Source: Planctomycetota bacterium (GTDB taxonomy: Bacteria; Planctomycetota; UBA1135; GCA-002686595). Taken from it: a stretch of DNA of 64,000 nt. Numbering within the stretch: the stretch's first letter is position 1; each line of letters opens with the position of its first letter. A model generated the notes under the pieces. That model did not search any database and was not told the DNA's origin. It saw only the letters and a program-made list of their open reading frames with translations. The stretch covers positions 75,375 to 139,374 of the forward strand of contig JAKLKU010000009.1 in the NCBI GenBank assembly GCA_023150475.1, given 5' to 3'. This document shows positions 1-64,000 of this stretch, one piece after another. Both the position numbers and the translations under genes were made by a program.

Positions 1-1992
1 GCGCGGCTCGAACGCGTCGTCGCGGACCTCGAGGAGGCTGCGCGCGTGCGGCGCGAGCTCGAGTCGGAACGTCAGAGCGCCGAAGCACGCGTCCAAGCGC
101 TGCGCGAAGCGTTCGGACAAGCGAAGAGCGAGAGCCATACCGTGCGCGCCCGGCTTTCGGACCTCGAGGACGCGCTCAAGGCCCACGGTCGCGAGTGCGA
201 CGCGCTCGCGCAGGAGACCGAGCGCCTGCAACGCGACATCCGCGACGCCCACGCACGGGTCGTCTCGGTCGAAGACGAGTACGGTCGGGCCGCGACGAAA
301 CTCGCGGAGCTCGAAACGGCGCGACGCGACTTGGAGGTCCGCCGCGACGAGCTGCAACGCGCGCACGGACAAGCCGAAGTCGAAGCGACACGGGCGCGGA
401 CCGAGCTCGGTTCGATCCAAGCGCGGGCTCGCGACCTCGAGCGTGCGCTCGCCGAAGCGAAACAGGAGCTCGAACGCACTCGGCGCCTCGCGACGGAACA
501 CGCCGAGAGCGCGCGAGCCGGCGCCGAGGAGTCGACGCGGCTCGCCGCCGAAGCGTCCGCGCTCGAGGCGAAGCGCGCCGAACGGGATCGCGAGCTCGGC
601 GAACTCCGCCGCACCGAACGCGCTGGGCGCGACGCGATCGAAGCGTTCCGCCGCCGGGTCGACGCCGTCACGCGCGAGCTCGAAGGTCTGACCGCGGATC
701 TCTCGACGCAACGGCTCGACGAACAACGGCTCGGTCTCGAACGCGCCGATCTCGTCGGCCGCGCGCGCGAGGAGCTGTCGCTCGGTGAACAGGAGCTGCT
801 CGAGAACTTCACGCCCGAAGACGCGCTGCTCGCCGAGGGCGCGCTCGCGTCGCTCGAAGCGCGCGTGGTCGAGTTGAAGCAGAACCTCGATCGCCTCGGA
901 CCGGTCAACACCGAGTCCGTCGCGGAACTCGCCGAGGCGGAGACGCGCTTCGACTTCCTCGACGGCGAACGCAAGGACTTGGCGCGCGCGCGCCAGACGC
1001 TCGAAGAAGCGCTCGCCGAGATCAACCGCGAGAGCGAGCGGCTCTTCCTCGAGACGTTCGAGGACGTGCGCACGCACTTCCAGACGCTCTTCCGCCAGCT
1101 GTTCGGCGGTGGCAAGGCCGACCTCGTGATGATGCCCGGCGAAGGACCGCTCGAAGCCGGCATCGAGATCACCGCACGGCCGCCGGGCCGCGAAATGTTG
1201 CCGATCGGACTCTTGTCCGGCGGCCAGCGGACGATGACGGCGCTCGCGTTGCTCTTCGCCGTGTTCCAGGCGCGACCGAGCCCGTTCTGCGTGCTCGACG
1301 AAGTCGACGCGGCGCTCGACGACGCAAACGTCGGGCGGTTCCTCGGCATGCTCGACAACTTCCGCCGCCACACGCAGTTCGTCGTCGTCACGCACAACAA
1401 GGGGACGATGGCCGCGTGCTCGGCGCTCTACGGCGTCACGATGGAAGTGAAGGGCGTGTCGCGCCACGTCGCGGTGCAGTTCGGCGACGTCGATCGAATC
1501 GACCCGCAGGCGACCGGCAACGCGTCGGCCGCCGTCGAAAGCCGCGCCGAAGTCCGCGCGCGTGCAGACGCCGAGTCTCCGGCGGACGCCGAGGCTCCGG
1601 ACGCCACGGCGCCGGGCCGCGAGCCGCGGCACGGCGCGGCCGGAGCTGGCGACCACGGGAACGGCGTGCCTGGCGACGGCGAGACGGCGGACGGCGAGAC
1701 CGAACCGGTCGTCGAGCTTGCGCCCGCCAAGCGCGCGTCCCGCGCGAAGTCGGGATCCAGGGCCTCGCGCAACGGCGGGCCGCACGGCGATTCGAACGGC
1801 CACCCGGTCGACGCCGAGCCGACGCCCGGGTCGGAAACGGCGAGCGTTGGCGCGTCGGACGCCTCGAACGGCGCCGCCAGCGCGAGCACGGCAACGCCGC
1901 CCGATACGGCCGACAACGCGGCCGACAACCCGGCCGAGAGCGCGGCCGACAGCGCGGCGGCCAACACGGCCGCCGAGATGCCGGCGAGCTGA
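1..1992 (+). CDS. smc: Chromosome segregation protein SMC, C-terminal part (5' end outside window)
   Basis: The frame is open from nt 1. A long E/R/L/A coiled-coil is followed by the ABC signature 'LSGGQRTMTALALLFAVF', Walker B 'FCVLDEVDAALD' and 'VVVTHNKGTM'. An ~170-aa low-complexity acidic/Ala tail follows. Confidence 0.9.
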   Translation, partial: ARLERVVADLEEAARVRRELESERQSAEARVQALREAFGQAKSESHTVRARLSDLEDALKAHGRECDALAQETERLQRDIRDAHARVVSVEDEYGRAATKLAELETARRDLEVRRDELQRAHGQAEVEATRARTELGSIQARARDLERALAEAKQELERTRRLATEHAESARAGAEESTRLAAEASALEAKRAERDRELGELRRTERAGRDAIEAFRRRVDAVTRELEGLTADLSTQRLDEQRLGLERADLVGRAREELSLGEQELLENFTPEDALLAEGALASLEARVVELKQNLDRLGPVNTESVAELAEAETRFDFLDGERKDLARARQTLEEALAEINRESERLFLETFEDVRTHFQTLFRQLFGGGKADLVMMPGEGPLEAGIEITARPPGREMLPIGLLSGGQRTMTALALLFAVFQARPSPFCVLDEVDAALDDANVGRFLGMLDNFRRHTQFVVVTHNKGTMAACSALYGVTMEVKGVSRHVAVQFGDVDRIDPQATGNASAAVESRAEVRARADAESPADAEAPDATAPGREPRHGAAGAGDHGNGVPGDGETADGETEPVVELAPAKRASRAKSGSRASRNGGPHGDSNGHPVDAEPTPGSETASVGASDASNGAASASTATPPDTADNAADNPAESAADSAAANTAAEMPAS

Positions 1993-2007
1993 GCGGTCCG
2001 GCGCTCG

Positions 2008-2027
2008 GGCGTCGGCCATGCGACGCC
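2008..2027 (+). terminator. GC-rich hairpin just after the smc stop (GGCGTCG-6 nt-CGACGCC); possible terminator, no U-tract
   Basis: Perfect 7-bp inverted repeat read directly from the sequence, 16 nt after the stop codon. No T-run follows it. Confidence 0.25.
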
Positions 2028-2252
2028 GGCTTGCGTCGTAGGCACTTCGCCAGTGTCGTGGCGGGCGACCGCGGCCCGGGTTTGCGCGTCCAAGGCTCCG
2101 CGCGCCGCCCACTCGGCGCGTCGGTCGAACTCCGGAAAAAGCCCAGTTTGGAGCGCCCGTTGCCGATCCAGCGTGCGTAGATCCGCCCGTCGCGCGGTCG
2201 GACGTCGGCCGCGCGCGGTTATCCTTCGCGGTCTTCGGGGAGTCTTCGCGGG

Positions 2253-4391
2253 ATGTCGTCACGCCAGGTCCGTCGCACGGCCACAGGATTCGTCGCCGCC
2301 GTGCTCGCCGCGGCCCTACACGCCGCGGCGGGAACCGCCGCAGCCGGCGGCGTGGGCCATGCCACCGCCACGGGCGGCCGTCCCGACGAACCGCTCCGTG
2401 TGCCGCGCCTGCAGGCGCTCGAGCGAACCGCGGGTGCCGACGCCGCCACGCCCTACGCAGACGCCGCCCAAGAGCCGGTCGCGGCGCCGTCGAGCGGCGC
2501 GTCCGTGCCGAGTCAGGATCCGCCGCAACCCGAGCCGGTGCCCGAAACGCCGCCCGAGCGGCCCGTGGAAGGTCCGGACAAGGCGCCCGCCGGCGGCAAC
2601 CCGACGGGGCAACAAGGCGAACCTGCCGTGGTCGCGGTCGAACCGCCGAAGGATCCGACGCACGCGAACGAGCCTCTGCCGTTGCCCGCGTATGCGCCGA
2701 GCTACCGTGACTACGCCGGCGTCGTCGCGCTGGCGAACGGCTGGTGCGCCGCGCGTCCGGACTCGGTGCGCGCGCTCGACCTCGGCCTCCAAGGGCCCGG
2801 AGGGCTGCCGTGGTGCGTGCTCGAACTCGCGAAACCGGGGCCGATCGCGCCGCAAGATCGACCGACGGTGTTCCTGATCGGCGGACTCGACGGGCTCGCG
2901 CTCGCGGGCGGTGAAGCCGTGCTCGCGAACGTCGCGGAGTTCCTGCAGGACGACACGTTCTCGAACGACGTCACGTTGATCGCGATTCCCTGGGCGAGCC
3001 CGTTCGCGCTCGAGCGCGCGTTCGCGAGCGACGTCGACGACGGTCGCGACCTCTCGCCGTTCGACGACGACCACGACGGCAAGGTCGACGAAGACGGTCC
3101 CGACGATCTCGACGGAGACGGCGCCGTGCTCTCGATGTTGATCGAAGACCCACGCGGTCCGTGGACACGCGCGTCCGACTCGCGTTTCCTCGTGCCTGCG
3201 GGTGCGAACGACGGTGCACGCTACCTGCTGTGTCGCGAAGGCCGCGACGACGACGGCGACGGACGCTTCAACGAGGATCCGGTCGGCGGTGTGGTGCTCG
3301 ATCGCAACTTCCCGTTGTCGCGCAGCGGCGCGCGACTCGAACCGCTCGAAGGCGTGCTGCCGCTTTCCGCGCCGCACGCGCGTGCACTCGCCGACCTCGC
3401 GCTGTCGCGACGCACGGTGATCGCGGTCTTCGCGCAAGGCAACCACGGCATGCTCGCGGCTCCGGGGTGTGTCGCGCTCGATGCGCGCGAGCTCGTGGTC
3501 GCCGACGATCGACCGCTCTACGAGCGCGTCGGCGACGCGTTCCAACTCGCGACCGGCCGGCGTCAGAGGCCGTACCTGCCGCTCCACGAAGCTCGCGGCG
3601 CGTGCCGCGGTGGCTCCGCGCTCGATTGGTTCTACGCCGTCGAGCGAGCGCTCGCGGTCGAAGTCGCGTGGTGGGGGCCGACCGTCGAGTTCGCCGGCGA
3701 CGTCGCTGCCGCGGACGCGCGATATCGGCCGGGGAAGAGCGGCAGCGAAGGCGACGTGGCGGACGGCGCGAGCGCCAAACCACACGCGCGCGGCCTCGGC
3801 AACGGTCGGCCCGCACCCGGCGAGAGCGACCGCGCGTGGGCCACTTGGCTCGACAACTCGAAGGGCGGCATCGGCTTCGTCGAGTGGAGCCCGGTCGATC
3901 TCGAGGACGGCGTGCAAGCGTGGGTCGGCGGCTTCGAGTCGCGCACCGTCGTCAACCCGCCGGCGGAGACTCTGCCGCGCGTGCTCGCCGGTGCGAGCGG
4001 GTTCACGCGCCAACTGCTCGCGGGGTTGCCGAAGCTCGACGTGAAAGTGCTCTCCGCCACGCGCGACGGCGACGTGTGCCGGGTGCGTGCGCGGGTGCGG
4101 AACACGGGCTTGCTGCCGACCGGACTCGCGGCGCGTGGCGCGCCGGCACCTTCGACCGCGGCGCGTCGTCCGGCGCCGACCGACGCTGCGGCGGCGTTGT
4201 CGCTCGAACTCGGTCTGCCCGTCGGCGCCGAGCTCTTCGCGGGCCGGCAACGCGTCGAACGTGCGCGGCTCTTCGGTGGCGAAGCGAGCGAAGAGTACGA
4301 GTGGGTGGTGCTCGCGCCCGAAGGCTCGACGTTCACACTGACCGCTCGCGCGGAGTGGACTCCGACGGTGGTGCGAGAGGTGAAACCGTGA
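2253..4391 (+). CDS. Secreted M14 (zinc carboxypeptidase)-like protein, probably non-canonical or inactive
   Basis: N-terminal signal-like segment 'FVAAVLAAALHAAAG'. M14-like block 'RPTVFLIGGLDGLALAGGEAVLANVAEFL'. Asp-rich Ca-binding-like stretches 'DDDHDGKVDEDGPDDLDGDG' and 'DDDGDGRFNEDP'. The HxxE zinc motif position reads 'DGLA'. Confidence 0.6.
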   Translation: MSSRQVRRTATGFVAAVLAAALHAAAGTAAAGGVGHATATGGRPDEPLRVPRLQALERTAGADAATPYADAAQEPVAAPSSGASVPSQDPPQPEPVPETPPERPVEGPDKAPAGGNPTGQQGEPAVVAVEPPKDPTHANEPLPLPAYAPSYRDYAGVVALANGWCAARPDSVRALDLGLQGPGGLPWCVLELAKPGPIAPQDRPTVFLIGGLDGLALAGGEAVLANVAEFLQDDTFSNDVTLIAIPWASPFALERAFASDVDDGRDLSPFDDDHDGKVDEDGPDDLDGDGAVLSMLIEDPRGPWTRASDSRFLVPAGANDGARYLLCREGRDDDGDGRFNEDPVGGVVLDRNFPLSRSGARLEPLEGVLPLSAPHARALADLALSRRTVIAVFAQGNHGMLAAPGCVALDARELVVADDRPLYERVGDAFQLATGRRQRPYLPLHEARGACRGGSALDWFYAVERALAVEVAWWGPTVEFAGDVAAADARYRPGKSGSEGDVADGASAKPHARGLGNGRPAPGESDRAWATWLDNSKGGIGFVEWSPVDLEDGVQAWVGGFESRTVVNPPAETLPRVLAGASGFTRQLLAGLPKLDVKVLSATRDGDVCRVRARVRNTGLLPTGLAARGAPAPSTAARRPAPTDAAAALSLELGLPVGAELFAGRQRVERARLFGGEASEEYEWVVLAPEGSTFTLTARAEWTPTVVREVKP

Positions 4392-5692
4392 GCGCGATTT
4401 CGTTCGCGTTCGCGGCGCTGCTCGCGCTGCAGGATCCGTCCGCCGCGGGACGACTGACGAGCGCGCCCGACAAACGCGTCGAGCTCGACTTCCAGCACTA
4501 CTACGACGTGCCCGAGCTCGTGAGCACGCTCGAGAAGCTCGCTGGCGCGTACCCGGAATTCGTCACGCTCGAAACCGTCGGCGAGAGCTCGGGTGGACGA
4601 CCGCTGCTCTTCGCGACCGTCGGCGAACGATCGCGCGGACCTCTCGAGACGCGCCCCGCGCTCGTGTGGGTCGCCGGGCTCGACGCCGACGACGTCGTCG
4701 GCACCGAACTCGTGCTCTACGCGCTGTACGACCTCCTGCAGAACCACGCTCGCGATCCACGCGCGACGGAGCTCTTCGCTCGCACCACGCTCTACCTCGT
4801 GCCGAGCGTCGACCCCGATCGTCGCGCGGAGCTCTTCGCCGGTCGGGCGCGGGCCGCGGAAGCCGGTGCAGGCGCCGTGCGGCTCGACCGCGACTTCCCG
4901 AGCGCGTGGGATCCATTCGCGGAAGGCGCGGGCAAGTACCCGCTCGCGACGCCGGAGACGCGCGGGCTCGTGACGGCGTTGCTCGCGCGCGAGAACACGG
5001 TGATCGCGCTCGCGAGCGTCGCCGGTGTCGGGGCGCGAGCGGTGGATGCTGCTGCGCCGCGTGCGGGACTCGCCGCCGACGACCATGACGCGTTCGAGCG
5101 CGTGCTGACCGGCCTGTCGGTGCGCGATCCTCTCGGCGTCGCGAGCTTCGCGTTGCGTCCTCGAGTTCGCGGCGACTTCCTCGAGTTCGCGTTCGACGCG
5201 CTCGGCGCGTATCCGTTCGAGTTGCGGCCCGCACTGGGAGACGGCGTGCCGCCGCCGACGGAGATTCCCGACCTCGGCCGTGCCGCGACCCGTGCGTTGC
5301 TCGAGTTCGGCGCGGCGTTGCCGCGGCTCTCGATCGAGAAGCTCGCGAAGACGCGGCTCAAGAGCGATCTCTGGCAAGTCGAGTTCGAACTCGCCAACTC
5401 TGGCCGCATCGGTGGCACGACGCGCTTCGCGCGCGAGCGTGGTTTCGCCGACGACGTCGCGCTCGACGTGTCGGGTGCGCGGCTCGTCGCGCTCGGCAGT
5501 CGGGACACGGACGCGAACGAGTTCACACCGATCGTCTCGCGCGCGAACGAAGCGCCGGTGCTCGCCGCGCCCGGCGGCGGCGAACGTCGTCACGTGCGGC
5601 TGATCGTGCAAGGCGCGGAAGGCGCGGCGCTCGTGCTCCGGGCGCGAGGCGTGCGCTACGGCGAAGTCGAACTCCGCGACGTGTTGCAGTGA
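4388..5692 (+). CDS. M14 (zinc carboxypeptidase)-like protein, paralogue of the upstream gene, probably non-canonical
   Basis: The GTG start overlaps the upstream stop (GTGA at 4388-4391). Signal-like 'ISFAFAALLALQ'. M14-like blocks 'YYDVPELVSTLEKLAGAYPEFV', 'RPALVWVAGLDADDVVGTELVLYALYDLL' and 'LYLVPSVDPDRR'. The upstream part of the 843-aa track ORF is Arg-rich shadow. Confidence 0.6.
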   Translation: MSAISFAFAALLALQDPSAAGRLTSAPDKRVELDFQHYYDVPELVSTLEKLAGAYPEFVTLETVGESSGGRPLLFATVGERSRGPLETRPALVWVAGLDADDVVGTELVLYALYDLLQNHARDPRATELFARTTLYLVPSVDPDRRAELFAGRARAAEAGAGAVRLDRDFPSAWDPFAEGAGKYPLATPETRGLVTALLARENTVIALASVAGVGARAVDAAAPRAGLAADDHDAFERVLTGLSVRDPLGVASFALRPRVRGDFLEFAFDALGAYPFELRPALGDGVPPPTEIPDLGRAATRALLEFGAALPRLSIEKLAKTRLKSDLWQVEFELANSGRIGGTTRFARERGFADDVALDVSGARLVALGSRDTDANEFTPIVSRANEAPVLAAPGGGERRHVRLIVQGAEGAALVLRARGVRYGEVELRDVLQ

Positions 5693-5758
5693 GCGTGCGC
5701 GACGACCGCCTCGAGGCGGTCGTCACGGCGAAGCCGGCGCTTCAGGGCCGAGTGCGGT

Positions 5759-6736
5759 TCACCGTCTCGCGAATCGTTGCCACTCGGGCAGCGCCGCGAG
5801 CACCATCCGGCCGATCACGTCGAGGCTCTGCGGCGAGCAATGCGCGAGTGTGTCGTCCGCGGTGTGCCAGTAACGATTCGCCGGCCCGTACTCGAAGTCG
5901 ATCAGGTCGAGCGCCGGGATGCCCACGGCCAGGAAGGACAGGTGGTCGTCCTTGATCTGCTCGGCGCGCTTCCCGATGTGTTTCTCGAGACCGAGCGACT
6001 TGGCCGCGTCGCGGAAGATCTGCATCAGCTGCGTGTCCGAGTACGTGTCGGGCGTGAGCACGAGCTCCGCGTCGCCGATCATGTCGAGCAGGATGCAGGC
6101 CTTGACGCGCTCGGCTTCGCCGCGTTCGACCAACGCTTTGACGTGGTGCCGCGAGCCGTAACGATTGTCGGGGTCTTGCCAGTCGAAACGGATCGCCTCT
6201 TCGCCGTCGAGGAACAGGAGCCGAGTCACCACGTCGCGATTCGGCGCCGACGCGATGACGCGCGCGAGCTCGAGCAACACCGCCGTGCCGGAACCGCCGT
6301 CGTTCGCGCCGACGAACGGGAAGCCCAACTTCTTGGTGTCGTAGTGCGTGCACAGCACGACGATCGGCAACTTCGCCGAGTCCGCGCCCGGCGCGACCAC
6401 GTCCGCGAGGACGTTGGTCACGCGTATCGGTCCGTACGGGGCTTCGGGGCAATCGAAGGTCTCGCGTCGCGGCTCGAGCCCGACCGCTCGCAGTTGTGCT
6501 TCGAGGTACTGGCGCGTGCTTTCGAGCGCGTCGGAGCCCGCGGGGCGAGGCCCGAAGGCCACTTGGGCTTCGAGGTGCTTCCACGCACGAATCGAGTCGA
6601 ACGCGATCGTCGGAGCCGACGCGCCGCTTGCGTCGCAGCTCGTGCCGAGTCCCGCGCCGGAGCAGGCGGCGAGTCCGGTGAGCGCGAGCGCGCGCACGGT
6701 GGAGCGGATCGAACGACGCGGCGAACGGTGAAGCAT
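5759..6736 (-). CDS. M28 family peptidase / glutaminyl-cyclase-like lipoprotein
   Basis: Lipobox 'LALTGLAACSG' after the Met at 6736. M28 blocks 'GANDGGSGTAVLLELARV', 'ILLDMIGD' and 'WHTADDTLAHCS'. Start chosen at the internal Met preceding the signal peptide. Confidence 0.75.
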   Translation of the reverse strand: MLHRSPRRSIRSTVRALALTGLAACSGAGLGTSCDASGASAPTIAFDSIRAWKHLEAQVAFGPRPAGSDALESTRQYLEAQLRAVGLEPRRETFDCPEAPYGPIRVTNVLADVVAPGADSAKLPIVVLCTHYDTKKLGFPFVGANDGGSGTAVLLELARVIASAPNRDVVTRLLFLDGEEAIRFDWQDPDNRYGSRHHVKALVERGEAERVKACILLDMIGDAELVLTPDTYSDTQLMQIFRDAAKSLGLEKHIGKRAEQIKDDHLSFLAVGIPALDLIDFEYGPANRYWHTADDTLAHCSPQSLDVIGRMVLAALPEWQRFARR

Positions 6737-7375
6737 GCGGACGAGCTTAGGACGGGGGTGCGACATGCGCCACGCTGGCCCGGGCCGACGAACTGCCCCG
6801 CCTCGTTGGGCACGAAATCGAGGAGCGGGTGCAACCGATCCGCCCAAACGGAGTCCTGGTCAGGTGGCCCCGCAGTGTCGACGCCGGATCGGGAGCGCAG
6901 GAAACCGGCGTCTCCAACGCCGCGGTCGACGCCCGCGAGGCACACGCGCCGGTGCGCGACGCGCGCTTTCGCAGCGCGCACCTTCCGCGTCGCCGCCATC
7001 GCGCGTGCCACGCGTCGGGCTGGGCGGCGCGCACGCGGAGCAAGGGCCCGGAACGGCCCGCGCGGGCGCCGGGCCCGTCCTGCGGGCCCAACCGACGAGG
7101 CCAGTGTCCGCGGCGCGTGGTCGCCGCGCGGGATGTCGGACTCGTCGGTTCGGACGGCGGCGCTTTTCTCGCTTCCTGGATCGCTGCGACGCGTGGTGAG
7201 GGGCTGGCAGGCCCGCCGCGCGTGCGCGAGCGGTTGACGGCTTCGGCAGGGCCGTCGTGGCGGTGCGACGTCTCAGGTCGCCGCGCGATCCAGTCGAAGT
7301 TCGGTCCGCCCGACCCTCGACCCTCGCGCTCGGCGCCACGCGCCGGGCGACGTGGGATCAGCCCAACGCACCACC

Positions 7376-9430
<2,055 letters not shown>

Positions 9431-9446
9431 GCGGCGGAGACGGCCC

Positions 9447-10553
9447 GTGTTCCGCATCGAAGTCGACCGAGCGCGTTTCCGCGAGATCGTGCGCGGCCGC
9501 ATTCGCCAAGACCTGCGCAAGTACCTCTCGAACTCCGAGCTGATCGCGCGCCAAGGCGAACGCGCGGTTTCGGTGCCCGTGCCGCAGATCGAGTTGCCGC
9601 ACTTCCGTTTCGGCGAGAATCAGAAGTCCGGCGTCGGCCAAGGGCCCGGCGAGAAAGGCGACGCACTCGGCGACCAAGAGGGCGAAGCCGGCGGCGAAGG
9701 CGCGGCGGGCGATCGCGAGGGCCAACACATCCTCGAGGTCGAAGTCGAGATCGAGGAACTCGCCGAGATGCTCGGCAAGGAACTCGAGCTCCCGAACATC
9801 CAACCGCGCGGCAAACGCGACGTGTCGACCGAGGGGGGCCGCTACAACGGCGTGCGCCGCTCGGGCCCCGATTCGTTGCGGCACATGCGGCGCACGTTCA
9901 AGGCCGCGCTCCTGCGCACGATCTCGGCCGGCGAGTGGGATCCGAACGATCCGCGCGTCGTGCCGAACCGCGAGGACCAGCGCTATCGAGCGCGCAAGTC
10001 GTCGCCGGTGCCAGACTCGTCCGCGGTGATCCTGCACATGATGGACGTGTCCGGTTCGATGGGCCGCGAACAGAAGGAGATCGTGCGCATCGAGGCCTTC
10101 TGGATCGATACGTGGCTGCGGAGCCAGTACAAGAACCTCGAAGTCGTCTACATCGTCCACGACGCCGTCGCGAAAGTCGTCGACCAAGAAGCCTTCTTCC
10201 ACTTGCGCGAGTCGGGCGGCACGAAGATCAGCTCCGCGTACGAGCTCGCTCTCAAGTTGATCCAGGAGCAATACCGTCCGGAGGACTGGAACATCTACCC
10301 GTTCCACTACTCCGACGGCGACAACTGGTCGGCGCGCGACACCGAACGCTGCATCTCGCTGCTCAAGGACGAGCTCCTCCCGCGAGTCAACCAGTTCTGC
10401 TACGGGCAAGTGAAGAGCGCGTACGGCTCGGGCCAGTTCAAGAAGGACCTCGACGAAGCGCTCGGTTCCGACGAACGGCTCGTGACGAGCTCGGTGGCCG
10501 ATCGCGGCGACATCGCGGGCGCGATCCGCCAGTTCCTGGGCAAAGGTCGGTGA
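9447..10553 (+). CDS. DUF444 / YeaH-YhbH family protein (vWA-like)
   Basis: 'RFREIVRGRIRQDLRKYL' N-terminus and MIDAS-like 'ILHMMDVSGSMG'. The position immediately after prkA is typical of the family. Confidence 0.85.
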   Translation: MFRIEVDRARFREIVRGRIRQDLRKYLSNSELIARQGERAVSVPVPQIELPHFRFGENQKSGVGQGPGEKGDALGDQEGEAGGEGAAGDREGQHILEVEVEIEELAEMLGKELELPNIQPRGKRDVSTEGGRYNGVRRSGPDSLRHMRRTFKAALLRTISAGEWDPNDPRVVPNREDQRYRARKSSPVPDSSAVILHMMDVSGSMGREQKEIVRIEAFWIDTWLRSQYKNLEVVYIVHDAVAKVVDQEAFFHLRESGGTKISSAYELALKLIQEQYRPEDWNIYPFHYSDGDNWSARDTERCISLLKDELLPRVNQFCYGQVKSAYGSGQFKKDLDEALGSDERLVTSSVADRGDIAGAIRQFLGKGR

Positions 10554-11884
10554 ACGTGCAGTACGCGCGCCGACGTTCGGGTTCGTTGACGCCGGAGCTC
10601 GCGCTCTGGGCGGAACGCATCGAGAAAGTCGCGCGCGGTCACAAGCTCGACTTCTTCGCGATCGATTTCGAGTTGCTCGACGCGAAGGACGTCAACGGCA
10701 TCGCGGCGTACGGCGGCTTCCCGGTGCGGTACCCGTCGTGGCGCTTCGGCATGGAGTTCGAACGGCTCGAGAAAGGCTACGAGTACGGCCTCTCGAAGAT
10801 CTACGAGCTCGTGATCAACAACGATCCGGTGGTCGCGTACCTCGTGAAGTCGAACTCGCTGCTCGAGCAGAAGCTCGTGATGGCGCACGTGTGCGGCCAC
10901 GCCGACTTCTTCGCGCACAACTGTTGGTTCCAGGCGACCGATCGACACATGCTCGACACGATGGGGCAGCACTCGACCGCGGTGCGCCGCATGATCGACC
11001 GCCAAGGGCTCGAGCGCGTCGAGCGGTTCCTCGATCAAGCGCTCTCGATCGACAACCTGCTCGACCCGTACCTGCCGCTGCGCGAGCACCTCGCGAAGAC
11101 CAAGCCGACGTCGCTCGGCACGCCGCCGACGTACGACATCCTCGGTTTCCTCTGCGAACGCGCGCCGCTCGACGATTGGCAACGCGAGATCCTGCGCATC
11201 GTGCGCGCCGAGGCGTACTACTTCCAGCCGCAGCGCATGACGAAGATCATGAACGAGGGTTGGGCTTCGTTCTGGCACTCGCGCATCCTGACCGGCGGCG
11301 TGCTCGACGCGAGCGAGATCGTCGACTTCGCGGACTGCCACAGCGGCGCGACGGCGCGCGCGCCCGGACGGATCAATCCGTACAAGCTCGGCATCGAGCT
11401 CTTCCGCTACGCCGAGGAGCTCGGCCAGGACGTCTTCGCGCTCCGCCGCCGGCACAACGACGCGAGCCTGATCGACGAACTCGTCGACGAGACGTTCGTC
11501 GAGCGCGAGATGCTGTTCCTCTACGGCAAGAACCCGCGCAGCGCGCGCACCGAAGTCACCGAGCGCGACTGGCGCAAGGTCAAGGATCGTCTGCTCGGCG
11601 ATCTCGCGTGGGGCGGCTTGCCCCAGATCGAGCTCGTCGCGGTCGACACCGAGGGACGCGGCGAGCTCGTGCTCCGTCACCATCACGACGGCCGAGACCT
11701 GCAGCTCCAGAACGCGCGCGAGACGCTCTTGCGCCTCGCGGCGATCTGGAAGGGCCCGATCGAGCTTTCGACTCGCGAAGAAGGCGAGGGGCGCGTGCTC
11801 GTGTGCGACGGCAAGGACGTCGAAGTGCGCGAAGTCCCCGGCGCGCCGCCGGCGAGCAGCGGCGATTCGAGCGGCGAGCACTGA
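10550..11884 (+). CDS. spoVR: SpoVR / YcgB family protein
   Basis: The GTG start overlaps the upstream stop (GTGA at 10550-10553). Blocks 'MAHVCGHADFFAHN' and 'KIMNEGWASFWHSRIL'. Confidence 0.85.
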   Translation: MNVQYARRRSGSLTPELALWAERIEKVARGHKLDFFAIDFELLDAKDVNGIAAYGGFPVRYPSWRFGMEFERLEKGYEYGLSKIYELVINNDPVVAYLVKSNSLLEQKLVMAHVCGHADFFAHNCWFQATDRHMLDTMGQHSTAVRRMIDRQGLERVERFLDQALSIDNLLDPYLPLREHLAKTKPTSLGTPPTYDILGFLCERAPLDDWQREILRIVRAEAYYFQPQRMTKIMNEGWASFWHSRILTGGVLDASEIVDFADCHSGATARAPGRINPYKLGIELFRYAEELGQDVFALRRRHNDASLIDELVDETFVEREMLFLYGKNPRSARTEVTERDWRKVKDRLLGDLAWGGLPQIELVAVDTEGRGELVLRHHHDGRDLQLQNARETLLRLAAIWKGPIELSTREEGEGRVLVCDGKDVEVREVPGAPPASSGDSSGEH

Positions 11885-12024
11885 GAGACGCGCACTTCGG
11901 GATTCGGGCGCGCCGTCGCACGTTGGCGGGACTTGCTTGCACGACGTGTTCGCGCCGGGCGCTCGCCCCGCATGCTTGCCCCGCATGCTTGCACGAGACT
12001 CGCGAGCGGCGGAGACTGGCGCCC

Positions 12025-13200
12025 ATGATCCACGCTCCGCGCTCCGTTGCGTCGCTCGTTCCCGCGCTGTCGCTCGTCGTCCTTTCCGCGTGCCGCGACG
12101 GCGAGACGGAAACGACTCGCGCGATCGCGATCGTGCCGTCGCCACTCGCCGCCGCGGGCTGCACGGGCCCCGATCAGGTCTTCACGGCGCCGCAGACGCC
12201 GAGCCAGGTCGCACTTGCCGTGCTCGACATCGGTCCGACGTCGCAAGTCTGCGCGGCGGGGGACTCGGAGACGCTGTTTGCCACGGGCGATCAGGCGCAA
12301 GTCGTCGCGCTCGACGTTTCGGGCGGCGCCCCGGTCGAGACCGAGCTCGTCGCGGCCGGCACGATCGCAGCGTTGCTCAACACGCTCGGCGTGACGTCGC
12401 CGCCTGAGCTCGGTGGCATCGCAGTGCTCGACGCCGACACGTTGCTCGTGATCGAGATGACTTCGAACACGATCCTCTCGGTCGATCGCACGACGCCCGA
12501 CACGGTCGAGCTCTGGGCCGGTTTGCCGTCGGAGACACCGGGTTTCGCCGACGGGCCCGCGGTCACGGCGACCGCCGACTGTCCGCTGGGCTTCGCGCGT
12601 TTCGGATTCACGACGCCGACCGCGCTCTGCCCGACCGGCACGACCGGCGGAAGCGTGTACGTCGCCGATCCCGCGAATCACGCGTTGCGGCTCGTTTCCG
12701 GCGGCTGCGTGACGACGGTGTGCGGGCTCGGCGCGCCGCAGTCGCTCGACGGAACGCTCGGGATCGCGGGCTTCGACACGCCGGTCGGGATCTCGACCCG
12801 CTGCGCGGGTGCGTTGCTCGTCGTCGAAGCGGGCGGCAACAAGCTGCGCGAGCTCGGCTTCACGTCGGGGAGTTTCGGCGTGTCGGGCTCCGTGACGACG
12901 CTCGCGGGCGACGGGACCGAAGCGACGACGCAAGGCGACGGTGAAGCGGCACAACTCGCGGCGCCCGTGTCGGTGCTTTCGACGAGCGAAGGCGACGTGT
13001 ACTGGCTCGACTCCGCGACCGGCATCCTGCGGCGCATGTCGGGGGCGGCGGACTCGGTCGATTGCCCGCTCGCCGTCGATTGCGCGAGCGCGATCGCGGA
13101 CTTCACGCCAGGCGGAGTGCTCTCGCTCTCGCAGACTCCCGCCGGCGCGCTCTACGTGCTCGACGCCGACGCCGACACGCTCTTCCGCGTCACGCCCTGA
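12025..13200 (+). CDS. Lipoprotein with NHL-like beta-propeller repeats
   Basis: Lipobox 'LSLVVLSACRDG'. Repeated '...VYVADPANHALRLV...', 'LLVVEAGGNKLREL' and 'DVYWLDSATGILRRM' motifs resemble NHL repeats. Confidence 0.5.
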   Translation: MIHAPRSVASLVPALSLVVLSACRDGETETTRAIAIVPSPLAAAGCTGPDQVFTAPQTPSQVALAVLDIGPTSQVCAAGDSETLFATGDQAQVVALDVSGGAPVETELVAAGTIAALLNTLGVTSPPELGGIAVLDADTLLVIEMTSNTILSVDRTTPDTVELWAGLPSETPGFADGPAVTATADCPLGFARFGFTTPTALCPTGTTGGSVYVADPANHALRLVSGGCVTTVCGLGAPQSLDGTLGIAGFDTPVGISTRCAGALLVVEAGGNKLRELGFTSGSFGVSGSVTTLAGDGTEATTQGDGEAAQLAAPVSVLSTSEGDVYWLDSATGILRRMSGAADSVDCPLAVDCASAIADFTPGGVLSLSQTPAGALYVLDADADTLFRVTP

Positions 13201-13231
13201 GCCACGTGCAACGCACGCGGCGGCGCGCACT

Positions 13232-14995
13232 ATGGCGCGCGTGCTGGCGTCGCTCGGTCTCGCCGTCTTCGCGTGCGGATCTCCAGGACCGAGCTCCGGG
13301 CCGCGGTACGTCGATCCGACGACGTACGCATCGCCGAACGGCGAGCACGAGCTCCGCGTGGATCCGTCGAGGCACTTCGGTGCGGGCCCGGCGCGTTATC
13401 GCGCGAGCGTCGGCACTGCGGTCGTGTGGGAAGGCGAGCTCCCGTGGACGCTCTTCGACGCCGAAGTCGACGACGACGGTTGGACGATCGGCTGCGCGTA
13501 CACCCTCGGTGACACCAGCTTCCCCGAGCGTGGCAGCTTCGGCGACGTGCACCTGGTGGTGCTCGCACCCGACGGGTCGGTCATGGTCGACCTCGTCGAG
13601 CCCCGCATCGCGCTCAAGTACGTCGACAGCGGCCCCGAACCGAGCGTCGAACGCTTCGTGCTGGCTCGTGAGTTCGATCGGGCCGTTTTCGTGCTGTGTG
13701 GACACGCGGACCGCGACGTCGGTCGACGTTGGTGTTCCGCGCGGATCTCGGACGGTGCGAGATGGCCCGACGTCGACTTGCAGGCCGCGTTGAGGACCGA
13801 AGTGCGCGTGCAGCATCCACTCGGATTGCGTCGCTTGCCGGGAACGCCGTGGCTCCTCGCGCAGTACCACACGGGGCGGCCGTACGGCGGCTCGCTCACG
13901 GTGCTCGTCGATCTCGACGGGCACGAGCTCTGGTCGCGCTTCGACTCGGCCGAGTTCTCGACGGCGAAGGGACCCGTGGCGTTGCCGTGGCTCGACCGAC
14001 GGCAAGGTTCGCTGTCGATCACCGAGCCCGGACGCTTCTCGCTCGTGTCGTTCGTGCGGCGCGAGCGCGAGACCTTCGCCGTCGCACTCCGTCCGACGCT
14101 CGCTTCCGGGCCCACCGTCGAGAGCGTCGCGTGCGAGGAGTTCGACACGGAGGCCTTCGTGCTGCGTGCGGCGCAGCGACCGAGCGACGTCGAGCTTCCC
14201 GTCGCGCCGTTCGACTTGGAGCTCGTCGACGTGCAGGCGCTCGAGCTGCTTGGTCGACGTCAGACGGAGCTCGTCGGCAGCGACGGACACCAGCGGCTCT
14301 TCTTCGCCGAACGTCGCGGCATCGAAGTGCTCGAACTCGCGCTCGACGGCCAGTTCGTGCGCGCGTGGCGCGCAGCAGCGGACACGCGCCGCTTGGATTG
14401 GGCGAGTGTCGAGTTCGTTTCGGTGACCGCCGACGGAGGGCTGCTCGTGCAGACGCACTGGGACGAACGTCAACCCGCGTGGTCGTTCGCCGCCGACGGC
14501 GGCTTCGCGGGCGAGCGCGCGACCTGCGGCATCGAGTGTCCGCGTGCCGATGGCGCGAAGTGGGTCACCGGCCACTACGACGTGCGGCTCGAGGCGGCGG
14601 ACGGGACCGAGCGCGTGCGGCGCTCGAGGTCGGCGAGCGGTCGTTGGCTCGGGAACCAGTTCTTCGGCGCACGGTCGCTCGGGCCCGACGGCTCGCTCGC
14701 CGTGCAAGGTCGCGAGCTCGCGCTCTTCGGTGCCGACGGTGAGCCGCGCGCGGCCGGTGCGTGCCTCGGCTTCCCAGGTGCGACCATCGCCAACCGCGGC
14801 GATCGGGTCTTCGGATTCCGCGACGGCCGTGTGCTCGTCTTCGATGCCGCGACGGGTTCGACCTTCCAATGGGACGTCCGCCGGGACGTGCCGCCCGGCG
14901 CTCGGCTCGCGCCGGTGTGGATCGAAGCGCGAGGGGAGCTCTGGCTCGTCGACGCACCCGGTGGATACGCGCTGCGCTACCGCCCGAACGGCTGA
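13232..14995 (+). CDS. Hypothetical lipoprotein (no family recognised)
   Basis: Lipobox 'LGLAVFACGSP'. Non-shadow amino-acid composition over 587 aa. Same strand as, and 31 nt downstream of, the previous lipoprotein gene. Confidence 0.55.
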   Translation: MARVLASLGLAVFACGSPGPSSGPRYVDPTTYASPNGEHELRVDPSRHFGAGPARYRASVGTAVVWEGELPWTLFDAEVDDDGWTIGCAYTLGDTSFPERGSFGDVHLVVLAPDGSVMVDLVEPRIALKYVDSGPEPSVERFVLAREFDRAVFVLCGHADRDVGRRWCSARISDGARWPDVDLQAALRTEVRVQHPLGLRRLPGTPWLLAQYHTGRPYGGSLTVLVDLDGHELWSRFDSAEFSTAKGPVALPWLDRRQGSLSITEPGRFSLVSFVRRERETFAVALRPTLASGPTVESVACEEFDTEAFVLRAAQRPSDVELPVAPFDLELVDVQALELLGRRQTELVGSDGHQRLFFAERRGIEVLELALDGQFVRAWRAAADTRRLDWASVEFVSVTADGGLLVQTHWDERQPAWSFAADGGFAGERATCGIECPRADGAKWVTGHYDVRLEAADGTERVRRSRSASGRWLGNQFFGARSLGPDGSLAVQGRELALFGADGEPRAAGACLGFPGATIANRGDRVFGFRDGRVLVFDAATGSTFQWDVRRDVPPGARLAPVWIEARGELWLVDAPGGYALRYRPNG

Positions 14996-15146
14996 CGGCC
15001 GCGGACGGCCGGTTCCAAAGGGGCACGTCGGGGCCGGGCGGCGCCGCACGAACCGGACGCCGACGGTGCGACGCGGCAGGACGGCCAGTCTCGCCCCGCA
15101 TGGTTTCCACTCGCTCGGCTTGATCTCCGGCTGACGGAAGGATCGA

Positions 15147-15173
15147 ATCTCGCGCCGTGAATCGCCGCGAGAT
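15147..15173 (+). promoter_or_regulatory. Perfect 8-bp stem hairpin (ATCTCGCG-11 nt-CGCGAGAT) in the 394-nt leader upstream of kamA
   Basis: Inverted repeat read directly from the sequence. It lies in a long non-coding gap (14996-15389) before a metabolic operon. Confidence 0.25.
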
Positions 15174-15389
15174 GGGTGACAGCGCGCCGCTTGTGGAAGC
15201 GCCGGTCGAGAGGCCGGAGCTCGACGCGCCCCCATCGAATCAGCCTCCACCGTTCGGGCGGAGTCTGCGACCGGCGAGCTTGCGTTGCGCGCGCCATCCG
15301 TGGCTCGTTTCGAAGCGCGCGACGCGGGCGAGATCACAGCGCATCGGCCCCGAATGCGCGCTCGGAACGAGGATCACACGAGCCCTTCG

Positions 15390-16922
15390 ATGAAGCTCGA
15401 GTCTCCGGGTCCGGCGCTCGGCCGACGCGTGGTGCGTCGCGGCCGAGAGCACTACTACCCGCACGTCACCGACGCCGAGTGGCACGACTGGCGTTGGCAG
15501 TTCCGCCACCGCGTCACGTCGCTCGCCGACCTCGCGCGCTTCCTCACGATCCCGCCGGAGGAGTGGAAGGCGCGCGAGCAGGTGCTCTCCGACTTCCGGA
15601 TGGGCATCACGCCGTACTACCTGTCGTTGATCGACGCGGACGATCCGCGCGATCCGCTGCTCCGGCAAGTCGTGCCGCTCGCCGAGGAGAACCTCTTCCG
15701 CGCAGTCGGCGACGAGGACCCGCTCGGCGAAGAGAAGTTCTCGCCGGTGCCCGGCATCACGCATCGTTATCCCGATCGCGTGCTGATGGTGCTGTCGAAC
15801 AACTGCGCGATCTACTGCCGCTACTGCACGCGCAAGCGGACGATGTACGACGGCGCGACGCCCGACGTCGAGATCGACCGCATGGTCGATTACATCGCGC
15901 GGACGCCGTCCGTGCGCGACGTCGTCGTGTCCGGCGGCGATCCGCTCAACTTCGCGACGGCGAAGCTCGACGCGATCCTGACGAAGCTGCGCGCGATCCC
16001 GCACCTCGAGATCATCCGCATCGGCACGCGCGTGCCGGTCGCGTTGCCGCAGCGCATCGACGACGAGCTCTGCGAGATGCTCGCGAAGCATCACCCGCTC
16101 TGGATCAACGTCCACTTCAACCATCCGAACGAGTTGACGCCCGACGCCGCGCGCGCGTGCGACAAGCTCTCGCGCGCCGGCGTCCCGCTGAACAACCAGG
16201 CCGTGCTGCTGAAAGGCGTCAACGACGACGTCGCGACGATCAAGGCGCTCTGCCACGGGCTGATGAGGATGCGCGTGCGGCCGTACTACCTCTATCAGTG
16301 CGATCCGGTGCGCGGCGCGGAACACTTCCGCACGCCGATCTCGAAAGGCATCGAGATCATCGAAGGCCTGCGCGGGCACACCAGCGGTCTCGCGGTGCCC
16401 ACCTACGTGATCGACGCGCCGGGCGGCGGCGGCAAGATCCCGGTGCAGCCCGACTACTTGCTCCAGTACGACCGCGAGCAAGGCCGAGCGCTGCTGCGCA
16501 ACTTCCAAGGCAAGCTCTACGAGTACTTGGAGCCGCGCGCGAACGAGGACGTGCTCGTGCCGGTCGCGCCGCCGATTCCGGCGAGCGCCCAGACGCCGCC
16601 GATCGTGCTCGCGGGCTCGAACCGCAAGCGCGCGGAGCCGGAGTCGAACGGCAAGGCGCAAAGCGCGAACGGCAACGGCCACGCGAGCTCGAGCCCCGGG
16701 GCTACGAACGGCGCCACGAACGGCGCGAGCAACGGCGCCACGAACGGCGCGAGCAACGGCGCTGCGAACGGCGCTGGCAACGGCGCCATGAATGGCGCGG
16801 GCAACGGCGCCGCGAGCTCGGCGAAGAACGGCTCGGCGCCGGTCGTCGGCAAGAGCAAGTGGGTGCACCGCGGCTCGACCAAGGCCGAGCGCGCGGCTCG
16901 CGCGAAGAAGCGCACGTCGTAG
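15390..16922 (+). CDS. kamA: L-lysine 2,3-aminomutase (radical SAM, KamA family) with ~100-aa low-complexity C-terminal extension
   Basis: 'HYYPHVTDAEWHDWRWQ' and 'ITPYYLSLID'. Radical-SAM 'NNCAIYCRYCTRKR'. 'PYYLYQCDPVRGAEHFR' and 'YVIDAPGGGGKIPV' contain the two Asp residues and the PLP Lys that are typical of lysine-specific enzymes. Start chosen at the ATG at 15390; the track ORF starts at 15285. Confidence 0.9.
   Translation: MKLESPGPALGRRVVRRGREHYYPHVTDAEWHDWRWQFRHRVTSLADLARFLTIPPEEWKAREQVLSDFRMGITPYYLSLIDADDPRDPLLRQVVPLAEENLFRAVGDEDPLGEEKFSPVPGITHRYPDRVLMVLSNNCAIYCRYCTRKRTMYDGATPDVEIDRMVDYIARTPSVRDVVVSGGDPLNFATAKLDAILTKLRAIPHLEIIRIGTRVPVALPQRIDDELCEMLAKHHPLWINVHFNHPNELTPDAARACDKLSRAGVPLNNQAVLLKGVNDDVATIKALCHGLMRMRVRPYYLYQCDPVRGAEHFRTPISKGIEIIEGLRGHTSGLAVPTYVIDAPGGGGKIPVQPDYLLQYDREQGRALLRNFQGKLYEYLEPRANEDVLVPVAPPIPASAQTPPIVLAGSNRKRAEPESNGKAQSANGNGHASSSPGATNGATNGASNGATNGASNGAANGAGNGAMNGAGNGAASSAKNGSAPVVGKSKWVHRGSTKAERAARAKKRTS
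16701..16808 (+). repeat. In-frame 12-bp tandem repeat x9 encoding (A-x-N-G)9 in the KamA tail
   Basis: Nine units read directly: gctacgaacggc / gccacgaacggc / gcgagcaacggc ... gcgggcaacggc. Confidence 0.9.
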
Positions 16923-16942
16923 GCGTCTCGCGGAGCGCGCGC

Positions 16943-17992
16943 ATGGAAATCGGGATCGCGTTCGATCTCAAGGCGGACTACGTGTCGGCTGCCGACGGCG
17001 CTCCGCCGATCGTCGGTGGCCACGCGGGCGGGCCCGGCGCACTCCCAGACGACCTCTACGAGGAGTTCGACTCGATCGCGACGGTCGAAGGCATCGAGCG
17101 TGCGCTCGCGCGTGGCGGGTACAAGACGCGACGGCTCGGCGGCGGCCGCCGCTTCCTCGAAAGCGTGCTCACGAAGCCCTGCGACCTCGTCTTCAACATC
17201 GCCGAAGGCTTCGGCACGCGCTCGCGCGAAGCGCACGTGCCGAGCGTGCTCGAGATGCTCCAGATCCCGTACACGCACAGCGATCCGCTGACGCTCGCGA
17301 CGACGCTCGACAAGGAAGTGGCGAAGCGGCTCGTCGCGTCGCACGGGCTCGCGACGCCGCGATTCGCCGTGATCGAGCGCGCGGACCGAGTGCGCGACGT
17401 CGAACGGCTCGCGCTCCAGTATCCGCTCTTCGCGAAGCCGCTCTTCGAAGGCTCGAGCATGGGCGTGCGCAAGAAGTCTCGCGTGCGCGACGCCGCCGAG
17501 CTCGCGGAACGCGTCGAGCGCCTGCTCGCGGACTACCGCGAGCCGGTGCTCGTCGAAGAATTCTGCTCGGGCCCGGAGTTCACCGTCGGACTCGTCGGCA
17601 ACGGCGCGAGCCTGCGCGTGCTCGGCGTGATGGAGATCGTCTCGAAGGCGGTGCCGCAAGCGGAGTTCGTCTACTCGCTCGAAGTGAAGCGCAACGACGA
17701 CTGGCACCTGGAAGTCGACTACCACGTGCCGCCGCGGCGCGCGCCGGAGCTCGTCGAGTGCGTCGCCGACCTCGCGCGCGGCGCGTTCCGTGCGCTCGGC
17801 TGCCGCGACCTCGCGCGCATCGACATCCGCCTCGACGGCGCGGGCTCTCCGAGGTTCCTCGAGTGCAATCCGTTGCCCGGACTCAAGCCCGGCTGGAGCG
17901 ACCTCGCGTTGCTCTGCGATCGTGCGGGCATCGAGTACGACACGCTGATCCTCGACGTCGTCCGCGCGGCGCGCGAGCGGTGGAGACTCTGA
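16943..17992 (+). CDS. ATP-grasp ligase, D-Ala-D-Ala-ligase-like (paralogue 1)
   Basis: 'CDLVFNIAEG', 'LDKEVAKRLVASHGLATPRF', 'YPLFAKPLFEGSSMGV', 'VLVEEFCSGPEFTVGLVG' and 'ARIDIRLDGAGSPRFLECNPLPGL'. The layout is Ddl-type. The gene starts 20 nt after the kamA stop. Confidence 0.8.
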   Translation: MEIGIAFDLKADYVSAADGAPPIVGGHAGGPGALPDDLYEEFDSIATVEGIERALARGGYKTRRLGGGRRFLESVLTKPCDLVFNIAEGFGTRSREAHVPSVLEMLQIPYTHSDPLTLATTLDKEVAKRLVASHGLATPRFAVIERADRVRDVERLALQYPLFAKPLFEGSSMGVRKKSRVRDAAELAERVERLLADYREPVLVEEFCSGPEFTVGLVGNGASLRVLGVMEIVSKAVPQAEFVYSLEVKRNDDWHLEVDYHVPPRRAPELVECVADLARGAFRALGCRDLARIDIRLDGAGSPRFLECNPLPGLKPGWSDLALLCDRAGIEYDTLILDVVRAARERWRL

Positions 17993-19008
17993 TGCGCGTC
18001 GCGGTGGTCTACAACCTCGACGATGCGCTGGCGGGCGGCACCGCGGAGGACGCGGTCGCGGTGCAAGCGGTGCAAGCGTGCGCGCGCAGCGTCGCCGACG
18101 CTCTGACGGCGCACGGCGCGACCGTCGCTCTCGTGCCGGTGCGGCCCGAGCCGAAACGGCTCTTGCGCCTCGTCGCCGAGCTCGACTGCGACCTCGTCTT
18201 CAACCTCGTCGAGTCCGTCGGCGGCGATCCACAGCTCGAGGCGGCGTTCGCGGGCACGCTCGAGCTCGCTGGGCTCGCGTACACCGGCTCGGGGCCCCGC
18301 ACGCTCGCGCTGTCGCTCGACAAACCGCTGACGCGCACGTTGCTCGCGGCCGCCGGCGTGCGCGTGCCGCGTGGCGCGGTGCTCGAAACGGGCGACGAAC
18401 CGCTCGCGCTCGACTACCCGGTGATCGTCAAGCCGGCGCGCGAGGACGCGAGCCACGGCATCGAGAGCGCGAGCGTCGTCGCGAGCGAAGCCGCGGCGCG
18501 CGAGCGTGCGCGGCTCGTGATCGAACGTTATCGGCAGCCCGCGTTGATCGAGGAGTTCGTCGACGGCCGCGAGTTCAACCTCGCGTTGCTCGGCGCAGGC
18601 GACGCCGCGGAGATCCTGTCGTTCGGCGAGATCGACTTCGCGTTGTTCCCCGCCGGCGTGCCGCGGATCGTCACGTACGCGAGCAAGTGGCTCGAAGGCA
18701 GCGAGGACTGGAACCGCACGCCGTCCGGCGGCGCGAAGGCGCTCACCGAGCCCGAACGCGTCGAGCTCGAACGTGCCGCGCGCGGCGCGTGGTGCGCGCT
18801 CGGCGGACGCGACTACGGGCGCGTCGACCTGCGGCTCGATCGTTCGGGGCGCGCGTTCGTGATCGACGTCAATCCCAACCCGGACCTCTCGGTGGACGCC
18901 GGCCTCGCGCTCGCGGCCCAAAGGAGCGGAATGAACCATGCCCGACTCGTCTGGCGCATCGCCGAGCTCGCGCTCGCGCGTCGTCTTGCGCGGTCTCGAG
19001 ACGCGTGA
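17992..19008 (+). CDS. ATP-grasp ligase, D-Ala-D-Ala-ligase-like (paralogue 2)
   Basis: ATGA overlap with the upstream gene (17990-17994). 'CDLVFNLVESVGG', 'LDKPLTRTLLAAAGVRVPRG', 'YPVIVKPAREDASHGI', 'ALIEEFVDGREFNLALLG' and 'GRVDLRLDRSGRAFVIDVNPNPDL'. Confidence 0.8.
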   Translation: MRVAVVYNLDDALAGGTAEDAVAVQAVQACARSVADALTAHGATVALVPVRPEPKRLLRLVAELDCDLVFNLVESVGGDPQLEAAFAGTLELAGLAYTGSGPRTLALSLDKPLTRTLLAAAGVRVPRGAVLETGDEPLALDYPVIVKPAREDASHGIESASVVASEAAARERARLVIERYRQPALIEEFVDGREFNLALLGAGDAAEILSFGEIDFALFPAGVPRIVTYASKWLEGSEDWNRTPSGGAKALTEPERVELERAARGAWCALGGRDYGRVDLRLDRSGRAFVIDVNPNPDLSVDAGLALAAQRSGMNHARLVWRIAELALARRLARSRDA

Positions 19009-19465
19009 CCGCACGCCGCTCGAACGCTTGCTCGTCGGCACGGATGCGTTCCGTCCGGACGAGATCCCGGTCGCGCTCGAGTTGATCGATCTCGGCCTCA
19101 CGCCGGGTGGCGGCGGGTATCGTTTCGTCGTCGCGGAGCTCGCGGACGACGTCCGAGGCGCGGCGGTCGTCGGTTACGCGTGTTTCGGCGCGACGCCGTG
19201 CACGCTCGGCACGTTCGACCTCTACTGGATCGCCGTCGACAAGGCGCGCCAAGGGCTCGGCATCGGCAAGCTCCTCGTGCGCGCCGTCGAGGACGCCGTG
19301 CGCGCGGACGGCGGGCGGCTCGTGCTGATCGAAACCGGCGGGAAACCTTCGTACGCGGCGCAACGCGCGTTCTACGCGTCCGCCGGCTATGTCGAAGTCG
19401 CGCGTGTGCCCGACTTCTACGAAGAAGGCGACGACCGCGTGATCTACCGGAAGAAGCTCCGATGA
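18938..19465 (+). CDS. GNAT family N-acetyltransferase
   Basis: Acetyl-CoA motif region 'IAVDKARQGLGIGKLLVRAVEDAVRADGGRLVLIET' and 'AQRAFYASAGY'. The start is uncertain: the ATG at 18938 overlaps the upstream gene by 71 nt, and an in-frame TTG at 18986 is an alternative. Confidence 0.7.
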   Translation: MPDSSGASPSSRSRVVLRGLETRDRTPLERLLVGTDAFRPDEIPVALELIDLGLTPGGGGYRFVVAELADDVRGAAVVGYACFGATPCTLGTFDLYWIAVDKARQGLGIGKLLVRAVEDAVRADGGRLVLIETGGKPSYAAQRAFYASAGYVEVARVPDFYEEGDDRVIYRKKLR

Positions 19466-20019
19466 AGCCGCAACGTGCGAAGCAGCGTCCCGGTCCGCCG
19501 GACGTCGAGAACCTCGCGAGTGCGACGTTCGATTGTGTGTTCCCGACCTGCGGCGGCGTGTGCTGCAAGAACGGCCGGCCGTCGGTCGAGCTCGACGAGC
19601 AGCGACGCATCGAACGCGCGCTCGCGAAGTTCCTGCCGCACCTCACCGAGAAAGCCCGCGCGCGGATCGAACGCGACGGTTTCGTGACCGCGCGGCGCAA
19701 GGAAGGCCTGCCGATGCTCGCCGTCGTCGATGGTTGGTGCGTGTTCGCGAACGAAGGTTGCGTGCTGCACAAGGTCGGCGCCGCGGAAGGCGATCGCTTC
19801 CGGTACAAGCCCTGGCGTTGCGCGGTGTTCCCGCTCGAACGCGACCGGCGCACGAAACGCTGGCACGTGCGTCAGTGGGGCGTCAAAGGCGAGGCGTGGG
19901 ACCTCTTCTGCCTGAACCCGCGCGAGTCACGCAAGTCCGCGGCGAAGACGCTGTCCGGCGAACTCGAGCACGCGGCAACGGTCGATCGTCGGCTCGCGGA
20001 CGACGGCCGAACGCGCTGA
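19462..20019 (+). CDS. Cysteine-cluster protein (YkgJ/DUF3109-like putative Zn/Fe-binding domain)
   Basis: ATGA overlap with the GNAT stop (19462-19465). Cys motifs 'FDCVFPTCGGVCCKNG', 'DGWCVFANEGCVLH' and 'KPWRCAVFPL'. Confidence 0.6.
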   Translation: MKPQRAKQRPGPPDVENLASATFDCVFPTCGGVCCKNGRPSVELDEQRRIERALAKFLPHLTEKARARIERDGFVTARRKEGLPMLAVVDGWCVFANEGCVLHKVGAAEGDRFRYKPWRCAVFPLERDRRTKRWHVRQWGVKGEAWDLFCLNPRESRKSAAKTLSGELEHAATVDRRLADDGRTR

Positions 20020-20135
20020 CACGCAGCGCGGCTCATTCTCGGCGCAGTCGGGGCGCGCACGGGACGCACGTTGCGCAGCGGGTGCCGCCGGCTACGATCC
20101 GGCGGCCGATTCCCGCCCCAAACGAGGAGGAGCTC

Positions 20136-22172
20136 TTGGGTCACGCCCCTGCACCCGCACCCACGCCGGCACCGACGGCCGAGCACAAGCCGTTCGTCGC
20201 GCCCGAGCAGAACCTGCCGGAGTTCACGCCGAAGGCCGTGATCTTCGGCGCGATCTTCGGAATCCTCTTCGGCGCCGCGACCGTGTACCTCGCGCTGAAG
20301 GCGGGGTTGACCGTTTCGGCGTCGATCCCGATCGCTGTGCTGTCGATCTCGGTGCTGCGCGCCTTCGGGCGGCCGACGATCCTCGAGAACAACATCGTGC
20401 AGACGATCGGCTCCGCCGGTGAGTCGGTGGCGGCCGGCGTCGCTTTCACGATCCCGGCGTTGCTCTTCCTGTCGCCGGGCGCGAACGGCGAGGCGTTCTT
20501 CGAGTACGCGCAGATCATGACGCTCGCCGCGGTCGGCGGGATCCTCGGCGTGCTGTTCATGGTGCCGTTGCGTCGCTCGTTGATCGTCGGCGAGCACGGC
20601 ACGTTGCCCTACCCGGAAGGCACGGCGTGCGCCGAAGTGCTCGTCGCCGGCGAGAAGGGCGGCAACATGGCGAAGCTCGTCTTCCAGGGCGTCGGCATCG
20701 GGGCCGTCTACAACGTGCTCATGAAGTGCTTCGCGTTCTGGAAGGAAGCACCTGCGTACGTCAGTGCGAAGACGGCGACTCTGCCCAACGCGACCGTCGC
20801 CGGCGAGCCGACGGCCGAGTACCTCGGCGTCGGCTACATCCTCGGGCCGCGCGTCGGCGGGATCATGGTCTCGGGCGCGATCCTGTCGTGGATCGTGTTG
20901 ATCCCGTTGCTCTCGCTGCTCGTGCCCGAATCCGAGCTCAACGCCGCGCTGGCCGCTCTGGGCCGCAGCGACGAGTGGATCGCCTCGACCGGCGGCCCGC
21001 GCAAGGTGTACGAAGCGTACGTGCGGTACATCGGCGCGGGCGCCGTGACGATGGCCGGCATCATCACGCTCGTGAAGACTTCGCCGACGATCGTGCGCGC
21101 GATCCGCGAGTCGGCGTCCGCGATGACGAAGAGCAAGTCGGGCGCCGGAACCGTGAAACGCACCGACCGCGACATCCCGATCTGGGTGGTGGGGGCCGGC
21201 GCCGTGCTGTTGGTCGGTGTGCTCGTCGCGCTGCCGCTCTTGCCGGGTGGTTTCACCGGCAAGCTCGCGATGGCCGTGTTGATGATCGTCTTCGGCTTCC
21301 TCTTCGTGACCGTGAGCTCGCGGATCGTCGGCATCATCGGTTCGTCGTCGAACCCGATCTCCGGGATGACGATCGCCACGCTGCTCGGCACCGCGCTCGT
21401 GTTCCTCGCGCTCGGTCTCGGCGGCGAAGCGAACCAACCCGTCGCGTTGTGCGTCGGCGCGATCGTGTGCATCGCCGCGGCGAACGCCGGAGCGACCAGC
21501 CAAGACCTGAAGACCGGCTTCCTGGTCGGCGCCACGCCGATCCGCCAGCAGATCGGCCTCGTCGTCGGCGTGCTCGCTTCGGTGCTCGCGATCGGGTTCA
21601 CGATCAAGATGCTCGACACCAGCATGGCGCCGGAGGGCATGGCTCACGGCATCGGCTCGGAGAAGCTGCCTGCGCCGCAAGCGACCCTGATGGCGACCGT
21701 CATCAAGGGCGTTCTCGCGCAGAACCTGCCGTGGGGTTACATCCTGGTCGGCGCGGGGCTCGCGGTCGCGGTGTTCCTGCTCGGCGTCTCGCCGCTCGCC
21801 TGGGCGGTCGGCGCGTATCTGCCGTTCCAGACGTCGTTCACGATCTTCCTCGGCGGCCTGCTGCGCGGCGCCATCGACAAGAAGCGCGGAGCCGCTGCGG
21901 AAAGCGATGTCAGTCCGGGCATGTTGTACGCGACCGGCTTGGTCGCGGGCGGCGCACTGACCGGCGTCGTCGTCGGCGCGCTCTATGGCGTCGACATCGT
22001 CGACGAAGGCAAGGAGAAGTCCTTGATCGCGTACTTGTCGGGCCCCGGCGAGCGCTTCCAGCACTGGCTCTCGCAGTACGGCACGTACACGCCCGACCTC
22101 GTGTCGACCGGCATGTTCTGCGTGCTCGGATACCTGCTCTACCGTGCGGCGATGAAGAAGAGCGAAGCGTGA
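20136..22172 (+). CDS. OPT family oligopeptide transporter (paralogue 1)
   Basis: TTG start preceded by GAGGAGGAG (20124-20132). 'EFTPKAVIFGAIFGILFGAATVYLALKAGLTVSASIPIAVLS', 'NIVQTIGSAGESVAAG', 'ISGMTIATLL' and 'SQDLKTGFLVGATP'. Many TM segments. Confidence 0.85.
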   Translation: MGHAPAPAPTPAPTAEHKPFVAPEQNLPEFTPKAVIFGAIFGILFGAATVYLALKAGLTVSASIPIAVLSISVLRAFGRPTILENNIVQTIGSAGESVAAGVAFTIPALLFLSPGANGEAFFEYAQIMTLAAVGGILGVLFMVPLRRSLIVGEHGTLPYPEGTACAEVLVAGEKGGNMAKLVFQGVGIGAVYNVLMKCFAFWKEAPAYVSAKTATLPNATVAGEPTAEYLGVGYILGPRVGGIMVSGAILSWIVLIPLLSLLVPESELNAALAALGRSDEWIASTGGPRKVYEAYVRYIGAGAVTMAGIITLVKTSPTIVRAIRESASAMTKSKSGAGTVKRTDRDIPIWVVGAGAVLLVGVLVALPLLPGGFTGKLAMAVLMIVFGFLFVTVSSRIVGIIGSSSNPISGMTIATLLGTALVFLALGLGGEANQPVALCVGAIVCIAAANAGATSQDLKTGFLVGATPIRQQIGLVVGVLASVLAIGFTIKMLDTSMAPEGMAHGIGSEKLPAPQATLMATVIKGVLAQNLPWGYILVGAGLAVAVFLLGVSPLAWAVGAYLPFQTSFTIFLGGLLRGAIDKKRGAAAESDVSPGMLYATGLVAGGALTGVVVGALYGVDIVDEGKEKSLIAYLSGPGERFQHWLSQYGTYTPDLVSTGMFCVLGYLLYRAAMKKSEA

Positions 22173-22185
22173 GCGCGCGCCGCTC

Positions 22186-24354
22186 GTGAGCGAGACGGCT
22201 TCGAGCTTCCAACCCGCAGTGCCGGCGCACGAGAGTGCGCCGGAGTTGACGCTTCGCGCCGTCGCGCTCGGAGCGTTGCTCGGCATCGTGTTCGGCGCGG
22301 CGTCGACGTACCTCGCGTTGCGCGTCGGGCTCACGACGAGCGCGTCGGTGCCGATCGCGGTGCTCGCGATCTGGGCGATCAAGAAACGCCGCGACCAACG
22401 CGCGATCCTCGAGCACAACATCGTGCAGACCACGGGCTCGGCCGGCGAGTCGGTCGCGTCCGCGGTCGTGTTCACGGTGCCGGCGTTGATCTTCCTCGGC
22501 TTCCCGCTCCAGGTCGGGCTGACGACGTTGATCGCGGCGACCGGCGGGATGCTCGGCGTCTTGATGATGGTGCCGCTGCGGCGCTACTTGATCGTCAAGG
22601 AGCACGGCAAGCTCCGTTACCCGGAAGGCAAGGCTTGCGCGGAGATCCTGCAGGCGGGCGAGAAGGGCGGCACGTCGGCTTCGAAGGTCTTCTACGGGCT
22701 CGGCATCGGCGTCGCGTTCAAGGCGGTCCAAGCGATCTTCAACGGCGTCAAAGCGTCGATCTCGGTGCCGCTCGCCGGCTTCAAGGGAGCGGTCGTCGGT
22801 TGCGACGTCGCGCCGGAGCTCCTCGGCGTCGGCTACATCATCGGCTACCGCACGTCGGTGATCATGGTCGCGGGCAGTCTGCTCGCGTCGTTCATCCTGA
22901 TCCCGTTGATCCTGTGGATCGGCGCGGCGTCGGACGTGATCGTCGCGCCGGGCGCGGTGCCGATCCGCGACATGACCCCCGACGACGTGTGGGACGCGTA
23001 CGTGCGGCACATCGGCGCGGGCGCGGTCGCGGCGGGCGGCATCTTCGCGCTCTTGCGCGCGTTGCCGGCGATCGTCTCGTCGCTCTCGGCGTCGGCGAAG
23101 TCGCTCTTCGGCGGCGGTGGCGCGGGTTCCGTGCTGCGCACCGAGCGCGACACGCCGCTCCCGGTGCTCGTGCTCGGCGCGCTCGCGATCGTCGGGTTCG
23201 TGTGGCTCGTGCCGACGTTCGAGATGAACTTGATGGGAGCCGCGCTGATCCTGGTGCTCGGTTTCCTCTTCGCCGTGGTGAGCTCGCGGATCACCGGCGA
23301 AGTCGGTTCGTCGTCGTGCCCGTTGTCGGGCATGACGATCGGCGTGCTGATGGCGACGTGCGGGCTCTTCCTCCTGCGCGGCTTCGAAGGCGCGGAGTAC
23401 AGCCGGCTCGCGCTGATGATCGGCGCCGTGATCTGCATCGCGATCTCGAACGCCGGCACCTGCTCGCAGGACCTGAAGACCGGCTTCCTCGTCGGCGCGA
23501 CGCCGGTGAAGCAGCAGGGCGCGCTGCTGGTCGGCGTGCTCACCAGCGTGCTCGCCGTCGGTTGGACCGCGTACGCGTTGAACCTCTCCGAGACGACGGA
23601 AGAGCCGCTCGCGCAGCCGTTCCCCGTCGCGTCCGCGCTCTGGCAGGACGCCGAGAGCATCACGAGCATCACGGCGAGCGACCCGACCGAGTACCGCTTC
23701 GTGCGACTGACGGCGAGCGACGTGCCGACCGGAGTGCCCGAAGGCATCTACCTCGTCGATCCGACGAGCGGCGAAGCCGAGATCCGCCGGCTCGACGGCA
23801 TCGGCGCGGGCAAGCTGCGCGCGCCGCAGGCGAAGCTGATGTCGGTGGTGATCGACGGGCTCCTGACGCACAAGCTGCCGTGGGACCTGATCCTGCTCGG
23901 CGTCGCGATCGCGGTGTTCGTCGAGCTCCTCGGCTTCAACGCGCTGACGTTCGCGGTCGGCGTGTACTTGCCGCTCGCGGGCACGTTGCCGGTCTTCCTC
24001 GGCGGCCTTGCGCGCAAGCTCGCGGATCGGCGTTACCGGCGACCCGCCGACGCCGAGGACGAGCCCGAAGGCACGCTCTTCTCCAGCGGCCTGATCGCCG
24101 GCGCGTCGATCCTCGGCATCGTCGCGGCGTTGCTCACGTTCGTGCCCGGCTACGACCGCGACCACGGGTGGTTGCCGGCGCTCGCGATCCCCGAGTTCTT
24201 CGCGTCGACCGACGCGGCGGGTGAGAAGGTCTTTCCGGAGTTCTTCTCGAGCGACCTCGCCGCCGCGTGCCTGCTCGGCCTGCTCGTCTTCCTGATCGTC
24301 CGCGCGGCGGCCGGATCCGGTGCGGGCGCGAAGCCGGGAGACGGTCCCGGCTAG
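22186..24354 (+). CDS. OPT family oligopeptide transporter (paralogue 2, with enlarged loop)
   Basis: Same conserved blocks as paralogue 1: 'ELTLRAVALGALLGIVFGAASTYLALRVGLTTSASVPIAVLA', 'NIVQTTGSAGESVASA', 'LSGMTIGVLM' and 'SQDLKTGFLVGATP'. Starts 13 nt after paralogue 1. Confidence 0.85.
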   Translation: MSETASSFQPAVPAHESAPELTLRAVALGALLGIVFGAASTYLALRVGLTTSASVPIAVLAIWAIKKRRDQRAILEHNIVQTTGSAGESVASAVVFTVPALIFLGFPLQVGLTTLIAATGGMLGVLMMVPLRRYLIVKEHGKLRYPEGKACAEILQAGEKGGTSASKVFYGLGIGVAFKAVQAIFNGVKASISVPLAGFKGAVVGCDVAPELLGVGYIIGYRTSVIMVAGSLLASFILIPLILWIGAASDVIVAPGAVPIRDMTPDDVWDAYVRHIGAGAVAAGGIFALLRALPAIVSSLSASAKSLFGGGGAGSVLRTERDTPLPVLVLGALAIVGFVWLVPTFEMNLMGAALILVLGFLFAVVSSRITGEVGSSSCPLSGMTIGVLMATCGLFLLRGFEGAEYSRLALMIGAVICIAISNAGTCSQDLKTGFLVGATPVKQQGALLVGVLTSVLAVGWTAYALNLSETTEEPLAQPFPVASALWQDAESITSITASDPTEYRFVRLTASDVPTGVPEGIYLVDPTSGEAEIRRLDGIGAGKLRAPQAKLMSVVIDGLLTHKLPWDLILLGVAIAVFVELLGFNALTFAVGVYLPLAGTLPVFLGGLARKLADRRYRRPADAEDEPEGTLFSSGLIAGASILGIVAALLTFVPGYDRDHGWLPALAIPEFFASTDAAGEKVFPEFFSSDLAAACLLGLLVFLIVRAAAGSGAGAKPGDGPG

Positions 24355-24393
24355 TTCCTCCGGCGCGGCCGTGGGGCATACTAGTAGGCCCCG

Positions 24394-25335
24394 ATGTCCG
24401 CGCCGCGCCTTTCGATCCTCCTGCCGACCTACAACGGCGCCGACGATCTCGAGCGGCTCCTGCCGGCGCTCGCGGCGCAGAAGGTCGACGGCGGCTTCGA
24501 GATCTGCGCGATCGATTCGAGCTCGACCGACCGCACGCGCGAGTTGCTCGCCGCCGCCGGCGCGTCGATCGAAGTGATCCAGAAGAGCGAGTTCCGCCAC
24601 GGCGCCACGCGCAACCGTTGCGCATTGCGTGCGCGCGGCGAGCTGCTCGTCTTCCTGTCGCAGGACGTCGTCCCCGAAGGCACGCGCTTCCTCGCCGAAC
24701 TCGCGAACGCGTTCGCCGATCCGCGCACCGCGGGGGCGTACGGTCGGGTGCTGCCGTTCGAAAGCGACGATCCGCTGACCGCGCGCACCGTGCTCGACCT
24801 CCCCGAGGCCGAAGAACGCGAGCTCGTCCGCGACCTCGACCACGTCGGCGGCCTCCACGAGCTCTCCGGCACCGAGCGCGCCGAGTTCGTGCGCTTCAAC
24901 AACGTCGCGAGCGCGATCCGCGCGGACGTGTTCCGCAAGCTGCCGTTCCCCGACATCGCGTTCGGCGAGGACTTCGCGTGGGCGGCGCGCGCGTTGACCG
25001 CCGGCTGGCGCATCCGCTTCGTGCCGAAGGCGATCGCGCGCCACGCGCACCACTATTCACCGGCGAAGGCGTACGAGCGTTATCGCGTCGACGCGGCGTT
25101 CCACCGGCTCGTGCACGGCCACCGGCTGCGGCCGACGCTCGCGTCGGTCGCGCGCGGGTTCGCCTACGAAGTCGCGGCGGACGCGCGTTATCTCGCGCGC
25201 ACCGAGCGCCGCGGCAAGTGGAGCGGTTTCCTGCGCTCGCCGATCCTGCGCGGCGCTCAGGTGCTCGGTCAGTGGGTGGGCAGTCACGGCTACGCCGGCG
25301 GGCCGCGCGGCGAAGCGACCGGCCGCATGCGTTGA
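24394..25335 (+). CDS. Family 2 glycosyltransferase (rhamnosyltransferase-like)
   Basis: 'RLSILLPTYNGADDLERLLPAL', 'IDSSSTDRT', 'HGATRNRC', 'LLVFLSQDVVP' and 'FGEDFAWA'. Paralogous to the GT2 modules of the next gene. Confidence 0.8.
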   Translation: MSAPRLSILLPTYNGADDLERLLPALAAQKVDGGFEICAIDSSSTDRTRELLAAAGASIEVIQKSEFRHGATRNRCALRARGELLVFLSQDVVPEGTRFLAELANAFADPRTAGAYGRVLPFESDDPLTARTVLDLPEAEERELVRDLDHVGGLHELSGTERAEFVRFNNVASAIRADVFRKLPFPDIAFGEDFAWAARALTAGWRIRFVPKAIARHAHHYSPAKAYERYRVDAAFHRLVHGHRLRPTLASVARGFAYEVAADARYLARTERRGKWSGFLRSPILRGAQVLGQWVGSHGYAGGPRGEATGRMR

Positions 25336-25399
25336 GGCGAGGCCCGAATCGCCCCGTCGAGCTTCCTCCTCCGAGCCACCGTCCCGCGTTGTCGCAGCG

Positions 25400-28300
25400 A
25401 TGTCCCGCGTCCAATCGATCTCGATCCACTTGCCGACGTTGAACGGCGAGGCGTTCCTCGAGCGCGTGCTCGCCGCGCTCGCCGCGCAACGTTGCGACGT
25501 GCCGTGGGACCTCTTCGTCGTCGACTCGGGCTCGACCGACCGCACGCTCGCGATCCTCGAGGACTTCCGCGCGCGTTTCCCGGTGCCGTTCTCGATCGAG
25601 CGCATCCACGCACTCGAGTTCGACCACGGAGACACTCGCAACCGACTCGCTTCGCGTTCGCAGGGCGAGCTCCTGGTCTTCCTTACGCAGGACGCGATCC
25701 CGAGTTCGCCCGACTGGCTCGCACGCCTCGCGCGCAACTTCGAGGATCCGCGGGTCGCCGCGGCGTACTGCCGCAACGTGCCGCGGCCGGACGCGGAGCG
25801 ATTGACGCGCATTCTGAGCGCCGCCGATCCGGGCTATGCGAGCGAACGCCGCGAAGTGCGCTTGCCGCCCGCCGAAGAGTACGCGCGGCTGGATCCGCAC
25901 GCGAAGCGGCTGCTGTACAACTTCAACGACGTCGCGTCGGCGCTGCGGCGGTCCGTGTGGGAGCTCTGTCCGTTCGCGCGCACCGAGTTCGGCGAGGACC
26001 TGCTGCTCGCCCGAGCGCTGCTCGAAGCCGGACACACGCTCGTCTACGACGCGGAAGCGACCGTCGAGCACAGCCACGACTACGGTCCGGTCGAGCTCGG
26101 CCGCCGAGCGGAGATCGACGCGCGCTTCAACGCCGAATGGCTCGACCGGATCTGCGTCGCGAGCGAGAAGGACGCGCGCACGTTGACCGACCGGTTCGTC
26201 GCGAGCGATCGTGAAGCGCTCGCCGCGTCGGGCCTCTCCGGGACGGAGCTCGAGCAGGAAGTCGAACGCGCGCGGCGCTTGCGCACGGCGCTCTTCGACG
26301 GGCTCTGGCGCGGCGGCGCGTCGCGCGTGCGCCGGCCGAAGCCGCGGATGCTGGAGCGCAAGGACCTCTCGGTGCTGTTCGTCGTCCACGGCTTCCCGCC
26401 GGAGACGTGGGCCGGCACCGAGGTGTACACGCTGACGCTCGCCAAGGAGCTCGCTCGCCGCGGCCAGAAAGTCGCGGTGCTCGCGCGCAGCGCGCCGAAA
26501 CTCTCGCCGTCGGAAGGCGGGCCCGCGGACTTCGCGCTGTCGCGCGAGACGTTCGAGGGGCTGACCGTCTGGCGTCTCGCGCATCGGCTCGACCACCAGA
26601 GCCTGCGCGACACGTACGCGCATCCGGAAGTCGAGCTCGGCTTCGAGCGCGTGCTCGCCGAGCAACGACCGGACGTCGTCCACTTCCAACACCTCTTGCA
26701 CTTGTCGGCGGGTTTGATCGGCCTCGCGCAACGCCACGGCGCCGCGAGCGTGCTGACGCTCAACGACTACTGGGGTCTCTGCGCGCGTGTGCAGCTCGTG
26801 CGCCCCGACGGCGTGCGCTGCGAGGAACCGCAGGGCCTCGGTTGCCTCGTGTGCGTCAAGAACAAGGACTACTCGAGCATCGAACGCGCGAAGGAGCTCT
26901 ATCCGCTCGCGAAGCCGCTGGTGAAGCTCGCCGAATTCGCGCTCGCCGTGCCGAAACTCCCGAGCGTCAAGCTCGAACGGATCCTGCACAAGCGCCGTGT
27001 GAAGCTCGGGCGGTGGGCGCGCGCGTACCGCGACGTGCAGGCGCGGCCCGACGTCGTGCTCGGTGCGATGGCGAGCGCGGACCTCGTGATCGGTCCGAGC
27101 CGGTTCCTGCGCGAGAAGTACTTGGCGAGCGGCCGTTTCGACTCACGGCGCTTCTTGTACTCGGACTACGGGATGGTCACCGACCATCTGCACGCGCTCG
27201 AGAAGACGCACGACCCGCAGGGTGCCGTCCGCTTCGGCTACGTGGGCTCGCTCGTCTGGTACAAGGGCGTCGACGTGCTCGTGCGCGCGATCGCGAGCCT
27301 GCCCGAGAGCGCGAACGCGAAGCTCGCGATCTTCGGCGCGTTCGACCCTGCGCGCGATCCGTACCACGCGGAGCTCGCGGACCTCGCCGCCCGAGCGGCG
27401 CCGGGACGCGTCGTGTTCCGCGGCCGCTTCGAGAACGCGAAGCTCGCGGAGGTCTATCGCGAGATCGACGTGCTCGTCGTCCCGTCGGTGTGGTTCGAGA
27501 ATTCGCCGCTGACGATCCACGAAGCGTTCCTGCTCTCGACCCCGGTCGTGACGAGCGACATCGGCGGCATGAAGGAGCTCGTGCGCGACGGCGTCGACGG
27601 TCTGCACTTCAAGGTCGGCGACGCCGCCGATCTCGCGACGAAGCTCGCGCGTTTCGTCGCCGAGCCCGATCTCGTCGCGCGGCTCTCACGCGACTTCCCG
27701 CGCATCAAGACGATCGCGGAGGACGCGATGGACATGGAATGGCGCTATCGCGGACTCGTCGCGTTGCGCCCGCCGAACGTGAGGCCGCAGGCGGCCGCCG
27801 GGGCGGCGACGACGACGCCCGCCGTGCTCCGCGGCAACGGCGTGCACGGTTCCGCCGGGCCCTCCGAGCGCGTAAGCTCTCCCGCCCCTTCCGCGATGCG
27901 ACCGCTCCGCTCGATCTCGGTGTTGATGCCGACGTGGCAAGGGGAAGAGTTCCTCGAGCGCGTGCTCGCGGCCCTTGCCGGCCAGCGCTGCAAGTTCGCG
28001 TGGGACTTCCTCGCGATCGACTCGGGCTCGACCGACCGCACGCTCGCGATCCTCGCAGCGTGGCGGGAGCGTTTCCCGGTGCCGCTGCGCATCGAAGCGA
28101 TCCACAAGTGCGAGTTCGACCACGGCGACACGCGCAACTTGCTCGCGTCGCGCTGCGACGGCGACTTGCTCGTCTTCCTGACGCAGGACGCGATCCCGAG
28201 CTCTCCAGAGTGGCTCGAAACGCTCGCCGCGAACTTCGCGGACGAGCACGTCGGCGCGGCCTACTGCCGCAACGTGCCGCGGCCGGACGCGGAGCTCCTG

Positions 28301-30205
28301 ACGCGGGTCTTCAGCGAGACCGATCCCGGCTACACGCCCGGGCGGCGCGAAGTGCGCCTGCCGCCGAAGGACGCGTACGCGCGGCTTGGACCGCACGAGC
28401 GCCGCTTGCTCTACAACTTCAACGACGTCGCGTCGGCAGTGAGGCGCGAGCTCTGGGAACGCCATCCGTTCCCACGCGCCGAATTCGGCGAGGACCTGCT
28501 GATGGCGCGCGCGGTGCTCGAGGCGGGCTACACGGTCGTGTACGACGACCGCGCGACCGTCGAGCACAGCCACGACTACACTCCGGCGCAGATGCGCGCT
28601 CGTGCCGCGATCGACGCGAAGTTCAACGTCGAGTGGCTCGAGCGCGTGTGCGTCGGCTCGGAGAGCGATGCGCGGATCCTGACCGAGCGCCAGCTCGTGC
28701 GCGATCGTGAGGCGCTCACTGCGACGGGCCTCTCGGGCAACGCGCTCGACGCGGAGCTCGGCCGCGCGAAAGCGCTGCGCGAGGCGGCGTTCTTCGGGCT
28801 CCACGAAGGTGGGCTCTCGAAGCGGCGGCACGCGCCGACCCGGATGCTCGGCCGCACGAGCCTGCACGTGCTCTTCGTGGTGCACGGTTTCCCGCCGGAC
28901 ACCTGGGCGGGCACCGAGGTGTACACGCTGAACCTCGCGCGCGAGCTCGTGAAGCTCGGCCATCGGTGCACCGTGCTCACGCGTGCGCCGGCGAAGCAGA
29001 GCGTCGCGGACGGCGGCCCCGCGGATTTTTCGCTCGAGCCGAGCGAGTTCGAAGGTCTGCGCGTCTGGCGCATGACGCATCGTCTGCAGCACGAGAACCT
29101 GCGGCAGACCTACGACCAACCGAAGGCGGTCGCGGCGTTCCGCGAAGTGCTGCTGCGCGAGAAGCCGGACGTCGTGCACTTCCAGCACCTGATCCACCTG
29201 TCGGCCGGGCTCGTCAAGCTCGCGCGCGAGTTCGGGCTGCCGACGGTGCTGCACTGCCACGATTACTGGGCGATCTGCTCGCGCGTGCAGTTGATCCGCC
29301 CCGACGGCGAGCGCTGCGAGGAGAACCAAGGCGCGGGCTGCTTCGCGTGCATCAAGGACCGCGACCTCTCCTTCATCGGCCGCATGCACGAATGGGGGAC
29401 GCGCGCGCACGGGCTCGTCGACGAACTCGCGCGGCTCGAGCACCGCGGTCAACCGATGGCGGAGAAGAGCCGCGCGCGGTGGGAAGGCTTCGGCGACTTG
29501 ATGGCGCGCCAGGAGTTCGTGCTCGACGCGTACGCGGCGGCCGACTTGCGCATCAGCCCGAGTCGATTCTTGCGCGACAAACTGCTCGCGACGGGACGGT
29601 TCGAGCCGCACACGACGCTCTACTCCGACAACGGCACGCGCACGGACCTCGTCCGCGCGTTGGCGAAGCGCCCCGATCCCGCAGGGCGCGTGCGTTTCGG
29701 GTTCGTCGGCTCGCTGGTCTGGTACAAGGGCGGCAAGGTGCTGATCGAGGCGCTGAACCGGCTCGCCGGCCGGCCGTGCGTGCTGCACGTGTGGGGCGAC
29801 TTCAAGCCGGAGAGCGATCCGCATCACGCCGAACTCGCCGCGCTCGCGCGTTCGAGGAACGTCGAGTTCCACGGCCGTTTCGACAATCCGCGGCTCGCCG
29901 AGGTCTACGCCGACATCGACGTCCTGATCGTGCCGTCGCTCTGGTTCGAGAACTCGCCGATCACGATCAAAGAAGCGTTCCTCTTCCGGACCCCGGTGGT
30001 GACGAGCGACATCGGCGGCATGCGCGAGTTCGTCCGCGACGGCGTCGACGGACTGCACTTCGCCGTCGGCGACGCCGAGGACCTCGCGCGCAAGCTCGCA
30101 CGCTTCCTCGACGAGCCCGACCTCGCCGCGCGGCTCTCGCGCGACTTCCCGCGCGTCAAGACGATCGAGGAGAACGCACGCGAGATCGAGTTCCGCTACC
30201 GCTCG
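25400..30205 (+). repeat. Tandem in-frame duplication of a ~2.4-kb GT2-GT4 coding module (module 1 ~25400-27750, module 2 27896-~30205)
   Basis: Hand alignment of translated modules gives 101 identical positions in a 141-residue stretch starting at 'SISIHLPT...' versus 'SISVLMPT...'. Similarity continues through the GT4 halves. Confidence 0.85.
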
Positions 30206-30685
30206 CTCTGCACGCGCGTGCGCGAAGCGAAGCCGCGGCTGCTCTTCGAGCGCAAGGCGATCGAAGCGACGGCGCGGCTCGGGCCCGTCGAACAACAGGG
30301 CGCCGACATGTTGCTACTGCGCCCCGGCGGCGCCGCGATCGAATTCGACGCGTCGCTCGTCGGCGCGGGACGGCGCGAGTTCGAGATCGAACTCCTCGCG
30401 CTCGGTCAGGAATCGCGCGTGACGCTCGGCGGTCGCGTGCTGATCGACGGCCGCGAGATCGGGCGCATCGCGCCGTTCTCGGCGGAAGGCCACGATCGTT
30501 CGGTCGTGGTGCGTTTCGAACACGAGCTCTCCGCTGCACCGCGGGTCCTGCGGCTCGAAAGCCGGCCCGCGGAACGCGAGCGCGAGCTCTACTTGCGTGT
30601 GCGCCGCGTCGCGGTGCGCGAACCCGCCGCTCCCACGCTCAGTCAGCTCGCGGCGATGGACGCGTCCGTCGCCACTCCTGCATGA
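25400..30685 (+). CDS. Giant four-module glycosyltransferase (GT2-GT4-GT2-GT4 plus ~150-aa C-terminal domain)
   Basis: Two GT2 modules ('DSGSTDRTLAIL', 'FDHGDTRN', 'LLVFLTQDAIPSSP' and 'EFGEDLL', each motif present twice). Two GT4 modules ('FVVHGFPP(E/D)TWAGTEVYTL', 'GSLVWYKG' and 'FENSP(L/I)TI(H/K)EAF', each motif present twice). Single uninterrupted 1761-aa frame. Confidence 0.85.
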   Translation: MSRVQSISIHLPTLNGEAFLERVLAALAAQRCDVPWDLFVVDSGSTDRTLAILEDFRARFPVPFSIERIHALEFDHGDTRNRLASRSQGELLVFLTQDAIPSSPDWLARLARNFEDPRVAAAYCRNVPRPDAERLTRILSAADPGYASERREVRLPPAEEYARLDPHAKRLLYNFNDVASALRRSVWELCPFARTEFGEDLLLARALLEAGHTLVYDAEATVEHSHDYGPVELGRRAEIDARFNAEWLDRICVASEKDARTLTDRFVASDREALAASGLSGTELEQEVERARRLRTALFDGLWRGGASRVRRPKPRMLERKDLSVLFVVHGFPPETWAGTEVYTLTLAKELARRGQKVAVLARSAPKLSPSEGGPADFALSRETFEGLTVWRLAHRLDHQSLRDTYAHPEVELGFERVLAEQRPDVVHFQHLLHLSAGLIGLAQRHGAASVLTLNDYWGLCARVQLVRPDGVRCEEPQGLGCLVCVKNKDYSSIERAKELYPLAKPLVKLAEFALAVPKLPSVKLERILHKRRVKLGRWARAYRDVQARPDVVLGAMASADLVIGPSRFLREKYLASGRFDSRRFLYSDYGMVTDHLHALEKTHDPQGAVRFGYVGSLVWYKGVDVLVRAIASLPESANAKLAIFGAFDPARDPYHAELADLAARAAPGRVVFRGRFENAKLAEVYREIDVLVVPSVWFENSPLTIHEAFLLSTPVVTSDIGGMKELVRDGVDGLHFKVGDAADLATKLARFVAEPDLVARLSRDFPRIKTIAEDAMDMEWRYRGLVALRPPNVRPQAAAGAATTTPAVLRGNGVHGSAGPSERVSSPAPSAMRPLRSISVLMPTWQGEEFLERVLAALAGQRCKFAWDFLAIDSGSTDRTLAILAAWRERFPVPLRIEAIHKCEFDHGDTRNLLASRCDGDLLVFLTQDAIPSSPEWLETLAANFADEHVGAAYCRNVPRPDAELLTRVFSETDPGYTPGRREVRLPPKDAYARLGPHERRLLYNFNDVASAVRRELWERHPFPRAEFGEDLLMARAVLEAGYTVVYDDRATVEHSHDYTPAQMRARAAIDAKFNVEWLERVCVGSESDARILTERQLVRDREALTATGLSGNALDAELGRAKALREAAFFGLHEGGLSKRRHAPTRMLGRTSLHVLFVVHGFPPDTWAGTEVYTLNLARELVKLGHRCTVLTRAPAKQSVADGGPADFSLEPSEFEGLRVWRMTHRLQHENLRQTYDQPKAVAAFREVLLREKPDVVHFQHLIHLSAGLVKLAREFGLPTVLHCHDYWAICSRVQLIRPDGERCEENQGAGCFACIKDRDLSFIGRMHEWGTRAHGLVDELARLEHRGQPMAEKSRARWEGFGDLMARQEFVLDAYAAADLRISPSRFLRDKLLATGRFEPHTTLYSDNGTRTDLVRALAKRPDPAGRVRFGFVGSLVWYKGGKVLIEALNRLAGRPCVLHVWGDFKPESDPHHAELAALARSRNVEFHGRFDNPRLAEVYADIDVLIVPSLWFENSPITIKEAFLFRTPVVTSDIGGMREFVRDGVDGLHFAVGDAEDLARKLARFLDEPDLAARLSRDFPRVKTIEENAREIEFRYRSLCTRVREAKPRLLFERKAIEATARLGPVEQQGADMLLLRPGGAAIEFDASLVGAGRREFEIELLALGQESRVTLGGRVLIDGREIGRIAPFSAEGHDRSVVVRFEHELSAAPRVLRLESRPAERERELYLRVRRVAVREPAAPTLSQLAAMDASVATPA

Positions 30686-31992
30686 AACGTTTCCTGAATC
30701 GACTGCTCGGCGAGCGCGGCGCGCGCGACGGCTCCGGCGCATCGTCGTCCGCCGGCGGTCCGGCGCGCCTCGACGAGCTCGTCGTGACGCCTGGTGGCCC
30801 CGTGTCGGACTCGGCGCTGCCGCGCGCGACGTTCGTGATCCTGAACTACAACGGCCGCCACCATCTCGAGCTCTGCTTTTCGAGCCTCGCGAAGCTCGAT
30901 TATCCGCGCGAGAAGCTCGAAGTGCTGCTGATCGACAACGGCTCGGACGACGGCAGCGTCGAGGAGATGCGCGCGAAGCACCCGTGGGTGCGGCTGCACG
31001 TCAACGATCGCAACCTCGGCTTCGCGCCAGCGTGCAACCAAGGCGCGAGCCTCGCGACGCGCCCCGAAGTGTTGGTGTTCCTGAACAACGACATGCGCGT
31101 CGATCCCGCGTTCCTGAAGGAGCTCGTCGCGCCGCTCGTGCGCGGCGAGTGCGACGCGACGACGGCGAAGATGTTCTCGTGGGACGGCAAAGTGATGAAC
31201 TTCGCCGGCGGCGGGATGAACTTCCACGGGCTCGGCATCCAGTACGGCTTGAACCGTCCGCCGGGGCCGGAGTTCGACGTGCCGCGCAAGTCGCTCTTCC
31301 CGTGCGGCGGCGCGATGGCGATCCGCGCGCGCACCTACGACGAGGTCGGCGGCTTCGATCCGGAGTTCTTCGCCTACTACGAAGACGTCGACCTGGGTTG
31401 GCGACTCTGGGTGCAGGGCAAGAGCGTCCACTACGTGCCGTCGTCGGTGTGTTGGCACCACCACTCGAGCACGTCGAAGAGCTTTCCGCCGGAAGTCGTG
31501 CGCCTCCTGCAAGTGCGCAACCCGATGTACGCGTGCTTCAAGAACTACGACGACGAGAACCTGCGCAAGGTGCTGCCGGCGATGCTCGCGCTCGCGCTGC
31601 GCCGCATGCTCGTCGTGTCGGGCATCCCGTCGGACGAGCCGTTCCGGATCGAGAAGGCCTTCGCTCGGCCGTCGAGCCTCGTCGGCAAACTGATGGAGAA
31701 GGCGCACAAGCAGCTCGAAAGCGACATCCCGATCCGCCGCATCGCCGCCGCGGATCTGATCGGCATCAACGACCTGCTCGCCAACTGGGAGCATTGGATG
31801 GAGCGCCGCCGCGAGGTACAGTCCCGCCGCGCGCGAGCCGATCAGGAGATCTTCCGACTGTTCCTGAAGCCCATGTGGTGCATCGAACAAGACCCGGCCT
31901 ACCGTGCGCTGCACAGAGGCGTCTCCGAGTTCTGCGGGGTCGACGAACTCTTCCGCGGACTCGAGTTCTTCCCTGGCGAGCCGCACAAGTGA
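30682..31992 (+). CDS. Family 2 glycosyltransferase
   Basis: ATGA overlap with the upstream stop (30682-30685). 'ATFVILNYNGRHHLELCFSSL', 'LIDNGSDDGS', 'NLGFAPACNQG', 'LNNDMRV' and 'FFAYYEDVDLGWRL'. Confidence 0.8.
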   Translation: MKRFLNRLLGERGARDGSGASSSAGGPARLDELVVTPGGPVSDSALPRATFVILNYNGRHHLELCFSSLAKLDYPREKLEVLLIDNGSDDGSVEEMRAKHPWVRLHVNDRNLGFAPACNQGASLATRPEVLVFLNNDMRVDPAFLKELVAPLVRGECDATTAKMFSWDGKVMNFAGGGMNFHGLGIQYGLNRPPGPEFDVPRKSLFPCGGAMAIRARTYDEVGGFDPEFFAYYEDVDLGWRLWVQGKSVHYVPSSVCWHHHSSTSKSFPPEVVRLLQVRNPMYACFKNYDDENLRKVLPAMLALALRRMLVVSGIPSDEPFRIEKAFARPSSLVGKLMEKAHKQLESDIPIRRIAAADLIGINDLLANWEHWMERRREVQSRRARADQEIFRLFLKPMWCIEQDPAYRALHRGVSEFCGVDELFRGLEFFPGEPHK

Positions 31993-32037
31993 TGGCCCGC
32001 GTCCGCGCTTTCGAATTCACGCGATGAAGCTCTCCGC

Positions 32038-32727
32038 ATGAAGCTCTCGGTCGTCATTCCGGTCTACAACGAAGAGCGCACGCTCGCGGAGATCGTCAAA
32101 CGTGTCCAAGCGACGCCCTTCGAGAAGGAGCTCGTGCTCGTCAACGACTGCTCGAAGGACAAGACGCGCGAGATCATGGACGCACTCGCGAAGCAGTACG
32201 ACAACGTGCGCTGCTTCCACCACGAAGTGAACCAGGGCAAGGGCGGCGCGCTCGCGACTGGTTTCTCGAAGGTCACCGGCGACGTGGTGTTGATCCAGGA
32301 CGCCGACCTCGAGTACGACCCGGCCGATTACCCGGTGCTCCTGCGGCCGATCCTCGAAGGCAAGGCCGACGTCGTGTTCGGCAGCCGCTTCCTCGGAGGC
32401 GCGTACAGCCGCGTGCATCTCTTCTATCACTACGTCGGCAACCGGATGCTGACGTTGATGTCGAACTGCTTCACGAACCTCAACCTGACGGACATGGAGA
32501 CCTGCTACAAGGTCTTCAAGCGCGAGGTCGCCGACAAGCTGAACATCAAGTCGCGCACGTTCGCCGTCGAGCCCGAGATCACGGCGAAAGTCGCGAAGCT
32601 GCACGTGCGCGTCTACGAAGTGCCGATCAGCTACGCGGGCCGCGACTACTCCGAAGGCAAGAAGATCGGCCCGAAGGACGCGTTCATCGCGTTCTACGCC
32701 ATCGTGCGCTGGAGCCTGTTCTCCTGA
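32038..32727 (+). CDS. Family 2 glycosyltransferase, polyprenol-phosphate sugar transferase (Dpm1/GtrB)-like
   Basis: 'KLSVVIPVYNEERTL', 'LVNDCSKDKT', 'NQGKGGAL' and 'VVLIQDADLEYDP'. Confidence 0.85.
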   Translation: MKLSVVIPVYNEERTLAEIVKRVQATPFEKELVLVNDCSKDKTREIMDALAKQYDNVRCFHHEVNQGKGGALATGFSKVTGDVVLIQDADLEYDPADYPVLLRPILEGKADVVFGSRFLGGAYSRVHLFYHYVGNRMLTLMSNCFTNLNLTDMETCYKVFKREVADKLNIKSRTFAVEPEITAKVAKLHVRVYEVPISYAGRDYSEGKKIGPKDAFIAFYAIVRWSLFS

Positions 32728-32949
32728 GGAACGCCGGGCGCGGACCGCGGCTTCCGCGCGACGAAGAGTCGGCGCCGTAGGCCCACGCGCAGCGACTCGG
32801 GCCCGGCGCCCACGGGTTCCTGGGCTGCACGGAAGTCCCCGTTCGGTCGCGCGGGCGCGTACGCCCGCGCCGCGCGTGGACCGTCGAGTCGCCGCCGCTC
32901 GGTCGCTAGCATCGCCGCCGCCGTGCGAGCTTCGCGCGGCGGCGCACGC

Positions 32950-35715
32950 ATGGCCACGATCGAGCGGATCTTCCTCGGCTTCGAACGGCCGTTCCTCGAC
33001 CACGTCGCGGAGCGCTGGTGCGCCGCGCTCGGGCCCGCCGACGATCCGTCGCGGACGCTCTTCGTGCTGCCCGGAGCCCGTGCGGCGCGCGAACTCGAAG
33101 CGCGGCTCGCGCGCCGACTCGACCTGTCGCGGCCGCCGCCGCGCGTGATCACGGAGGGCCGGCTCGCCGAGGCTCTGTCGCGAGTGACGTTGCGGCTCGC
33201 GTCGCCGCTCGAGCGCACGCTCGCGTGGCGCGACGTGCTCGCCGACCTCGCGCCATCGGAGCGCAACGTGCTGTGGCGTGGGAGCGGTCCAGTCCCCGAG
33301 GCGCACGGTGCACCGGGCGGCGGGCCGCTCGCGCGAGCCGCGGCGCGTGCGTTCGCCGAGCTCGCTGGCCACGCGTTCGAGCCCGACGAAGTCGCGGCGC
33401 ACCTCGAGCGCGCAGGTCGCCGCGACGCCGCCCGTTGGCGTGCGTTCGCTCGGGCGACGGCGGCGTACCGGGAGCGTCTCGCCCGCGGCGGCGCCGTCGA
33501 TCCTGCCGACGCGGCGCGGCACGTGCTCGATCGTGGGCTCGCGCGCGCCGACGTGCGGATCGAACTCGTCGGCTGCGTCGACCTGCCTCGGTCCGCGCGC
33601 CGGCTGGTCGCGGCGCTCGAGCGAGCCGCGCGTGCGTGGGTGTACGCGCCGGTGGAGCTCGACGAGACGTTCGACGAATTCGGCGGCCTGGTGCTCGACG
33701 CGTGGGCCGAGCGCGACGTGCCGCTCGCGACCGAACGTTGGCGTGTCGCGCGCGGTCCCGACGACCAGGCGCGGATCGTCGTCCTGGAACTCGCCGAGCT
33801 CGCGCCACGCTTCGCGCCGCACGAAGTCGCGCTCGGCGTGCTCGACCGCGAGATCCGGCCGTTCCTCGAGCGACGCCTCGCCGAAGCCGGCGTCGACTCG
33901 CGCTGGGCGGCGGGTCGCCCGTTCGCGACGACGGCGCTCGCGCGTTTCCTCGGCCTCGTCGAGCGTTTCGTCGCCGACCGCCGCTTCGAGGACTTCCGAG
34001 CGCTGCTCGTGCATCCCGACGTCGAAGCCGCGCTCGAACGCGACCTCGGCGGCTCGCTCTCCGCGCTCGCGGACACCCTCGACTCGTACGCGGCGGCGTG
34101 CGTACCGGCGCGCCTCGCCGAAGGGTTTGCGCCCGGCGCCGAGCAGTCGGACGAACTCGCTCGGGCGCGGGACGCGCTCTTCGCGTTGCTCGGCGAGTTC
34201 GGCCGCGATGCGCGGCTCTCGCTCGCGGCGTGGGCGGACGAACTCGCGCGCCTGGTCGCCGAAGTGTGCGACGAAGTCGACCTCGGCGCGGAGGATCCGA
34301 GCGGTTGGGACCGTGCGCGAGCGTTCGCGGCGTTCGCCGAGCTGCTCGAAGAGCTGCGCGACACCGCGGTCGCCGGTCACGTCTGCGACGCGCGTGAAGC
34401 GCTCGCGTTGGTCGCCGAACGGACCGCGGCGGTCGAGCTCCCGCCGCCGCCGCGGATCGGCGCGCGGCCGACGCTCGACTTGCAGGGCTGGCTCGAGTTG
34501 CCGCTCGATGCCGCGCCGGTCGCGTTCGTCGCCGGCTTCGACGAAGGCAACGTGCCGCGGCCCGCCTCGGAGAGCGCGTGGCTGCCGGAGCGTCTGCGCA
34601 GCGAGCTCGGGCTCGGCTCGGCGCGCGCGCGCGTCGCACGCGACGTCTGGATCGCGACCGTGCTCGCGGAGACCCGCACGACGTGGTGGGTGAGCTCGAA
34701 GAAGAGCCTTTCCGGCGATCCGCGCACGCCGAGTCGCCTCGTGTTCCGCGCCGAGCGCGACGTGGTCGTCGAACGCCTCGGCCGTGCGTTCGTCGACGAG
34801 GCGGAGACCGCGACGCCGGCGGCGGCGACGGCGCTCGACTTCGTGTTGGCGCGTGCGCCGACCCCCAAGCTCGAGCGCGTGCGGGTCACGGCGTTCCGCA
34901 CGTACCTCCGTTCGCCGTACCGCTTCTACCTCGAGCACGTGCTCGGGCTCTCGACGGTCGCGCCGCGGGTGCTGGAGCTCGACGCGTTGCGCTTCGGCGT
35001 GCTGGCGCACGACGTGCTGCAAGCGTTCGGCGAGAGCGAGCTCGCGCGCTCGCGCGACGCCGACGCGATCGCGGGCTTCCTCGACGACCGTCTGCGGCGC
35101 GCCGTCGCGCATTCGTTGGATCCCGCGCGGCACGCCGCAGTGCACTTGCAGGTCGAGCAACTCGCCGCGCGGCTGCGGCGGTTCGCGGCCTGGCAAGCGC
35201 GCACGGTCACCGAAGGCTGGACGATCGAACACGTCGAATGGTCGCCGCGCGAGCCGGTGCGGATCGAAACGCCGCGCGGAAGCCTGCGGCTCTCCGGTCG
35301 GATCGACCGCATCGATCGCCACGCGGCGAGCGGTCGTTGGCGAGTGCTCGACTACAAGACTTCCGACGGCGGCAAGAAGCCGAGCCAGACGCACCGTCGC
35401 GGTGGGGAGTGGATCGACCTGCAGTTGCCGCTCTACCGGCACTTGGCGCGCGAGCTCGTCGGCGACGCTCCGCTCGCGCTCGGATACGTCGCGCTCGACG
35501 CCGGGAAGGACGAGGACTTGGAGGCGCTCGCGGATTGGAAGCCCGAGGACCTCGCGCGCGCCGACTTCGTCGCGCACGAAGTCGTCGAGAAGGTGCTCGC
35601 CGGCGTCTTCGACGAAGTCGGCGACGACGAACCGGACGAGCCCATCTTCGCCGCGCTCTGCGGTTTCGGCCTCGCCGCGGCGAGCGACCGTGCCGACGCG
35701 GAGGGTGACGCATGA
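32950..35715 (+). CDS. AddB-like PD-(D/E)XK nuclease subunit of a helicase-nuclease complex (no Walker A seen)
   Basis: C-terminal nuclease motif 'LSGRIDRIDRH...WRVLDYKTSD...IDLQLPLYRHL'. The 3' end overlaps the start of the UvrD-type helicase gene (ATGA at 35712-35715). Start chosen at 'MATIERIF'. Confidence 0.6.
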   Translation: MATIERIFLGFERPFLDHVAERWCAALGPADDPSRTLFVLPGARAARELEARLARRLDLSRPPPRVITEGRLAEALSRVTLRLASPLERTLAWRDVLADLAPSERNVLWRGSGPVPEAHGAPGGGPLARAAARAFAELAGHAFEPDEVAAHLERAGRRDAARWRAFARATAAYRERLARGGAVDPADAARHVLDRGLARADVRIELVGCVDLPRSARRLVAALERAARAWVYAPVELDETFDEFGGLVLDAWAERDVPLATERWRVARGPDDQARIVVLELAELAPRFAPHEVALGVLDREIRPFLERRLAEAGVDSRWAAGRPFATTALARFLGLVERFVADRRFEDFRALLVHPDVEAALERDLGGSLSALADTLDSYAAACVPARLAEGFAPGAEQSDELARARDALFALLGEFGRDARLSLAAWADELARLVAEVCDEVDLGAEDPSGWDRARAFAAFAELLEELRDTAVAGHVCDAREALALVAERTAAVELPPPPRIGARPTLDLQGWLELPLDAAPVAFVAGFDEGNVPRPASESAWLPERLRSELGLGSARARVARDVWIATVLAETRTTWWVSSKKSLSGDPRTPSRLVFRAERDVVVERLGRAFVDEAETATPAAATALDFVLARAPTPKLERVRVTAFRTYLRSPYRFYLEHVLGLSTVAPRVLELDALRFGVLAHDVLQAFGESELARSRDADAIAGFLDDRLRRAVAHSLDPARHAAVHLQVEQLAARLRRFAAWQARTVTEGWTIEHVEWSPREPVRIETPRGSLRLSGRIDRIDRHAASGRWRVLDYKTSDGGKKPSQTHRRGGEWIDLQLPLYRHLARELVGDAPLALGYVALDAGKDEDLEALADWKPEDLARADFVAHEVVEKVLAGVFDEVGDDEPDEPIFAALCGFGLAAASDRADAEGDA

Positions 35716-38700
35716 GCGCGCCCCGTGGAGCCTCGGTGGTGCTCGCGTCCGCCGGCTCCGGCAAGACCTATTCGCTGACGACGCACTTCTTGGCGCTCGT
35801 CGCCGCGGGCGTGCCGCCGGAGCGGGTGCTCGCGACGACGTTCACGCGCAAGGCCGCCGGAGAGATCCTCGATCGGATCTTCGCGCGGCTCGTGCGCGCC
35901 TCACGCGACGAACGTGAGCGCGCGGAGCTCGACGCCGCGCTCGGTGGCGCCGTGCCGAGTCGCGCGCGCGCCGCGGAGCTCGCGGCTGGACTCGCGAGGC
36001 ACGTCGAACGTTGTCGCGTGATGACGATCGACTCGTTCTTCGTCGTGTTGGCGCGCGCGTTCGCGGCGGAACTCGGGCTCGCACCCGACTGGCGCATCGC
36101 CGACGAGTTCGATGATGCGCGCGCGAGAGACGCGGCCGTCGCCGCTGCGCTCGAGGACGGCTCGACCGAGCGTTGGATCCTGCTCCTGCGCGAACTCGAA
36201 CGCGCGAAGACGTCGCGCGAAGTGCACGCGACGCTCGTCGCGCGGGTCCGCGACGCCCACGAGCTGTTCCTCGAGTCGCGCGCCGAAGCGTGGTCGGCGC
36301 TCGCACCGCCGCCGCGCGCGGACGCAGCGACCGTCGAACGACTCGCGAAGCGCCTCGCGGCGCTGGCGCCGCCGCTGACCAAACAAGGCAAGCCGAACCA
36401 AACCTGGGTGAACGGCCTCGCCAAGTTGCGCGGACGGGCCGCGGCGGGCGAGTGGGAGGCCTTGGTGAAGGACGGCATCGCCGCGAAGGTGATCGCCGGC
36501 GAAGAGAAGTACGGCTCGGCCGAGATCGGCGTCGACACCCGCGCGCTCGTCACGGAGCTCGTCCGTGTCGCCGCGGCGGAACTCGGCGCGGTCCTCGAGG
36601 GCCAGAATCGCGCGACGCGCGAGTTCGTCGAGCACTTCGCCGCGCAGTTCACCGCACGCCTCGCCGAACGCGGCTGGTTGCGTTTCGCGGACCTCCCGCG
36701 GGCGCTCGCGGCGGACGCGACCGAGGCGCGAGACTTCGCCGAGGAACTCGCGTGGCGGCTCGACGCGGAGCTCGATCACCTCTTGCTCGACGAGTTCCAG
36801 GACACGTCTCCGGCGCAGTGGCGCGTGCTGCGGCCGCTCGCCGAGGAACTCGCGGCCGACGGCTCGGGCGCGAAGAGCTTCTTCTGCGTCGGCGACACCA
36901 AGCAGTCGATCTACGGTTGGCGCGGTGGCGATCCGCGCCTGCTCGAAGGCGTCGCCGCGTGGCCGACCGTCGAGCGCCGGAGCCTGACGGTGTCGTACCG
37001 TTCCGCGCCGGTCGTGCTCGCCGCCGTCAATCGCATCTTCGCGGACCTCGCCGCGTCGGCGGCGTTCGCGGACAGCGAGGCGGCGCTCGCCGCGGCGCGG
37101 AAGTTCCGCTTCGACGCGCACAGTGCGGCGAAACCGAAGTTGACGGGCGTGGTGCGCGCGTTGTTCGTCGATGCACACGGCGAAACGGGAGTTGGCGACA
37201 CGGGAGCTGGCGACACGGGCGCCAGCAATTCGGGCGCAGGCGGGCGCAAGGGCGGTGGCGCGGACGCCGTGCGCGCGGCGTGCCGCGCGGCGGCGGTCGA
37301 ACACGTCGTGGAGCTCGCCCGGCGCGCGCCGCGTGCGACGATCGCGATCCTGGTCCGGCGCAAGGCGCAGGTCGGTCCGTTGGTCTACGCGCTGCGGCGG
37401 CGCGGGCTCGCGGCGAGCGGCGAGTCCGGCAATCCGTTGACCGACGCGACGGCGGTGCAAGTCGCGCTCTCGGCGTTGCACCTCGCGGAGCATCCGGCGG
37501 ACACCGCAGCGTGGTTCCACGTCGCGCATTCGCCGCTCGCGGCGCCGCTCGGCATCGCGTGGGGCATGGACCGCGCCACGCTGCGGACGCGGGCGCGCAA
37601 GCTGCGCGAACACGTGCTCGAACGCGGCTTCGCCGAGACGCTCGAGAGCTTCCGACCTGCCTTCGGCGCGGCGAACGCTTGGGAGACGCGGCGTTTCGAG
37701 CGTTTGATCGAGTTCGCGATCGCGCTCGAGAACGATCCGCTCGCGGCGGCGAGCGCGTCGATCGACGAATTCGTCGCCCGAGTGCGCGACGAACGTGTCG
37801 AGGACCCCAGCGCGGCGGCGATCAAAGTGATGACGATCCACGCCGCGAAAGGGCTCGAGTTCGACGCCGTCGTGCTGTGCGACCTCGCGTTCGAGTTCGA
37901 GCGCGTGCCGGCGGCTCTCGTGTGGCGGCGTGTCGACGAAGATCCCCGACGGGAGATCGAAGCGGTGTCGCGTCACGCTGCGAAGGAGTGGCGCAATGCG
38001 CTGCACTTCGTCGGCGCGCCGCGGCTCGCGGAACTCCACTTGGCGACGAGCACGCGGGCCATGTACGACGAACTCTGCGCGCTCTACGTCGCGACGACGC
38101 GTGCGAGGCGGGAGCTCGTCTTCGTGCTGCCGCCCGTCGATCCCGCGGATCCGAGCTACGACTCGGCGGCGGTCGTGGCGCTCGCGCTCGGGATCGCGGG
38201 CAAGCCACCGGGCGAAGCGTGGGTGCTCGACGGCAGCGACGAACGCTGGGTCGCCGAATTCGAGGCGCCGAAGGCAGCGAGCGCGGCCGGCGGCGACGCG
38301 GCGCCCGCCGTGCGTTTCCGTGAACCGTCTTCCGCGCCGGCGGCGGCGAGCGTCGCTCCGTCGAAACGCGGGCCCGGTGCGCCGCTCTCGCTGCGGCTCC
38401 ATTTCGCTCCGACGACGGCGGCGCGGCGCCGCGGCTTGCGTTTGCATCTTTGGCTCGCGGAGGTCGAGTGGCTCGAAGCGTTCGCGCGCACCGATGCCGA
38501 GCTCGTCGAACTCGCTCGCGCGGCGGACCTCGGTGGTGTCGGGCTCGAACGCGACCTCGCGGACTTCCGCCGCTTGCTCGGCACGCCTGCCGCGCGTGAC
38601 GTCCTCTCGCGCGCCGAGAATCCGGGCGACGTCGAAGCGTGGCGCGAGCGGCGTTACCTCTTGCCCGCCTTCGCCGCCGTCAGCGTCGGCGCCGGCAGCG

Positions 38701-38969
38701 ACGGCGGAGCTGGCCCCGACGGCGAAGTCGAACGCGGCGCGTTCGACCGCGTGCTCGTCGAACGCGGCGCGCGGCGGGCGCGGATCGTGGACTTCAAGTC
38801 GGACGCCGGCCTCGACGACGAATCGCGGCTCGCGGAGCGGACCGCGCACCACGCGCCTCAACTGCGGGCGTACCGCGCGGCGCTCGCGCGTCTGCTCTCG
38901 TTCGCTCCCGACGCGATTCGCACCGACGTGTGGTTCCTCGAAGCCGGCGTCGTGCGCACGATCGAGTGA
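35712..38969 (+). CDS. UvrD/Rep-type helicase with C-terminal RecB-family nuclease (AddA/RecB-like)
   Basis: Walker A 'LASAGSGKTYSL', 'LLLDEFQDTSPAQW', 'VGDTKQSIYGWRGG', 'VMTIHAAKGLEFD' and C-terminal 'RIVDFKSD...APQLRAYRAAL'. Confidence 0.8.
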   Translation: MSAPRGASVVLASAGSGKTYSLTTHFLALVAAGVPPERVLATTFTRKAAGEILDRIFARLVRASRDERERAELDAALGGAVPSRARAAELAAGLARHVERCRVMTIDSFFVVLARAFAAELGLAPDWRIADEFDDARARDAAVAAALEDGSTERWILLLRELERAKTSREVHATLVARVRDAHELFLESRAEAWSALAPPPRADAATVERLAKRLAALAPPLTKQGKPNQTWVNGLAKLRGRAAAGEWEALVKDGIAAKVIAGEEKYGSAEIGVDTRALVTELVRVAAAELGAVLEGQNRATREFVEHFAAQFTARLAERGWLRFADLPRALAADATEARDFAEELAWRLDAELDHLLLDEFQDTSPAQWRVLRPLAEELAADGSGAKSFFCVGDTKQSIYGWRGGDPRLLEGVAAWPTVERRSLTVSYRSAPVVLAAVNRIFADLAASAAFADSEAALAAARKFRFDAHSAAKPKLTGVVRALFVDAHGETGVGDTGAGDTGASNSGAGGRKGGGADAVRAACRAAAVEHVVELARRAPRATIAILVRRKAQVGPLVYALRRRGLAASGESGNPLTDATAVQVALSALHLAEHPADTAAWFHVAHSPLAAPLGIAWGMDRATLRTRARKLREHVLERGFAETLESFRPAFGAANAWETRRFERLIEFAIALENDPLAAASASIDEFVARVRDERVEDPSAAAIKVMTIHAAKGLEFDAVVLCDLAFEFERVPAALVWRRVDEDPRREIEAVSRHAAKEWRNALHFVGAPRLAELHLATSTRAMYDELCALYVATTRARRELVFVLPPVDPADPSYDSAAVVALALGIAGKPPGEAWVLDGSDERWVAEFEAPKAASAAGGDAAPAVRFREPSSAPAAASVAPSKRGPGAPLSLRLHFAPTTAARRRGLRLHLWLAEVEWLEAFARTDAELVELARAADLGGVGLERDLADFRRLLGTPAARDVLSRAENPGDVEAWRERRYLLPAFAAVSVGAGSDGGAGPDGEVERGAFDRVLVERGARRARIVDFKSDAGLDDESRLAERTAHHAPQLRAYRAALARLLSFAPDAIRTDVWFLEAGVVRTIE

Positions 38970-38972
38970 GCT

Positions 38973-39761
38973 TCAGACTTCGAGGCTCTCGCCGATCCGG
39001 TCCTGTTCGGCGACGAGCACGCGCACGCGCTGCGCGATGCCGAGGCGCTCCAACGTCGTGTGCGCGGCCTCGAGCGCGAGCTCTCGAGTGTTGTTGGTCT
39101 CCGACAGGTGCGCGAGGACCAACGTGTGCAGATGCTCGCTCGCGAGTGCCGTCAGCATCGTCGCGGCTTGCGCGTTCGAAAGATGCCCCGCGTTGCCGAG
39201 GATGCGGCGTTTCAACGTCGCGGGATACGGTCCGGCTTCGAGCATGCCGACGTCGTGGTTGAACTCGAGCACGAGCACGTGCGCATCGGCGAGCGCGCGA
39301 GCGACTTCGACCCGCGGATGGCCCATGTCGGTCAGGATCACGACGCGCCGCCCGAGATGCTCGAGTTTGAACGCGAGCGTCGGCACGGCGTCGTGCGGCA
39401 GTGCCACGCTCGTCACTTCGACCGTGTCCGCGCCACGCCGGCCGACGACGCGATAGGGCGCGCCGACCGGCAGCGCAGCGAGGTTCTTCGAACGGCGGAT
39501 CGCCGCGTTGCGCATCAGGCCTTCCGTGCAGTGCAACGTGCAGCGGGCCTTGCGCGCGATCGCGCCGGCGGCACGCGCGTGATCGAGGTGCCCGTGCGTG
39601 ACGAAGACGTGGTCGAGCCCTGGCGGCGCGAAACGCGCCGCGTCGAGGCGCTCTTCCATGCCGGCGACCGTCAGTCCGGCGTCGACGAGCACGTTCGTCT
39701 CGCCGGCGCGCACCAAGGTCGAGTTGCCGCCGCTGCCGCTCGCGAGCACTTGCAGCTTCAT
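38973..39761 (-). CDS. MBL-fold metallo-hydrolase
   Basis: '[17 protein letters not shown]' and HxHxDH motif 'VFVTHGHLDHARAAG'. ATGA overlap with the upstream otsA/otsB fusion gene (39758-39761). Confidence 0.85.
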   Translation of the reverse strand: MKLQVLASGSGGNSTLVRAGETNVLVDAGLTVAGMEERLDAARFAPPGLDHVFVTHGHLDHARAAGAIARKARCTLHCTEGLMRNAAIRRSKNLAALPVGAPYRVVGRRGADTVEVTSVALPHDAVPTLAFKLEHLGRRVVILTDMGHPRVEVARALADAHVLVLEFNHDVGMLEAGPYPATLKRRILGNAGHLSNAQAATMLTALASEHLHTLVLAHLSETNNTRELALEAAHTTLERLGIAQRVRVLVAEQDRIGESLEV

Positions 39762-41968
39762 CGCGACGAGGGAGGCTCGACCGGCGCGCCCGCCGTGCGT
39801 TCGACGCTCGCCGCGAACTCGGCGAGCAGGCCGCGCGCCGCGCGCCAGTCGGGGACCGACCAAGGCGCGAGCGACTCGCCCGGACCGACGTGGACCCGCA
39901 CCGAGTCGCGCGGCAGCGCCGCGAACAGGTCCTCGTCGGTGCGGTCGTCGCCCAGCGCGAGGATCCGCGTGTCGTGGCTCGCCGCGAGCATCAGCCTCGT
40001 CGCGAGCGTGCCTTTGTTCTCGCCGTGCGGCCGGACTTCGACCACGCGGTTGCCGAGCAGCACTTCGACCGGCAGGTTGCTGCAGAGCGCCTGCAAGACG
40101 AGCCGCAGTTCGTTCGCCTGACGTTCGCCGAAGTCCGGGTCCGCGGCGCGCCAGTGCCACGCGTAGCCGACGCTCTTCTTCTCGACTCTCGCGCCCGGCG
40201 TGCGCTCGGCGAAATCGGCGAGCAGGCGCTCGATCGAGCGGCGGTGCTGCAACTCGATGCCGCGGGCCATCGACCACGTTTCCGCGCCGCGTGGACGCGT
40301 CCACAGTCCGTGTTCGGCGTGCAAACCGACGTCGAGTTCCGCGAGCCAGCGTTCGAGTTCCAGCGGCGGACGGCCGCTGACCAAGTGGACCTCGGTGTCG
40401 GGAAGCGCCGCGAGACGCGCGAGCAGCTCGCGCAGCTCCTGGTCGGGCTCGGCGCGCAAGGGGTCGATGTCGAACGGCACCAGCGTGCCGTCGTAGTCGA
40501 GCAGCACGAGCCGCTTCTTCGCGAGCGCCAGTCCTTCGAGCGGCACCGGCCCGGGCGCGGCGGGCGGCATGTCGGAGCGTTCGGACGCCGTCTCCAACGT
40601 GGCGAGGAATCCGCGCGCCCACTGATCGGCGTCGGCGGCGAAGACGCGGGCTCGCATCGCGCGCATCCGCTCGCGCCGCTCCTCGCGCGGCATCGTCAGG
40701 GCGCGGTGGCACGCGTCCGAAACCGCGCGCGTGTCGAACGGATTGACGAGCAGCGCGCCGGACAGCTCTCCCGCCGCGCCGGCGAACTCGGAGAGGACCA
40801 GCACGCCGTCCTCGTCGTTGCGCGCCGCGACGAATTCCTTGGCGACGAGGTTCATGCCGTCGCGGATCGGCGTCACGAGCATCACGTCCGCCGCGCGGTA
40901 CAACGCGACGACTTCGCGCGACGAGAGCGCGCGGTGCAAGTAGTGCACGGGCACCCAACTCGCCGTGGCGAACATGCCTTGGATCCGGCCGACGAGTTCG
41001 TCGATCGTCTGACGCATCGCGCGGTAGACCTGCACGGTCGTCCGCGACGGCACGGCGACTTGCACGAGCCGCACCAGGCCTCGCAGTTCGACGTGCCGAT
41101 CGAGCAGCTCCTGCAGTGCGAGCAGCCGACGCGGGATGCCCTTCGTGTAGTCGAGCCGGTCGATGCCGACGAGCAGTTTCTCCGGTCCGGTGCGCAGTCG
41201 CTCGGTTTCGTCGCGCACTTCGGGTTCTTCGGCGATCGCCGAGTAGCCGCGCGCGTCGATGCCCATCGGGAACGAGCCGATCGACACGGAGCGATCGTGC
41301 CAACGCACGCGATCGACGGCGACTTCGAGCCCGAGGACGTGCAGCAGCGCGGCCGCGAAGTGCCGCGCGTAGTCGTGCGTGTGGAAGCCGACGAGATCGG
41401 CGCCGAGCAACCCGCGCAGGAGCTCCGCGCGTTGCGGCAGCACGCGCCAGATCGGCGACGCCGGGAACGGGATGTGGAGGAAGAAGCCGATGCGCGCTTG
41501 AGGCAGTTTCGCTCTCACCAGCGCGGGCACGAGCAGCAGTTGGTAGTCGTGGATCCAGATGCGATCACCGGGCCGAGCGTGCGCGACGATCGCATCGGCG
41601 AACCGCTGGTTCGCTTCCGTGTAGAGCTCGAAATCGTCGCTCGAGAGCGGCAGCGACTCGAGCATCGAGTGGAAGAGCGGCCAGAGCACGCCGTTCGCGT
41701 AGCCCTCGTAGAAGCCCTTGACCAAGCGACCCGGGAGCTCGACGCCGACCAAGCGCCGGCGCGCGAGTTCGCGTTCGAGTTCGGCGTGGCCATCGAGATC
41801 GAGCTCGTCGGTCTCGCCGGGCCACCCGATCCACAGCGCGTCGCCGGTTGCGTGCACCGACGCGAGCCCGGTCGCCACGCCGCCGACGCTCGCGTGGACC
41901 TCGACGTGGGAACCTCGCGCCCGCACGTGGATCGGCAGGCGGTTCGAGACGATCAGGACTCGGCTCAT
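39758..41968 (-). CDS. Bifunctional trehalose-6-phosphate synthase (GT20) / trehalose-6-phosphate phosphatase (HAD) fusion
   Basis: N-terminal half: 'VLIVSNRLP', '[12 protein letters not shown]', 'FFLHIPFP' and '[11 protein letters not shown]'. C-terminal half: '[13 protein letters not shown]' and '[14 protein letters not shown]'. Start chosen at 'MSRVLIV' (41968). The upstream 177 codons of the track ORF cover the non-coding repeats. Confidence 0.9.
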
Positions 41969-42045
41969 GGACCGGGGTGCTTTCGTGCAGGGGACGAAGT
42001 GGGGCGGAAGGCGGACGATGTTCGGCCGGACTCGGACTCGGCGCC

Positions 42046-42125
42046 CGGCCGGGACGGTGCTCGGCCGGGACGGCGCCCGTCCGGGACGGCGCCCGATCGG
42101 GACGGTGCTCGGCCGGATCGGGCCG
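42046..42125. repeat. 16-bp tandem repeat array A (4 good units plus 1 degenerate): CGNNCGGGACGGYGCY
   Basis: Units read directly: cggccgggacggtgct / cggccgggacggcgcc / cgtccgggacggcgcc / cgatcgggacggtgct / cggccggatcgggccg. The array lies in the 373-nt gap upstream of the otsA/otsB fusion gene. Confidence 0.85.
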
Positions 42126-42127
42126 CT

Positions 42128-42190
42128 GCGACGCCCGAACGCGGCGACGCCCGAACGCCGCGACGCCGGAACGGCGCGACGCATGCGATC
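42128..42190. repeat. 16-bp tandem repeat array B (3 good units plus 1 partial): GCGACGCCCGAACGCN
   Basis: Units read directly: gcgacgcccgaacgcg / gcgacgcccgaacgcc / gcgacgccggaacggc / gcgacgcatgcgatcc. Directly abuts array A. Confidence 0.85.
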
Positions 42191-42341
42191 CCGCGATTCG
42201 CGCGATCTGCGGCGGATGGGCTCGTCCGGGGCGAACGAGCACGCCGCGCAGTCCCACTGAGCGGTGATCCGTGACGCGTCGGTCCGGCGCGCGCCGCAAC
42301 CTAGCACCGGGTCCGCGCCGGGGCCAAGTGCGGAAACCCGT

Positions 42342-44840
42342 TCATTCGACGAGGCGAGCCGGTCGAATTCGCGAGCCCAGGATCGCGCACACGAATCCGA
42401 GGACCGCGAGGCACGCTGCGAAAACGTACGAGCGCGGCAAGAATCTCGCCCGCACGACGAGGCCGTTCCGCGCGGGAAGTTCGACGCCGAGCAGCGCATG
42501 GTCGGCGGGTGCGACGCGAGCCGCGGGCTCGCCGTCGATCGTCACGTTCCAACCAGCGTGGTACGCGGCGGAAACGACGAGCCAGCCGCCGGCGGGCGCG
42601 TCGACGCGAGCCTCGAACTCGCCGAAGCCGGAGTCGACGAATTCGACCACGCGCGCGGTCGCGGCAGAGTCGCTTTCCGGGCCGGCCGGTTCACGCGGAG
42701 TGCCGAGCGGCACGTGCGCGTCCGCGGCGACCACCACGCACTCGCGCGCCGGAAGGAAGCGGGGACTCGCGAGTTCGGCGAGAGCGCTCGTTCCGTCGGC
42801 GACGAAGCGCGGCGCGACGACGCGCGCGCGGCCGAGCGCACTCGTGCGGCGATACACGTGGAAACGCTCGCGTTCGAGCACCGGTTCGAGCGCCGGGTGG
42901 CGTCGCGGCGAACGCGAGAGCACGGCGCGCACGTCGAGCGCGTCGAGCAATGGATGCGCAGCCAGCGCTTCGAGCGAGAGGCGACTGATGCCGGTGCGAT
43001 AGCCCGCGAGCGGATCGAGCGCGCGCACGAGCTCGACGAGCCTGCGCTGGCTGAAGACGACGTACGGCGTGAGGTCGGCGATGCCGTACGCTTCGGGCAA
43101 GTTGGGTCGCGCGAGCACGAGCACGTCGTCGATCCCAGAACCACTTTCGTCGAGACGCACGACGCGTCCGTCGCCCGCGGCTGCGGCGAGCGCAGCGAGC
43201 GCGGGCGAGCTCGGGAACGGCGCGCCGAGGCTCGCCGCGCGCGGCACGAGGTGCGCCGCCGACGCCGCGACGCCTTCGACGAGCAGCACGGCGAAGAGCG
43301 GCAACCACGGCGCGCGCGCCGTTTCGCGACGGCGGCTCCACACGAGGAAACTCGCGGCGACGGCGGTCGAGAGCGCGACCAGGGCGAGGCGCTCCGCGGC
43401 GTGGGCGAGCCGCTCCGCCGCGCGGACCGCGTCGTCGTGTGCGATCAGCGCGCGCACTTCGCCGAGCGTCACGCCGTGGCGTTCGGCGAGCTCGAGCTCG
43501 CGCGCTGCGGCGAACGCCTCGGCCTCGAGCGTCGCACGGAAGAGCCCGCCGCACGCCGCGAGTCCGAGCACCAGCGCGAGCACGGTCCACAGCGCCCGCG
43601 GGTGGCGCCGCAGCAGCGCTTCGACGCCGAAGCCGGCCGCGAGCGGCAGCACGACCCAGAGCACGCTCGCCGCGCGCGCCGGCGCGCCGACGTCGAAGAG
43701 CGGCAAGCGATAGAGCTCGCGCACGAGCGGCCAGCCCTGCACGAAGCCGAGCGCGACCAGCGCGAGCAGCGCGAACGCTCGCACGTCGCGGGGAAAACAG
43801 ACGAGCCCGGCGACGGCGAGCGCGAGCGTCGCGACGCCCGCGAAGAGTTGCCACTCGAGCGGGTTCGCGTTCTGCGCCGCGTCGCGTTCCTCGCGCGACG
43901 CGAGCCACCACGGCACCGGCAAGTGGGGCGCGGCGAGCGGTTCGTTCGGGCTGCCGGCGAGGTCGGGTACGACGAGGCCGAGCGTGCTCGCGAGCGGCAG
44001 GCTCTCGGCGGTGAGCTCCGTGACGGTGCGCTCGGCGCGCAGCGATTCGCTCGCCGCGTCGAAGGTCGGCACGAGCTGCACGCTCGCGATCGCGAGCCCG
44101 CAGGCCGCGAACGCGCACGCGCGGCCAAGAGGCAGCGCGACGCCGTCCGCGAAGCGCCGCACGAGCGCGTAGAGCACCGCGGCCGCGAGTCCGAACGCCG
44201 CGATCGTCGGGAAGCCGGCGAGGAAACTCGCCGCGATCGAGCCCGCGAGGGCGAGTCCGGCGCGCGGCTTCCTCGCGGCGAGTCCGTCGAGCGCCCACAG
44301 CGTCCACGGCAGCCAGAGCGCCGCGTCGAGCTTCATCCGGTAGTGCAGGTTCGCGAGCGCGAAGCCGCCGATCTGCAGCGCGAGCGCGCCGATCGCCGCG
44401 GCGCCGAAGCTCGTGCCGCGCCGTTCGAGGAAACTCCACGCGCCGAGCCCGGCGAGGAAGAGCGAGAGCGCCGCGAGCCACGGTCCCGCGCGCACCGGAT
44501 CGGTCGCGTAGCCGATCCAGTTCGGCGGATAGAGCGGCCCGACCAACGTGCCGCCGACGAGCGGCAGCCCGAGGCCTTGTTTCGCGTTCCAGAGCGGCAG
44601 GCTGCCCGCTCGCAGCGCCGCTTGGATCGTGAGCTCGTCGGTGAGGATCGGGAACAGCCGATCGGACGCGAGGTAGTTCGCCTGCTGCCACGCGACGGCC
44701 GCGTCCTCCGGTGCTTCGCTCGCGAGCGGCTCGAGCCCACGCGGTGCCTGCGGCAGGAAGAGCGCGCCCGAGAGGACGGCCGGCAGGACGAGCACGAGCG
44801 GCAGCGCGAGGAGGAGCGCGAGCTTCGCGAAACGCCGCAT
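42342..44840 (-). CDS. Large polytopic membrane protein, YfhO-like (putative glycosyltransferase family; tentative)
   Basis: 832 aa. About a dozen hydrophobic segments fill the first two-thirds, followed by a soluble C-terminal domain and a final TM. N-terminus 'MRRFAKLALLLALPLVLVLPAV'. The family assignment is from overall architecture only. Confidence 0.5.
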   Translation of the reverse strand: MRRFAKLALLLALPLVLVLPAVLSGALFLPQAPRGLEPLASEAPEDAAVAWQQANYLASDRLFPILTDELTIQAALRAGSLPLWNAKQGLGLPLVGGTLVGPLYPPNWIGYATDPVRAGPWLAALSLFLAGLGAWSFLERRGTSFGAAAIGALALQIGGFALANLHYRMKLDAALWLPWTLWALDGLAARKPRAGLALAGSIAASFLAGFPTIAAFGLAAAVLYALVRRFADGVALPLGRACAFAACGLAIASVQLVPTFDAASESLRAERTVTELTAESLPLASTLGLVVPDLAGSPNEPLAAPHLPVPWWLASREERDAAQNANPLEWQLFAGVATLALAVAGLVCFPRDVRAFALLALVALGFVQGWPLVRELYRLPLFDVGAPARAASVLWVVLPLAAGFGVEALLRRHPRALWTVLALVLGLAACGGLFRATLEAEAFAAARELELAERHGVTLGEVRALIAHDDAVRAAERLAHAAERLALVALSTAVAASFLVWSRRRETARAPWLPLFAVLLVEGVAASAAHLVPRAASLGAPFPSSPALAALAAAAGDGRVVRLDESGSGIDDVLVLARPNLPEAYGIADLTPYVVFSQRRLVELVRALDPLAGYRTGISRLSLEALAAHPLLDALDVRAVLSRSPRRHPALEPVLERERFHVYRRTSALGRARVVAPRFVADGTSALAELASPRFLPARECVVVAADAHVPLGTPREPAGPESDSAATARVVEFVDSGFGEFEARVDAPAGGWLVVSAAYHAGWNVTIDGEPAARVAPADHALLGVELPARNGLVVRARFLPRSYVFAACLAVLGFVCAILGSRIRPARLVE

Positions 44841-44921
44841 GGCGCGCCATCATGCGGTCCCGCGCGGGCGACTCAACCCCGAGAGATGACTCGGCGTCGG
44901 TCGGAGGCGTATCTTGGCGCC

Positions 44922-46799
44922 ATGCCGACTCTCCGCACCGCGCCGTCCGTCGCGTTCCTCTTCGTCCTCGCGTCCGTCGCTTGCACGAGCACCGCTCCGA
45001 GCGCGCCGGCGGTCGCGGACGCCGAACGCTTGCTCGCCGACGTCACGTGGCTCGCCGACGACGCCCAAGGCGGTCGGCGCGCAGGCACCGACGAAGCGCG
45101 CCGCGCAGGCGAGTGGATCGCGGAGCGCTTTCGCGCGCTCGGGCTCGAGCCGGCCGGCGAGGATGGCTTCCTGCAACGCTTCGAGGTCGGTTTGCCGGCG
45201 ACCGACGGTGGCGACTCGCGGCTCGTCTGCGGCGACTCGACGTGGAGCGGCGCGACGCACCTCGTGCCCGCGTACTGCTCCGATGGCGCGACGGCGAAAG
45301 GCGAACTCGTCTTCTGCGGTTACGCGGTCGAACACGAGCCGCTCGGCTGGAACGACTTCACCTCGCTCGGCCTCTCGGCGAACGACGCGCTCGCGGGCAA
45401 GGTCGCGCTCGTCGTGCGCGGCGCGCCGCCGAAGCGCCCGACGCCGACGCGCGCGACGCACGATCCCGCCGCGCCCGCGCAGACCGAAACGGCGGCGAAC
45501 GTCGTGCGCGGCGACGACTGGGGGACCAGCACGTCGCTCTTCACGAAGACGATGAACTGCAAACGCCGCGGCGCGGTCGCCGTGCTCTTCGTCGAGCATC
45601 CTGCGCATCCCGAGGGGCTCACGCCGTTCGATTCGTCGGCCGCGAAGCAGTCGTCGCTGCCGGTGCTCCTGCTCTCCGGCGAAACGGGCCGGGCGCTCGC
45701 GCCGGAGTGCTTCACGGTGCTCGAGCGTTTCGTCGATCCGCCGACGCCGACCGGCGATGCCGTCGCGTACCCCGCCCGGACCGTCGAAGTGCATGCCGAC
45801 GTCGAGCGCAAGAAAGGACCGGCGTTCAACGTGCTCGCGCGTCTCGCGGGTCGTGATCGTTCGCGCGGAATCGTGATCGGCGCGCACTACGACCATTTGG
45901 GCCACGGTGGGCCGGAGTCGATGGCGCCCGGCGATCGTTCGGTGCACAACGGCGCCGACGACAACGCGAGCGGCACCGCGGTCTTGCTCGAGCTCGCGCG
46001 GCTCTTCGCTCGAGCGCCGCGGCCCGACTGCGACATCGTGTTCGCGGCGTGGTCCGGCGAAGAGCTCGGACTGCTCGGCAGCAAGCACTGGACGGAGCAA
46101 CCGACCATCGAGCTCGCGCGCGTCGAAGCGAACCTGAACCTCGACATGGTCGGCCGTGCCGGCGCCAAGAAACTCGCCGTGCTCGCCACGGCGAGCGCCG
46201 CGCCGTTCGAAGCGTGGCTCGGCGAACTCGGCCGCAAGCACGGCTTCGAGCTCCAGCTCTCCTCCGGCGGCAACGGCGTCGGCGGCAGCGACCACCAAGC
46301 GTTCCTCGAGCGCAAGATCCCGGCGCTGCACTTCTTCAGCGGCGTGCACGCCGACTACCACAAGCCCTCCGACGACGTCGAACGCTTCGAAGCGGCGGGC
46401 GCGGCGGCGGTGACGGAGCTCGCGCGCGACCTGGTCCTCGAAATGACGGCCGCCGGCGACCTCGTCTACGTCGAACCGCCGAAGCCGGAGGGCGGTGAAG
46501 CGGCGCGCGCGACGCCGACGCGCTCGAACGGCACGTGGTTCGGTTCGGTGCCCGAGTACGGTTTCGAAGGCAAAGGCGTCAAACTCGCCGGCACTTCACC
46601 CGGCAGTCCGGCGGAGAAGTCAGGACTCAAGGCGGGCGACGTGCTGAAGCAGGTCGGCGACGTGAAGATCGACACGATGCAGGATTTCGTCTACGCGCTC
46701 GGGCTCTACAAACCGGGCGACACGGTCGTCGCGAAGTTCGAACGCGACGGCAAGGAAGAGAGCGTGCGCGTGTTGCTCACCACTCGGGCGAAACAGTAG
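44922..46799 (+). CDS. M28 family metallopeptidase with PA domain and C-terminal PDZ domain (lipoprotein)
   Basis: Signal/lipobox 'FLFVLASVACTS'. PA-like 'LVFCGYAV...LAGKVALVVRG'. M28 'GAHYDHLG', 'GADDNASGTAVLLELARLF' and 'FAAWSGEELGLLGS'. PDZ 'GVKLAGTSPGSPAEKSGLKAGDVLKQVGDVKI'. The upstream 886 codons of the track ORF are shadow of the antisense gene. Confidence 0.8.
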   Translation: MPTLRTAPSVAFLFVLASVACTSTAPSAPAVADAERLLADVTWLADDAQGGRRAGTDEARRAGEWIAERFRALGLEPAGEDGFLQRFEVGLPATDGGDSRLVCGDSTWSGATHLVPAYCSDGATAKGELVFCGYAVEHEPLGWNDFTSLGLSANDALAGKVALVVRGAPPKRPTPTRATHDPAAPAQTETAANVVRGDDWGTSTSLFTKTMNCKRRGAVAVLFVEHPAHPEGLTPFDSSAAKQSSLPVLLLSGETGRALAPECFTVLERFVDPPTPTGDAVAYPARTVEVHADVERKKGPAFNVLARLAGRDRSRGIVIGAHYDHLGHGGPESMAPGDRSVHNGADDNASGTAVLLELARLFARAPRPDCDIVFAAWSGEELGLLGSKHWTEQPTIELARVEANLNLDMVGRAGAKKLAVLATASAAPFEAWLGELGRKHGFELQLSSGGNGVGGSDHQAFLERKIPALHFFSGVHADYHKPSDDVERFEAAGAAAVTELARDLVLEMTAAGDLVYVEPPKPEGGEAARATPTRSNGTWFGSVPEYGFEGKGVKLAGTSPGSPAEKSGLKAGDVLKQVGDVKIDTMQDFVYALGLYKPGDTVVAKFERDGKEESVRVLLTTRAKQ

Positions 46800-46832
46800 G
46801 CGGGAGGTCGACCGAAGCGAGCCCGGACGGTC

Positions 46833-48872
46833 ATGACCCACGATCCGAAGACCGTCAAGGTGCCGCCGGAGATGCGCGCGCTCTTCGCGCGCGCCGAAGA
46901 GACCGTCGCTGCGTACTTCGCGAGCAGGCGCGAGGCTCCGGAACACGGCACGATCGAAGTCTTCGACGAGCGTTACGTGCTCGTGCGCGGCGCGTCCTTG
47001 TCGGTCGAGTTCTTCAAGGTCGCGCGCGACCTGTACGGTCCGGGGCGCGAGGAGGAAGCCCAACGTTTCGCGCGCAACATCCTCTTCGACCTCGCGCACG
47101 CCATCGGCAAGTCGGACGCTCAGGCCTTCCACCGCAAGATGGGGCTCGTCGAGCCGACGGCGAGGCTTTCCGCGGGGCCGGTGCACTTCGCACACACCGG
47201 TTGGGCGTTCGTCGACATCCACCCCGAGTCCGCACTGACTTCGGACGAGCACTGCTTCAGCATCTACGACCACCCGTACTCGTTCGAGTCGCACGCTTGG
47301 CTCGCGGCGCGCGAACGCGCCGATTTCCCGGTCTGCATCATGAGCGCGGGATACTCGTCCGGGTGGTGCGAGGAGAGCTACGGCGTCGAACTCGTCGCGG
47401 CGGAGATCCTCTGCCGAGCCCGAGGCGACGAATGCTGCCGTTTCGTGCTCGCCCATCCGAAGCACATCGAGTCCCGCGTGGCGAAGTACCTGCATTCGCG
47501 GCCGGACCTCGTGCCGCGCGCCCGCAACTTCGAGATCCCGGACCTCTTCGCGCGCAAACGGCTCGAAGAGGAGCTCAAACGCAGCCGCGACGAGCTCGAA
47601 GTGCGCGTGATCGAGCGCACCGCGGAGCTCGTGCGCGCGAACGAGCGTCTGCAACGCGAACGCGTCGAGCGCGAGGTCGCGGAAGGACGTCTGCGCCAAG
47701 TCGACAAGCTCGAAGCGATCGGCCGCCTCGCGGGTGGGATCGCGCACGACTTCAACAACTTGCTGACGGTGATCGACGGGTACGCCGAGCTCGCTCGCGG
47801 CTCGCTTTCGGGCGACGCGCCCGCGCATGCCTGCGTCGAGGAGATCCGCGCCGCGTGCAGCCGCGCGAAGTCCCTGACCGCGCAGCTCCTCGCCTTCAGC
47901 CGCCAACAAGTCGCCGCACCGACGGTCGTCGACCTGAACGCGTTGATCGCGAACCTGGTCGTCATGCTGCGCCGTCTGATCGGCGAGGACGTCGAGCTCG
48001 TCGTCGAGAGCGGCCATCCGCTCGAACGCGTCTGGGCGGACCCGACGCAGCTCGAACAAGTGCTCGTCAACTTGATCGTCAACGCGCGCGACGCGCTGCC
48101 GAACGGCGGACGGATCGTGGTCGCGACACGCAACGTCGACGTCGAGCCCGAACGCCGCTTCGGCTTCGACACGCTCGCTCCGGGCCGTTACGTCGAGCTC
48201 TCGGTGCGCGACGACGGCGTCGGCATGGACGAGACGACGCTCGCGCGGCTCTTCGAACCGTTCTTCACGACCAAACCGCGCGGCAAGGGCACCGGGCTCG
48301 GGCTCGCGACCGTGCACGGCATCGTCACGGCCACCGGTGGCGCCATCACCGTCGCGTCGCGGATCGGACGCGGCAGCACGTTCCGCATCGGCCTGCCGAA
48401 GTGCGACGGCGAGCACCCGGGCCGCGGCGCCTTGGGGGCGGTCGCCGGCGGCTCGGGGGTCGGGGGCGCGCAGAGCGCCGGTCGCAGCAGCGGACGCGGC
48501 AGCGGACTCGTGCTCTTCGCGGAGGACGAACCGTCGCTGCGCCGCTTGGTGCTGAACGCGCTCCTCTCCGTCGGTTACGACGTCCTCGAAGCCGCGGACG
48601 GCCGCGAGGCGCTCGAGCGCTTCGGACGCGAGAAGGACCGCATCGACTTGCTGCTCACCGACGTCGTCATGCCGCACTTGAACGGACGCGAGCTCGCGGA
48701 AAGGGTCCGCGCCGAGCGTCCCGACCTGCCGGTGCTCTTGGTTTCGGGCTACACGGACGACCTGATCGACCGGCGCGCGATCGCCGAGGCCGGGTTCGAC
48801 TTCCTGCCGAAGCCGTTCACGATCGCGGAGCTGCTCGCACGCGTCCAGAGCGTGATCGGCGCGCGAAGTTAG
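46833..48872 (+). CDS. Hybrid sensor histidine kinase with XylR-N/V4R-type ligand-binding N-terminus and C-terminal receiver
   Basis: V4R-like 'CIMSAGYSSGWCEESYG...EILCRARGDECCRFVL'. Coiled-coil linker. HisKA 'GGIAHDFNNLLTVI'. HATPase 'GTGLGLATVHGIV'. REC 'VLFAEDEPSLR...DLLLTDVVMPHLNG...PVLLVSGY'. Confidence 0.85.
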   Translation: MTHDPKTVKVPPEMRALFARAEETVAAYFASRREAPEHGTIEVFDERYVLVRGASLSVEFFKVARDLYGPGREEEAQRFARNILFDLAHAIGKSDAQAFHRKMGLVEPTARLSAGPVHFAHTGWAFVDIHPESALTSDEHCFSIYDHPYSFESHAWLAARERADFPVCIMSAGYSSGWCEESYGVELVAAEILCRARGDECCRFVLAHPKHIESRVAKYLHSRPDLVPRARNFEIPDLFARKRLEEELKRSRDELEVRVIERTAELVRANERLQRERVEREVAEGRLRQVDKLEAIGRLAGGIAHDFNNLLTVIDGYAELARGSLSGDAPAHACVEEIRAACSRAKSLTAQLLAFSRQQVAAPTVVDLNALIANLVVMLRRLIGEDVELVVESGHPLERVWADPTQLEQVLVNLIVNARDALPNGGRIVVATRNVDVEPERRFGFDTLAPGRYVELSVRDDGVGMDETTLARLFEPFFTTKPRGKGTGLGLATVHGIVTATGGAITVASRIGRGSTFRIGLPKCDGEHPGRGALGAVAGGSGVGGAQSAGRSSGRGSGLVLFAEDEPSLRRLVLNALLSVGYDVLEAADGREALERFGREKDRIDLLLTDVVMPHLNGRELAERVRAERPDLPVLLVSGYTDDLIDRRAIAEAGFDFLPKPFTIAELLARVQSVIGARS

Positions 48873-48908
48873 ACCGCGGGCTTTACGCTCGGGCCTCGAT
48901 CGGCGAAC

Positions 48909-48946
48909 CTCTCGCGCTTCGCGCGCGGGCCGCAAGCGCGCGAGAG
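48909..48946 (+). terminator. Strong GC hairpin between the kinase gene and prfC (CTCTCGCGC...GCGCGAGAG); possible terminator or attenuator
   Basis: 9-bp perfect inverted repeat with additional inner pairing (GCGCTT/AAGCGC), read directly. No U-tract. It ends 10 nt before the prfC start. Confidence 0.3.
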
Positions 48947-48955
48947 ACGAGCCCG

Positions 48956-50620
48956 ATGACCGACACCACTCCCGCACCCGACCCGCGACTCGACGAACGC
49001 GCGAGCGAACGAGCCGCCGAACGCGCCGACATCGCGCGCGAGATCTCGAAGCGCCGCACGTTCGCGATCATCTCGCACCCCGACGCGGGCAAGACGACGC
49101 TGACCGAGAAGCTCCTGCTGTACTCCGGCCTGATCCGCACCGCCGGCATGGTCAAGGGCCGCAAGGGCAAGCTCGCGACCTCCGACTGGATGGGGATGGA
49201 GCAGGAGCGCGGCATCTCGATCACGTCGTCGGCGATGCAGTTCCCGTACAAGGGCGCGTTGATCAACGTGCTCGACACGCCGGGCCACCAGGACTTCAGC
49301 GAGGACACGTACCGCACGCTGACCGCCGCCGATTCCGCCGTAATGGTGCTCGATGCCGCGAAAGGCGTCGAGACGCAGACGCGCAAGCTCTTCGAGGTCT
49401 GTCGGCTGCGCAAGATCCCGGTGCTGACGTTCGTCAACAAGCTCGACTTGCCCGGCCGCGAGCCGCTCGACTTGATGCACGAAGTCGAAGAAGTGCTCGG
49501 CATCCACTCGACGGCGCTCAACTGGCCGATCGGCCAAGGCCGCGACTTCGCCGGCGTGATCGAGCGCAAGCCCGAAGGCGGGCTCGGCCAAGTGTTGCTC
49601 TTCACCAAGACGGCGGCGGCGGGCGCGCAGAAGGCCGAGCTCGAGCGGCTCGACTTCGACGATCCGCGGCTGCTCGAGCGCGTCGATCCGGCCGTGCTCG
49701 AACGCGCGCGGCACGACCTCGAGCTCCTCGACGTCGCGGGCAATCCGTTCTCTCGCGCGGCGTTCCTGAAGGGCGAAGTCACGCCGGTGTTCTTCGGCTC
49801 CGCCTTGACCAACTTCGGCGTCGAGCCGTTCTTCGACGCGTTCGCGGAGCTCGCGCCCGCGCCGTCCGCGCGGCCGGTCGACTTGCCCGACGGCGGCGAA
49901 CGCGCGCTCGATCCGGTCGCGGAGCCGTTCAGCGGCTACGTGTTCAAGATCCAAGCGAACATGGACAAGCGCCACCGCGACTGCCTCGCGTTCGTCCGCG
50001 TGTGCTCCGGACGCTTCGAGCGCGATCAGCTCGTCCATCACCATCGGCTCGACAAGGACGTGCGCCTCTCGCGGCCGCACTCGATGGTCGCGCAGGAGCG
50101 CAACACGCTCGACGCGGCGTATCCGGGCGACATCGTCGGCCTGATCAACCGCGGCACGTTCCGCATCGGCGACACGATCTCCGAGCGCGGCGGCTTCGAG
50201 CACAAGGCGTTGCCGCACTTCCAGCCTGAAGTCTTCGCGCGGATCTCGCCGAAGGACCTCGGCAAGCGCAAGGCGTTCGACAAGGGGCTCGAGCAGTTGA
50301 TCGCCGAAGGCGCGGTGCAACGGCTCTACACCGAGGAGCGCTCGAACAGCGACCCGTTGCTCGCCGCGGTCGGCAAGCTGCAGTTCGAAGTGCTCGAGTA
50401 CCGGCTGCGCGACGAGTATGGCGTCGACACGCGGCTCACCCCGTTGCCCTACGAGTGCAGCGCGTGGCTCGAAGGCGATCCGAAGACGTTCGTCGAGCCG
50501 ACGACGTCGATGTTGACCAAGGACGACAAGGGCCGCGTCGTCGTGCTCTTCATGACCGAGTGGGAGAAGCAGTCCGCCGCGCGCCGCAATCCGCAGCACA
50601 AGCTGGTCGACATCGCGTGA
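48956..50620 (+). CDS. prfC: Peptide chain release factor 3
   Basis: '[23 protein letters not shown]', '[17 protein letters not shown]', '[17 protein letters not shown]' and 'TFVNKLD'. Confidence 0.95.
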
Positions 50621-50922
50621 GCGAGCCGGCGCGAGCTCGCCAGCGTTCGCGCGCCGCGGAGCGAGGCTGGACCGTCTACGTGCTCGTCTCGAAGGTCTCG
50701 AACCGCACGTACGTCGGCATCGCGCTCGATCCGAAGGTGCGGCTCGCACAGCACAACGGCGAGCTCCCCGGCGGCGCGAAAACGACCCGCGCGCATCGTC
50801 CTTGGCGACTCGCGAAGCGCTACGGCCCGTTCGAGGCCCGCGGTGAAGCGCAGCGCGTCGAACACGCGGTCAAACGCCTCCGTGGTCTCGCGCGTTGCCG
50901 GGCGCAAGTCGAACTCGACTGA
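50617..50922 (+). CDS. GIY-YIG nuclease-domain small protein
   Basis: '[31 protein letters not shown]'. The GTG start overlaps the prfC stop (GTGA at 50617-50620). The exact start is uncertain. Confidence 0.6.
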
Positions 50923-51067
50923 CCGCGCGTGATACGGTCCGACGAGCTGGAGCGGTCCCACGGCGGACCTCGGTCGCTGCGCACCCCGACGGAGACCGCA
51001 CCGCATGGAACGGACGCGCACGTGGGGCGAGATTCGACGCCGAGGCTCGCCACCGGAGGAGGTCGTG

Positions 51068-52330
51068 ATGTCGCTGCTCGGCGTGAGTTCGGTGCTCTTG
51101 GGGTGCGCGACGGTCGCGGCGGGCGGCGTGGGGTTCGAACGGAGACTCGAACTCGTCGCTCCCGATGGTGCGCCGCGCGACGGCTTCGGCACCGCGGTGG
51201 CACTCGACGCGGGGCGCGCGCTGGTCGGCGCTCCGGGCCGTGACGGCGCGGCGGGAGTCGACAGCGGCGGCGCGTACGTCTTCGAGCGCACGTCGACGGG
51301 TACGTGGGCGTGTGCCGCGGTGCTCGTGCCGAGCGACGCCCATTCCGGAGCGCGAGCAGGCGTCGCCGTGGCGCTCGACGGCCAGCGCGCTCTGGTCGGG
51401 GCGCCGCACCTCGGCAAAGGGTTCGCCTACGTCTTCGAGCGGTTGCCTTCGGGCGCATGGCTCGAGACCCAGAAGATCGTCGGGTTCGACGCGCAGCCCG
51501 GCGACCTCTTCGGCGCCTCCGTCGCGCTCGACGGCGACATGCTGTGGTGCGGCGCGCCGCTGAACGACCATGGCGCCGGTCCCGACTGCGGCATGGTGTA
51601 CGACTACCGCTTGGTCGGCTCGAGCTGGGTGCACGTCCAGGAAACGCAGAGTTACGAGGGCGATCGACTCGGATCGGCGGTCGCGCTCGACGGGCTGCGC
51701 GGAATCGCCGGCGCGCCGGAAGCGCAGAAGACGTGGAACGAACGCACCGGTCGATTGCTCGTGCTCGAGTGGGACCCGGTCGAGCTCTGGAAGCACACCG
51801 CTTGGTTGGTGCCCGCCGGCGCGCAGGTCGCCGATCGCTTCGGCGACGCGCTCGCGCTCGACGGAGCCCGGATCGTCGCCGGCGCGCCGGGACACGCTGC
51901 GTCGGGTGTGCCGGACGCCGGAGCGGCATACGTGTTCGAACGCTCGGCCGACGGCGTGTGGAGCGAGATCGCGACGCTGCTGGCGCGTGATCCGACGAAC
52001 GCAGCGGCGTTCGGGTGCTCGGTCGCCCTCCACGGCGAGCGAGCGTTCGTCGGCGCCGCGGACGCGCCGAATCCGTTCGGCGCGCGGGCGGGCGCCGTCT
52101 ACGCGTTCGACCGCGCCGCCGACGGCACGTGGCACGAGTCGGCGAAGTTCGCGCGGCTCGACGGGCGAGCCGGTGATCGGCTCGGTGCCGCCGTCGCGAT
52201 CGACCGCTCGCGCGGCGGAGCGGCCGGGCCAGTCGGAACGCTCGCGCTGCTCGGGGCGCCGGGAAGCACGAGTCCGGTCGCCGAACGCGCCGGCATGGCG
52301 TGGCTCGTGCTGGTCGCGGCGGAGGAGTGA
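51068..52330 (+). CDS. Secreted FG-GAP-like repeat (beta-propeller) protein
   Basis: GGAGGAGG precedes the ATG. Signal-like 'MSLLGVSSVLLGCATVAAG'. Six or more repeats of the pattern 'FG.AVALDG.RALVGAP....GA.YVFER'. Confidence 0.6.
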   Translation: MSLLGVSSVLLGCATVAAGGVGFERRLELVAPDGAPRDGFGTAVALDAGRALVGAPGRDGAAGVDSGGAYVFERTSTGTWACAAVLVPSDAHSGARAGVAVALDGQRALVGAPHLGKGFAYVFERLPSGAWLETQKIVGFDAQPGDLFGASVALDGDMLWCGAPLNDHGAGPDCGMVYDYRLVGSSWVHVQETQSYEGDRLGSAVALDGLRGIAGAPEAQKTWNERTGRLLVLEWDPVELWKHTAWLVPAGAQVADRFGDALALDGARIVAGAPGHAASGVPDAGAAYVFERSADGVWSEIATLLARDPTNAAAFGCSVALHGERAFVGAADAPNPFGARAGAVYAFDRAADGTWHESAKFARLDGRAGDRLGAAVAIDRSRGGAAGPVGTLALLGAPGSTSPVAERAGMAWLVLVAAEE

Positions 52331-52331
52331 C

Positions 52332-53474
52332 TCAGCGCCACTCGGCGACGAACAAGTTGGTCTCGCCTTGTTCGGTGCCGCCGCGGTTCGACGCGAACAC
52401 GAGCCACTTGCCGTCCGGCGAGAAGATCGGGAACGAGTCGAAGCCCTTGTACGTCGTGATGCGCTCGAGGTTCGAGCCGTCGACGTCGACCGCAAAGAGG
52501 TCGAACTCGAACTTGCGCTCGCTCGTGTCGTGGTGGTTCGTCGAGAAGATGATGCGGCGATCGCCGGGGAAGAAGTACGGCGCCCACGACGCGCCGTCGA
52601 GGTCGGTGACCTTGCGCCGGTTCGAGCCGTCGACGTCGCACACGTAGAGGTCGAGCCGGTGCGGCCGGATCTTGTGCTTCTTCAGGAGCTCGACGTACTG
52701 CTCGCGCGTGCCGATCATGTCGCCGTTCGCGCCAGGTTCGACGAAGTGCGTGGCGCGGAAGACGAGCTTGGTGCCGTCGTGGCTGAAGAACGCGCCGCCG
52801 TCGTAGCCGAGCTCGTGGGTGACTTGCTTCAAGTCGCCGCCGGCGAGGTCGCAGGTCCAGAGCTCGATGTCCCCGGAGCGATCCGACGTGAACACGATCC
52901 GGTCGCCTTTCGGCGAGACGGTCGCTTCGGCGTCGTAGCCCCACGTGTCGGTCAGCCGGCGCTCGCGACCGCTCGTGAGCTCGTGGATCCAGATGTCGTA
53001 CTCGGGGTGCAACGCCCACACGTAACCGTCGGACTTGTCCGGCGGCGGCGGGCACACTTCGTGGAACGCTTGCGTCGACGCGAAGAGCACTTCGCGGTCG
53101 CCGGGCATGAAGTAGGCGCACGTCGTGACGCCTTTGCCGTTCGACACGGGCTCGAGCGGCGCGATGCCGGTCGAGTCGCCGCCTTTGGCGTCGGTCACGA
53201 AAATGCGGTCGCACTTCTGGTCGCCGAAGCGCCGCTGCAGGGAGAGGCGATCACCGGCGAAGCTCCAGTAGCCTTCGGCGTTCTCGCCGCCCTTCGTGAT
53301 CTGCCACAGATGCGCGAAGTGTCGTTCGTCGGGTTGGATCAAGTGATCGACCGAGCGCAGGCCGGCGATCGGCGGCGAGCTCTCGCGCGTCTTCGAGCTC
53401 GCGCACGCGGCGAGGGTGAGACCGAGGGAGGCGCAGGCGAGCCGTTCGAGCGGCTTTCGGAGCGAGTTCTTCAT
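52332..53474 (-). CDS. TolB-like PD40 (WD40-like) beta-propeller lipoprotein
   Basis: Lipobox 'LGLTLAACAS'. PD40 repeats 'GAFFSHDGTKLVFRA', 'APYFFPGDRRIIFSTN' and 'FPIFSPDGKWLVFASNRGG'. ATGA overlap with the yidD stop (53471-53474). Confidence 0.7.
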   Translation of the reverse strand: MKNSLRKPLERLACASLGLTLAACASSKTRESSPPIAGLRSVDHLIQPDERHFAHLWQITKGGENAEGYWSFAGDRLSLQRRFGDQKCDRIFVTDAKGGDSTGIAPLEPVSNGKGVTTCAYFMPGDREVLFASTQAFHEVCPPPPDKSDGYVWALHPEYDIWIHELTSGRERRLTDTWGYDAEATVSPKGDRIVFTSDRSGDIELWTCDLAGGDLKQVTHELGYDGGAFFSHDGTKLVFRATHFVEPGANGDMIGTREQYVELLKKHKIRPHRLDLYVCDVDGSNRRKVTDLDGASWAPYFFPGDRRIIFSTNHHDTSERKFEFDLFAVDVDGSNLERITTYKGFDSFPIFSPDGKWLVFASNRGGTEQGETNLFVAEWR

Positions 53475-53833
53475 CGCTTGGGCTTCGGAGTTTCGGGCAC
53501 GGGTTCGGTGGTGGGTCCGGGCGCGGCGTTCGTCGCGGGGCCTTGATCCGACATCCCGCGCTCTCGCACCGGCGGTTTCAAGGGGCCGGCGTGCCAGAAC
53601 CTGCGCGGGAGTGCGACGGGCACCGGGTCGAAGCCTTCGCGCGCGAACGGTTGGCAACGCAGGATGCGCCACAGCGCGAGCCACGAGCCATGCCAGGCGC
53701 CGTGACGCGACAGCGCTTCGATCGCGTATTGACTGCACGTCGGCGCGAAGCGACAGGTCGCGGGCTTGAGCGGCGAGAGGAAGCGCCGGTAACCGCGGAT
53801 CGGCCACGCGAGCACGCGTCCGACGAGGCTCAC
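53471..53833 (-). CDS. yidD: Membrane protein insertion efficiency factor YidD (with Pro/Thr-rich C-terminal tail)
   Basis: 'IRGYRRFLSPLKPATCRFAPTCSQYAIEAL..HG' is the family signature. The GTG start overlaps the rnpA stop (GTGA). Confidence 0.85.
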   Translation of the reverse strand: MSLVGRVLAWPIRGYRRFLSPLKPATCRFAPTCSQYAIEALSRHGAWHGSWLALWRILRCQPFAREGFDPVPVALPRRFWHAGPLKPPVRERGMSDQGPATNAAPGPTTEPVPETPKPKR

Positions 53834-54357
53834 GGCGCGGACTCGCGGCGTGGGTCCACCGGAGCCGGCGCGGGGGCCACCGGCGCCGGGCCCGGCGCCG
53901 CAGAATTTGGCGCCGCAGAGTCTGGCGCCGCGTCGCTCGCGCGGCGCGCGTCTGCGATGGCGTGCGCTCGGCGTTCTTCGGCGCGGGCCGCGGCCTTGCG
54001 CGCGAGCCGCACGAGCTCCTCGCGCGTCGGCGCGAGCTCCGGTTCGAGCTTCGGCGCCGCAGGGATCAGGACGAAGTCGAAGCCGAGGGGCAGGCGCGTC
54101 TGCTCGAGGCGGAACGCTTCGCGAAAGATGCGGCGGATGCGATTGCGGCGCACGGCGCTCTTCCAGATCGCCCGGCCGACCGAGAGACCGAGACGCGAAC
54201 GATCGAGGCCGTTCGCGCGCGCGACGACCGTGAGGATCGAGCCTTTCGCTCGCGAGCCTTCGCGATACGCACGCTGGAAGTCCACGAGCCCGCGCATGCG
54301 CGCGGCACGCGGATGCTTGGCGCGCGCGGCGCCGCGGCTCTTCTCGTTGGTGCCCAT
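53830..54357 (-). CDS. rnpA: Ribonuclease P protein component (with Ala/Pro-rich C-terminal tail)
   Basis: 'GLSVGRAIWKSAVRRNRIRRIFREAFR' (RNR motif region). An alternative start is the Met at 54297 ('MRGLVDFQRAY'). Confidence 0.8.
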   Translation of the reverse strand: MGTNEKSRGAARAKHPRAARMRGLVDFQRAYREGSRAKGSILTVVARANGLDRSRLGLSVGRAIWKSAVRRNRIRRIFREAFRLEQTRLPLGFDFVLIPAAPKLEPELAPTREELVRLARKAAARAEERRAHAIADARRASDAAPDSAAPNSAAPGPAPVAPAPAPVDPRRESAP

Positions 54358-54404
54358 CGACGAGCCGCCTATCCTAGTGCGCGGTCCCCCGACCTCGTTC
54401 GCGG

Positions 54405-55715
54405 ATGTCCCAAGCCGAGCCCGTTCCGAACCCGTCCGCGACGCCGAGCGCCGCAGCGCACGCGTGCGCCGGGCACGCGTGCGCCGGGCACGTGAGCGCC
54501 GGGCATGTGAGCGCCGGGCACGCGATCTGCGGTCACTGGATCGGCGGCGCGTGGCGCGCCAGTACCGGCGACATCGACTTCACGACGCGGCATGCGGCTC
54601 GACGCTGGCCGCGCGGCAACGCGCAGGACGCGCTCGTGGCGCTGGACTCGGCCGCGAGCGCGCTCGCGAAGTGGACCGCGAGCGCACGACGCGAACGGAT
54701 CGCCGCGCTGCGTCGTCTGCTCGGCGCGCTCGAATCCGACGGCACGCTCGTCGAGAGTTTCCGCGCGGCGTTCGCCTGCGACGACGACGAAGCGCGCTCG
54801 TGGTGCGAGCGCGAGCTCTTCGCGGCGCGCCAAGCGCTCGAAATCGTCGCCGACGACGTCGCGGAGCGCCGCGAGCTCGTCGTCTGCGGCGCACACTGGA
54901 GCGACGGCGTCGGCCGGCTCCTGGCGCGCGTGATCGGCGCGCTCGCGTCGGGCGCGACGCTCGCGGTTGCGTCCGACGGGCTCTTTCCCGACGGCGCCGC
55001 GGCGTTGGCGCGCGCGGCGCAAGCGAGCGAGCTCCCGCCCGGCGTGATGAACATCCTGTTCGACGACGGGCGCGCGGTGCTCGACGCGTGGCTCGGCGAT
55101 CCGCGGGTCGACCGGGCGCGCCTCGCCGGCACCGAAACGCGCCTCGCGGCGCTCGCGCGGGCCGCCCGGCCGGGGCTCGTCCTGGCGCTCAAACCGGCGG
55201 TGTCGACGTCGCTCGCGCTGCCCGACGCGTGCGACCCTCGCGAGGCCGCGGCGGCGGCAGTCGAGACTTCGTTCTCGCGCTCCGGTACACTTTCCGGCCA
55301 GCTACCCGGCCGTCACGGCCGGGTCCTGTGCCCCAAAAGGCACTTCTCGCGCTTCTGCGAGGAGCTCCTGGCGGCCCTCGATCGGCACCCGGACGTCGCT
55401 CGTCCGCTGCCGCTCTTCGAGCCCGACGCCCTGGAGAGCCTGGAGGAGGCCTGGTTCCTCGGTCTGGACGAGGGGGCGACGCCGCTTGCGGGCGGCCCGC
55501 CCTGGTTCGTGCCGCAGGAAGGCGATCGGGGGGGCGGCCCCGGCGGGGACCGCAGGAGCGGGCGCCGCGCGCTCGGAGTGCGACCGGTGGTGTTCACCCA
55601 CGTCGACCCGAAGTCGCGCAGCGGACGCTTCCGGCGGGCCGTGCCGGTGCTCTGGCTCATGCGCGTGCCGGACGCGCGGGCGGGCGAAGAGCTCGCTCGG
55701 CGGCTGGACGCCTGA
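54405..55715 (+). CDS. Aldehyde-dehydrogenase-fold protein, apparently lacking catalytic Glu and Cys (putative pseudoenzyme)
   Basis: ALDH-like layout: 'HWIGGAW', 'A..ALD.A..A...W', 'R..IL.RL' and 'PPGVMNILFDDG'. The 'ELGGK' position reads 'ALKPA' and the 'GQxC' position reads 'GQLP' in my by-eye alignment. Confidence 0.55.
   Translation: MSQAEPVPNPSATPSAAAHACAGHACAGHVSAGHVSAGHAICGHWIGGAWRASTGDIDFTTRHAARRWPRGNAQDALVALDSAASALAKWTASARRERIAALRRLLGALESDGTLVESFRAAFACDDDEARSWCERELFAARQALEIVADDVAERRELVVCGAHWSDGVGRLLARVIGALASGATLAVASDGLFPDGAAALARAAQASELPPGVMNILFDDGRAVLDAWLGDPRVDRARLAGTETRLAALARAARPGLVLALKPAVSTSLALPDACDPREAAAAAVETSFSRSGTLSGQLPGRHGRVLCPKRHFSRFCEELLAALDRHPDVARPLPLFEPDALESLEEAWFLGLDEGATPLAGGPPWFVPQEGDRGGGPGGDRRSGRRALGVRPVVFTHVDPKSRSGRFRRAVPVLWLMRVPDARAGEELARRLDA
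54459..54518 (+). repeat. In-frame 15-bp tandem repeat x4 encoding (HACAG)2(HVSAG)2
   Basis: Units read directly: cacgcgtgcgccggg x2, cacgtgagcgccggg, catgtgagcgccggg. They lie at codons 19-38 of the ALDH-like gene. Confidence 0.9.
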
Positions 55716-55827
55716 GCCGGGGTCCTTCGGTGCGAGGCCGGAGGCGGTCGATGGGGGACGGCGACGTCCGGGTGACCGGGCGGCGCGCCATGCCTCGGCT
55801 TTGGACTCCAAACGCACGACGAACGCC

Positions 55828-57150
55828 ATGCAGATCCACCCTCACAACGTCCTCGAGGTCCTGAAGCGTCACCAACTGGTCGACGGCTTCCCGTTGGTGC
55901 TCGATCTCGAGCGCTCGCACGGTTCGTGGCTGGTCGACGGCAAGACCGGCGACGAGTACCTCGATTGTTTCACGTGCTTCGCGACTTGGCCGGTCGGCTA
56001 CAACCACCCGCGGCTCTTCGAGAAGGACTTCCAAGCGGAGCTCGCGCGCGCGTCGACGCACAACCCGTCGAACTCCGACTTCTACACGGTCGAGATGACG
56101 CGCTTCGTCGAGAGTTTCGCGACGCGCGTCACGCCCGAAGGTTACCCGCACCACTTCTGGGTGTCCGGCGGCACGCTCGCGGTCGAGAACGCGCTCAAGG
56201 TCGCGTTCGACTGGAAGGCGCAGAAGCTCGGGCGCCGCGACCTCGGCGAGAACTGCGACGATTTGGTGATCCTGCACTTCCGTGAGGCGTTCCACGGACG
56301 CTCGGGCTACGCGTTGTCGCTCACCAACACCGATCCGACGAAGATCGGCTTCTTCCCGAAGTTCCGTTGGCCGCGCGTGCACAACCCGAAGATCGAGTTC
56401 GATCTCGACGGACGCGTCGCGAACGACGTCGAAGCTTCGGAACGGCGCGCGTGCGAGCAGATCGAGCAGGCGCTTTGCGACTCGCGTTGGCGCGTCGCCG
56501 CGATCCTGATCGAACCGATGCAAGGCGAAGGCGGCGACAACCACTTCCGCCCCGAGTTCCTGAAGAAGCTGCGGCAGTACGCGGACGACAACGAAGCGCT
56601 GCTGCTCTTCGACGAAGTGCAGACCGGCTTCTTCGGCTCCGGCCGCGCGTGGATGTGGCAAGCGAAGGGCGTGCGCCCCGACGTCGTCGCGTTCGGCAAG
56701 AAGAGCCAGGTCTGCGGTGTCTACGCGAACTCGCGCGTCGACGAGATCGCCGACAACGTCTTCCACCGGCCGAGCCGCATCAACTCGACGTGGGGCGGCA
56801 ACCTCTCGGACATGGTGCGCGCGCGCCAACTGATCGACATCATCCTCGGCGAGAAGCTCCACGAGCAGATCGCCGCGCGCGGCGAACGACTGATCCGCGG
56901 CTTGCGCCAACTGGGCCGCGAGCGCGGCGGCTTCACCAACGTGCGCGGCATGGGCTCGCTCGTCGCGTTCACGCTCGAGAGCCCGGCGGCGCGCGATGCG
57001 ATGTTCGCTTCGATGCGCGACCAGCGGCTGCTCGCGCTCAAGGCGGGCCCGCAGTCGATCCGCTTCCGCCTGCCGTTCGTGATCACCGAGGCGGAAGTCG
57101 ACTCGATCGTCGCCCGCGTCGCGGACGCGTTGCCGGCGCGCGTGCGCTGA
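55828..57150 (+). CDS. lat: L-lysine 6-aminotransferase (class III PLP aminotransferase)
   Basis: 'LVDGFPLVLDLERSHGSWLVD', 'YLDCFTCFATWPVGYNHP', 'FREAFHGRSGYALSLT', 'IEPMQGEGGDNHF', 'LLFDEVQTGFFGSG' and 'AFGKKSQVCG'. Confidence 0.8.
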   Translation: MQIHPHNVLEVLKRHQLVDGFPLVLDLERSHGSWLVDGKTGDEYLDCFTCFATWPVGYNHPRLFEKDFQAELARASTHNPSNSDFYTVEMTRFVESFATRVTPEGYPHHFWVSGGTLAVENALKVAFDWKAQKLGRRDLGENCDDLVILHFREAFHGRSGYALSLTNTDPTKIGFFPKFRWPRVHNPKIEFDLDGRVANDVEASERRACEQIEQALCDSRWRVAAILIEPMQGEGGDNHFRPEFLKKLRQYADDNEALLLFDEVQTGFFGSGRAWMWQAKGVRPDVVAFGKKSQVCGVYANSRVDEIADNVFHRPSRINSTWGGNLSDMVRARQLIDIILGEKLHEQIAARGERLIRGLRQLGRERGGFTNVRGMGSLVAFTLESPAARDAMFASMRDQRLLALKAGPQSIRFRLPFVITEAEVDSIVARVADALPARVR

Positions 57151-57315
57151 CGCCGATCCTCCGTCGCGAACTTCGTTCGGCGCGCGCCTCGCTCGTGGGG
57201 TGCGCGCCGAACCCCATTCGGGCGCTCGTCGAGTAGGCTCGCGGCACCCGAGGGCGCCTCCGCCGTGCGTCGCCAACGAACGCCGGGAACCCCGGGGGCC
57301 ACCGAAGGAAGCGCG

Positions 57316-57606
57316 ATGCTCGAGCTGCGACCGAACTGCGAACACTGTGGCAAGTCCCTGCCGCCCGAGGCCGTCGACGCGCGCATCTGCTCGTTCGAGT
57401 GCACGTTCTGCGCGGACTGCGTCGAGCGTGTGCTCGAAAACGTCTGCCCGAACTGCGGCGGCGGTTTCGAACGGCGTCCGGTGCGTCCGCGCGCGTCGCT
57501 CGCGGAACACCCGGCAAGCGCCGTGTCCGTCGTGCGGGCGCTCGATCCGGCGCGTTTCGAGCCTCTCAAGCGTGCGCAGCGGGGGATTCCGCCGGCGGCG
57601 CGTTGA
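57316..57606 (+). CDS. DUF1272-like zinc-ribbon protein
   Basis: 'MLELRPNCEHCGKSLPPEA..ARICSFECTFCADCV...CPNCGGGFERRP'. Confidence 0.6.
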   Translation: MLELRPNCEHCGKSLPPEAVDARICSFECTFCADCVERVLENVCPNCGGGFERRPVRPRASLAEHPASAVSVVRALDPARFEPLKRAQRGIPPAAR

Positions 57607-58234
57607 CCTTCGGTCCGCGCCACAACGCGAACGCCGCGGCGACGTTCCATGCACCGACGCAGAGCGCGACCAGGCCGAACGCGTGGACGTCGAGACTGGG
57701 ATGCACGCCGAGGATGCCGAGCTCGAGCGCCGCGGCGGCGCAGCCGGCGTAACCCAAGCCTCGTCCGAAACGCCGCGTCCGCACGAGCTCGAGCGACCAG
57801 GCGACGAGCGCCAACGCGCCGCCGACGACGAACACGCGCGCGCAAGCTTGGTTCACCACGAACGTGTAGTGGAGCAACGTGCTCCACGCTTCGCGCTCGG
57901 CGCCTGTCGAGCCGAGCCTTTCGCGCACGCAGTCCGTGAAGACGAGTCCACTCGCGGTCGCTGCGAGTGCGACGGCGCCGAGCGCGAAACCCTGTAGCAC
58001 CAAGCCGGCGAGCGCGAGCGGAGTCGCGAGTTCGACCGTGAGCGCGAGAGCGCCGACGAAGAGCAGCGGCGCGCTGAGCAGCCCGAGTCCGTGCGCGAAC
58101 ACGTTACGCGCGGCCACGGCGCCGAAGCGACTCGGCTCGAGCCATTCCGGGCCGTGCGGGTGTAGGCTCATCGTCACCGCCAGTGCGAGGACGCCGGCGA
58201 GCAACGCGCCGGCTCCGAAACGTCGTGAGTGCAT
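57566..58234 (-). CDS. Hypothetical integral membrane protein (about 6 TM)
   Basis: Alternating hydrophobic segments and non-shadow composition. Divergent from the TetR gene. Confidence 0.5.
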   Translation of the reverse strand: MHSRRFGAGALLAGVLALAVTMSLHPHGPEWLEPSRFGAVAARNVFAHGLGLLSAPLLFVGALALTVELATPLALAGLVLQGFALGAVALAATASGLVFTDCVRERLGSTGAEREAWSTLLHYTFVVNQACARVFVVGGALALVAWSLELVRTRRFGRGLGYAGCAAAALELGILGVHPSLDVHAFGLVALCVGAWNVAAAFALWRGPKVNAPPAESPAAHA

Positions 58235-58317
58235 GACGGCGCACGTTCGAGCGCCTCGCGAGCGGCGTCAAGCTCGCGCTGCCTCGTCGAACGCGATCCC
58301 GAACGAAACCCCCGCGA

Positions 58318-58920
58318 ATGTCCGGAAACTCCCCGCAGGACGCCCAACCCCGCGACGCGCGCGTGCGCCGCACGCGTGATCGCCTGGGCGACGCGTTCGT
58401 CGAGCTCGTGCGCGAGCGCGGCTTCGACGCCTTCACGGTGCAGGACGTCCTCGAGCGTTCCGGCGTCGGCCGTTCGACCTTCTACGCGCACTTCCGCGAC
58501 AAGGACGACCTCTTCTTCAGCGACGCCGACGAGTTCTTCGAGCACATGTCGCTCCTGCTCTCGCGCAAGCCCGACGCGGGCGAACGCGTCGCGCCGGTCG
58601 CGGAGATGCTCACGCACGTCGTCGGCATGCGTGACTTCCACGACGCGCTGGCGGATGCCGGGAGACTGCACGAGCTGCTCGATCTCGGTCGTGCGCACTT
58701 CGCGCGTGGCATCGGGACGAGACTCGCGGTCCTGCCGCGCGCGGCCCATCTGACTCCCCGGTTGCGCGACGAACTGTCGACGGCGTTCGCGGGCGCGTGT
58801 TTCGCGCTGCTCCAGGGCGCGCTGCGCTCGGGCGAGGCTTGCGATCCGACGGCGACCGACGCGCTCTTCCACCGGCTGGTGTGGGGCAGCGTCGACGCGC
58901 TGCGCGTGCGCGATCGCTGA
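58318..58920 (+). CDS. TetR/AcrR family transcriptional regulator
   Basis: HTH 'FDAFTVQDVLERSGVGRSTFYAHFRDKDDLF'. Confidence 0.8.
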   Translation: MSGNSPQDAQPRDARVRRTRDRLGDAFVELVRERGFDAFTVQDVLERSGVGRSTFYAHFRDKDDLFFSDADEFFEHMSLLLSRKPDAGERVAPVAEMLTHVVGMRDFHDALADAGRLHELLDLGRAHFARGIGTRLAVLPRAAHLTPRLRDELSTAFAGACFALLQGALRSGEACDPTATDALFHRLVWGSVDALRVRDR

Positions 58921-58949
58921 ACCGCGCGGTCGCCTCGCCGCCGTGTGGC

Positions 58950-59867
58950 TCAGGCCGCGCTTTCGGATTCGCGCGTGACGTTCGCACCCACCGCCGACGC
59001 CCGCGGTGCCGTTCGCAGGCCGCCGCGCACGACGAGCGCGACGCCGATCAGGATCGCGGCGCCTCCGAGGAGCATGCTCGCCGCGAGCGGTTCGCCGAGG
59101 AACAGCGCGCCCCAGAGGATCCCGAAGAGCGGGATCATGTACGTCACGGTCATCGACCGCGACGCGCCGACCGCCGCGAGCAGGCGGAAGTAGAACACGT
59201 ACGCGAGTCCGGTGCAGACGACGCCGAGCACGCCGGCGCACGCCCATGCGCGCCACGTCGGCATGGCCGACGGCAGACTCGCCAGCGCGAACGGCGCGAG
59301 CAGGATGCTCGCCGCGATCTGGCTCTTCGCCGCGATCGCAAGCGGCGCGACGTCGTGGAGTCGGCGCCGCGCGACGTGCGCGGAGAGCGCGTAGAGCACC
59401 GCGGCCGCGAGCCCCGCGGCGACGGCCGTGCGGTCGCTCGCGATCGAGAGTTTCTGCCACACGAGCCCGAGCACGCCGCCGAAGCCAAGCGCCAGACCGA
59501 GGATCCGGAGCTTCGCGAGCCGCTCGCCGAGCCAAGCGAAGCCGATCACGGCGCCGAAGAGCGGCACCGTCGCGTTGAGCACCGACGAGTAACCCGCCGG
59601 CAGCGACAGCGTCGCGAACGCGAAGAGCGTGAACGGGATCGCGGAGTTCAATGCACCGACGAGCGCCAAGTCGAGCCAGCGGCCGTTCAAGGCGGAGACG
59701 CCGCGTTGCGCGACGAGCAGGCTGCTCAGGAAAGCCGCTGCGACGGTCACACGCAGTGCGATCAACGCGATCGGACCGAACTCGGGCGCAGCGACGCGCA
59801 TGAAGAGGAACGACGAGCCCCAGATCGCCGCGAGGAGCACGAGTTCGCTCGCGCCGCGCACGTTCAT
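58950..59867 (-). CDS. DMT superfamily (EamA-type) transporter
   Basis: Ten hydrophobic segments, 'LLAAIWGSSFLFMR' and two EamA-like halves. ATGA overlap with the Lrp gene stop (59864-59867). Confidence 0.8.
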   Translation of the reverse strand: MNVRGASELVLLAAIWGSSFLFMRVAAPEFGPIALIALRVTVAAAFLSSLLVAQRGVSALNGRWLDLALVGALNSAIPFTLFAFATLSLPAGYSSVLNATVPLFGAVIGFAWLGERLAKLRILGLALGFGGVLGLVWQKLSIASDRTAVAAGLAAAVLYALSAHVARRRLHDVAPLAIAAKSQIAASILLAPFALASLPSAMPTWRAWACAGVLGVVCTGLAYVFYFRLLAAVGASRSMTVTYMIPLFGILWGALFLGEPLAASMLLGGAAILIGVALVVRGGLRTAPRASAVGANVTRESESAA

Positions 59868-60370
59868 CGCGCGACGCTCCGGCCGTTCGACGACGTCTGC
59901 CGACCGTCGGACGCCGCGCCGCCGAGCGGCAACACGGCGGTCTCCTTCAGCGTGCCGAGCACGATCGTCGTGCGCGTGCCGCGAATCGTCGGGATCGATT
60001 TGAGCCGCTCGTTCAGGAGCCGCGCGAGATCGTCGGTGTCGCGCGCCCGCAGTTTCAGCAGGTAACAGTCCTCGCCGGCGACTTGATGGACCTCTTGGAC
60101 CTCCGGGATCGCGGCGAGCAACTCGCCGGTCGCGCTCGGACCGTCGCGTTCCTCCGCGCGCACGAACACGAACGCGGAGAGGCCGAGGCCGAGCCGTTTC
60201 GGCGAGAGCCGCGCCTCGTAGCCTTGGATCACGCCGCGGCCTTCGAGCTTGCGCACGCGCTCGAGGATCGCCGACGGCGCCATGTCGAGCTCTCGGGCGA
60301 TGTCGGCGTTGCTGATGCGGCCGTTCTTCTGGAGCAGGGCGAGGATGCGGCGGTCGACGTCGTCGAGCAT
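59864..60370 (-). CDS. Lrp/AsnC family transcriptional regulator
   Basis: 'LDDVDRRILALLQKNGRISNADIARELDMAPSAILERVRKLE..GVI'. Confidence 0.9.
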   Translation of the reverse strand: MLDDVDRRILALLQKNGRISNADIARELDMAPSAILERVRKLEGRGVIQGYEARLSPKRLGLGLSAFVFVRAEERDGPSATGELLAAIPEVQEVHQVAGEDCYLLKLRARDTDDLARLLNERLKSIPTIRGTRTTIVLGTLKETAVLPLGGAASDGRQTSSNGRSVAR

Positions 60371-60599
60371 GGTGTTCGGCTTTCGGTCGAGGCGGGAGAT
60401 GGCCGAAGCTATGGCCTGCGAGGCGATCCGTCCATGGTGGATCGTTCGGTATCCGGCGGCTCATTTCGACGATCGTTCGGGGCCGGGTCGCGTCCACGGA
60501 GGGCGCGGATCGGCCTCGGCGCCCGGCGCGCACCGTTCGCATCGGCGGGCCGCGAAGCGTAACGTGCGCGGTCTCTTCGAACCCCAAAGGAGATCCACG

Positions 60600-61295
60600 A
60601 TGCGTGCCCTCATTGCCTTCGTCGCGCTCGCCTGCGTGGCGGGCTGCAAGCTGCAATCGAACGCGCCGACGCGCGCGGAATCGACCGGTGTGATGCGAGC
60701 GCTCGGCGTCGCCGCGAACTTCGAGGACGCCGTGGTCGGCGTCCTGCCCGACGGCTGGAAACCCGTCGAGACGAACGGCACCGGCACGCCTGGCGTGTGG
60801 AAGGTCGACGCGGACGAAGACGGCAAGAATCGCTTCGTGCGCTTCGGCGAAACGACGAACCGCGGCGCGACGTTCAACGTGTTGCTCTCGAAGACCGAGA
60901 TCGCGGCCGACTTCGAGCTCTCGGTCAAGGTGCGCGCCGACGGCGGCGTCGAGGACCAAGGCGGCGGCGTCGTGTGGCGCGCGAGCGGCCAGAACGACTA
61001 CTACGTCGCGCGTTGGAACCCGCTCGAGAAGAACCTGCGCACGTACAAGGTCGAGCGTGGTCGGCGCACGATGCTCTCGAGCGTCGACCTCGACGCCGAT
61101 CCGAAGGAGTGGCACGAGCTCGCGATCCGTTCGCGCGGCGACGAACACGAGATCTCCTTCGACAAGAAGCGCATCGCGATCGTCGACGATGCGACCTTCA
61201 TGAACGACGGCAGCTACGGCTTCTGGACCAAGGCGGACGCCGCGACGTCGTTCGACGACCTGCGCGTCAACTGGACCGAGGAGACGAAGCGCTAG
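60600..61295 (+). CDS. Lipoprotein with LamG/DUF1080-like jelly-roll domain
   Basis: AAAGGAG precedes the ATG. Lipobox 'FVALACVAGCK'. 'DFELSVKVR......GGGVVWRA...DYYVARWN' and 'WHELAIRSRGDEHEISFD' resemble DUF1080/LamG folds. Confidence 0.5.
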   Translation: MRALIAFVALACVAGCKLQSNAPTRAESTGVMRALGVAANFEDAVVGVLPDGWKPVETNGTGTPGVWKVDADEDGKNRFVRFGETTNRGATFNVLLSKTEIAADFELSVKVRADGGVEDQGGGVVWRASGQNDYYVARWNPLEKNLRTYKVERGRRTMLSSVDLDADPKEWHELAIRSRGDEHEISFDKKRIAIVDDATFMNDGSYGFWTKADAATSFDDLRVNWTEETKR

Positions 61296-62349
61296 CCGCG
61301 CGCACGCGCAGTTGCCCGCACGCCGCGTCGCTCTCGACGCCGCGCGACCAACGCACGGTCGCGACGACGCCGCGCTCGACCAGCGTACGGTGCATGCGTT
61401 CGACGGCCTCGGCGCTCGGTCGCGCGTACTCCGAGTCCGTGACCGGGTTGAACGGGATCAAGTTGACCGTGCAGCGGCGTCGGCGCAGCCGTTCCGCGAG
61501 CCGCCGCGCGTGTTCCGCCGTGTCGGTGACGCCGGCGAGCAGCACGTACTCGTAGGTGACTTCGCGCCCGGTGACTTCGAACCAGGCGTCGGCGGCCGCG
61601 AGGACGTCGTCGATCGGGACGCCCTTCATCGCCGGCACGAGCTCGTCGCGTTGTTCGTCGAACGGCGTGTGCAGCGAGATCGCGAGTTGGAAGCGCGGCT
61701 TCGTCGGCGCGATCGCGCGCAGACGATCGGGGAAACCGACGGTCGAGACCGTGACCTTGCGCGCGCCGAGCCCGAGCTCGTCGTGGACCACGTCGAGCGC
61801 GGCCGAAACCGCCTGGAAGTTGAGCAGCGGCTCGCCGATGCCCATGACGACGCTGCGCGAAAGCGCCCCGAGCGCACGGCCGCGCAGGTACTGCTCGACG
61901 ATCTCGTGGCTCGCGAGGTTGCGCGCGAGTCCGAGTTTGCCGGAAGCGCAGAACGGGCACCGCACCGGGCAACCGACCTGCGACGAGACGCACAGCGTCG
62001 CGCCTTTCGTCGTTCCGCGCTCGCGCGGTGGGATGTGCACGGTCTCGACCGCGCCCGAACGACCGCCGGTTTCGCCGAAGCCGCCGAAATCGACCAGCAG
62101 TTTCGTGGTGCCGTCGCTCGCGGTCGACCGCGCGACTTCGGTGCCCGCGAGGATCGGCGCTCGTTCGGCGAGCGCGCGCCGCAGCGGTTTCCCGAGTCCC
62201 GTCATCGCGTCGTAGTCGAGCACGCCTCGTTCGAGCACCTCGCCGCGCACGACCTTCGCATGGAACGGCCTTCCGCCGAGCTCGACGCACAGCGCGGCGA
62301 GTTCGTCGTGCGTCAACGAGAACAGCGGGCGGGGTGCGGGCGTGGACAT
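61267..62349 (-). CDS. rlmN: 23S rRNA/tRNA (adenine-C2)-methyltransferase RlmN (radical SAM)
   Basis: 'CVSSQVGCPVRCPFCASG', 'NLASHEIVEQY', 'VVMGIGEPL', 'TVSTVG', 'LAISLH' and 'NLIPFNP...DAACGQL'. Start chosen at 'MSTPAP' (62349). Confidence 0.9.
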   Translation of the reverse strand: MSTPAPRPLFSLTHDELAALCVELGGRPFHAKVVRGEVLERGVLDYDAMTGLGKPLRRALAERAPILAGTEVARSTASDGTTKLLVDFGGFGETGGRSGAVETVHIPPRERGTTKGATLCVSSQVGCPVRCPFCASGKLGLARNLASHEIVEQYLRGRALGALSRSVVMGIGEPLLNFQAVSAALDVVHDELGLGARKVTVSTVGFPDRLRAIAPTKPRFQLAISLHTPFDEQRDELVPAMKGVPIDDVLAAADAWFEVTGREVTYEYVLLAGVTDTAEHARRLAERLRRRRCTVNLIPFNPVTDSEYARPSAEAVERMHRTLVERGVVATVRWSRGVESDAACGQLRVRAASASSPRSS

Positions 62350-62450
62350 CGCGGGCGACGATTCTCGCTCGCTTTCGAGCACGCGTCGAGCACGGGCTTG
62401 CCGAGGGCGCGAGGCGGACACACGATGCCCGGATGACGCGGGGGGGAGCC

Positions 62451-64000
62451 GTGAGCACTGAGCGGGCGAAGGTAGGCATCGGCCTGGCGGCGAGCGCCTG
62501 CGCGGTGCTCGCCGCGTTCGCGAATTCGCTCGACGGAGCGTTCGTGCTCGACGACCTGCCGAACCTCGTCGCGAACACGAAGCTCGCGCCGCTCTGGCCA
62601 CCGACCGCCGACCTGTGGGCCGAACCGGGCCGCGGTTTGAGCGGACGGCCGGTCGCCGCGTTTTCGTTCGCGCTCGACCGTGCGTTGTGGGGGCTCGATC
62701 CGCGCGGCTTCCGCGTCACCAACGTCGTGATCCACTTGCTCGCGACGTGGGCGCTCTTCGCGCTCGTCCGTGCGGTGCTCGCGCTGCCCCGCGCGCCGGA
62801 AGTGCTGCGCGCGCGCCGGACGCTCGTCGCAGCGGCGATCGCCTCGGTCTGGGCCGCGCATCCGTTGCACGTCACGGCGGTCACGTACGTCGTGCAGCGT
62901 TGCGAGTCGTTGATGGGGCTCTTCGCGTTGACGAGTCTCGTGTGCGCCGTGCGCGCGTTCCGTGCGTCGACGGCGCGCGCCGCCGGCGCGTGGACCGCGT
63001 GCGCGACGCTCGGGATGCTCTTCGGTGCGGCGGTCAAGGAATCGATCGCGGTGTTGCCGCTCGTGTTGATCGTGCTCGATCGTGGATTCGCGAGCGAGTC
63101 GTTCGCCGAAGCGCTGCGCAAGCGCCGGCGACTCTACGCCGCGCTCGCGAGCGTCTGGCTCGCGATCGGCCTCTCGGTCTTCTTCGCGGGCGCGCACCGT
63201 GCGTCGGCGGCGGGGATCCTGCCCGAGCTCACGTGGTGGGCGTGGCTCCGTTCGCAAGCGGCGGCGCTCGCGCACTACGCGCGCTCGACGTTCTGGCCGG
63301 ACCCGGTGCTGATCGACTACGGCTGGCCGATCCCGCAGGAGCTCCTCGGCTGGCTCCCCGCGGCGCTCGTCGTCCTCGGCGCAGTCGCGTTCGCGCTGGC
63401 CGGCGCGTGGCGCGGCTCGCGGGCGGCGGTGCTGCTGCTCGTCGCGTTCCTGTGGCTCGCGCCGACGTCGAGCGTGTTGCCGATCCCGTTCGAGCTCTGG
63501 GCGCTGCACCGCATGTACCTGCCGCTCGCCGCGTTGGTCGCGCTGATCCTCGGCGCGCTCGCGTCGCGCCTGCGTCCGTCGGCGGCGCTCGTGGTCGTCG
63601 CCGTCGTGCTCGCCGGTCTCGGCGCGTGGCGGACGCACGTCGCGAACCGCACGTTCGCGAGTCCGGAGATCCTCTGGACGAAGCACGTGCAAGCTCGCGA
63701 GGCGAACGACCGCGCGTGGTTCCAACTCGGCGAAGCGCTGCGCGCCCGAGGCGACGCGCGCGGCGCGCTCGCGGCGTATCGCCGCGCCGTCGAGTTGCAC
63801 CCGACGTATCCGCTCTGGCTCAACAATCTCGCGACGCTCGAGCTCGCGCTCGGCGACTTGGACGCGGCGATCGCGCACTACGCGACGGCGTGCGCGCTGC
63901 TCCCGGAAGCGACGCTCGAGCGCTCGAACCTCGTCGAAGCCTTGCTGCAACGCGGCGAGCTCGCGCGTGCAGAACGCGAGCTCGAGCCGCTGATGCCTCG
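62451..64000 (+). CDS. TMTC/PMT-like polytopic membrane protein with C-terminal TPR repeats (3' end outside window)
   Basis: This ORF is absent from the track because it has no stop in the window. My own translation starts at the GTG at 62451, after GGGGGGAG: 'VSTERAKVGIGLAASACAVLAAFANSLDGAFVLDDLPNLVAN...WAAHPLHVTAVTYVVQRCESLMGLFAL...'. It later reaches TPR-like 'AWFQLGEALRARGDARGALAAYRRAVELHP'. Confidence 0.7.
   Translation, partial: MSTERAKVGIGLAASACAVLAAFANSLDGAFVLDDLPNLVANTKLAPLWPPTADLWAEPGRGLSGRPVAAFSFALDRALWGLDPRGFRVTNVVIHLLATWALFALVRAVLALPRAPEVLRARRTLVAAAIASVWAAHPLHVTAVTYVVQRCESLMGLFALTSLVCAVRAFRASTARAAGAWTACATLGMLFGAAVKESIAVLPLVLIVLDRGFASESFAEALRKRRRLYAALASVWLAIGLSVFFAGAHRASAAGILPELTWWAWLRSQAAALAHYARSTFWPDPVLIDYGWPIPQELLGWLPAALVVLGAVAFALAGAWRGSRAAVLLLVAFLWLAPTSSVLPIPFELWALHRMYLPLAALVALILGALASRLRPSAALVVVAVVLAGLGAWRTHVANRTFASPEILWTKHVQAREANDRAWFQLGEALRARGDARGALAAYRRAVELHPTYPLWLNNLATLELALGDLDAAIAHYATACALLPEATLERSNLVEALLQRGELARAERELEPLMP

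Follow-up and report, generated by a model that had tools for sequence, protein, structure and literature searches.

Several known systems use beta-lysine chemistry or ATP-dependent peptide ligation. In the AblA/AblB system (also present in B. subtilis, as yodP-kamA) a lysine 2,3-aminomutase and a beta-lysine N-epsilon-acetyltransferase yield the compatible solute N-epsilon-acetyl-beta-lysine. The osmolyte N-acetylglutaminylglutamine amide (NAGGN) is made by Ngg, a bifunctional GNAT and ATP-grasp protein, together with AsnO. Carnosine synthase, BacD/YwfE, RizA and TabS ligate unusual amino acids into di- and tripeptides at the expense of ATP, without ribosome or NRPS, and often have a transporter gene nearby. 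In the modification of EF-P, the KamA-family aminomutase EpmB makes beta-lysine, and an ATP-dependent ligation follows.

The locus described here lies in a window of 64,000 nt from a Planctomycetota contig, and resembles each of these in part. Like AblA/AblB, its gene cassette starts with a long-form KamA/AblA-type aminomutase and includes a GNAT, but its constant partners are one or two ATP-grasp ligases (AG1 and AG2), sometimes fused to KamA. The combination of an ATP-grasp peptide bond with GNAT N-acetylation, giving a small capped peptide, follows the logic of NAGGN synthesis; a fusion of AG2 and GNAT, reminiscent of Ngg, exists in the cassette family, whereas the cassette would use beta-lysine from a radical SAM enzyme, its ligases are Ddl-type rather than RimK-type, and it has no amidotransferase. 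The ligases share with Ddl and VanA the three-domain ATP-grasp fold and the conserved ATP, Mg and catalytic residues, but at 22–32% identity, under all Ddl cut-offs and without cell-wall gene context. Their relation to the L-amino-acid ligases is distant in sequence (top match 3VOT, E 6.5e-06), and unlike those enzymes they are coupled to an aminomutase. The order proposed for the cassette, beta-lysine from a KamA-family enzyme and then ATP-dependent ligation, is that of EpmB/EpmA, although EpmB is a short form without LAM_C and the EF-P ligase is a LysRS paralogue instead of an ATP-grasp enzyme. We read the five genes at 15390–20019 as a conserved cassette that makes an amide metabolite derived from beta-lysine, with a probability of about 0.6; a full-text literature search found no system of this composition, and the preliminary description had likewise known of none.

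An ORF check of the window placed seven tightly packed genes, all on the plus strand, at 15390–24354, so that the co-directional packing given in the preliminary description stands, with its coordinates right save at one junction. The kamA gene (15390–16922; Radical_SAM and LAM_C domains) is followed after 20 nt by AG1 (16943–17992; Dala_Dala_lig_C, 110.5 bits), whose stop overlaps the start of AG2 (17992–19008; Dala_Dala_lig_C, 72.8 bits) by 1 nt in TGATG, where an ATGA had been reported. The small N-acetyltransferase gene (GNAT, 18986–19465; Acetyltransf_7/1) overlaps AG2 by 23 nt and encodes 159 aa if begun at TTG 18986, a public gene caller's choice on an identical contig; an alternative start at ATG 18938 lengthens the overlap to 71 nt. 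An ATGA at 19462–19465, correctly noted before, translationally couples GNAT to the gene for a DUF3109/Rv0495c-family protein (19462–20019; PF11307, 48.4 bits, cut-off 33.5). There follow, after 116 nt, OPT1 (20136–22172; PF03169, 300 bits; TIGR00733, 368 bits), whose start codon is TTG 20136 with GAGGAGGAG just before it, and, after a further 13 nt, OPT2 (22186–24354; PF03169, 261 bits; TIGR00733, 318 bits).

The kamA product is predicted to be a long-form lysine 2,3-aminomutase (radical SAM/PLP), of a sub-family linked to ATP-grasp ligases. It aligns with the C. subterminale enzyme 2A5H throughout residues 5–368 with short gaps only (464 bits), and the alignment and residue map bear out the motifs previously noted: C125/C129/C132, D293 (YQCD), D330 and K337 (DAPGGGGK) are all kept, as is R134. 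Among 57 cluster-linked homologues D293, D330 and K337 are present in every one, and the three cysteines with R134 in 56, the remaining sequence having a gap there. The top NCBIfam model is that of AblA (TIGR03820), which the window protein reaches with 495.5 bits against a cut-off of 525.4; cassette KamAs from three phyla have the same top model at 451–495 bits, the C. subterminale enzyme reaching 624 in comparison. The zinc-site Cys268 and the C-terminal CxCxxC were missing from the window KamA on comparison of residues and tails; the cassette KamAs form a sub-family slightly under the AblA cut-off and without the zinc site. By score the window protein belongs neither with EpmB (274 bits, cut-off 369; E. 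coli EpmB scores 534) nor with glutamate 2,3-aminomutase (Eam; 444.6 bits, cut-off 650). The preliminary description had made its proposal depend on KamA not grouping with either; both scores are below cut-off, and both lysine-binding Asp residues are kept. D293 with D330 is compatible with another basic substrate too; EpmB has D293, with E at position 330. The C-terminal tail (16536–16919, plus strand) consists of a non-conserved, Cys-free, NG-rich linker of low complexity, with a 12/24-nt tandem repeat at 16707–16815, and downstream of it a conserved motif, VVGKSKWVHRG (16842–16874). Of the 120 closest homologues, 82 carry the pattern GKSxWxHxG, with a median distance to the C-terminus of 24 aa; it is missing from the three KamA-AG1 fusion proteins inspected.

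AG1 and AG2, 36% identical to each other, are Ddl-fold ATP-grasp ligases with intact catalytic residues and altered specificity residues. Both keep K97, K144, E180, E187, K215, R255, D257, E/D270 and N272 (E187 is replaced by D once among AG2 sequences), and the AlphaFold2 model of AG1 (pLDDT 89) has Ddl as its nearest PDB folds (TM 0.66–0.86, 19–25% identity). Where Ddl has the triad E15-S150-Y216, AG1 has E-S-R and AG2 has A/D-A-W; relative to Ddl, AG1 further carries R16E, V18D, H63E and E68R, and in the AG2 family G276 has become D in 44 of 46. Public annotation names AG1 'D-alanine--D-alanine ligase', and Ddl is indeed the closest characterised family, which might suggest an ordinary juxtaposition of cell-wall D-Ala-D-Ala ligases with a lysine-fermentation or EF-P-type aminomutase. 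That reading is extremely improbable and already contradicted: with the Ddl subfamily model AG1 and AG2 reach 156 and 118 bits, far short of its cut-off (243), and no family member retains the specificity triad, so that the ligases are not the bona fide Ddl enzymes whose presence would have undercut the earlier proposal. Moreover, mur/fts genes were not found nearby, lysine-fermentation genes are absent, KamA is not EpmB and neither efp nor epmA was found near the cassette, while the layout is kept across phyla with a ligase fused to KamA.

The conservation of the neighbourhood, on which the preliminary description had staked its proposal, was assessed in 64 species-representative loci recovered via AG1, with evaluable loci as denominators. 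The kamA gene lies directly upstream of AG1 in 52 of 58 loci, AG2 follows AG1 in 46 of 56, a GNAT gene accompanies them in 38 of 51 and a DUF3109 gene in 24 of 47 (its carriers being mostly Planctomycetota and Polyangiales); conversely, all five KamA homologues that were looked up had AG1 immediately downstream. The cassette occurs in dozens of species spread over at least eight phyla, among them Planctomycetota, Myxococcota (Polyangiales), Krumholzibacteriia, Clostridia, WOR-3, Acidobacteriota, Omnitrophota and Hydrothermae; the cultured Singulisphaera acidiphila is one of its carriers, and when ORFs within 10 kb of the loci were clustered, only the core genes were common to several phyla. 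Because the arrangement recurs so widely, the five-gene core (kamA, AG1, AG2, GNAT and DUF3109) is a conserved unit and not a chance arrangement. The kamA/ATP-grasp/ATP-grasp/GNAT part is backed by fusion proteins: KamA is fused to AG1 in four independent 50%-identity clusters (P0429, P0472, P0505 and P0463), with AG2 and GNAT genes downstream of one such fusion, and an MFS gene and then AG2 downstream of another; two ATP-grasp domains are fused in 38 of 150 representatives; AG2 is fused to GNAT in locus L070; and a CxxCxxCC domain related to the DUF3109 protein is fused to an AG1-like ligase (P0449), some of these being metagenome gene calls for which assembly or frameshift artefacts are possible in principle.

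The frequent fusion of two different ATP-grasp modules recalls cyanophycin synthetase with its pair of ligase sites, AG2 weakly matches the ATP-grasp region of that enzyme (31–35 bits), and an S58/DmpA-type aminopeptidase adjoins the paired ligases of Myxococcaceae. Two cooperating sites might accordingly build poly-beta-lysine or a cyanophycin-like polyamide, with acetylation as capping or regulation. We hold this very unlikely, in that the cyanophycin matches are far under the cut-off (about 850 bits) and confined to the generic ATP-binding part, Ddl-fold enzymes form dipeptides, and the kamA-linked cassette comes with no conserved primer-binding or Mur-ligase-like domain and no conserved depolymerase of its own. 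The Myxococcaceae sub-family of paired ligases has kamA nearby in none of 15 cases, so that the ligase family is not strictly tied to beta-lysine, which counts against our main reading. Versions with AG1-AG2-GNAT(-DUF3109) and no adjacent kamA also occur in Sandaracinus amylolyticus (L085) and in Polyangiales (L016, L034 and L053).

A plainer route would be that of AblA/AblB, with KamA and GNAT making N-epsilon-acetyl-beta-lysine and the ATP-grasp ligases unrelated to it; kamA and GNAT pairs constitute this route in methanogens, and one has been proposed for Pelobacter (PMC3543383). AblA is the top model of KamA, and a GNAT is usually present (38/51). Nonetheless the invariable neighbour of the cassette KamA sub-family, and its fusion partner, is AG1 rather than GNAT, several lineages have kamA-AG1(-AG2) without GNAT, and the KamAs fall under the AblA cut-off that the C. 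subterminale enzyme passes. The GNAT is not AblB-like: with the threshold relaxed to E≤1 it still fails to match the AblB model, and in L070 it is joined to AG2. Its only PDB relative is 2R7H, a 'putative D-alanine N-acetyltransferase' (115 bits), and it has a weak RimI-like match (39 bits). We therefore consider the plain osmolyte route quite improbable.

The preliminary description's idea that the OPT genes provide dedicated transport is not supported. OPT1 and OPT2 are paralogues (48% identity over about 490 aa) and occur as a pair in only three of 39 evaluable loci (the window's clade, L001/L006, L005 and L015); in the syntenic relatives L023 and L024 the DUF3109 gene runs directly into glycosyltransferase genes with no OPT, and other lineages have unrelated transporters (APC, MFS, EamA) or none in that place. 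The pair is an insertion and a clade-specific neighbour, probably outside the conserved unit, and at most an optional uptake or export accessory.

Downstream in the window's clade lie a GT2 gene and one for a 1761-aa GT2-GT4-GT1 protein, and in L009 a flippase (Polysacc_synt) is found 3' of DUF3109. ATP-grasp enzymes include protein and glycan amidoligases, and the ligases might attach beta-lysine, or its acetylated form, to a macromolecule with no free small molecule formed: to a protein carboxylate (compare RimK and LysX), a cell-wall precursor (D-aspartate ligase) or a surface-glycan uronic acid (the Campylobacter capsule amidoligases). The conserved C-terminal peptide on the flexible KamA tail would also suit such a role. 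The glycosyltransferases adjoin in one clade only, however, ORF clustering revealed no conserved candidate acceptor within 10 kb, whether a protein or a LysW-like carrier, and the closest relatives by fold and sequence are dipeptide-forming Ddl rather than RimK/LysX, making macromolecule modification unlikely.

For a beta-lysine-derived amide metabolite, the pathway would begin with the conversion of L-lysine to beta-lysine by KamA, a role we infer because the catalytic and lysine-binding residues are fully conserved. AG1 would receive beta-lysine straight from KamA and form an amide bond via an acyl-phosphate; its first-substrate pocket has gained acidic E16, D18 and E63 beside the retained E15, which would fit an acyl donor with two amino groups, beta-lysine for example. 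A second amide bond would come from AG2, which is often found in fusion with an AG1-type domain, and GNAT would acetylate a free amine, on beta-lysine or on the ligation product. In Singulisphaera, kamA-AG1-AG2 is followed by a fusion of GNAT to a histone-deacetylase-type domain, which suggests that N-acetylation is reversible. The DUF3109 protein has eight invariant cysteines (C25, C30, C34, C35, C93, C100, C120 and C150), and its AlphaFold2 model (pLDDT 74) gave no match in a PDB fold search; in Planctomycetota-type versions it would be an accessory metal/redox protein, and may, as pure conjecture, support the Fe-S enzyme. Since AG2, GNAT and DUF3109 are each dispensable somewhere, they would be tailoring steps round a KamA-AG1 core. 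The sequence in which these enzymes act, the amino acid(s) joined to beta-lysine and the amine acetylated are likewise putative.

The product is most likely a small N-acetylated di- or tripeptide-like amide of beta-lysine. Our leading guess for its role is a cytoplasmic compatible solute, weakened by the habitats of the hosts (groundwater, lakes, soil, sludge and hot springs), which are not notably saline; an exported metabolite is possible. In either role, the cassette points to an undescribed pathway to a beta-lysine-derived amide compound.

By ORF listing and reading of the junctions, the locus (15390-24354) consists of seven co-directional genes in a window of ~70% G+C, and the domain assignments of all seven were borne out by Pfam and NCBIfam. 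The aminomutase gene kamA (15390-16922) is followed after a 20-nt gap by the gene for the first Ddl-fold ATP-grasp protein, AG1 (16943-17992), which runs into that for the second, AG2 (17992-19008). The tight packing is as the preliminary description had it, except at this last junction, which was given there as ATGA and which in fact reads TGATG, a 1-nt overlap. The gene for the small N-acetyltransferase (GNAT) extends from 18986 or 18938 to 19465 and thus overlaps AG2 by 23 or 71 nt; a public gene caller, working on an identical contig, takes TTG 18986 as its start. An ATGA overlap leads into the gene for the Cys-rich DUF3109 protein (19462-20019), and 116 nt further on begins a pair of oligopeptide-transporter-family genes, OPT1 (20136-22172, starting with TTG and preceded by GAGGAGGAG) and OPT2 (22186-24354), separated by 13 nt. 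Scans of the window yielded no promoters, and terminators only at the level of shuffled sequence, so that the case for co-transcription is one of gene spacing; searches for riboswitches or other RNAs (Rfam) and for defence systems (PADLOC) gave no matches.

Upstream of kamA, gene order in 5762-14989 is syntenic with three of the related loci (L001, L005 and L006): an M28 peptidase gene on the minus strand (5762-6649), the trio prkA (7376-9418), DUF444 (9456-10550) and spoVR (10556-11881), a gene for an NHL-repeat protein (12091-13197) and one for a protein of ~584 aa with no assigned family (13241-14989). G+C dips to ~0.65 in 8001-12000, the region of the trio, vs. ~0.70 elsewhere. On the other side (24394-30685) lie a GT2 gene and then a gene for a 1761-aa protein composed of an internally duplicated GT2-GT4-GT1 module, a block that in relatives without the OPT pair stands directly 3' of DUF3109.

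Conservation was assessed by scanning with an AG1 alignment one genome per GTDB species, which returned at least 535 relatives; the best 80 loci were taken and the window proteins placed on them by tblastn. Presence was counted for 64 loci, leaving out the distant Myxococcaceae-type ones, with evaluable loci as denominators. The kamA gene lay directly upstream of AG1 on the same strand in 52 of 58 cases, AG2 lay downstream in 46 of 56, and GNAT and DUF3109 were present at 38/51 and 24/47; conversely, AG1 was immediately downstream of KamA in all 5 homologues whose contigs were examined in the reverse direction. The neighbourhood of kamA, ATP-grasp and GNAT genes described from this one genome is widely conserved, with loci in Planctomycetota, Polyangiales, Krumholzibacteriia, Clostridia, WOR-3, Acidobacteriota, Omnitrophota and Hydrothermae, one archaeon-labelled MAG and the cultured Singulisphaera acidiphila. 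In the variants, modules come and go around a core of KamA and AG1: kamA-AG1 alone (Gemmata, Omnitrophota), kamA-AG1-AG2 (Singulisphaera, WOR-3), or kamA-AG1-GNAT-DUF3109 with AG2 missing (L013, L014, L019 and L051). One exception is AG1-AG2-GNAT-DUF3109 without adjacent kamA, found in Sandaracinus amylolyticus and a Polyangiales MAG, and no recurring candidate for a replacement feeder enzyme emerged from such loci. All-against-all ORF clustering over 10 kb around 84 loci gave no further neighbours shared across phyla beyond the core.

Two further arrangements were seen. In WOR-3/Hydrothermae a conserved additional ORF (356-404 aa) that matched nothing in Pfam or NCBIfam sits between kamA and AG1 (L045:8787-9998, L050:8783-9850) and may encode an additional pathway enzyme. 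Loci from Myxococcaceae/Anaeromyxobacter (L062-L084, e.g., L075:7000-12000) carry hemB, an RDD-family membrane protein gene, tandem genes for two distant AG1-like ligases and an S58/DmpA-type aminopeptidase gene; kamA was found at 0 of 15 of these loci and is absent within 10 kb of the block.

The OPT genes behave differently from the core. They are paralogues (48% identical) of the PF03169 family that score 368 and 318 bits on TIGR00733 (cut-off 182.5), and the pair is confined to the window's own clade, OPT being present at only 3 of 39 evaluable loci. At L023 and L024, where synteny is kept on both flanks, DUF3109 runs directly into the GT2 gene with no OPT between, and the suggestion that OPT provides dedicated transport is not supported. 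In other lineages the cassette is flanked or interrupted by genes for unrelated transporters (an APC amino-acid permease 120 nt upstream of kamA at L094:5571-10988, an MFS and an EamA protein), and many loci have none; since transporters are so varied or missing, some transport link to the cassette is plausible but not conserved.

Gene fusions tie the remaining components together. A search of 1.84 billion representatives with AG1 gave 812 relatives (50%-identity clusters) at E ≤ 1e-30, and domain make-up was examined in the best 150 of these: 108 were single ligases, 38 were double ATP-grasp fusions, and 4 joined KamA to AG1 (Radical_SAM + LAM_C + Dala_Dala_lig_C). One locus encodes a KamA+AG1 fusion followed by AG2 and GNAT (L090); in another, an MFS transporter gene stands between such a fusion and AG2 (L092:8001-12666). 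An AG2+GNAT fusion is encoded in a Limnoglobus MAG, and one metagenomic protein combines a CxxCxxCC metal-binding domain with an AG1-type ligase. Such fusions argue that KamA, both ligases, the acetyltransferase and a Cys-rich domain form one functional unit. In Singulisphaera acidiphila DSM 18658 (L068:12330-14087), kamA-AG1-AG2 is directly followed by a gene for a GNAT joined to an amidohydrolase of the histone-deacetylase family (PF00850, 253 bits), a hint that acetylation of the product is reversible.

Public annotation labels the ligases D-Ala-D-Ala ligase, and AG1 matches, at 100% identity, the NCBI record 'MAG: D-alanine--D-alanine ligase [Planctomycetes bacterium]'. The fold is indeed that of Ddl: the AlphaFold model of AG1 (pLDDT 89, pTM 0.89) has Ddl enzymes as its nearest folds (Foldseek TM 0.66-0.86), and sequence relatives of AG1 and AG2 in the PDB are only Ddl/VanA enzymes and, much weaker, one L-amino-acid ligase. 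Identity to the aligned Ddl references is ~25-32%. On the Ddl model NF002378, AG1 scores 156.2 and AG2 117.7 bits vs. a cut-off of 243, and their scores on all Ddl equivalog models are lower still. In a comparison of 66 AG1-type and 46 AG2-type sequences, with E. coli DdlB as the reference, we found K97, K144, E180, K215, R255, D257, E/D270 and N272 invariant in both groups and E187 invariant in AG1 (E in 45 of 46 AG2 sequences, D in one); because these ATP, Mg and catalytic residues are kept, both proteins are probably active ligases. The substrate triad matches neither the E15-S150-Y216 of Ddl nor the VanA/Lac variants: it is E-S-R in AG1, with R invariant across the 66 sequences, and A/D-A-W in AG2, with W invariant, and 44 of the 46 AG2 sequences have D in place of G276. 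The carboxylate-site positions S281/L282 are altered in AG1/AG2, and AG1 further carries R16E, V18D, H63E and E68R; the added acidic residues at its first-substrate site would suit a diamino acid. Given the replaced triad and scores far below the Ddl cut-offs, AG1 and AG2 are not cell-wall D-Ala-D-Ala ligases, in line with the preliminary reading. The same scores and triad changes, together with the conserved arrangement and the KamA+AG1 fusions, contradict the alternative that kamA has merely come to lie by chance beside genuine Ddl genes.

KamA aligns to 2A5H, a structure of the C. subterminale lysine 2,3-aminomutase, across the whole of residues 5-368 (464 bits, short gaps only) and contains Radical_SAM (Pfam) and LAM_C domains. 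We mapped the window KamA and 57 homologues adjoining AG1-type ligases onto 2A5H numbering. The CxxxCxxC cysteines C125/C129/C132 are shared by the window protein and 56 of the 57 homologues (1 gap); R134, the substrate-carboxylate arginine, is found in 56/57, and K337, the PLP-binding lysine, in 57/57, with the PGGGGK motif aligned to that of 2A5H. D293 and D330, which bind the epsilon-amino group of lysine, are also kept in 57/57. Glutamate 2,3-aminomutase reportedly (Ruzicka and Frey) has Lys/Asn at positions 293/330, where the residues of E. coli EpmB are D and E. The top-ranked curated model is that of AblA (TIGR03820), at 495.5 bits, below its cut-off of 525.4; other ligase-linked KamAs score 494 (Clostridia MAG) and 451 bits (Singulisphaera) on it, and the truncated C. 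subterminale KamA of 2A5H, used as a control, 624.5. Scores on the arginine 2,3-aminomutase model (397.9 bits, cut-off 600) and the glutamate 2,3-aminomutase model TIGR04368 (444.6 bits, cut-off 650) are well short; the latter, with both Asp kept, sets KamA apart from glutamate 2,3-aminomutase, as had been supposed. It stands equally apart from EpmB, with 274 bits on TIGR03821 vs. a cut-off of 369.3 (control, E. coli EpmB, 534 bits), LAM_C present, and no efp or epmA in its gene neighbourhood.

Judged by these patterns, the ligase-linked KamAs form a separate sub-family next to canonical KamA/AblA, neither EpmB nor glutamate aminomutase, whose members are most likely still lysine, or at minimum basic amino acid, 2,3-aminomutases. 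The structural Zn site (Cys268 plus a C-terminal CxCxxC) is missing: C268 is replaced by D/S/N/T in 56 of 57, and the tails lack CxCxxC, that of the window protein being Cys-free, so that the quaternary arrangement probably differs from that in C. subterminale. Across ligase-linked homologues the tail varies in sequence and is rich in NG. In the window the tail (16536-16919) looks disordered and is encoded in part by a 12/24-nt tandem repeat (16707-16815), after which comes the peptide VVGKSKWVHRG (16842-16874). In the Planctomycetota clade the tail ends in a conserved GKSxWxHxG motif, which occurs near the C-terminus in 82 of the 120 closest homologues. The KamA-AG1 fusion proteins that were inspected lack this motif, which may serve to dock KamA to AG1.

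The single PDB relative of GNAT is 2R7H (115 bits), a structural-genomics entry titled 'putative D-alanine N-acetyltransferase', from Desulfovibrio G20, and the best NCBIfam match of GNAT, to RimI, is weak (39 bits vs. a cut-off of 86). The AblB model gave no match even at E ≤ 1, which speaks against a plain AblAB-type pathway, an explanation we regard as improbable. DUF3109 (PF11307, now named Rv0495c in Pfam) was assigned at 48.4 bits vs. a gathering score of 33.5, and it has eight Cys that do not vary among 30 homologues. Its AlphaFold model, of moderate confidence, matched no PDB fold, and searching the PDB by sequence returned no solved relative, the one match being a marginal one to a ferredoxin (E 0.5). 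NCBIfam yielded no specific model for AG1, AG2, GNAT or DUF3109. The sole functional report on the family, a preprint, links M. tuberculosis Rv0495c to redox homeostasis and gives the family as biochemically uncharacterised (bioRxiv 10.1101/2023.08.22.554105).

We suggest that KamA would convert lysine to beta-lysine, that AG1 and then AG2 would form amide bonds through acyl-phosphates, and that GNAT would cap an amine, the best-supported product being a small, N-acetylated amide or peptide of beta-lysine. Conservation, fusions and residue patterns are observed here, while substrates, the order of the steps, product and role are inferred. A bolder reading, with a probability of about 0.4, has the cassette making oligoamides based on beta-lysine and capped by N-acetylation, a metabolite class not recognised before, spread widely among uncultivated bacteria of at least eight phyla and possibly serving as compatible solute, nitrogen-rich reserve or metal or cation ligand. 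On this reading the product of the radical-SAM aminomutase would pass straight to a repurposed Ddl-type ligase, through covalent fusion of the two in some lineages and in others through the GKSxWxHxG docking peptide on its disordered, NG-rich tether. Glycosyltransferases and a flippase 3' of the cassette in one clade would fit modification of a macromolecule instead, which we think unlikely; synthesis of a polymer appears more improbable even than the AblAB-type pathway. The small-product cassette resembles in its logic both the AblAB osmolyte pathway and the NAGGN synthase (GNAT/ATP-grasp, Ngg) osmolyte pathway and belongs to neither, the latter being an analogy only: ORF clustering over 10 kb found no conserved amidotransferase, such as the AsnO of the NAGGN system, around it.

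We found no description of the cassette in full-text searches, which did not take in the Iyer/Aravind 2009 amidoligase survey, the work likeliest to mention it; a paper on Pelobacter (PMC3543383) describes only ablAB. The cassette is widespread, its logic follows known biosynthesis, and it is testable in culture: Singulisphaera acidiphila DSM 18658 carries kamA-AG1-AG2 and Sandaracinus amylolyticus the ligase-GNAT-DUF3109 part, allowing a direct test. To our knowledge beta-lysine has four fates, as osmolyte, in EF-P modification, in fermentation and in NRPS antibiotics. If the proposal is true, an ATP-grasp-dependent route would be the fifth and its product a new metabolite class, radical SAM chemistry would have an example of physical coupling to an ATP-grasp ligase, and the DUF3109/Rv0495c family would gain its first genomic context. 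Hundreds of genes labelled 'D-alanine--D-alanine ligase' (the AG1 family comprises 812 clusters at 50% identity and E ≤ 1e-30) would acquire a function, correcting a systematic mis-annotation able to mislead cell-wall and vancomycin-resistance surveys.
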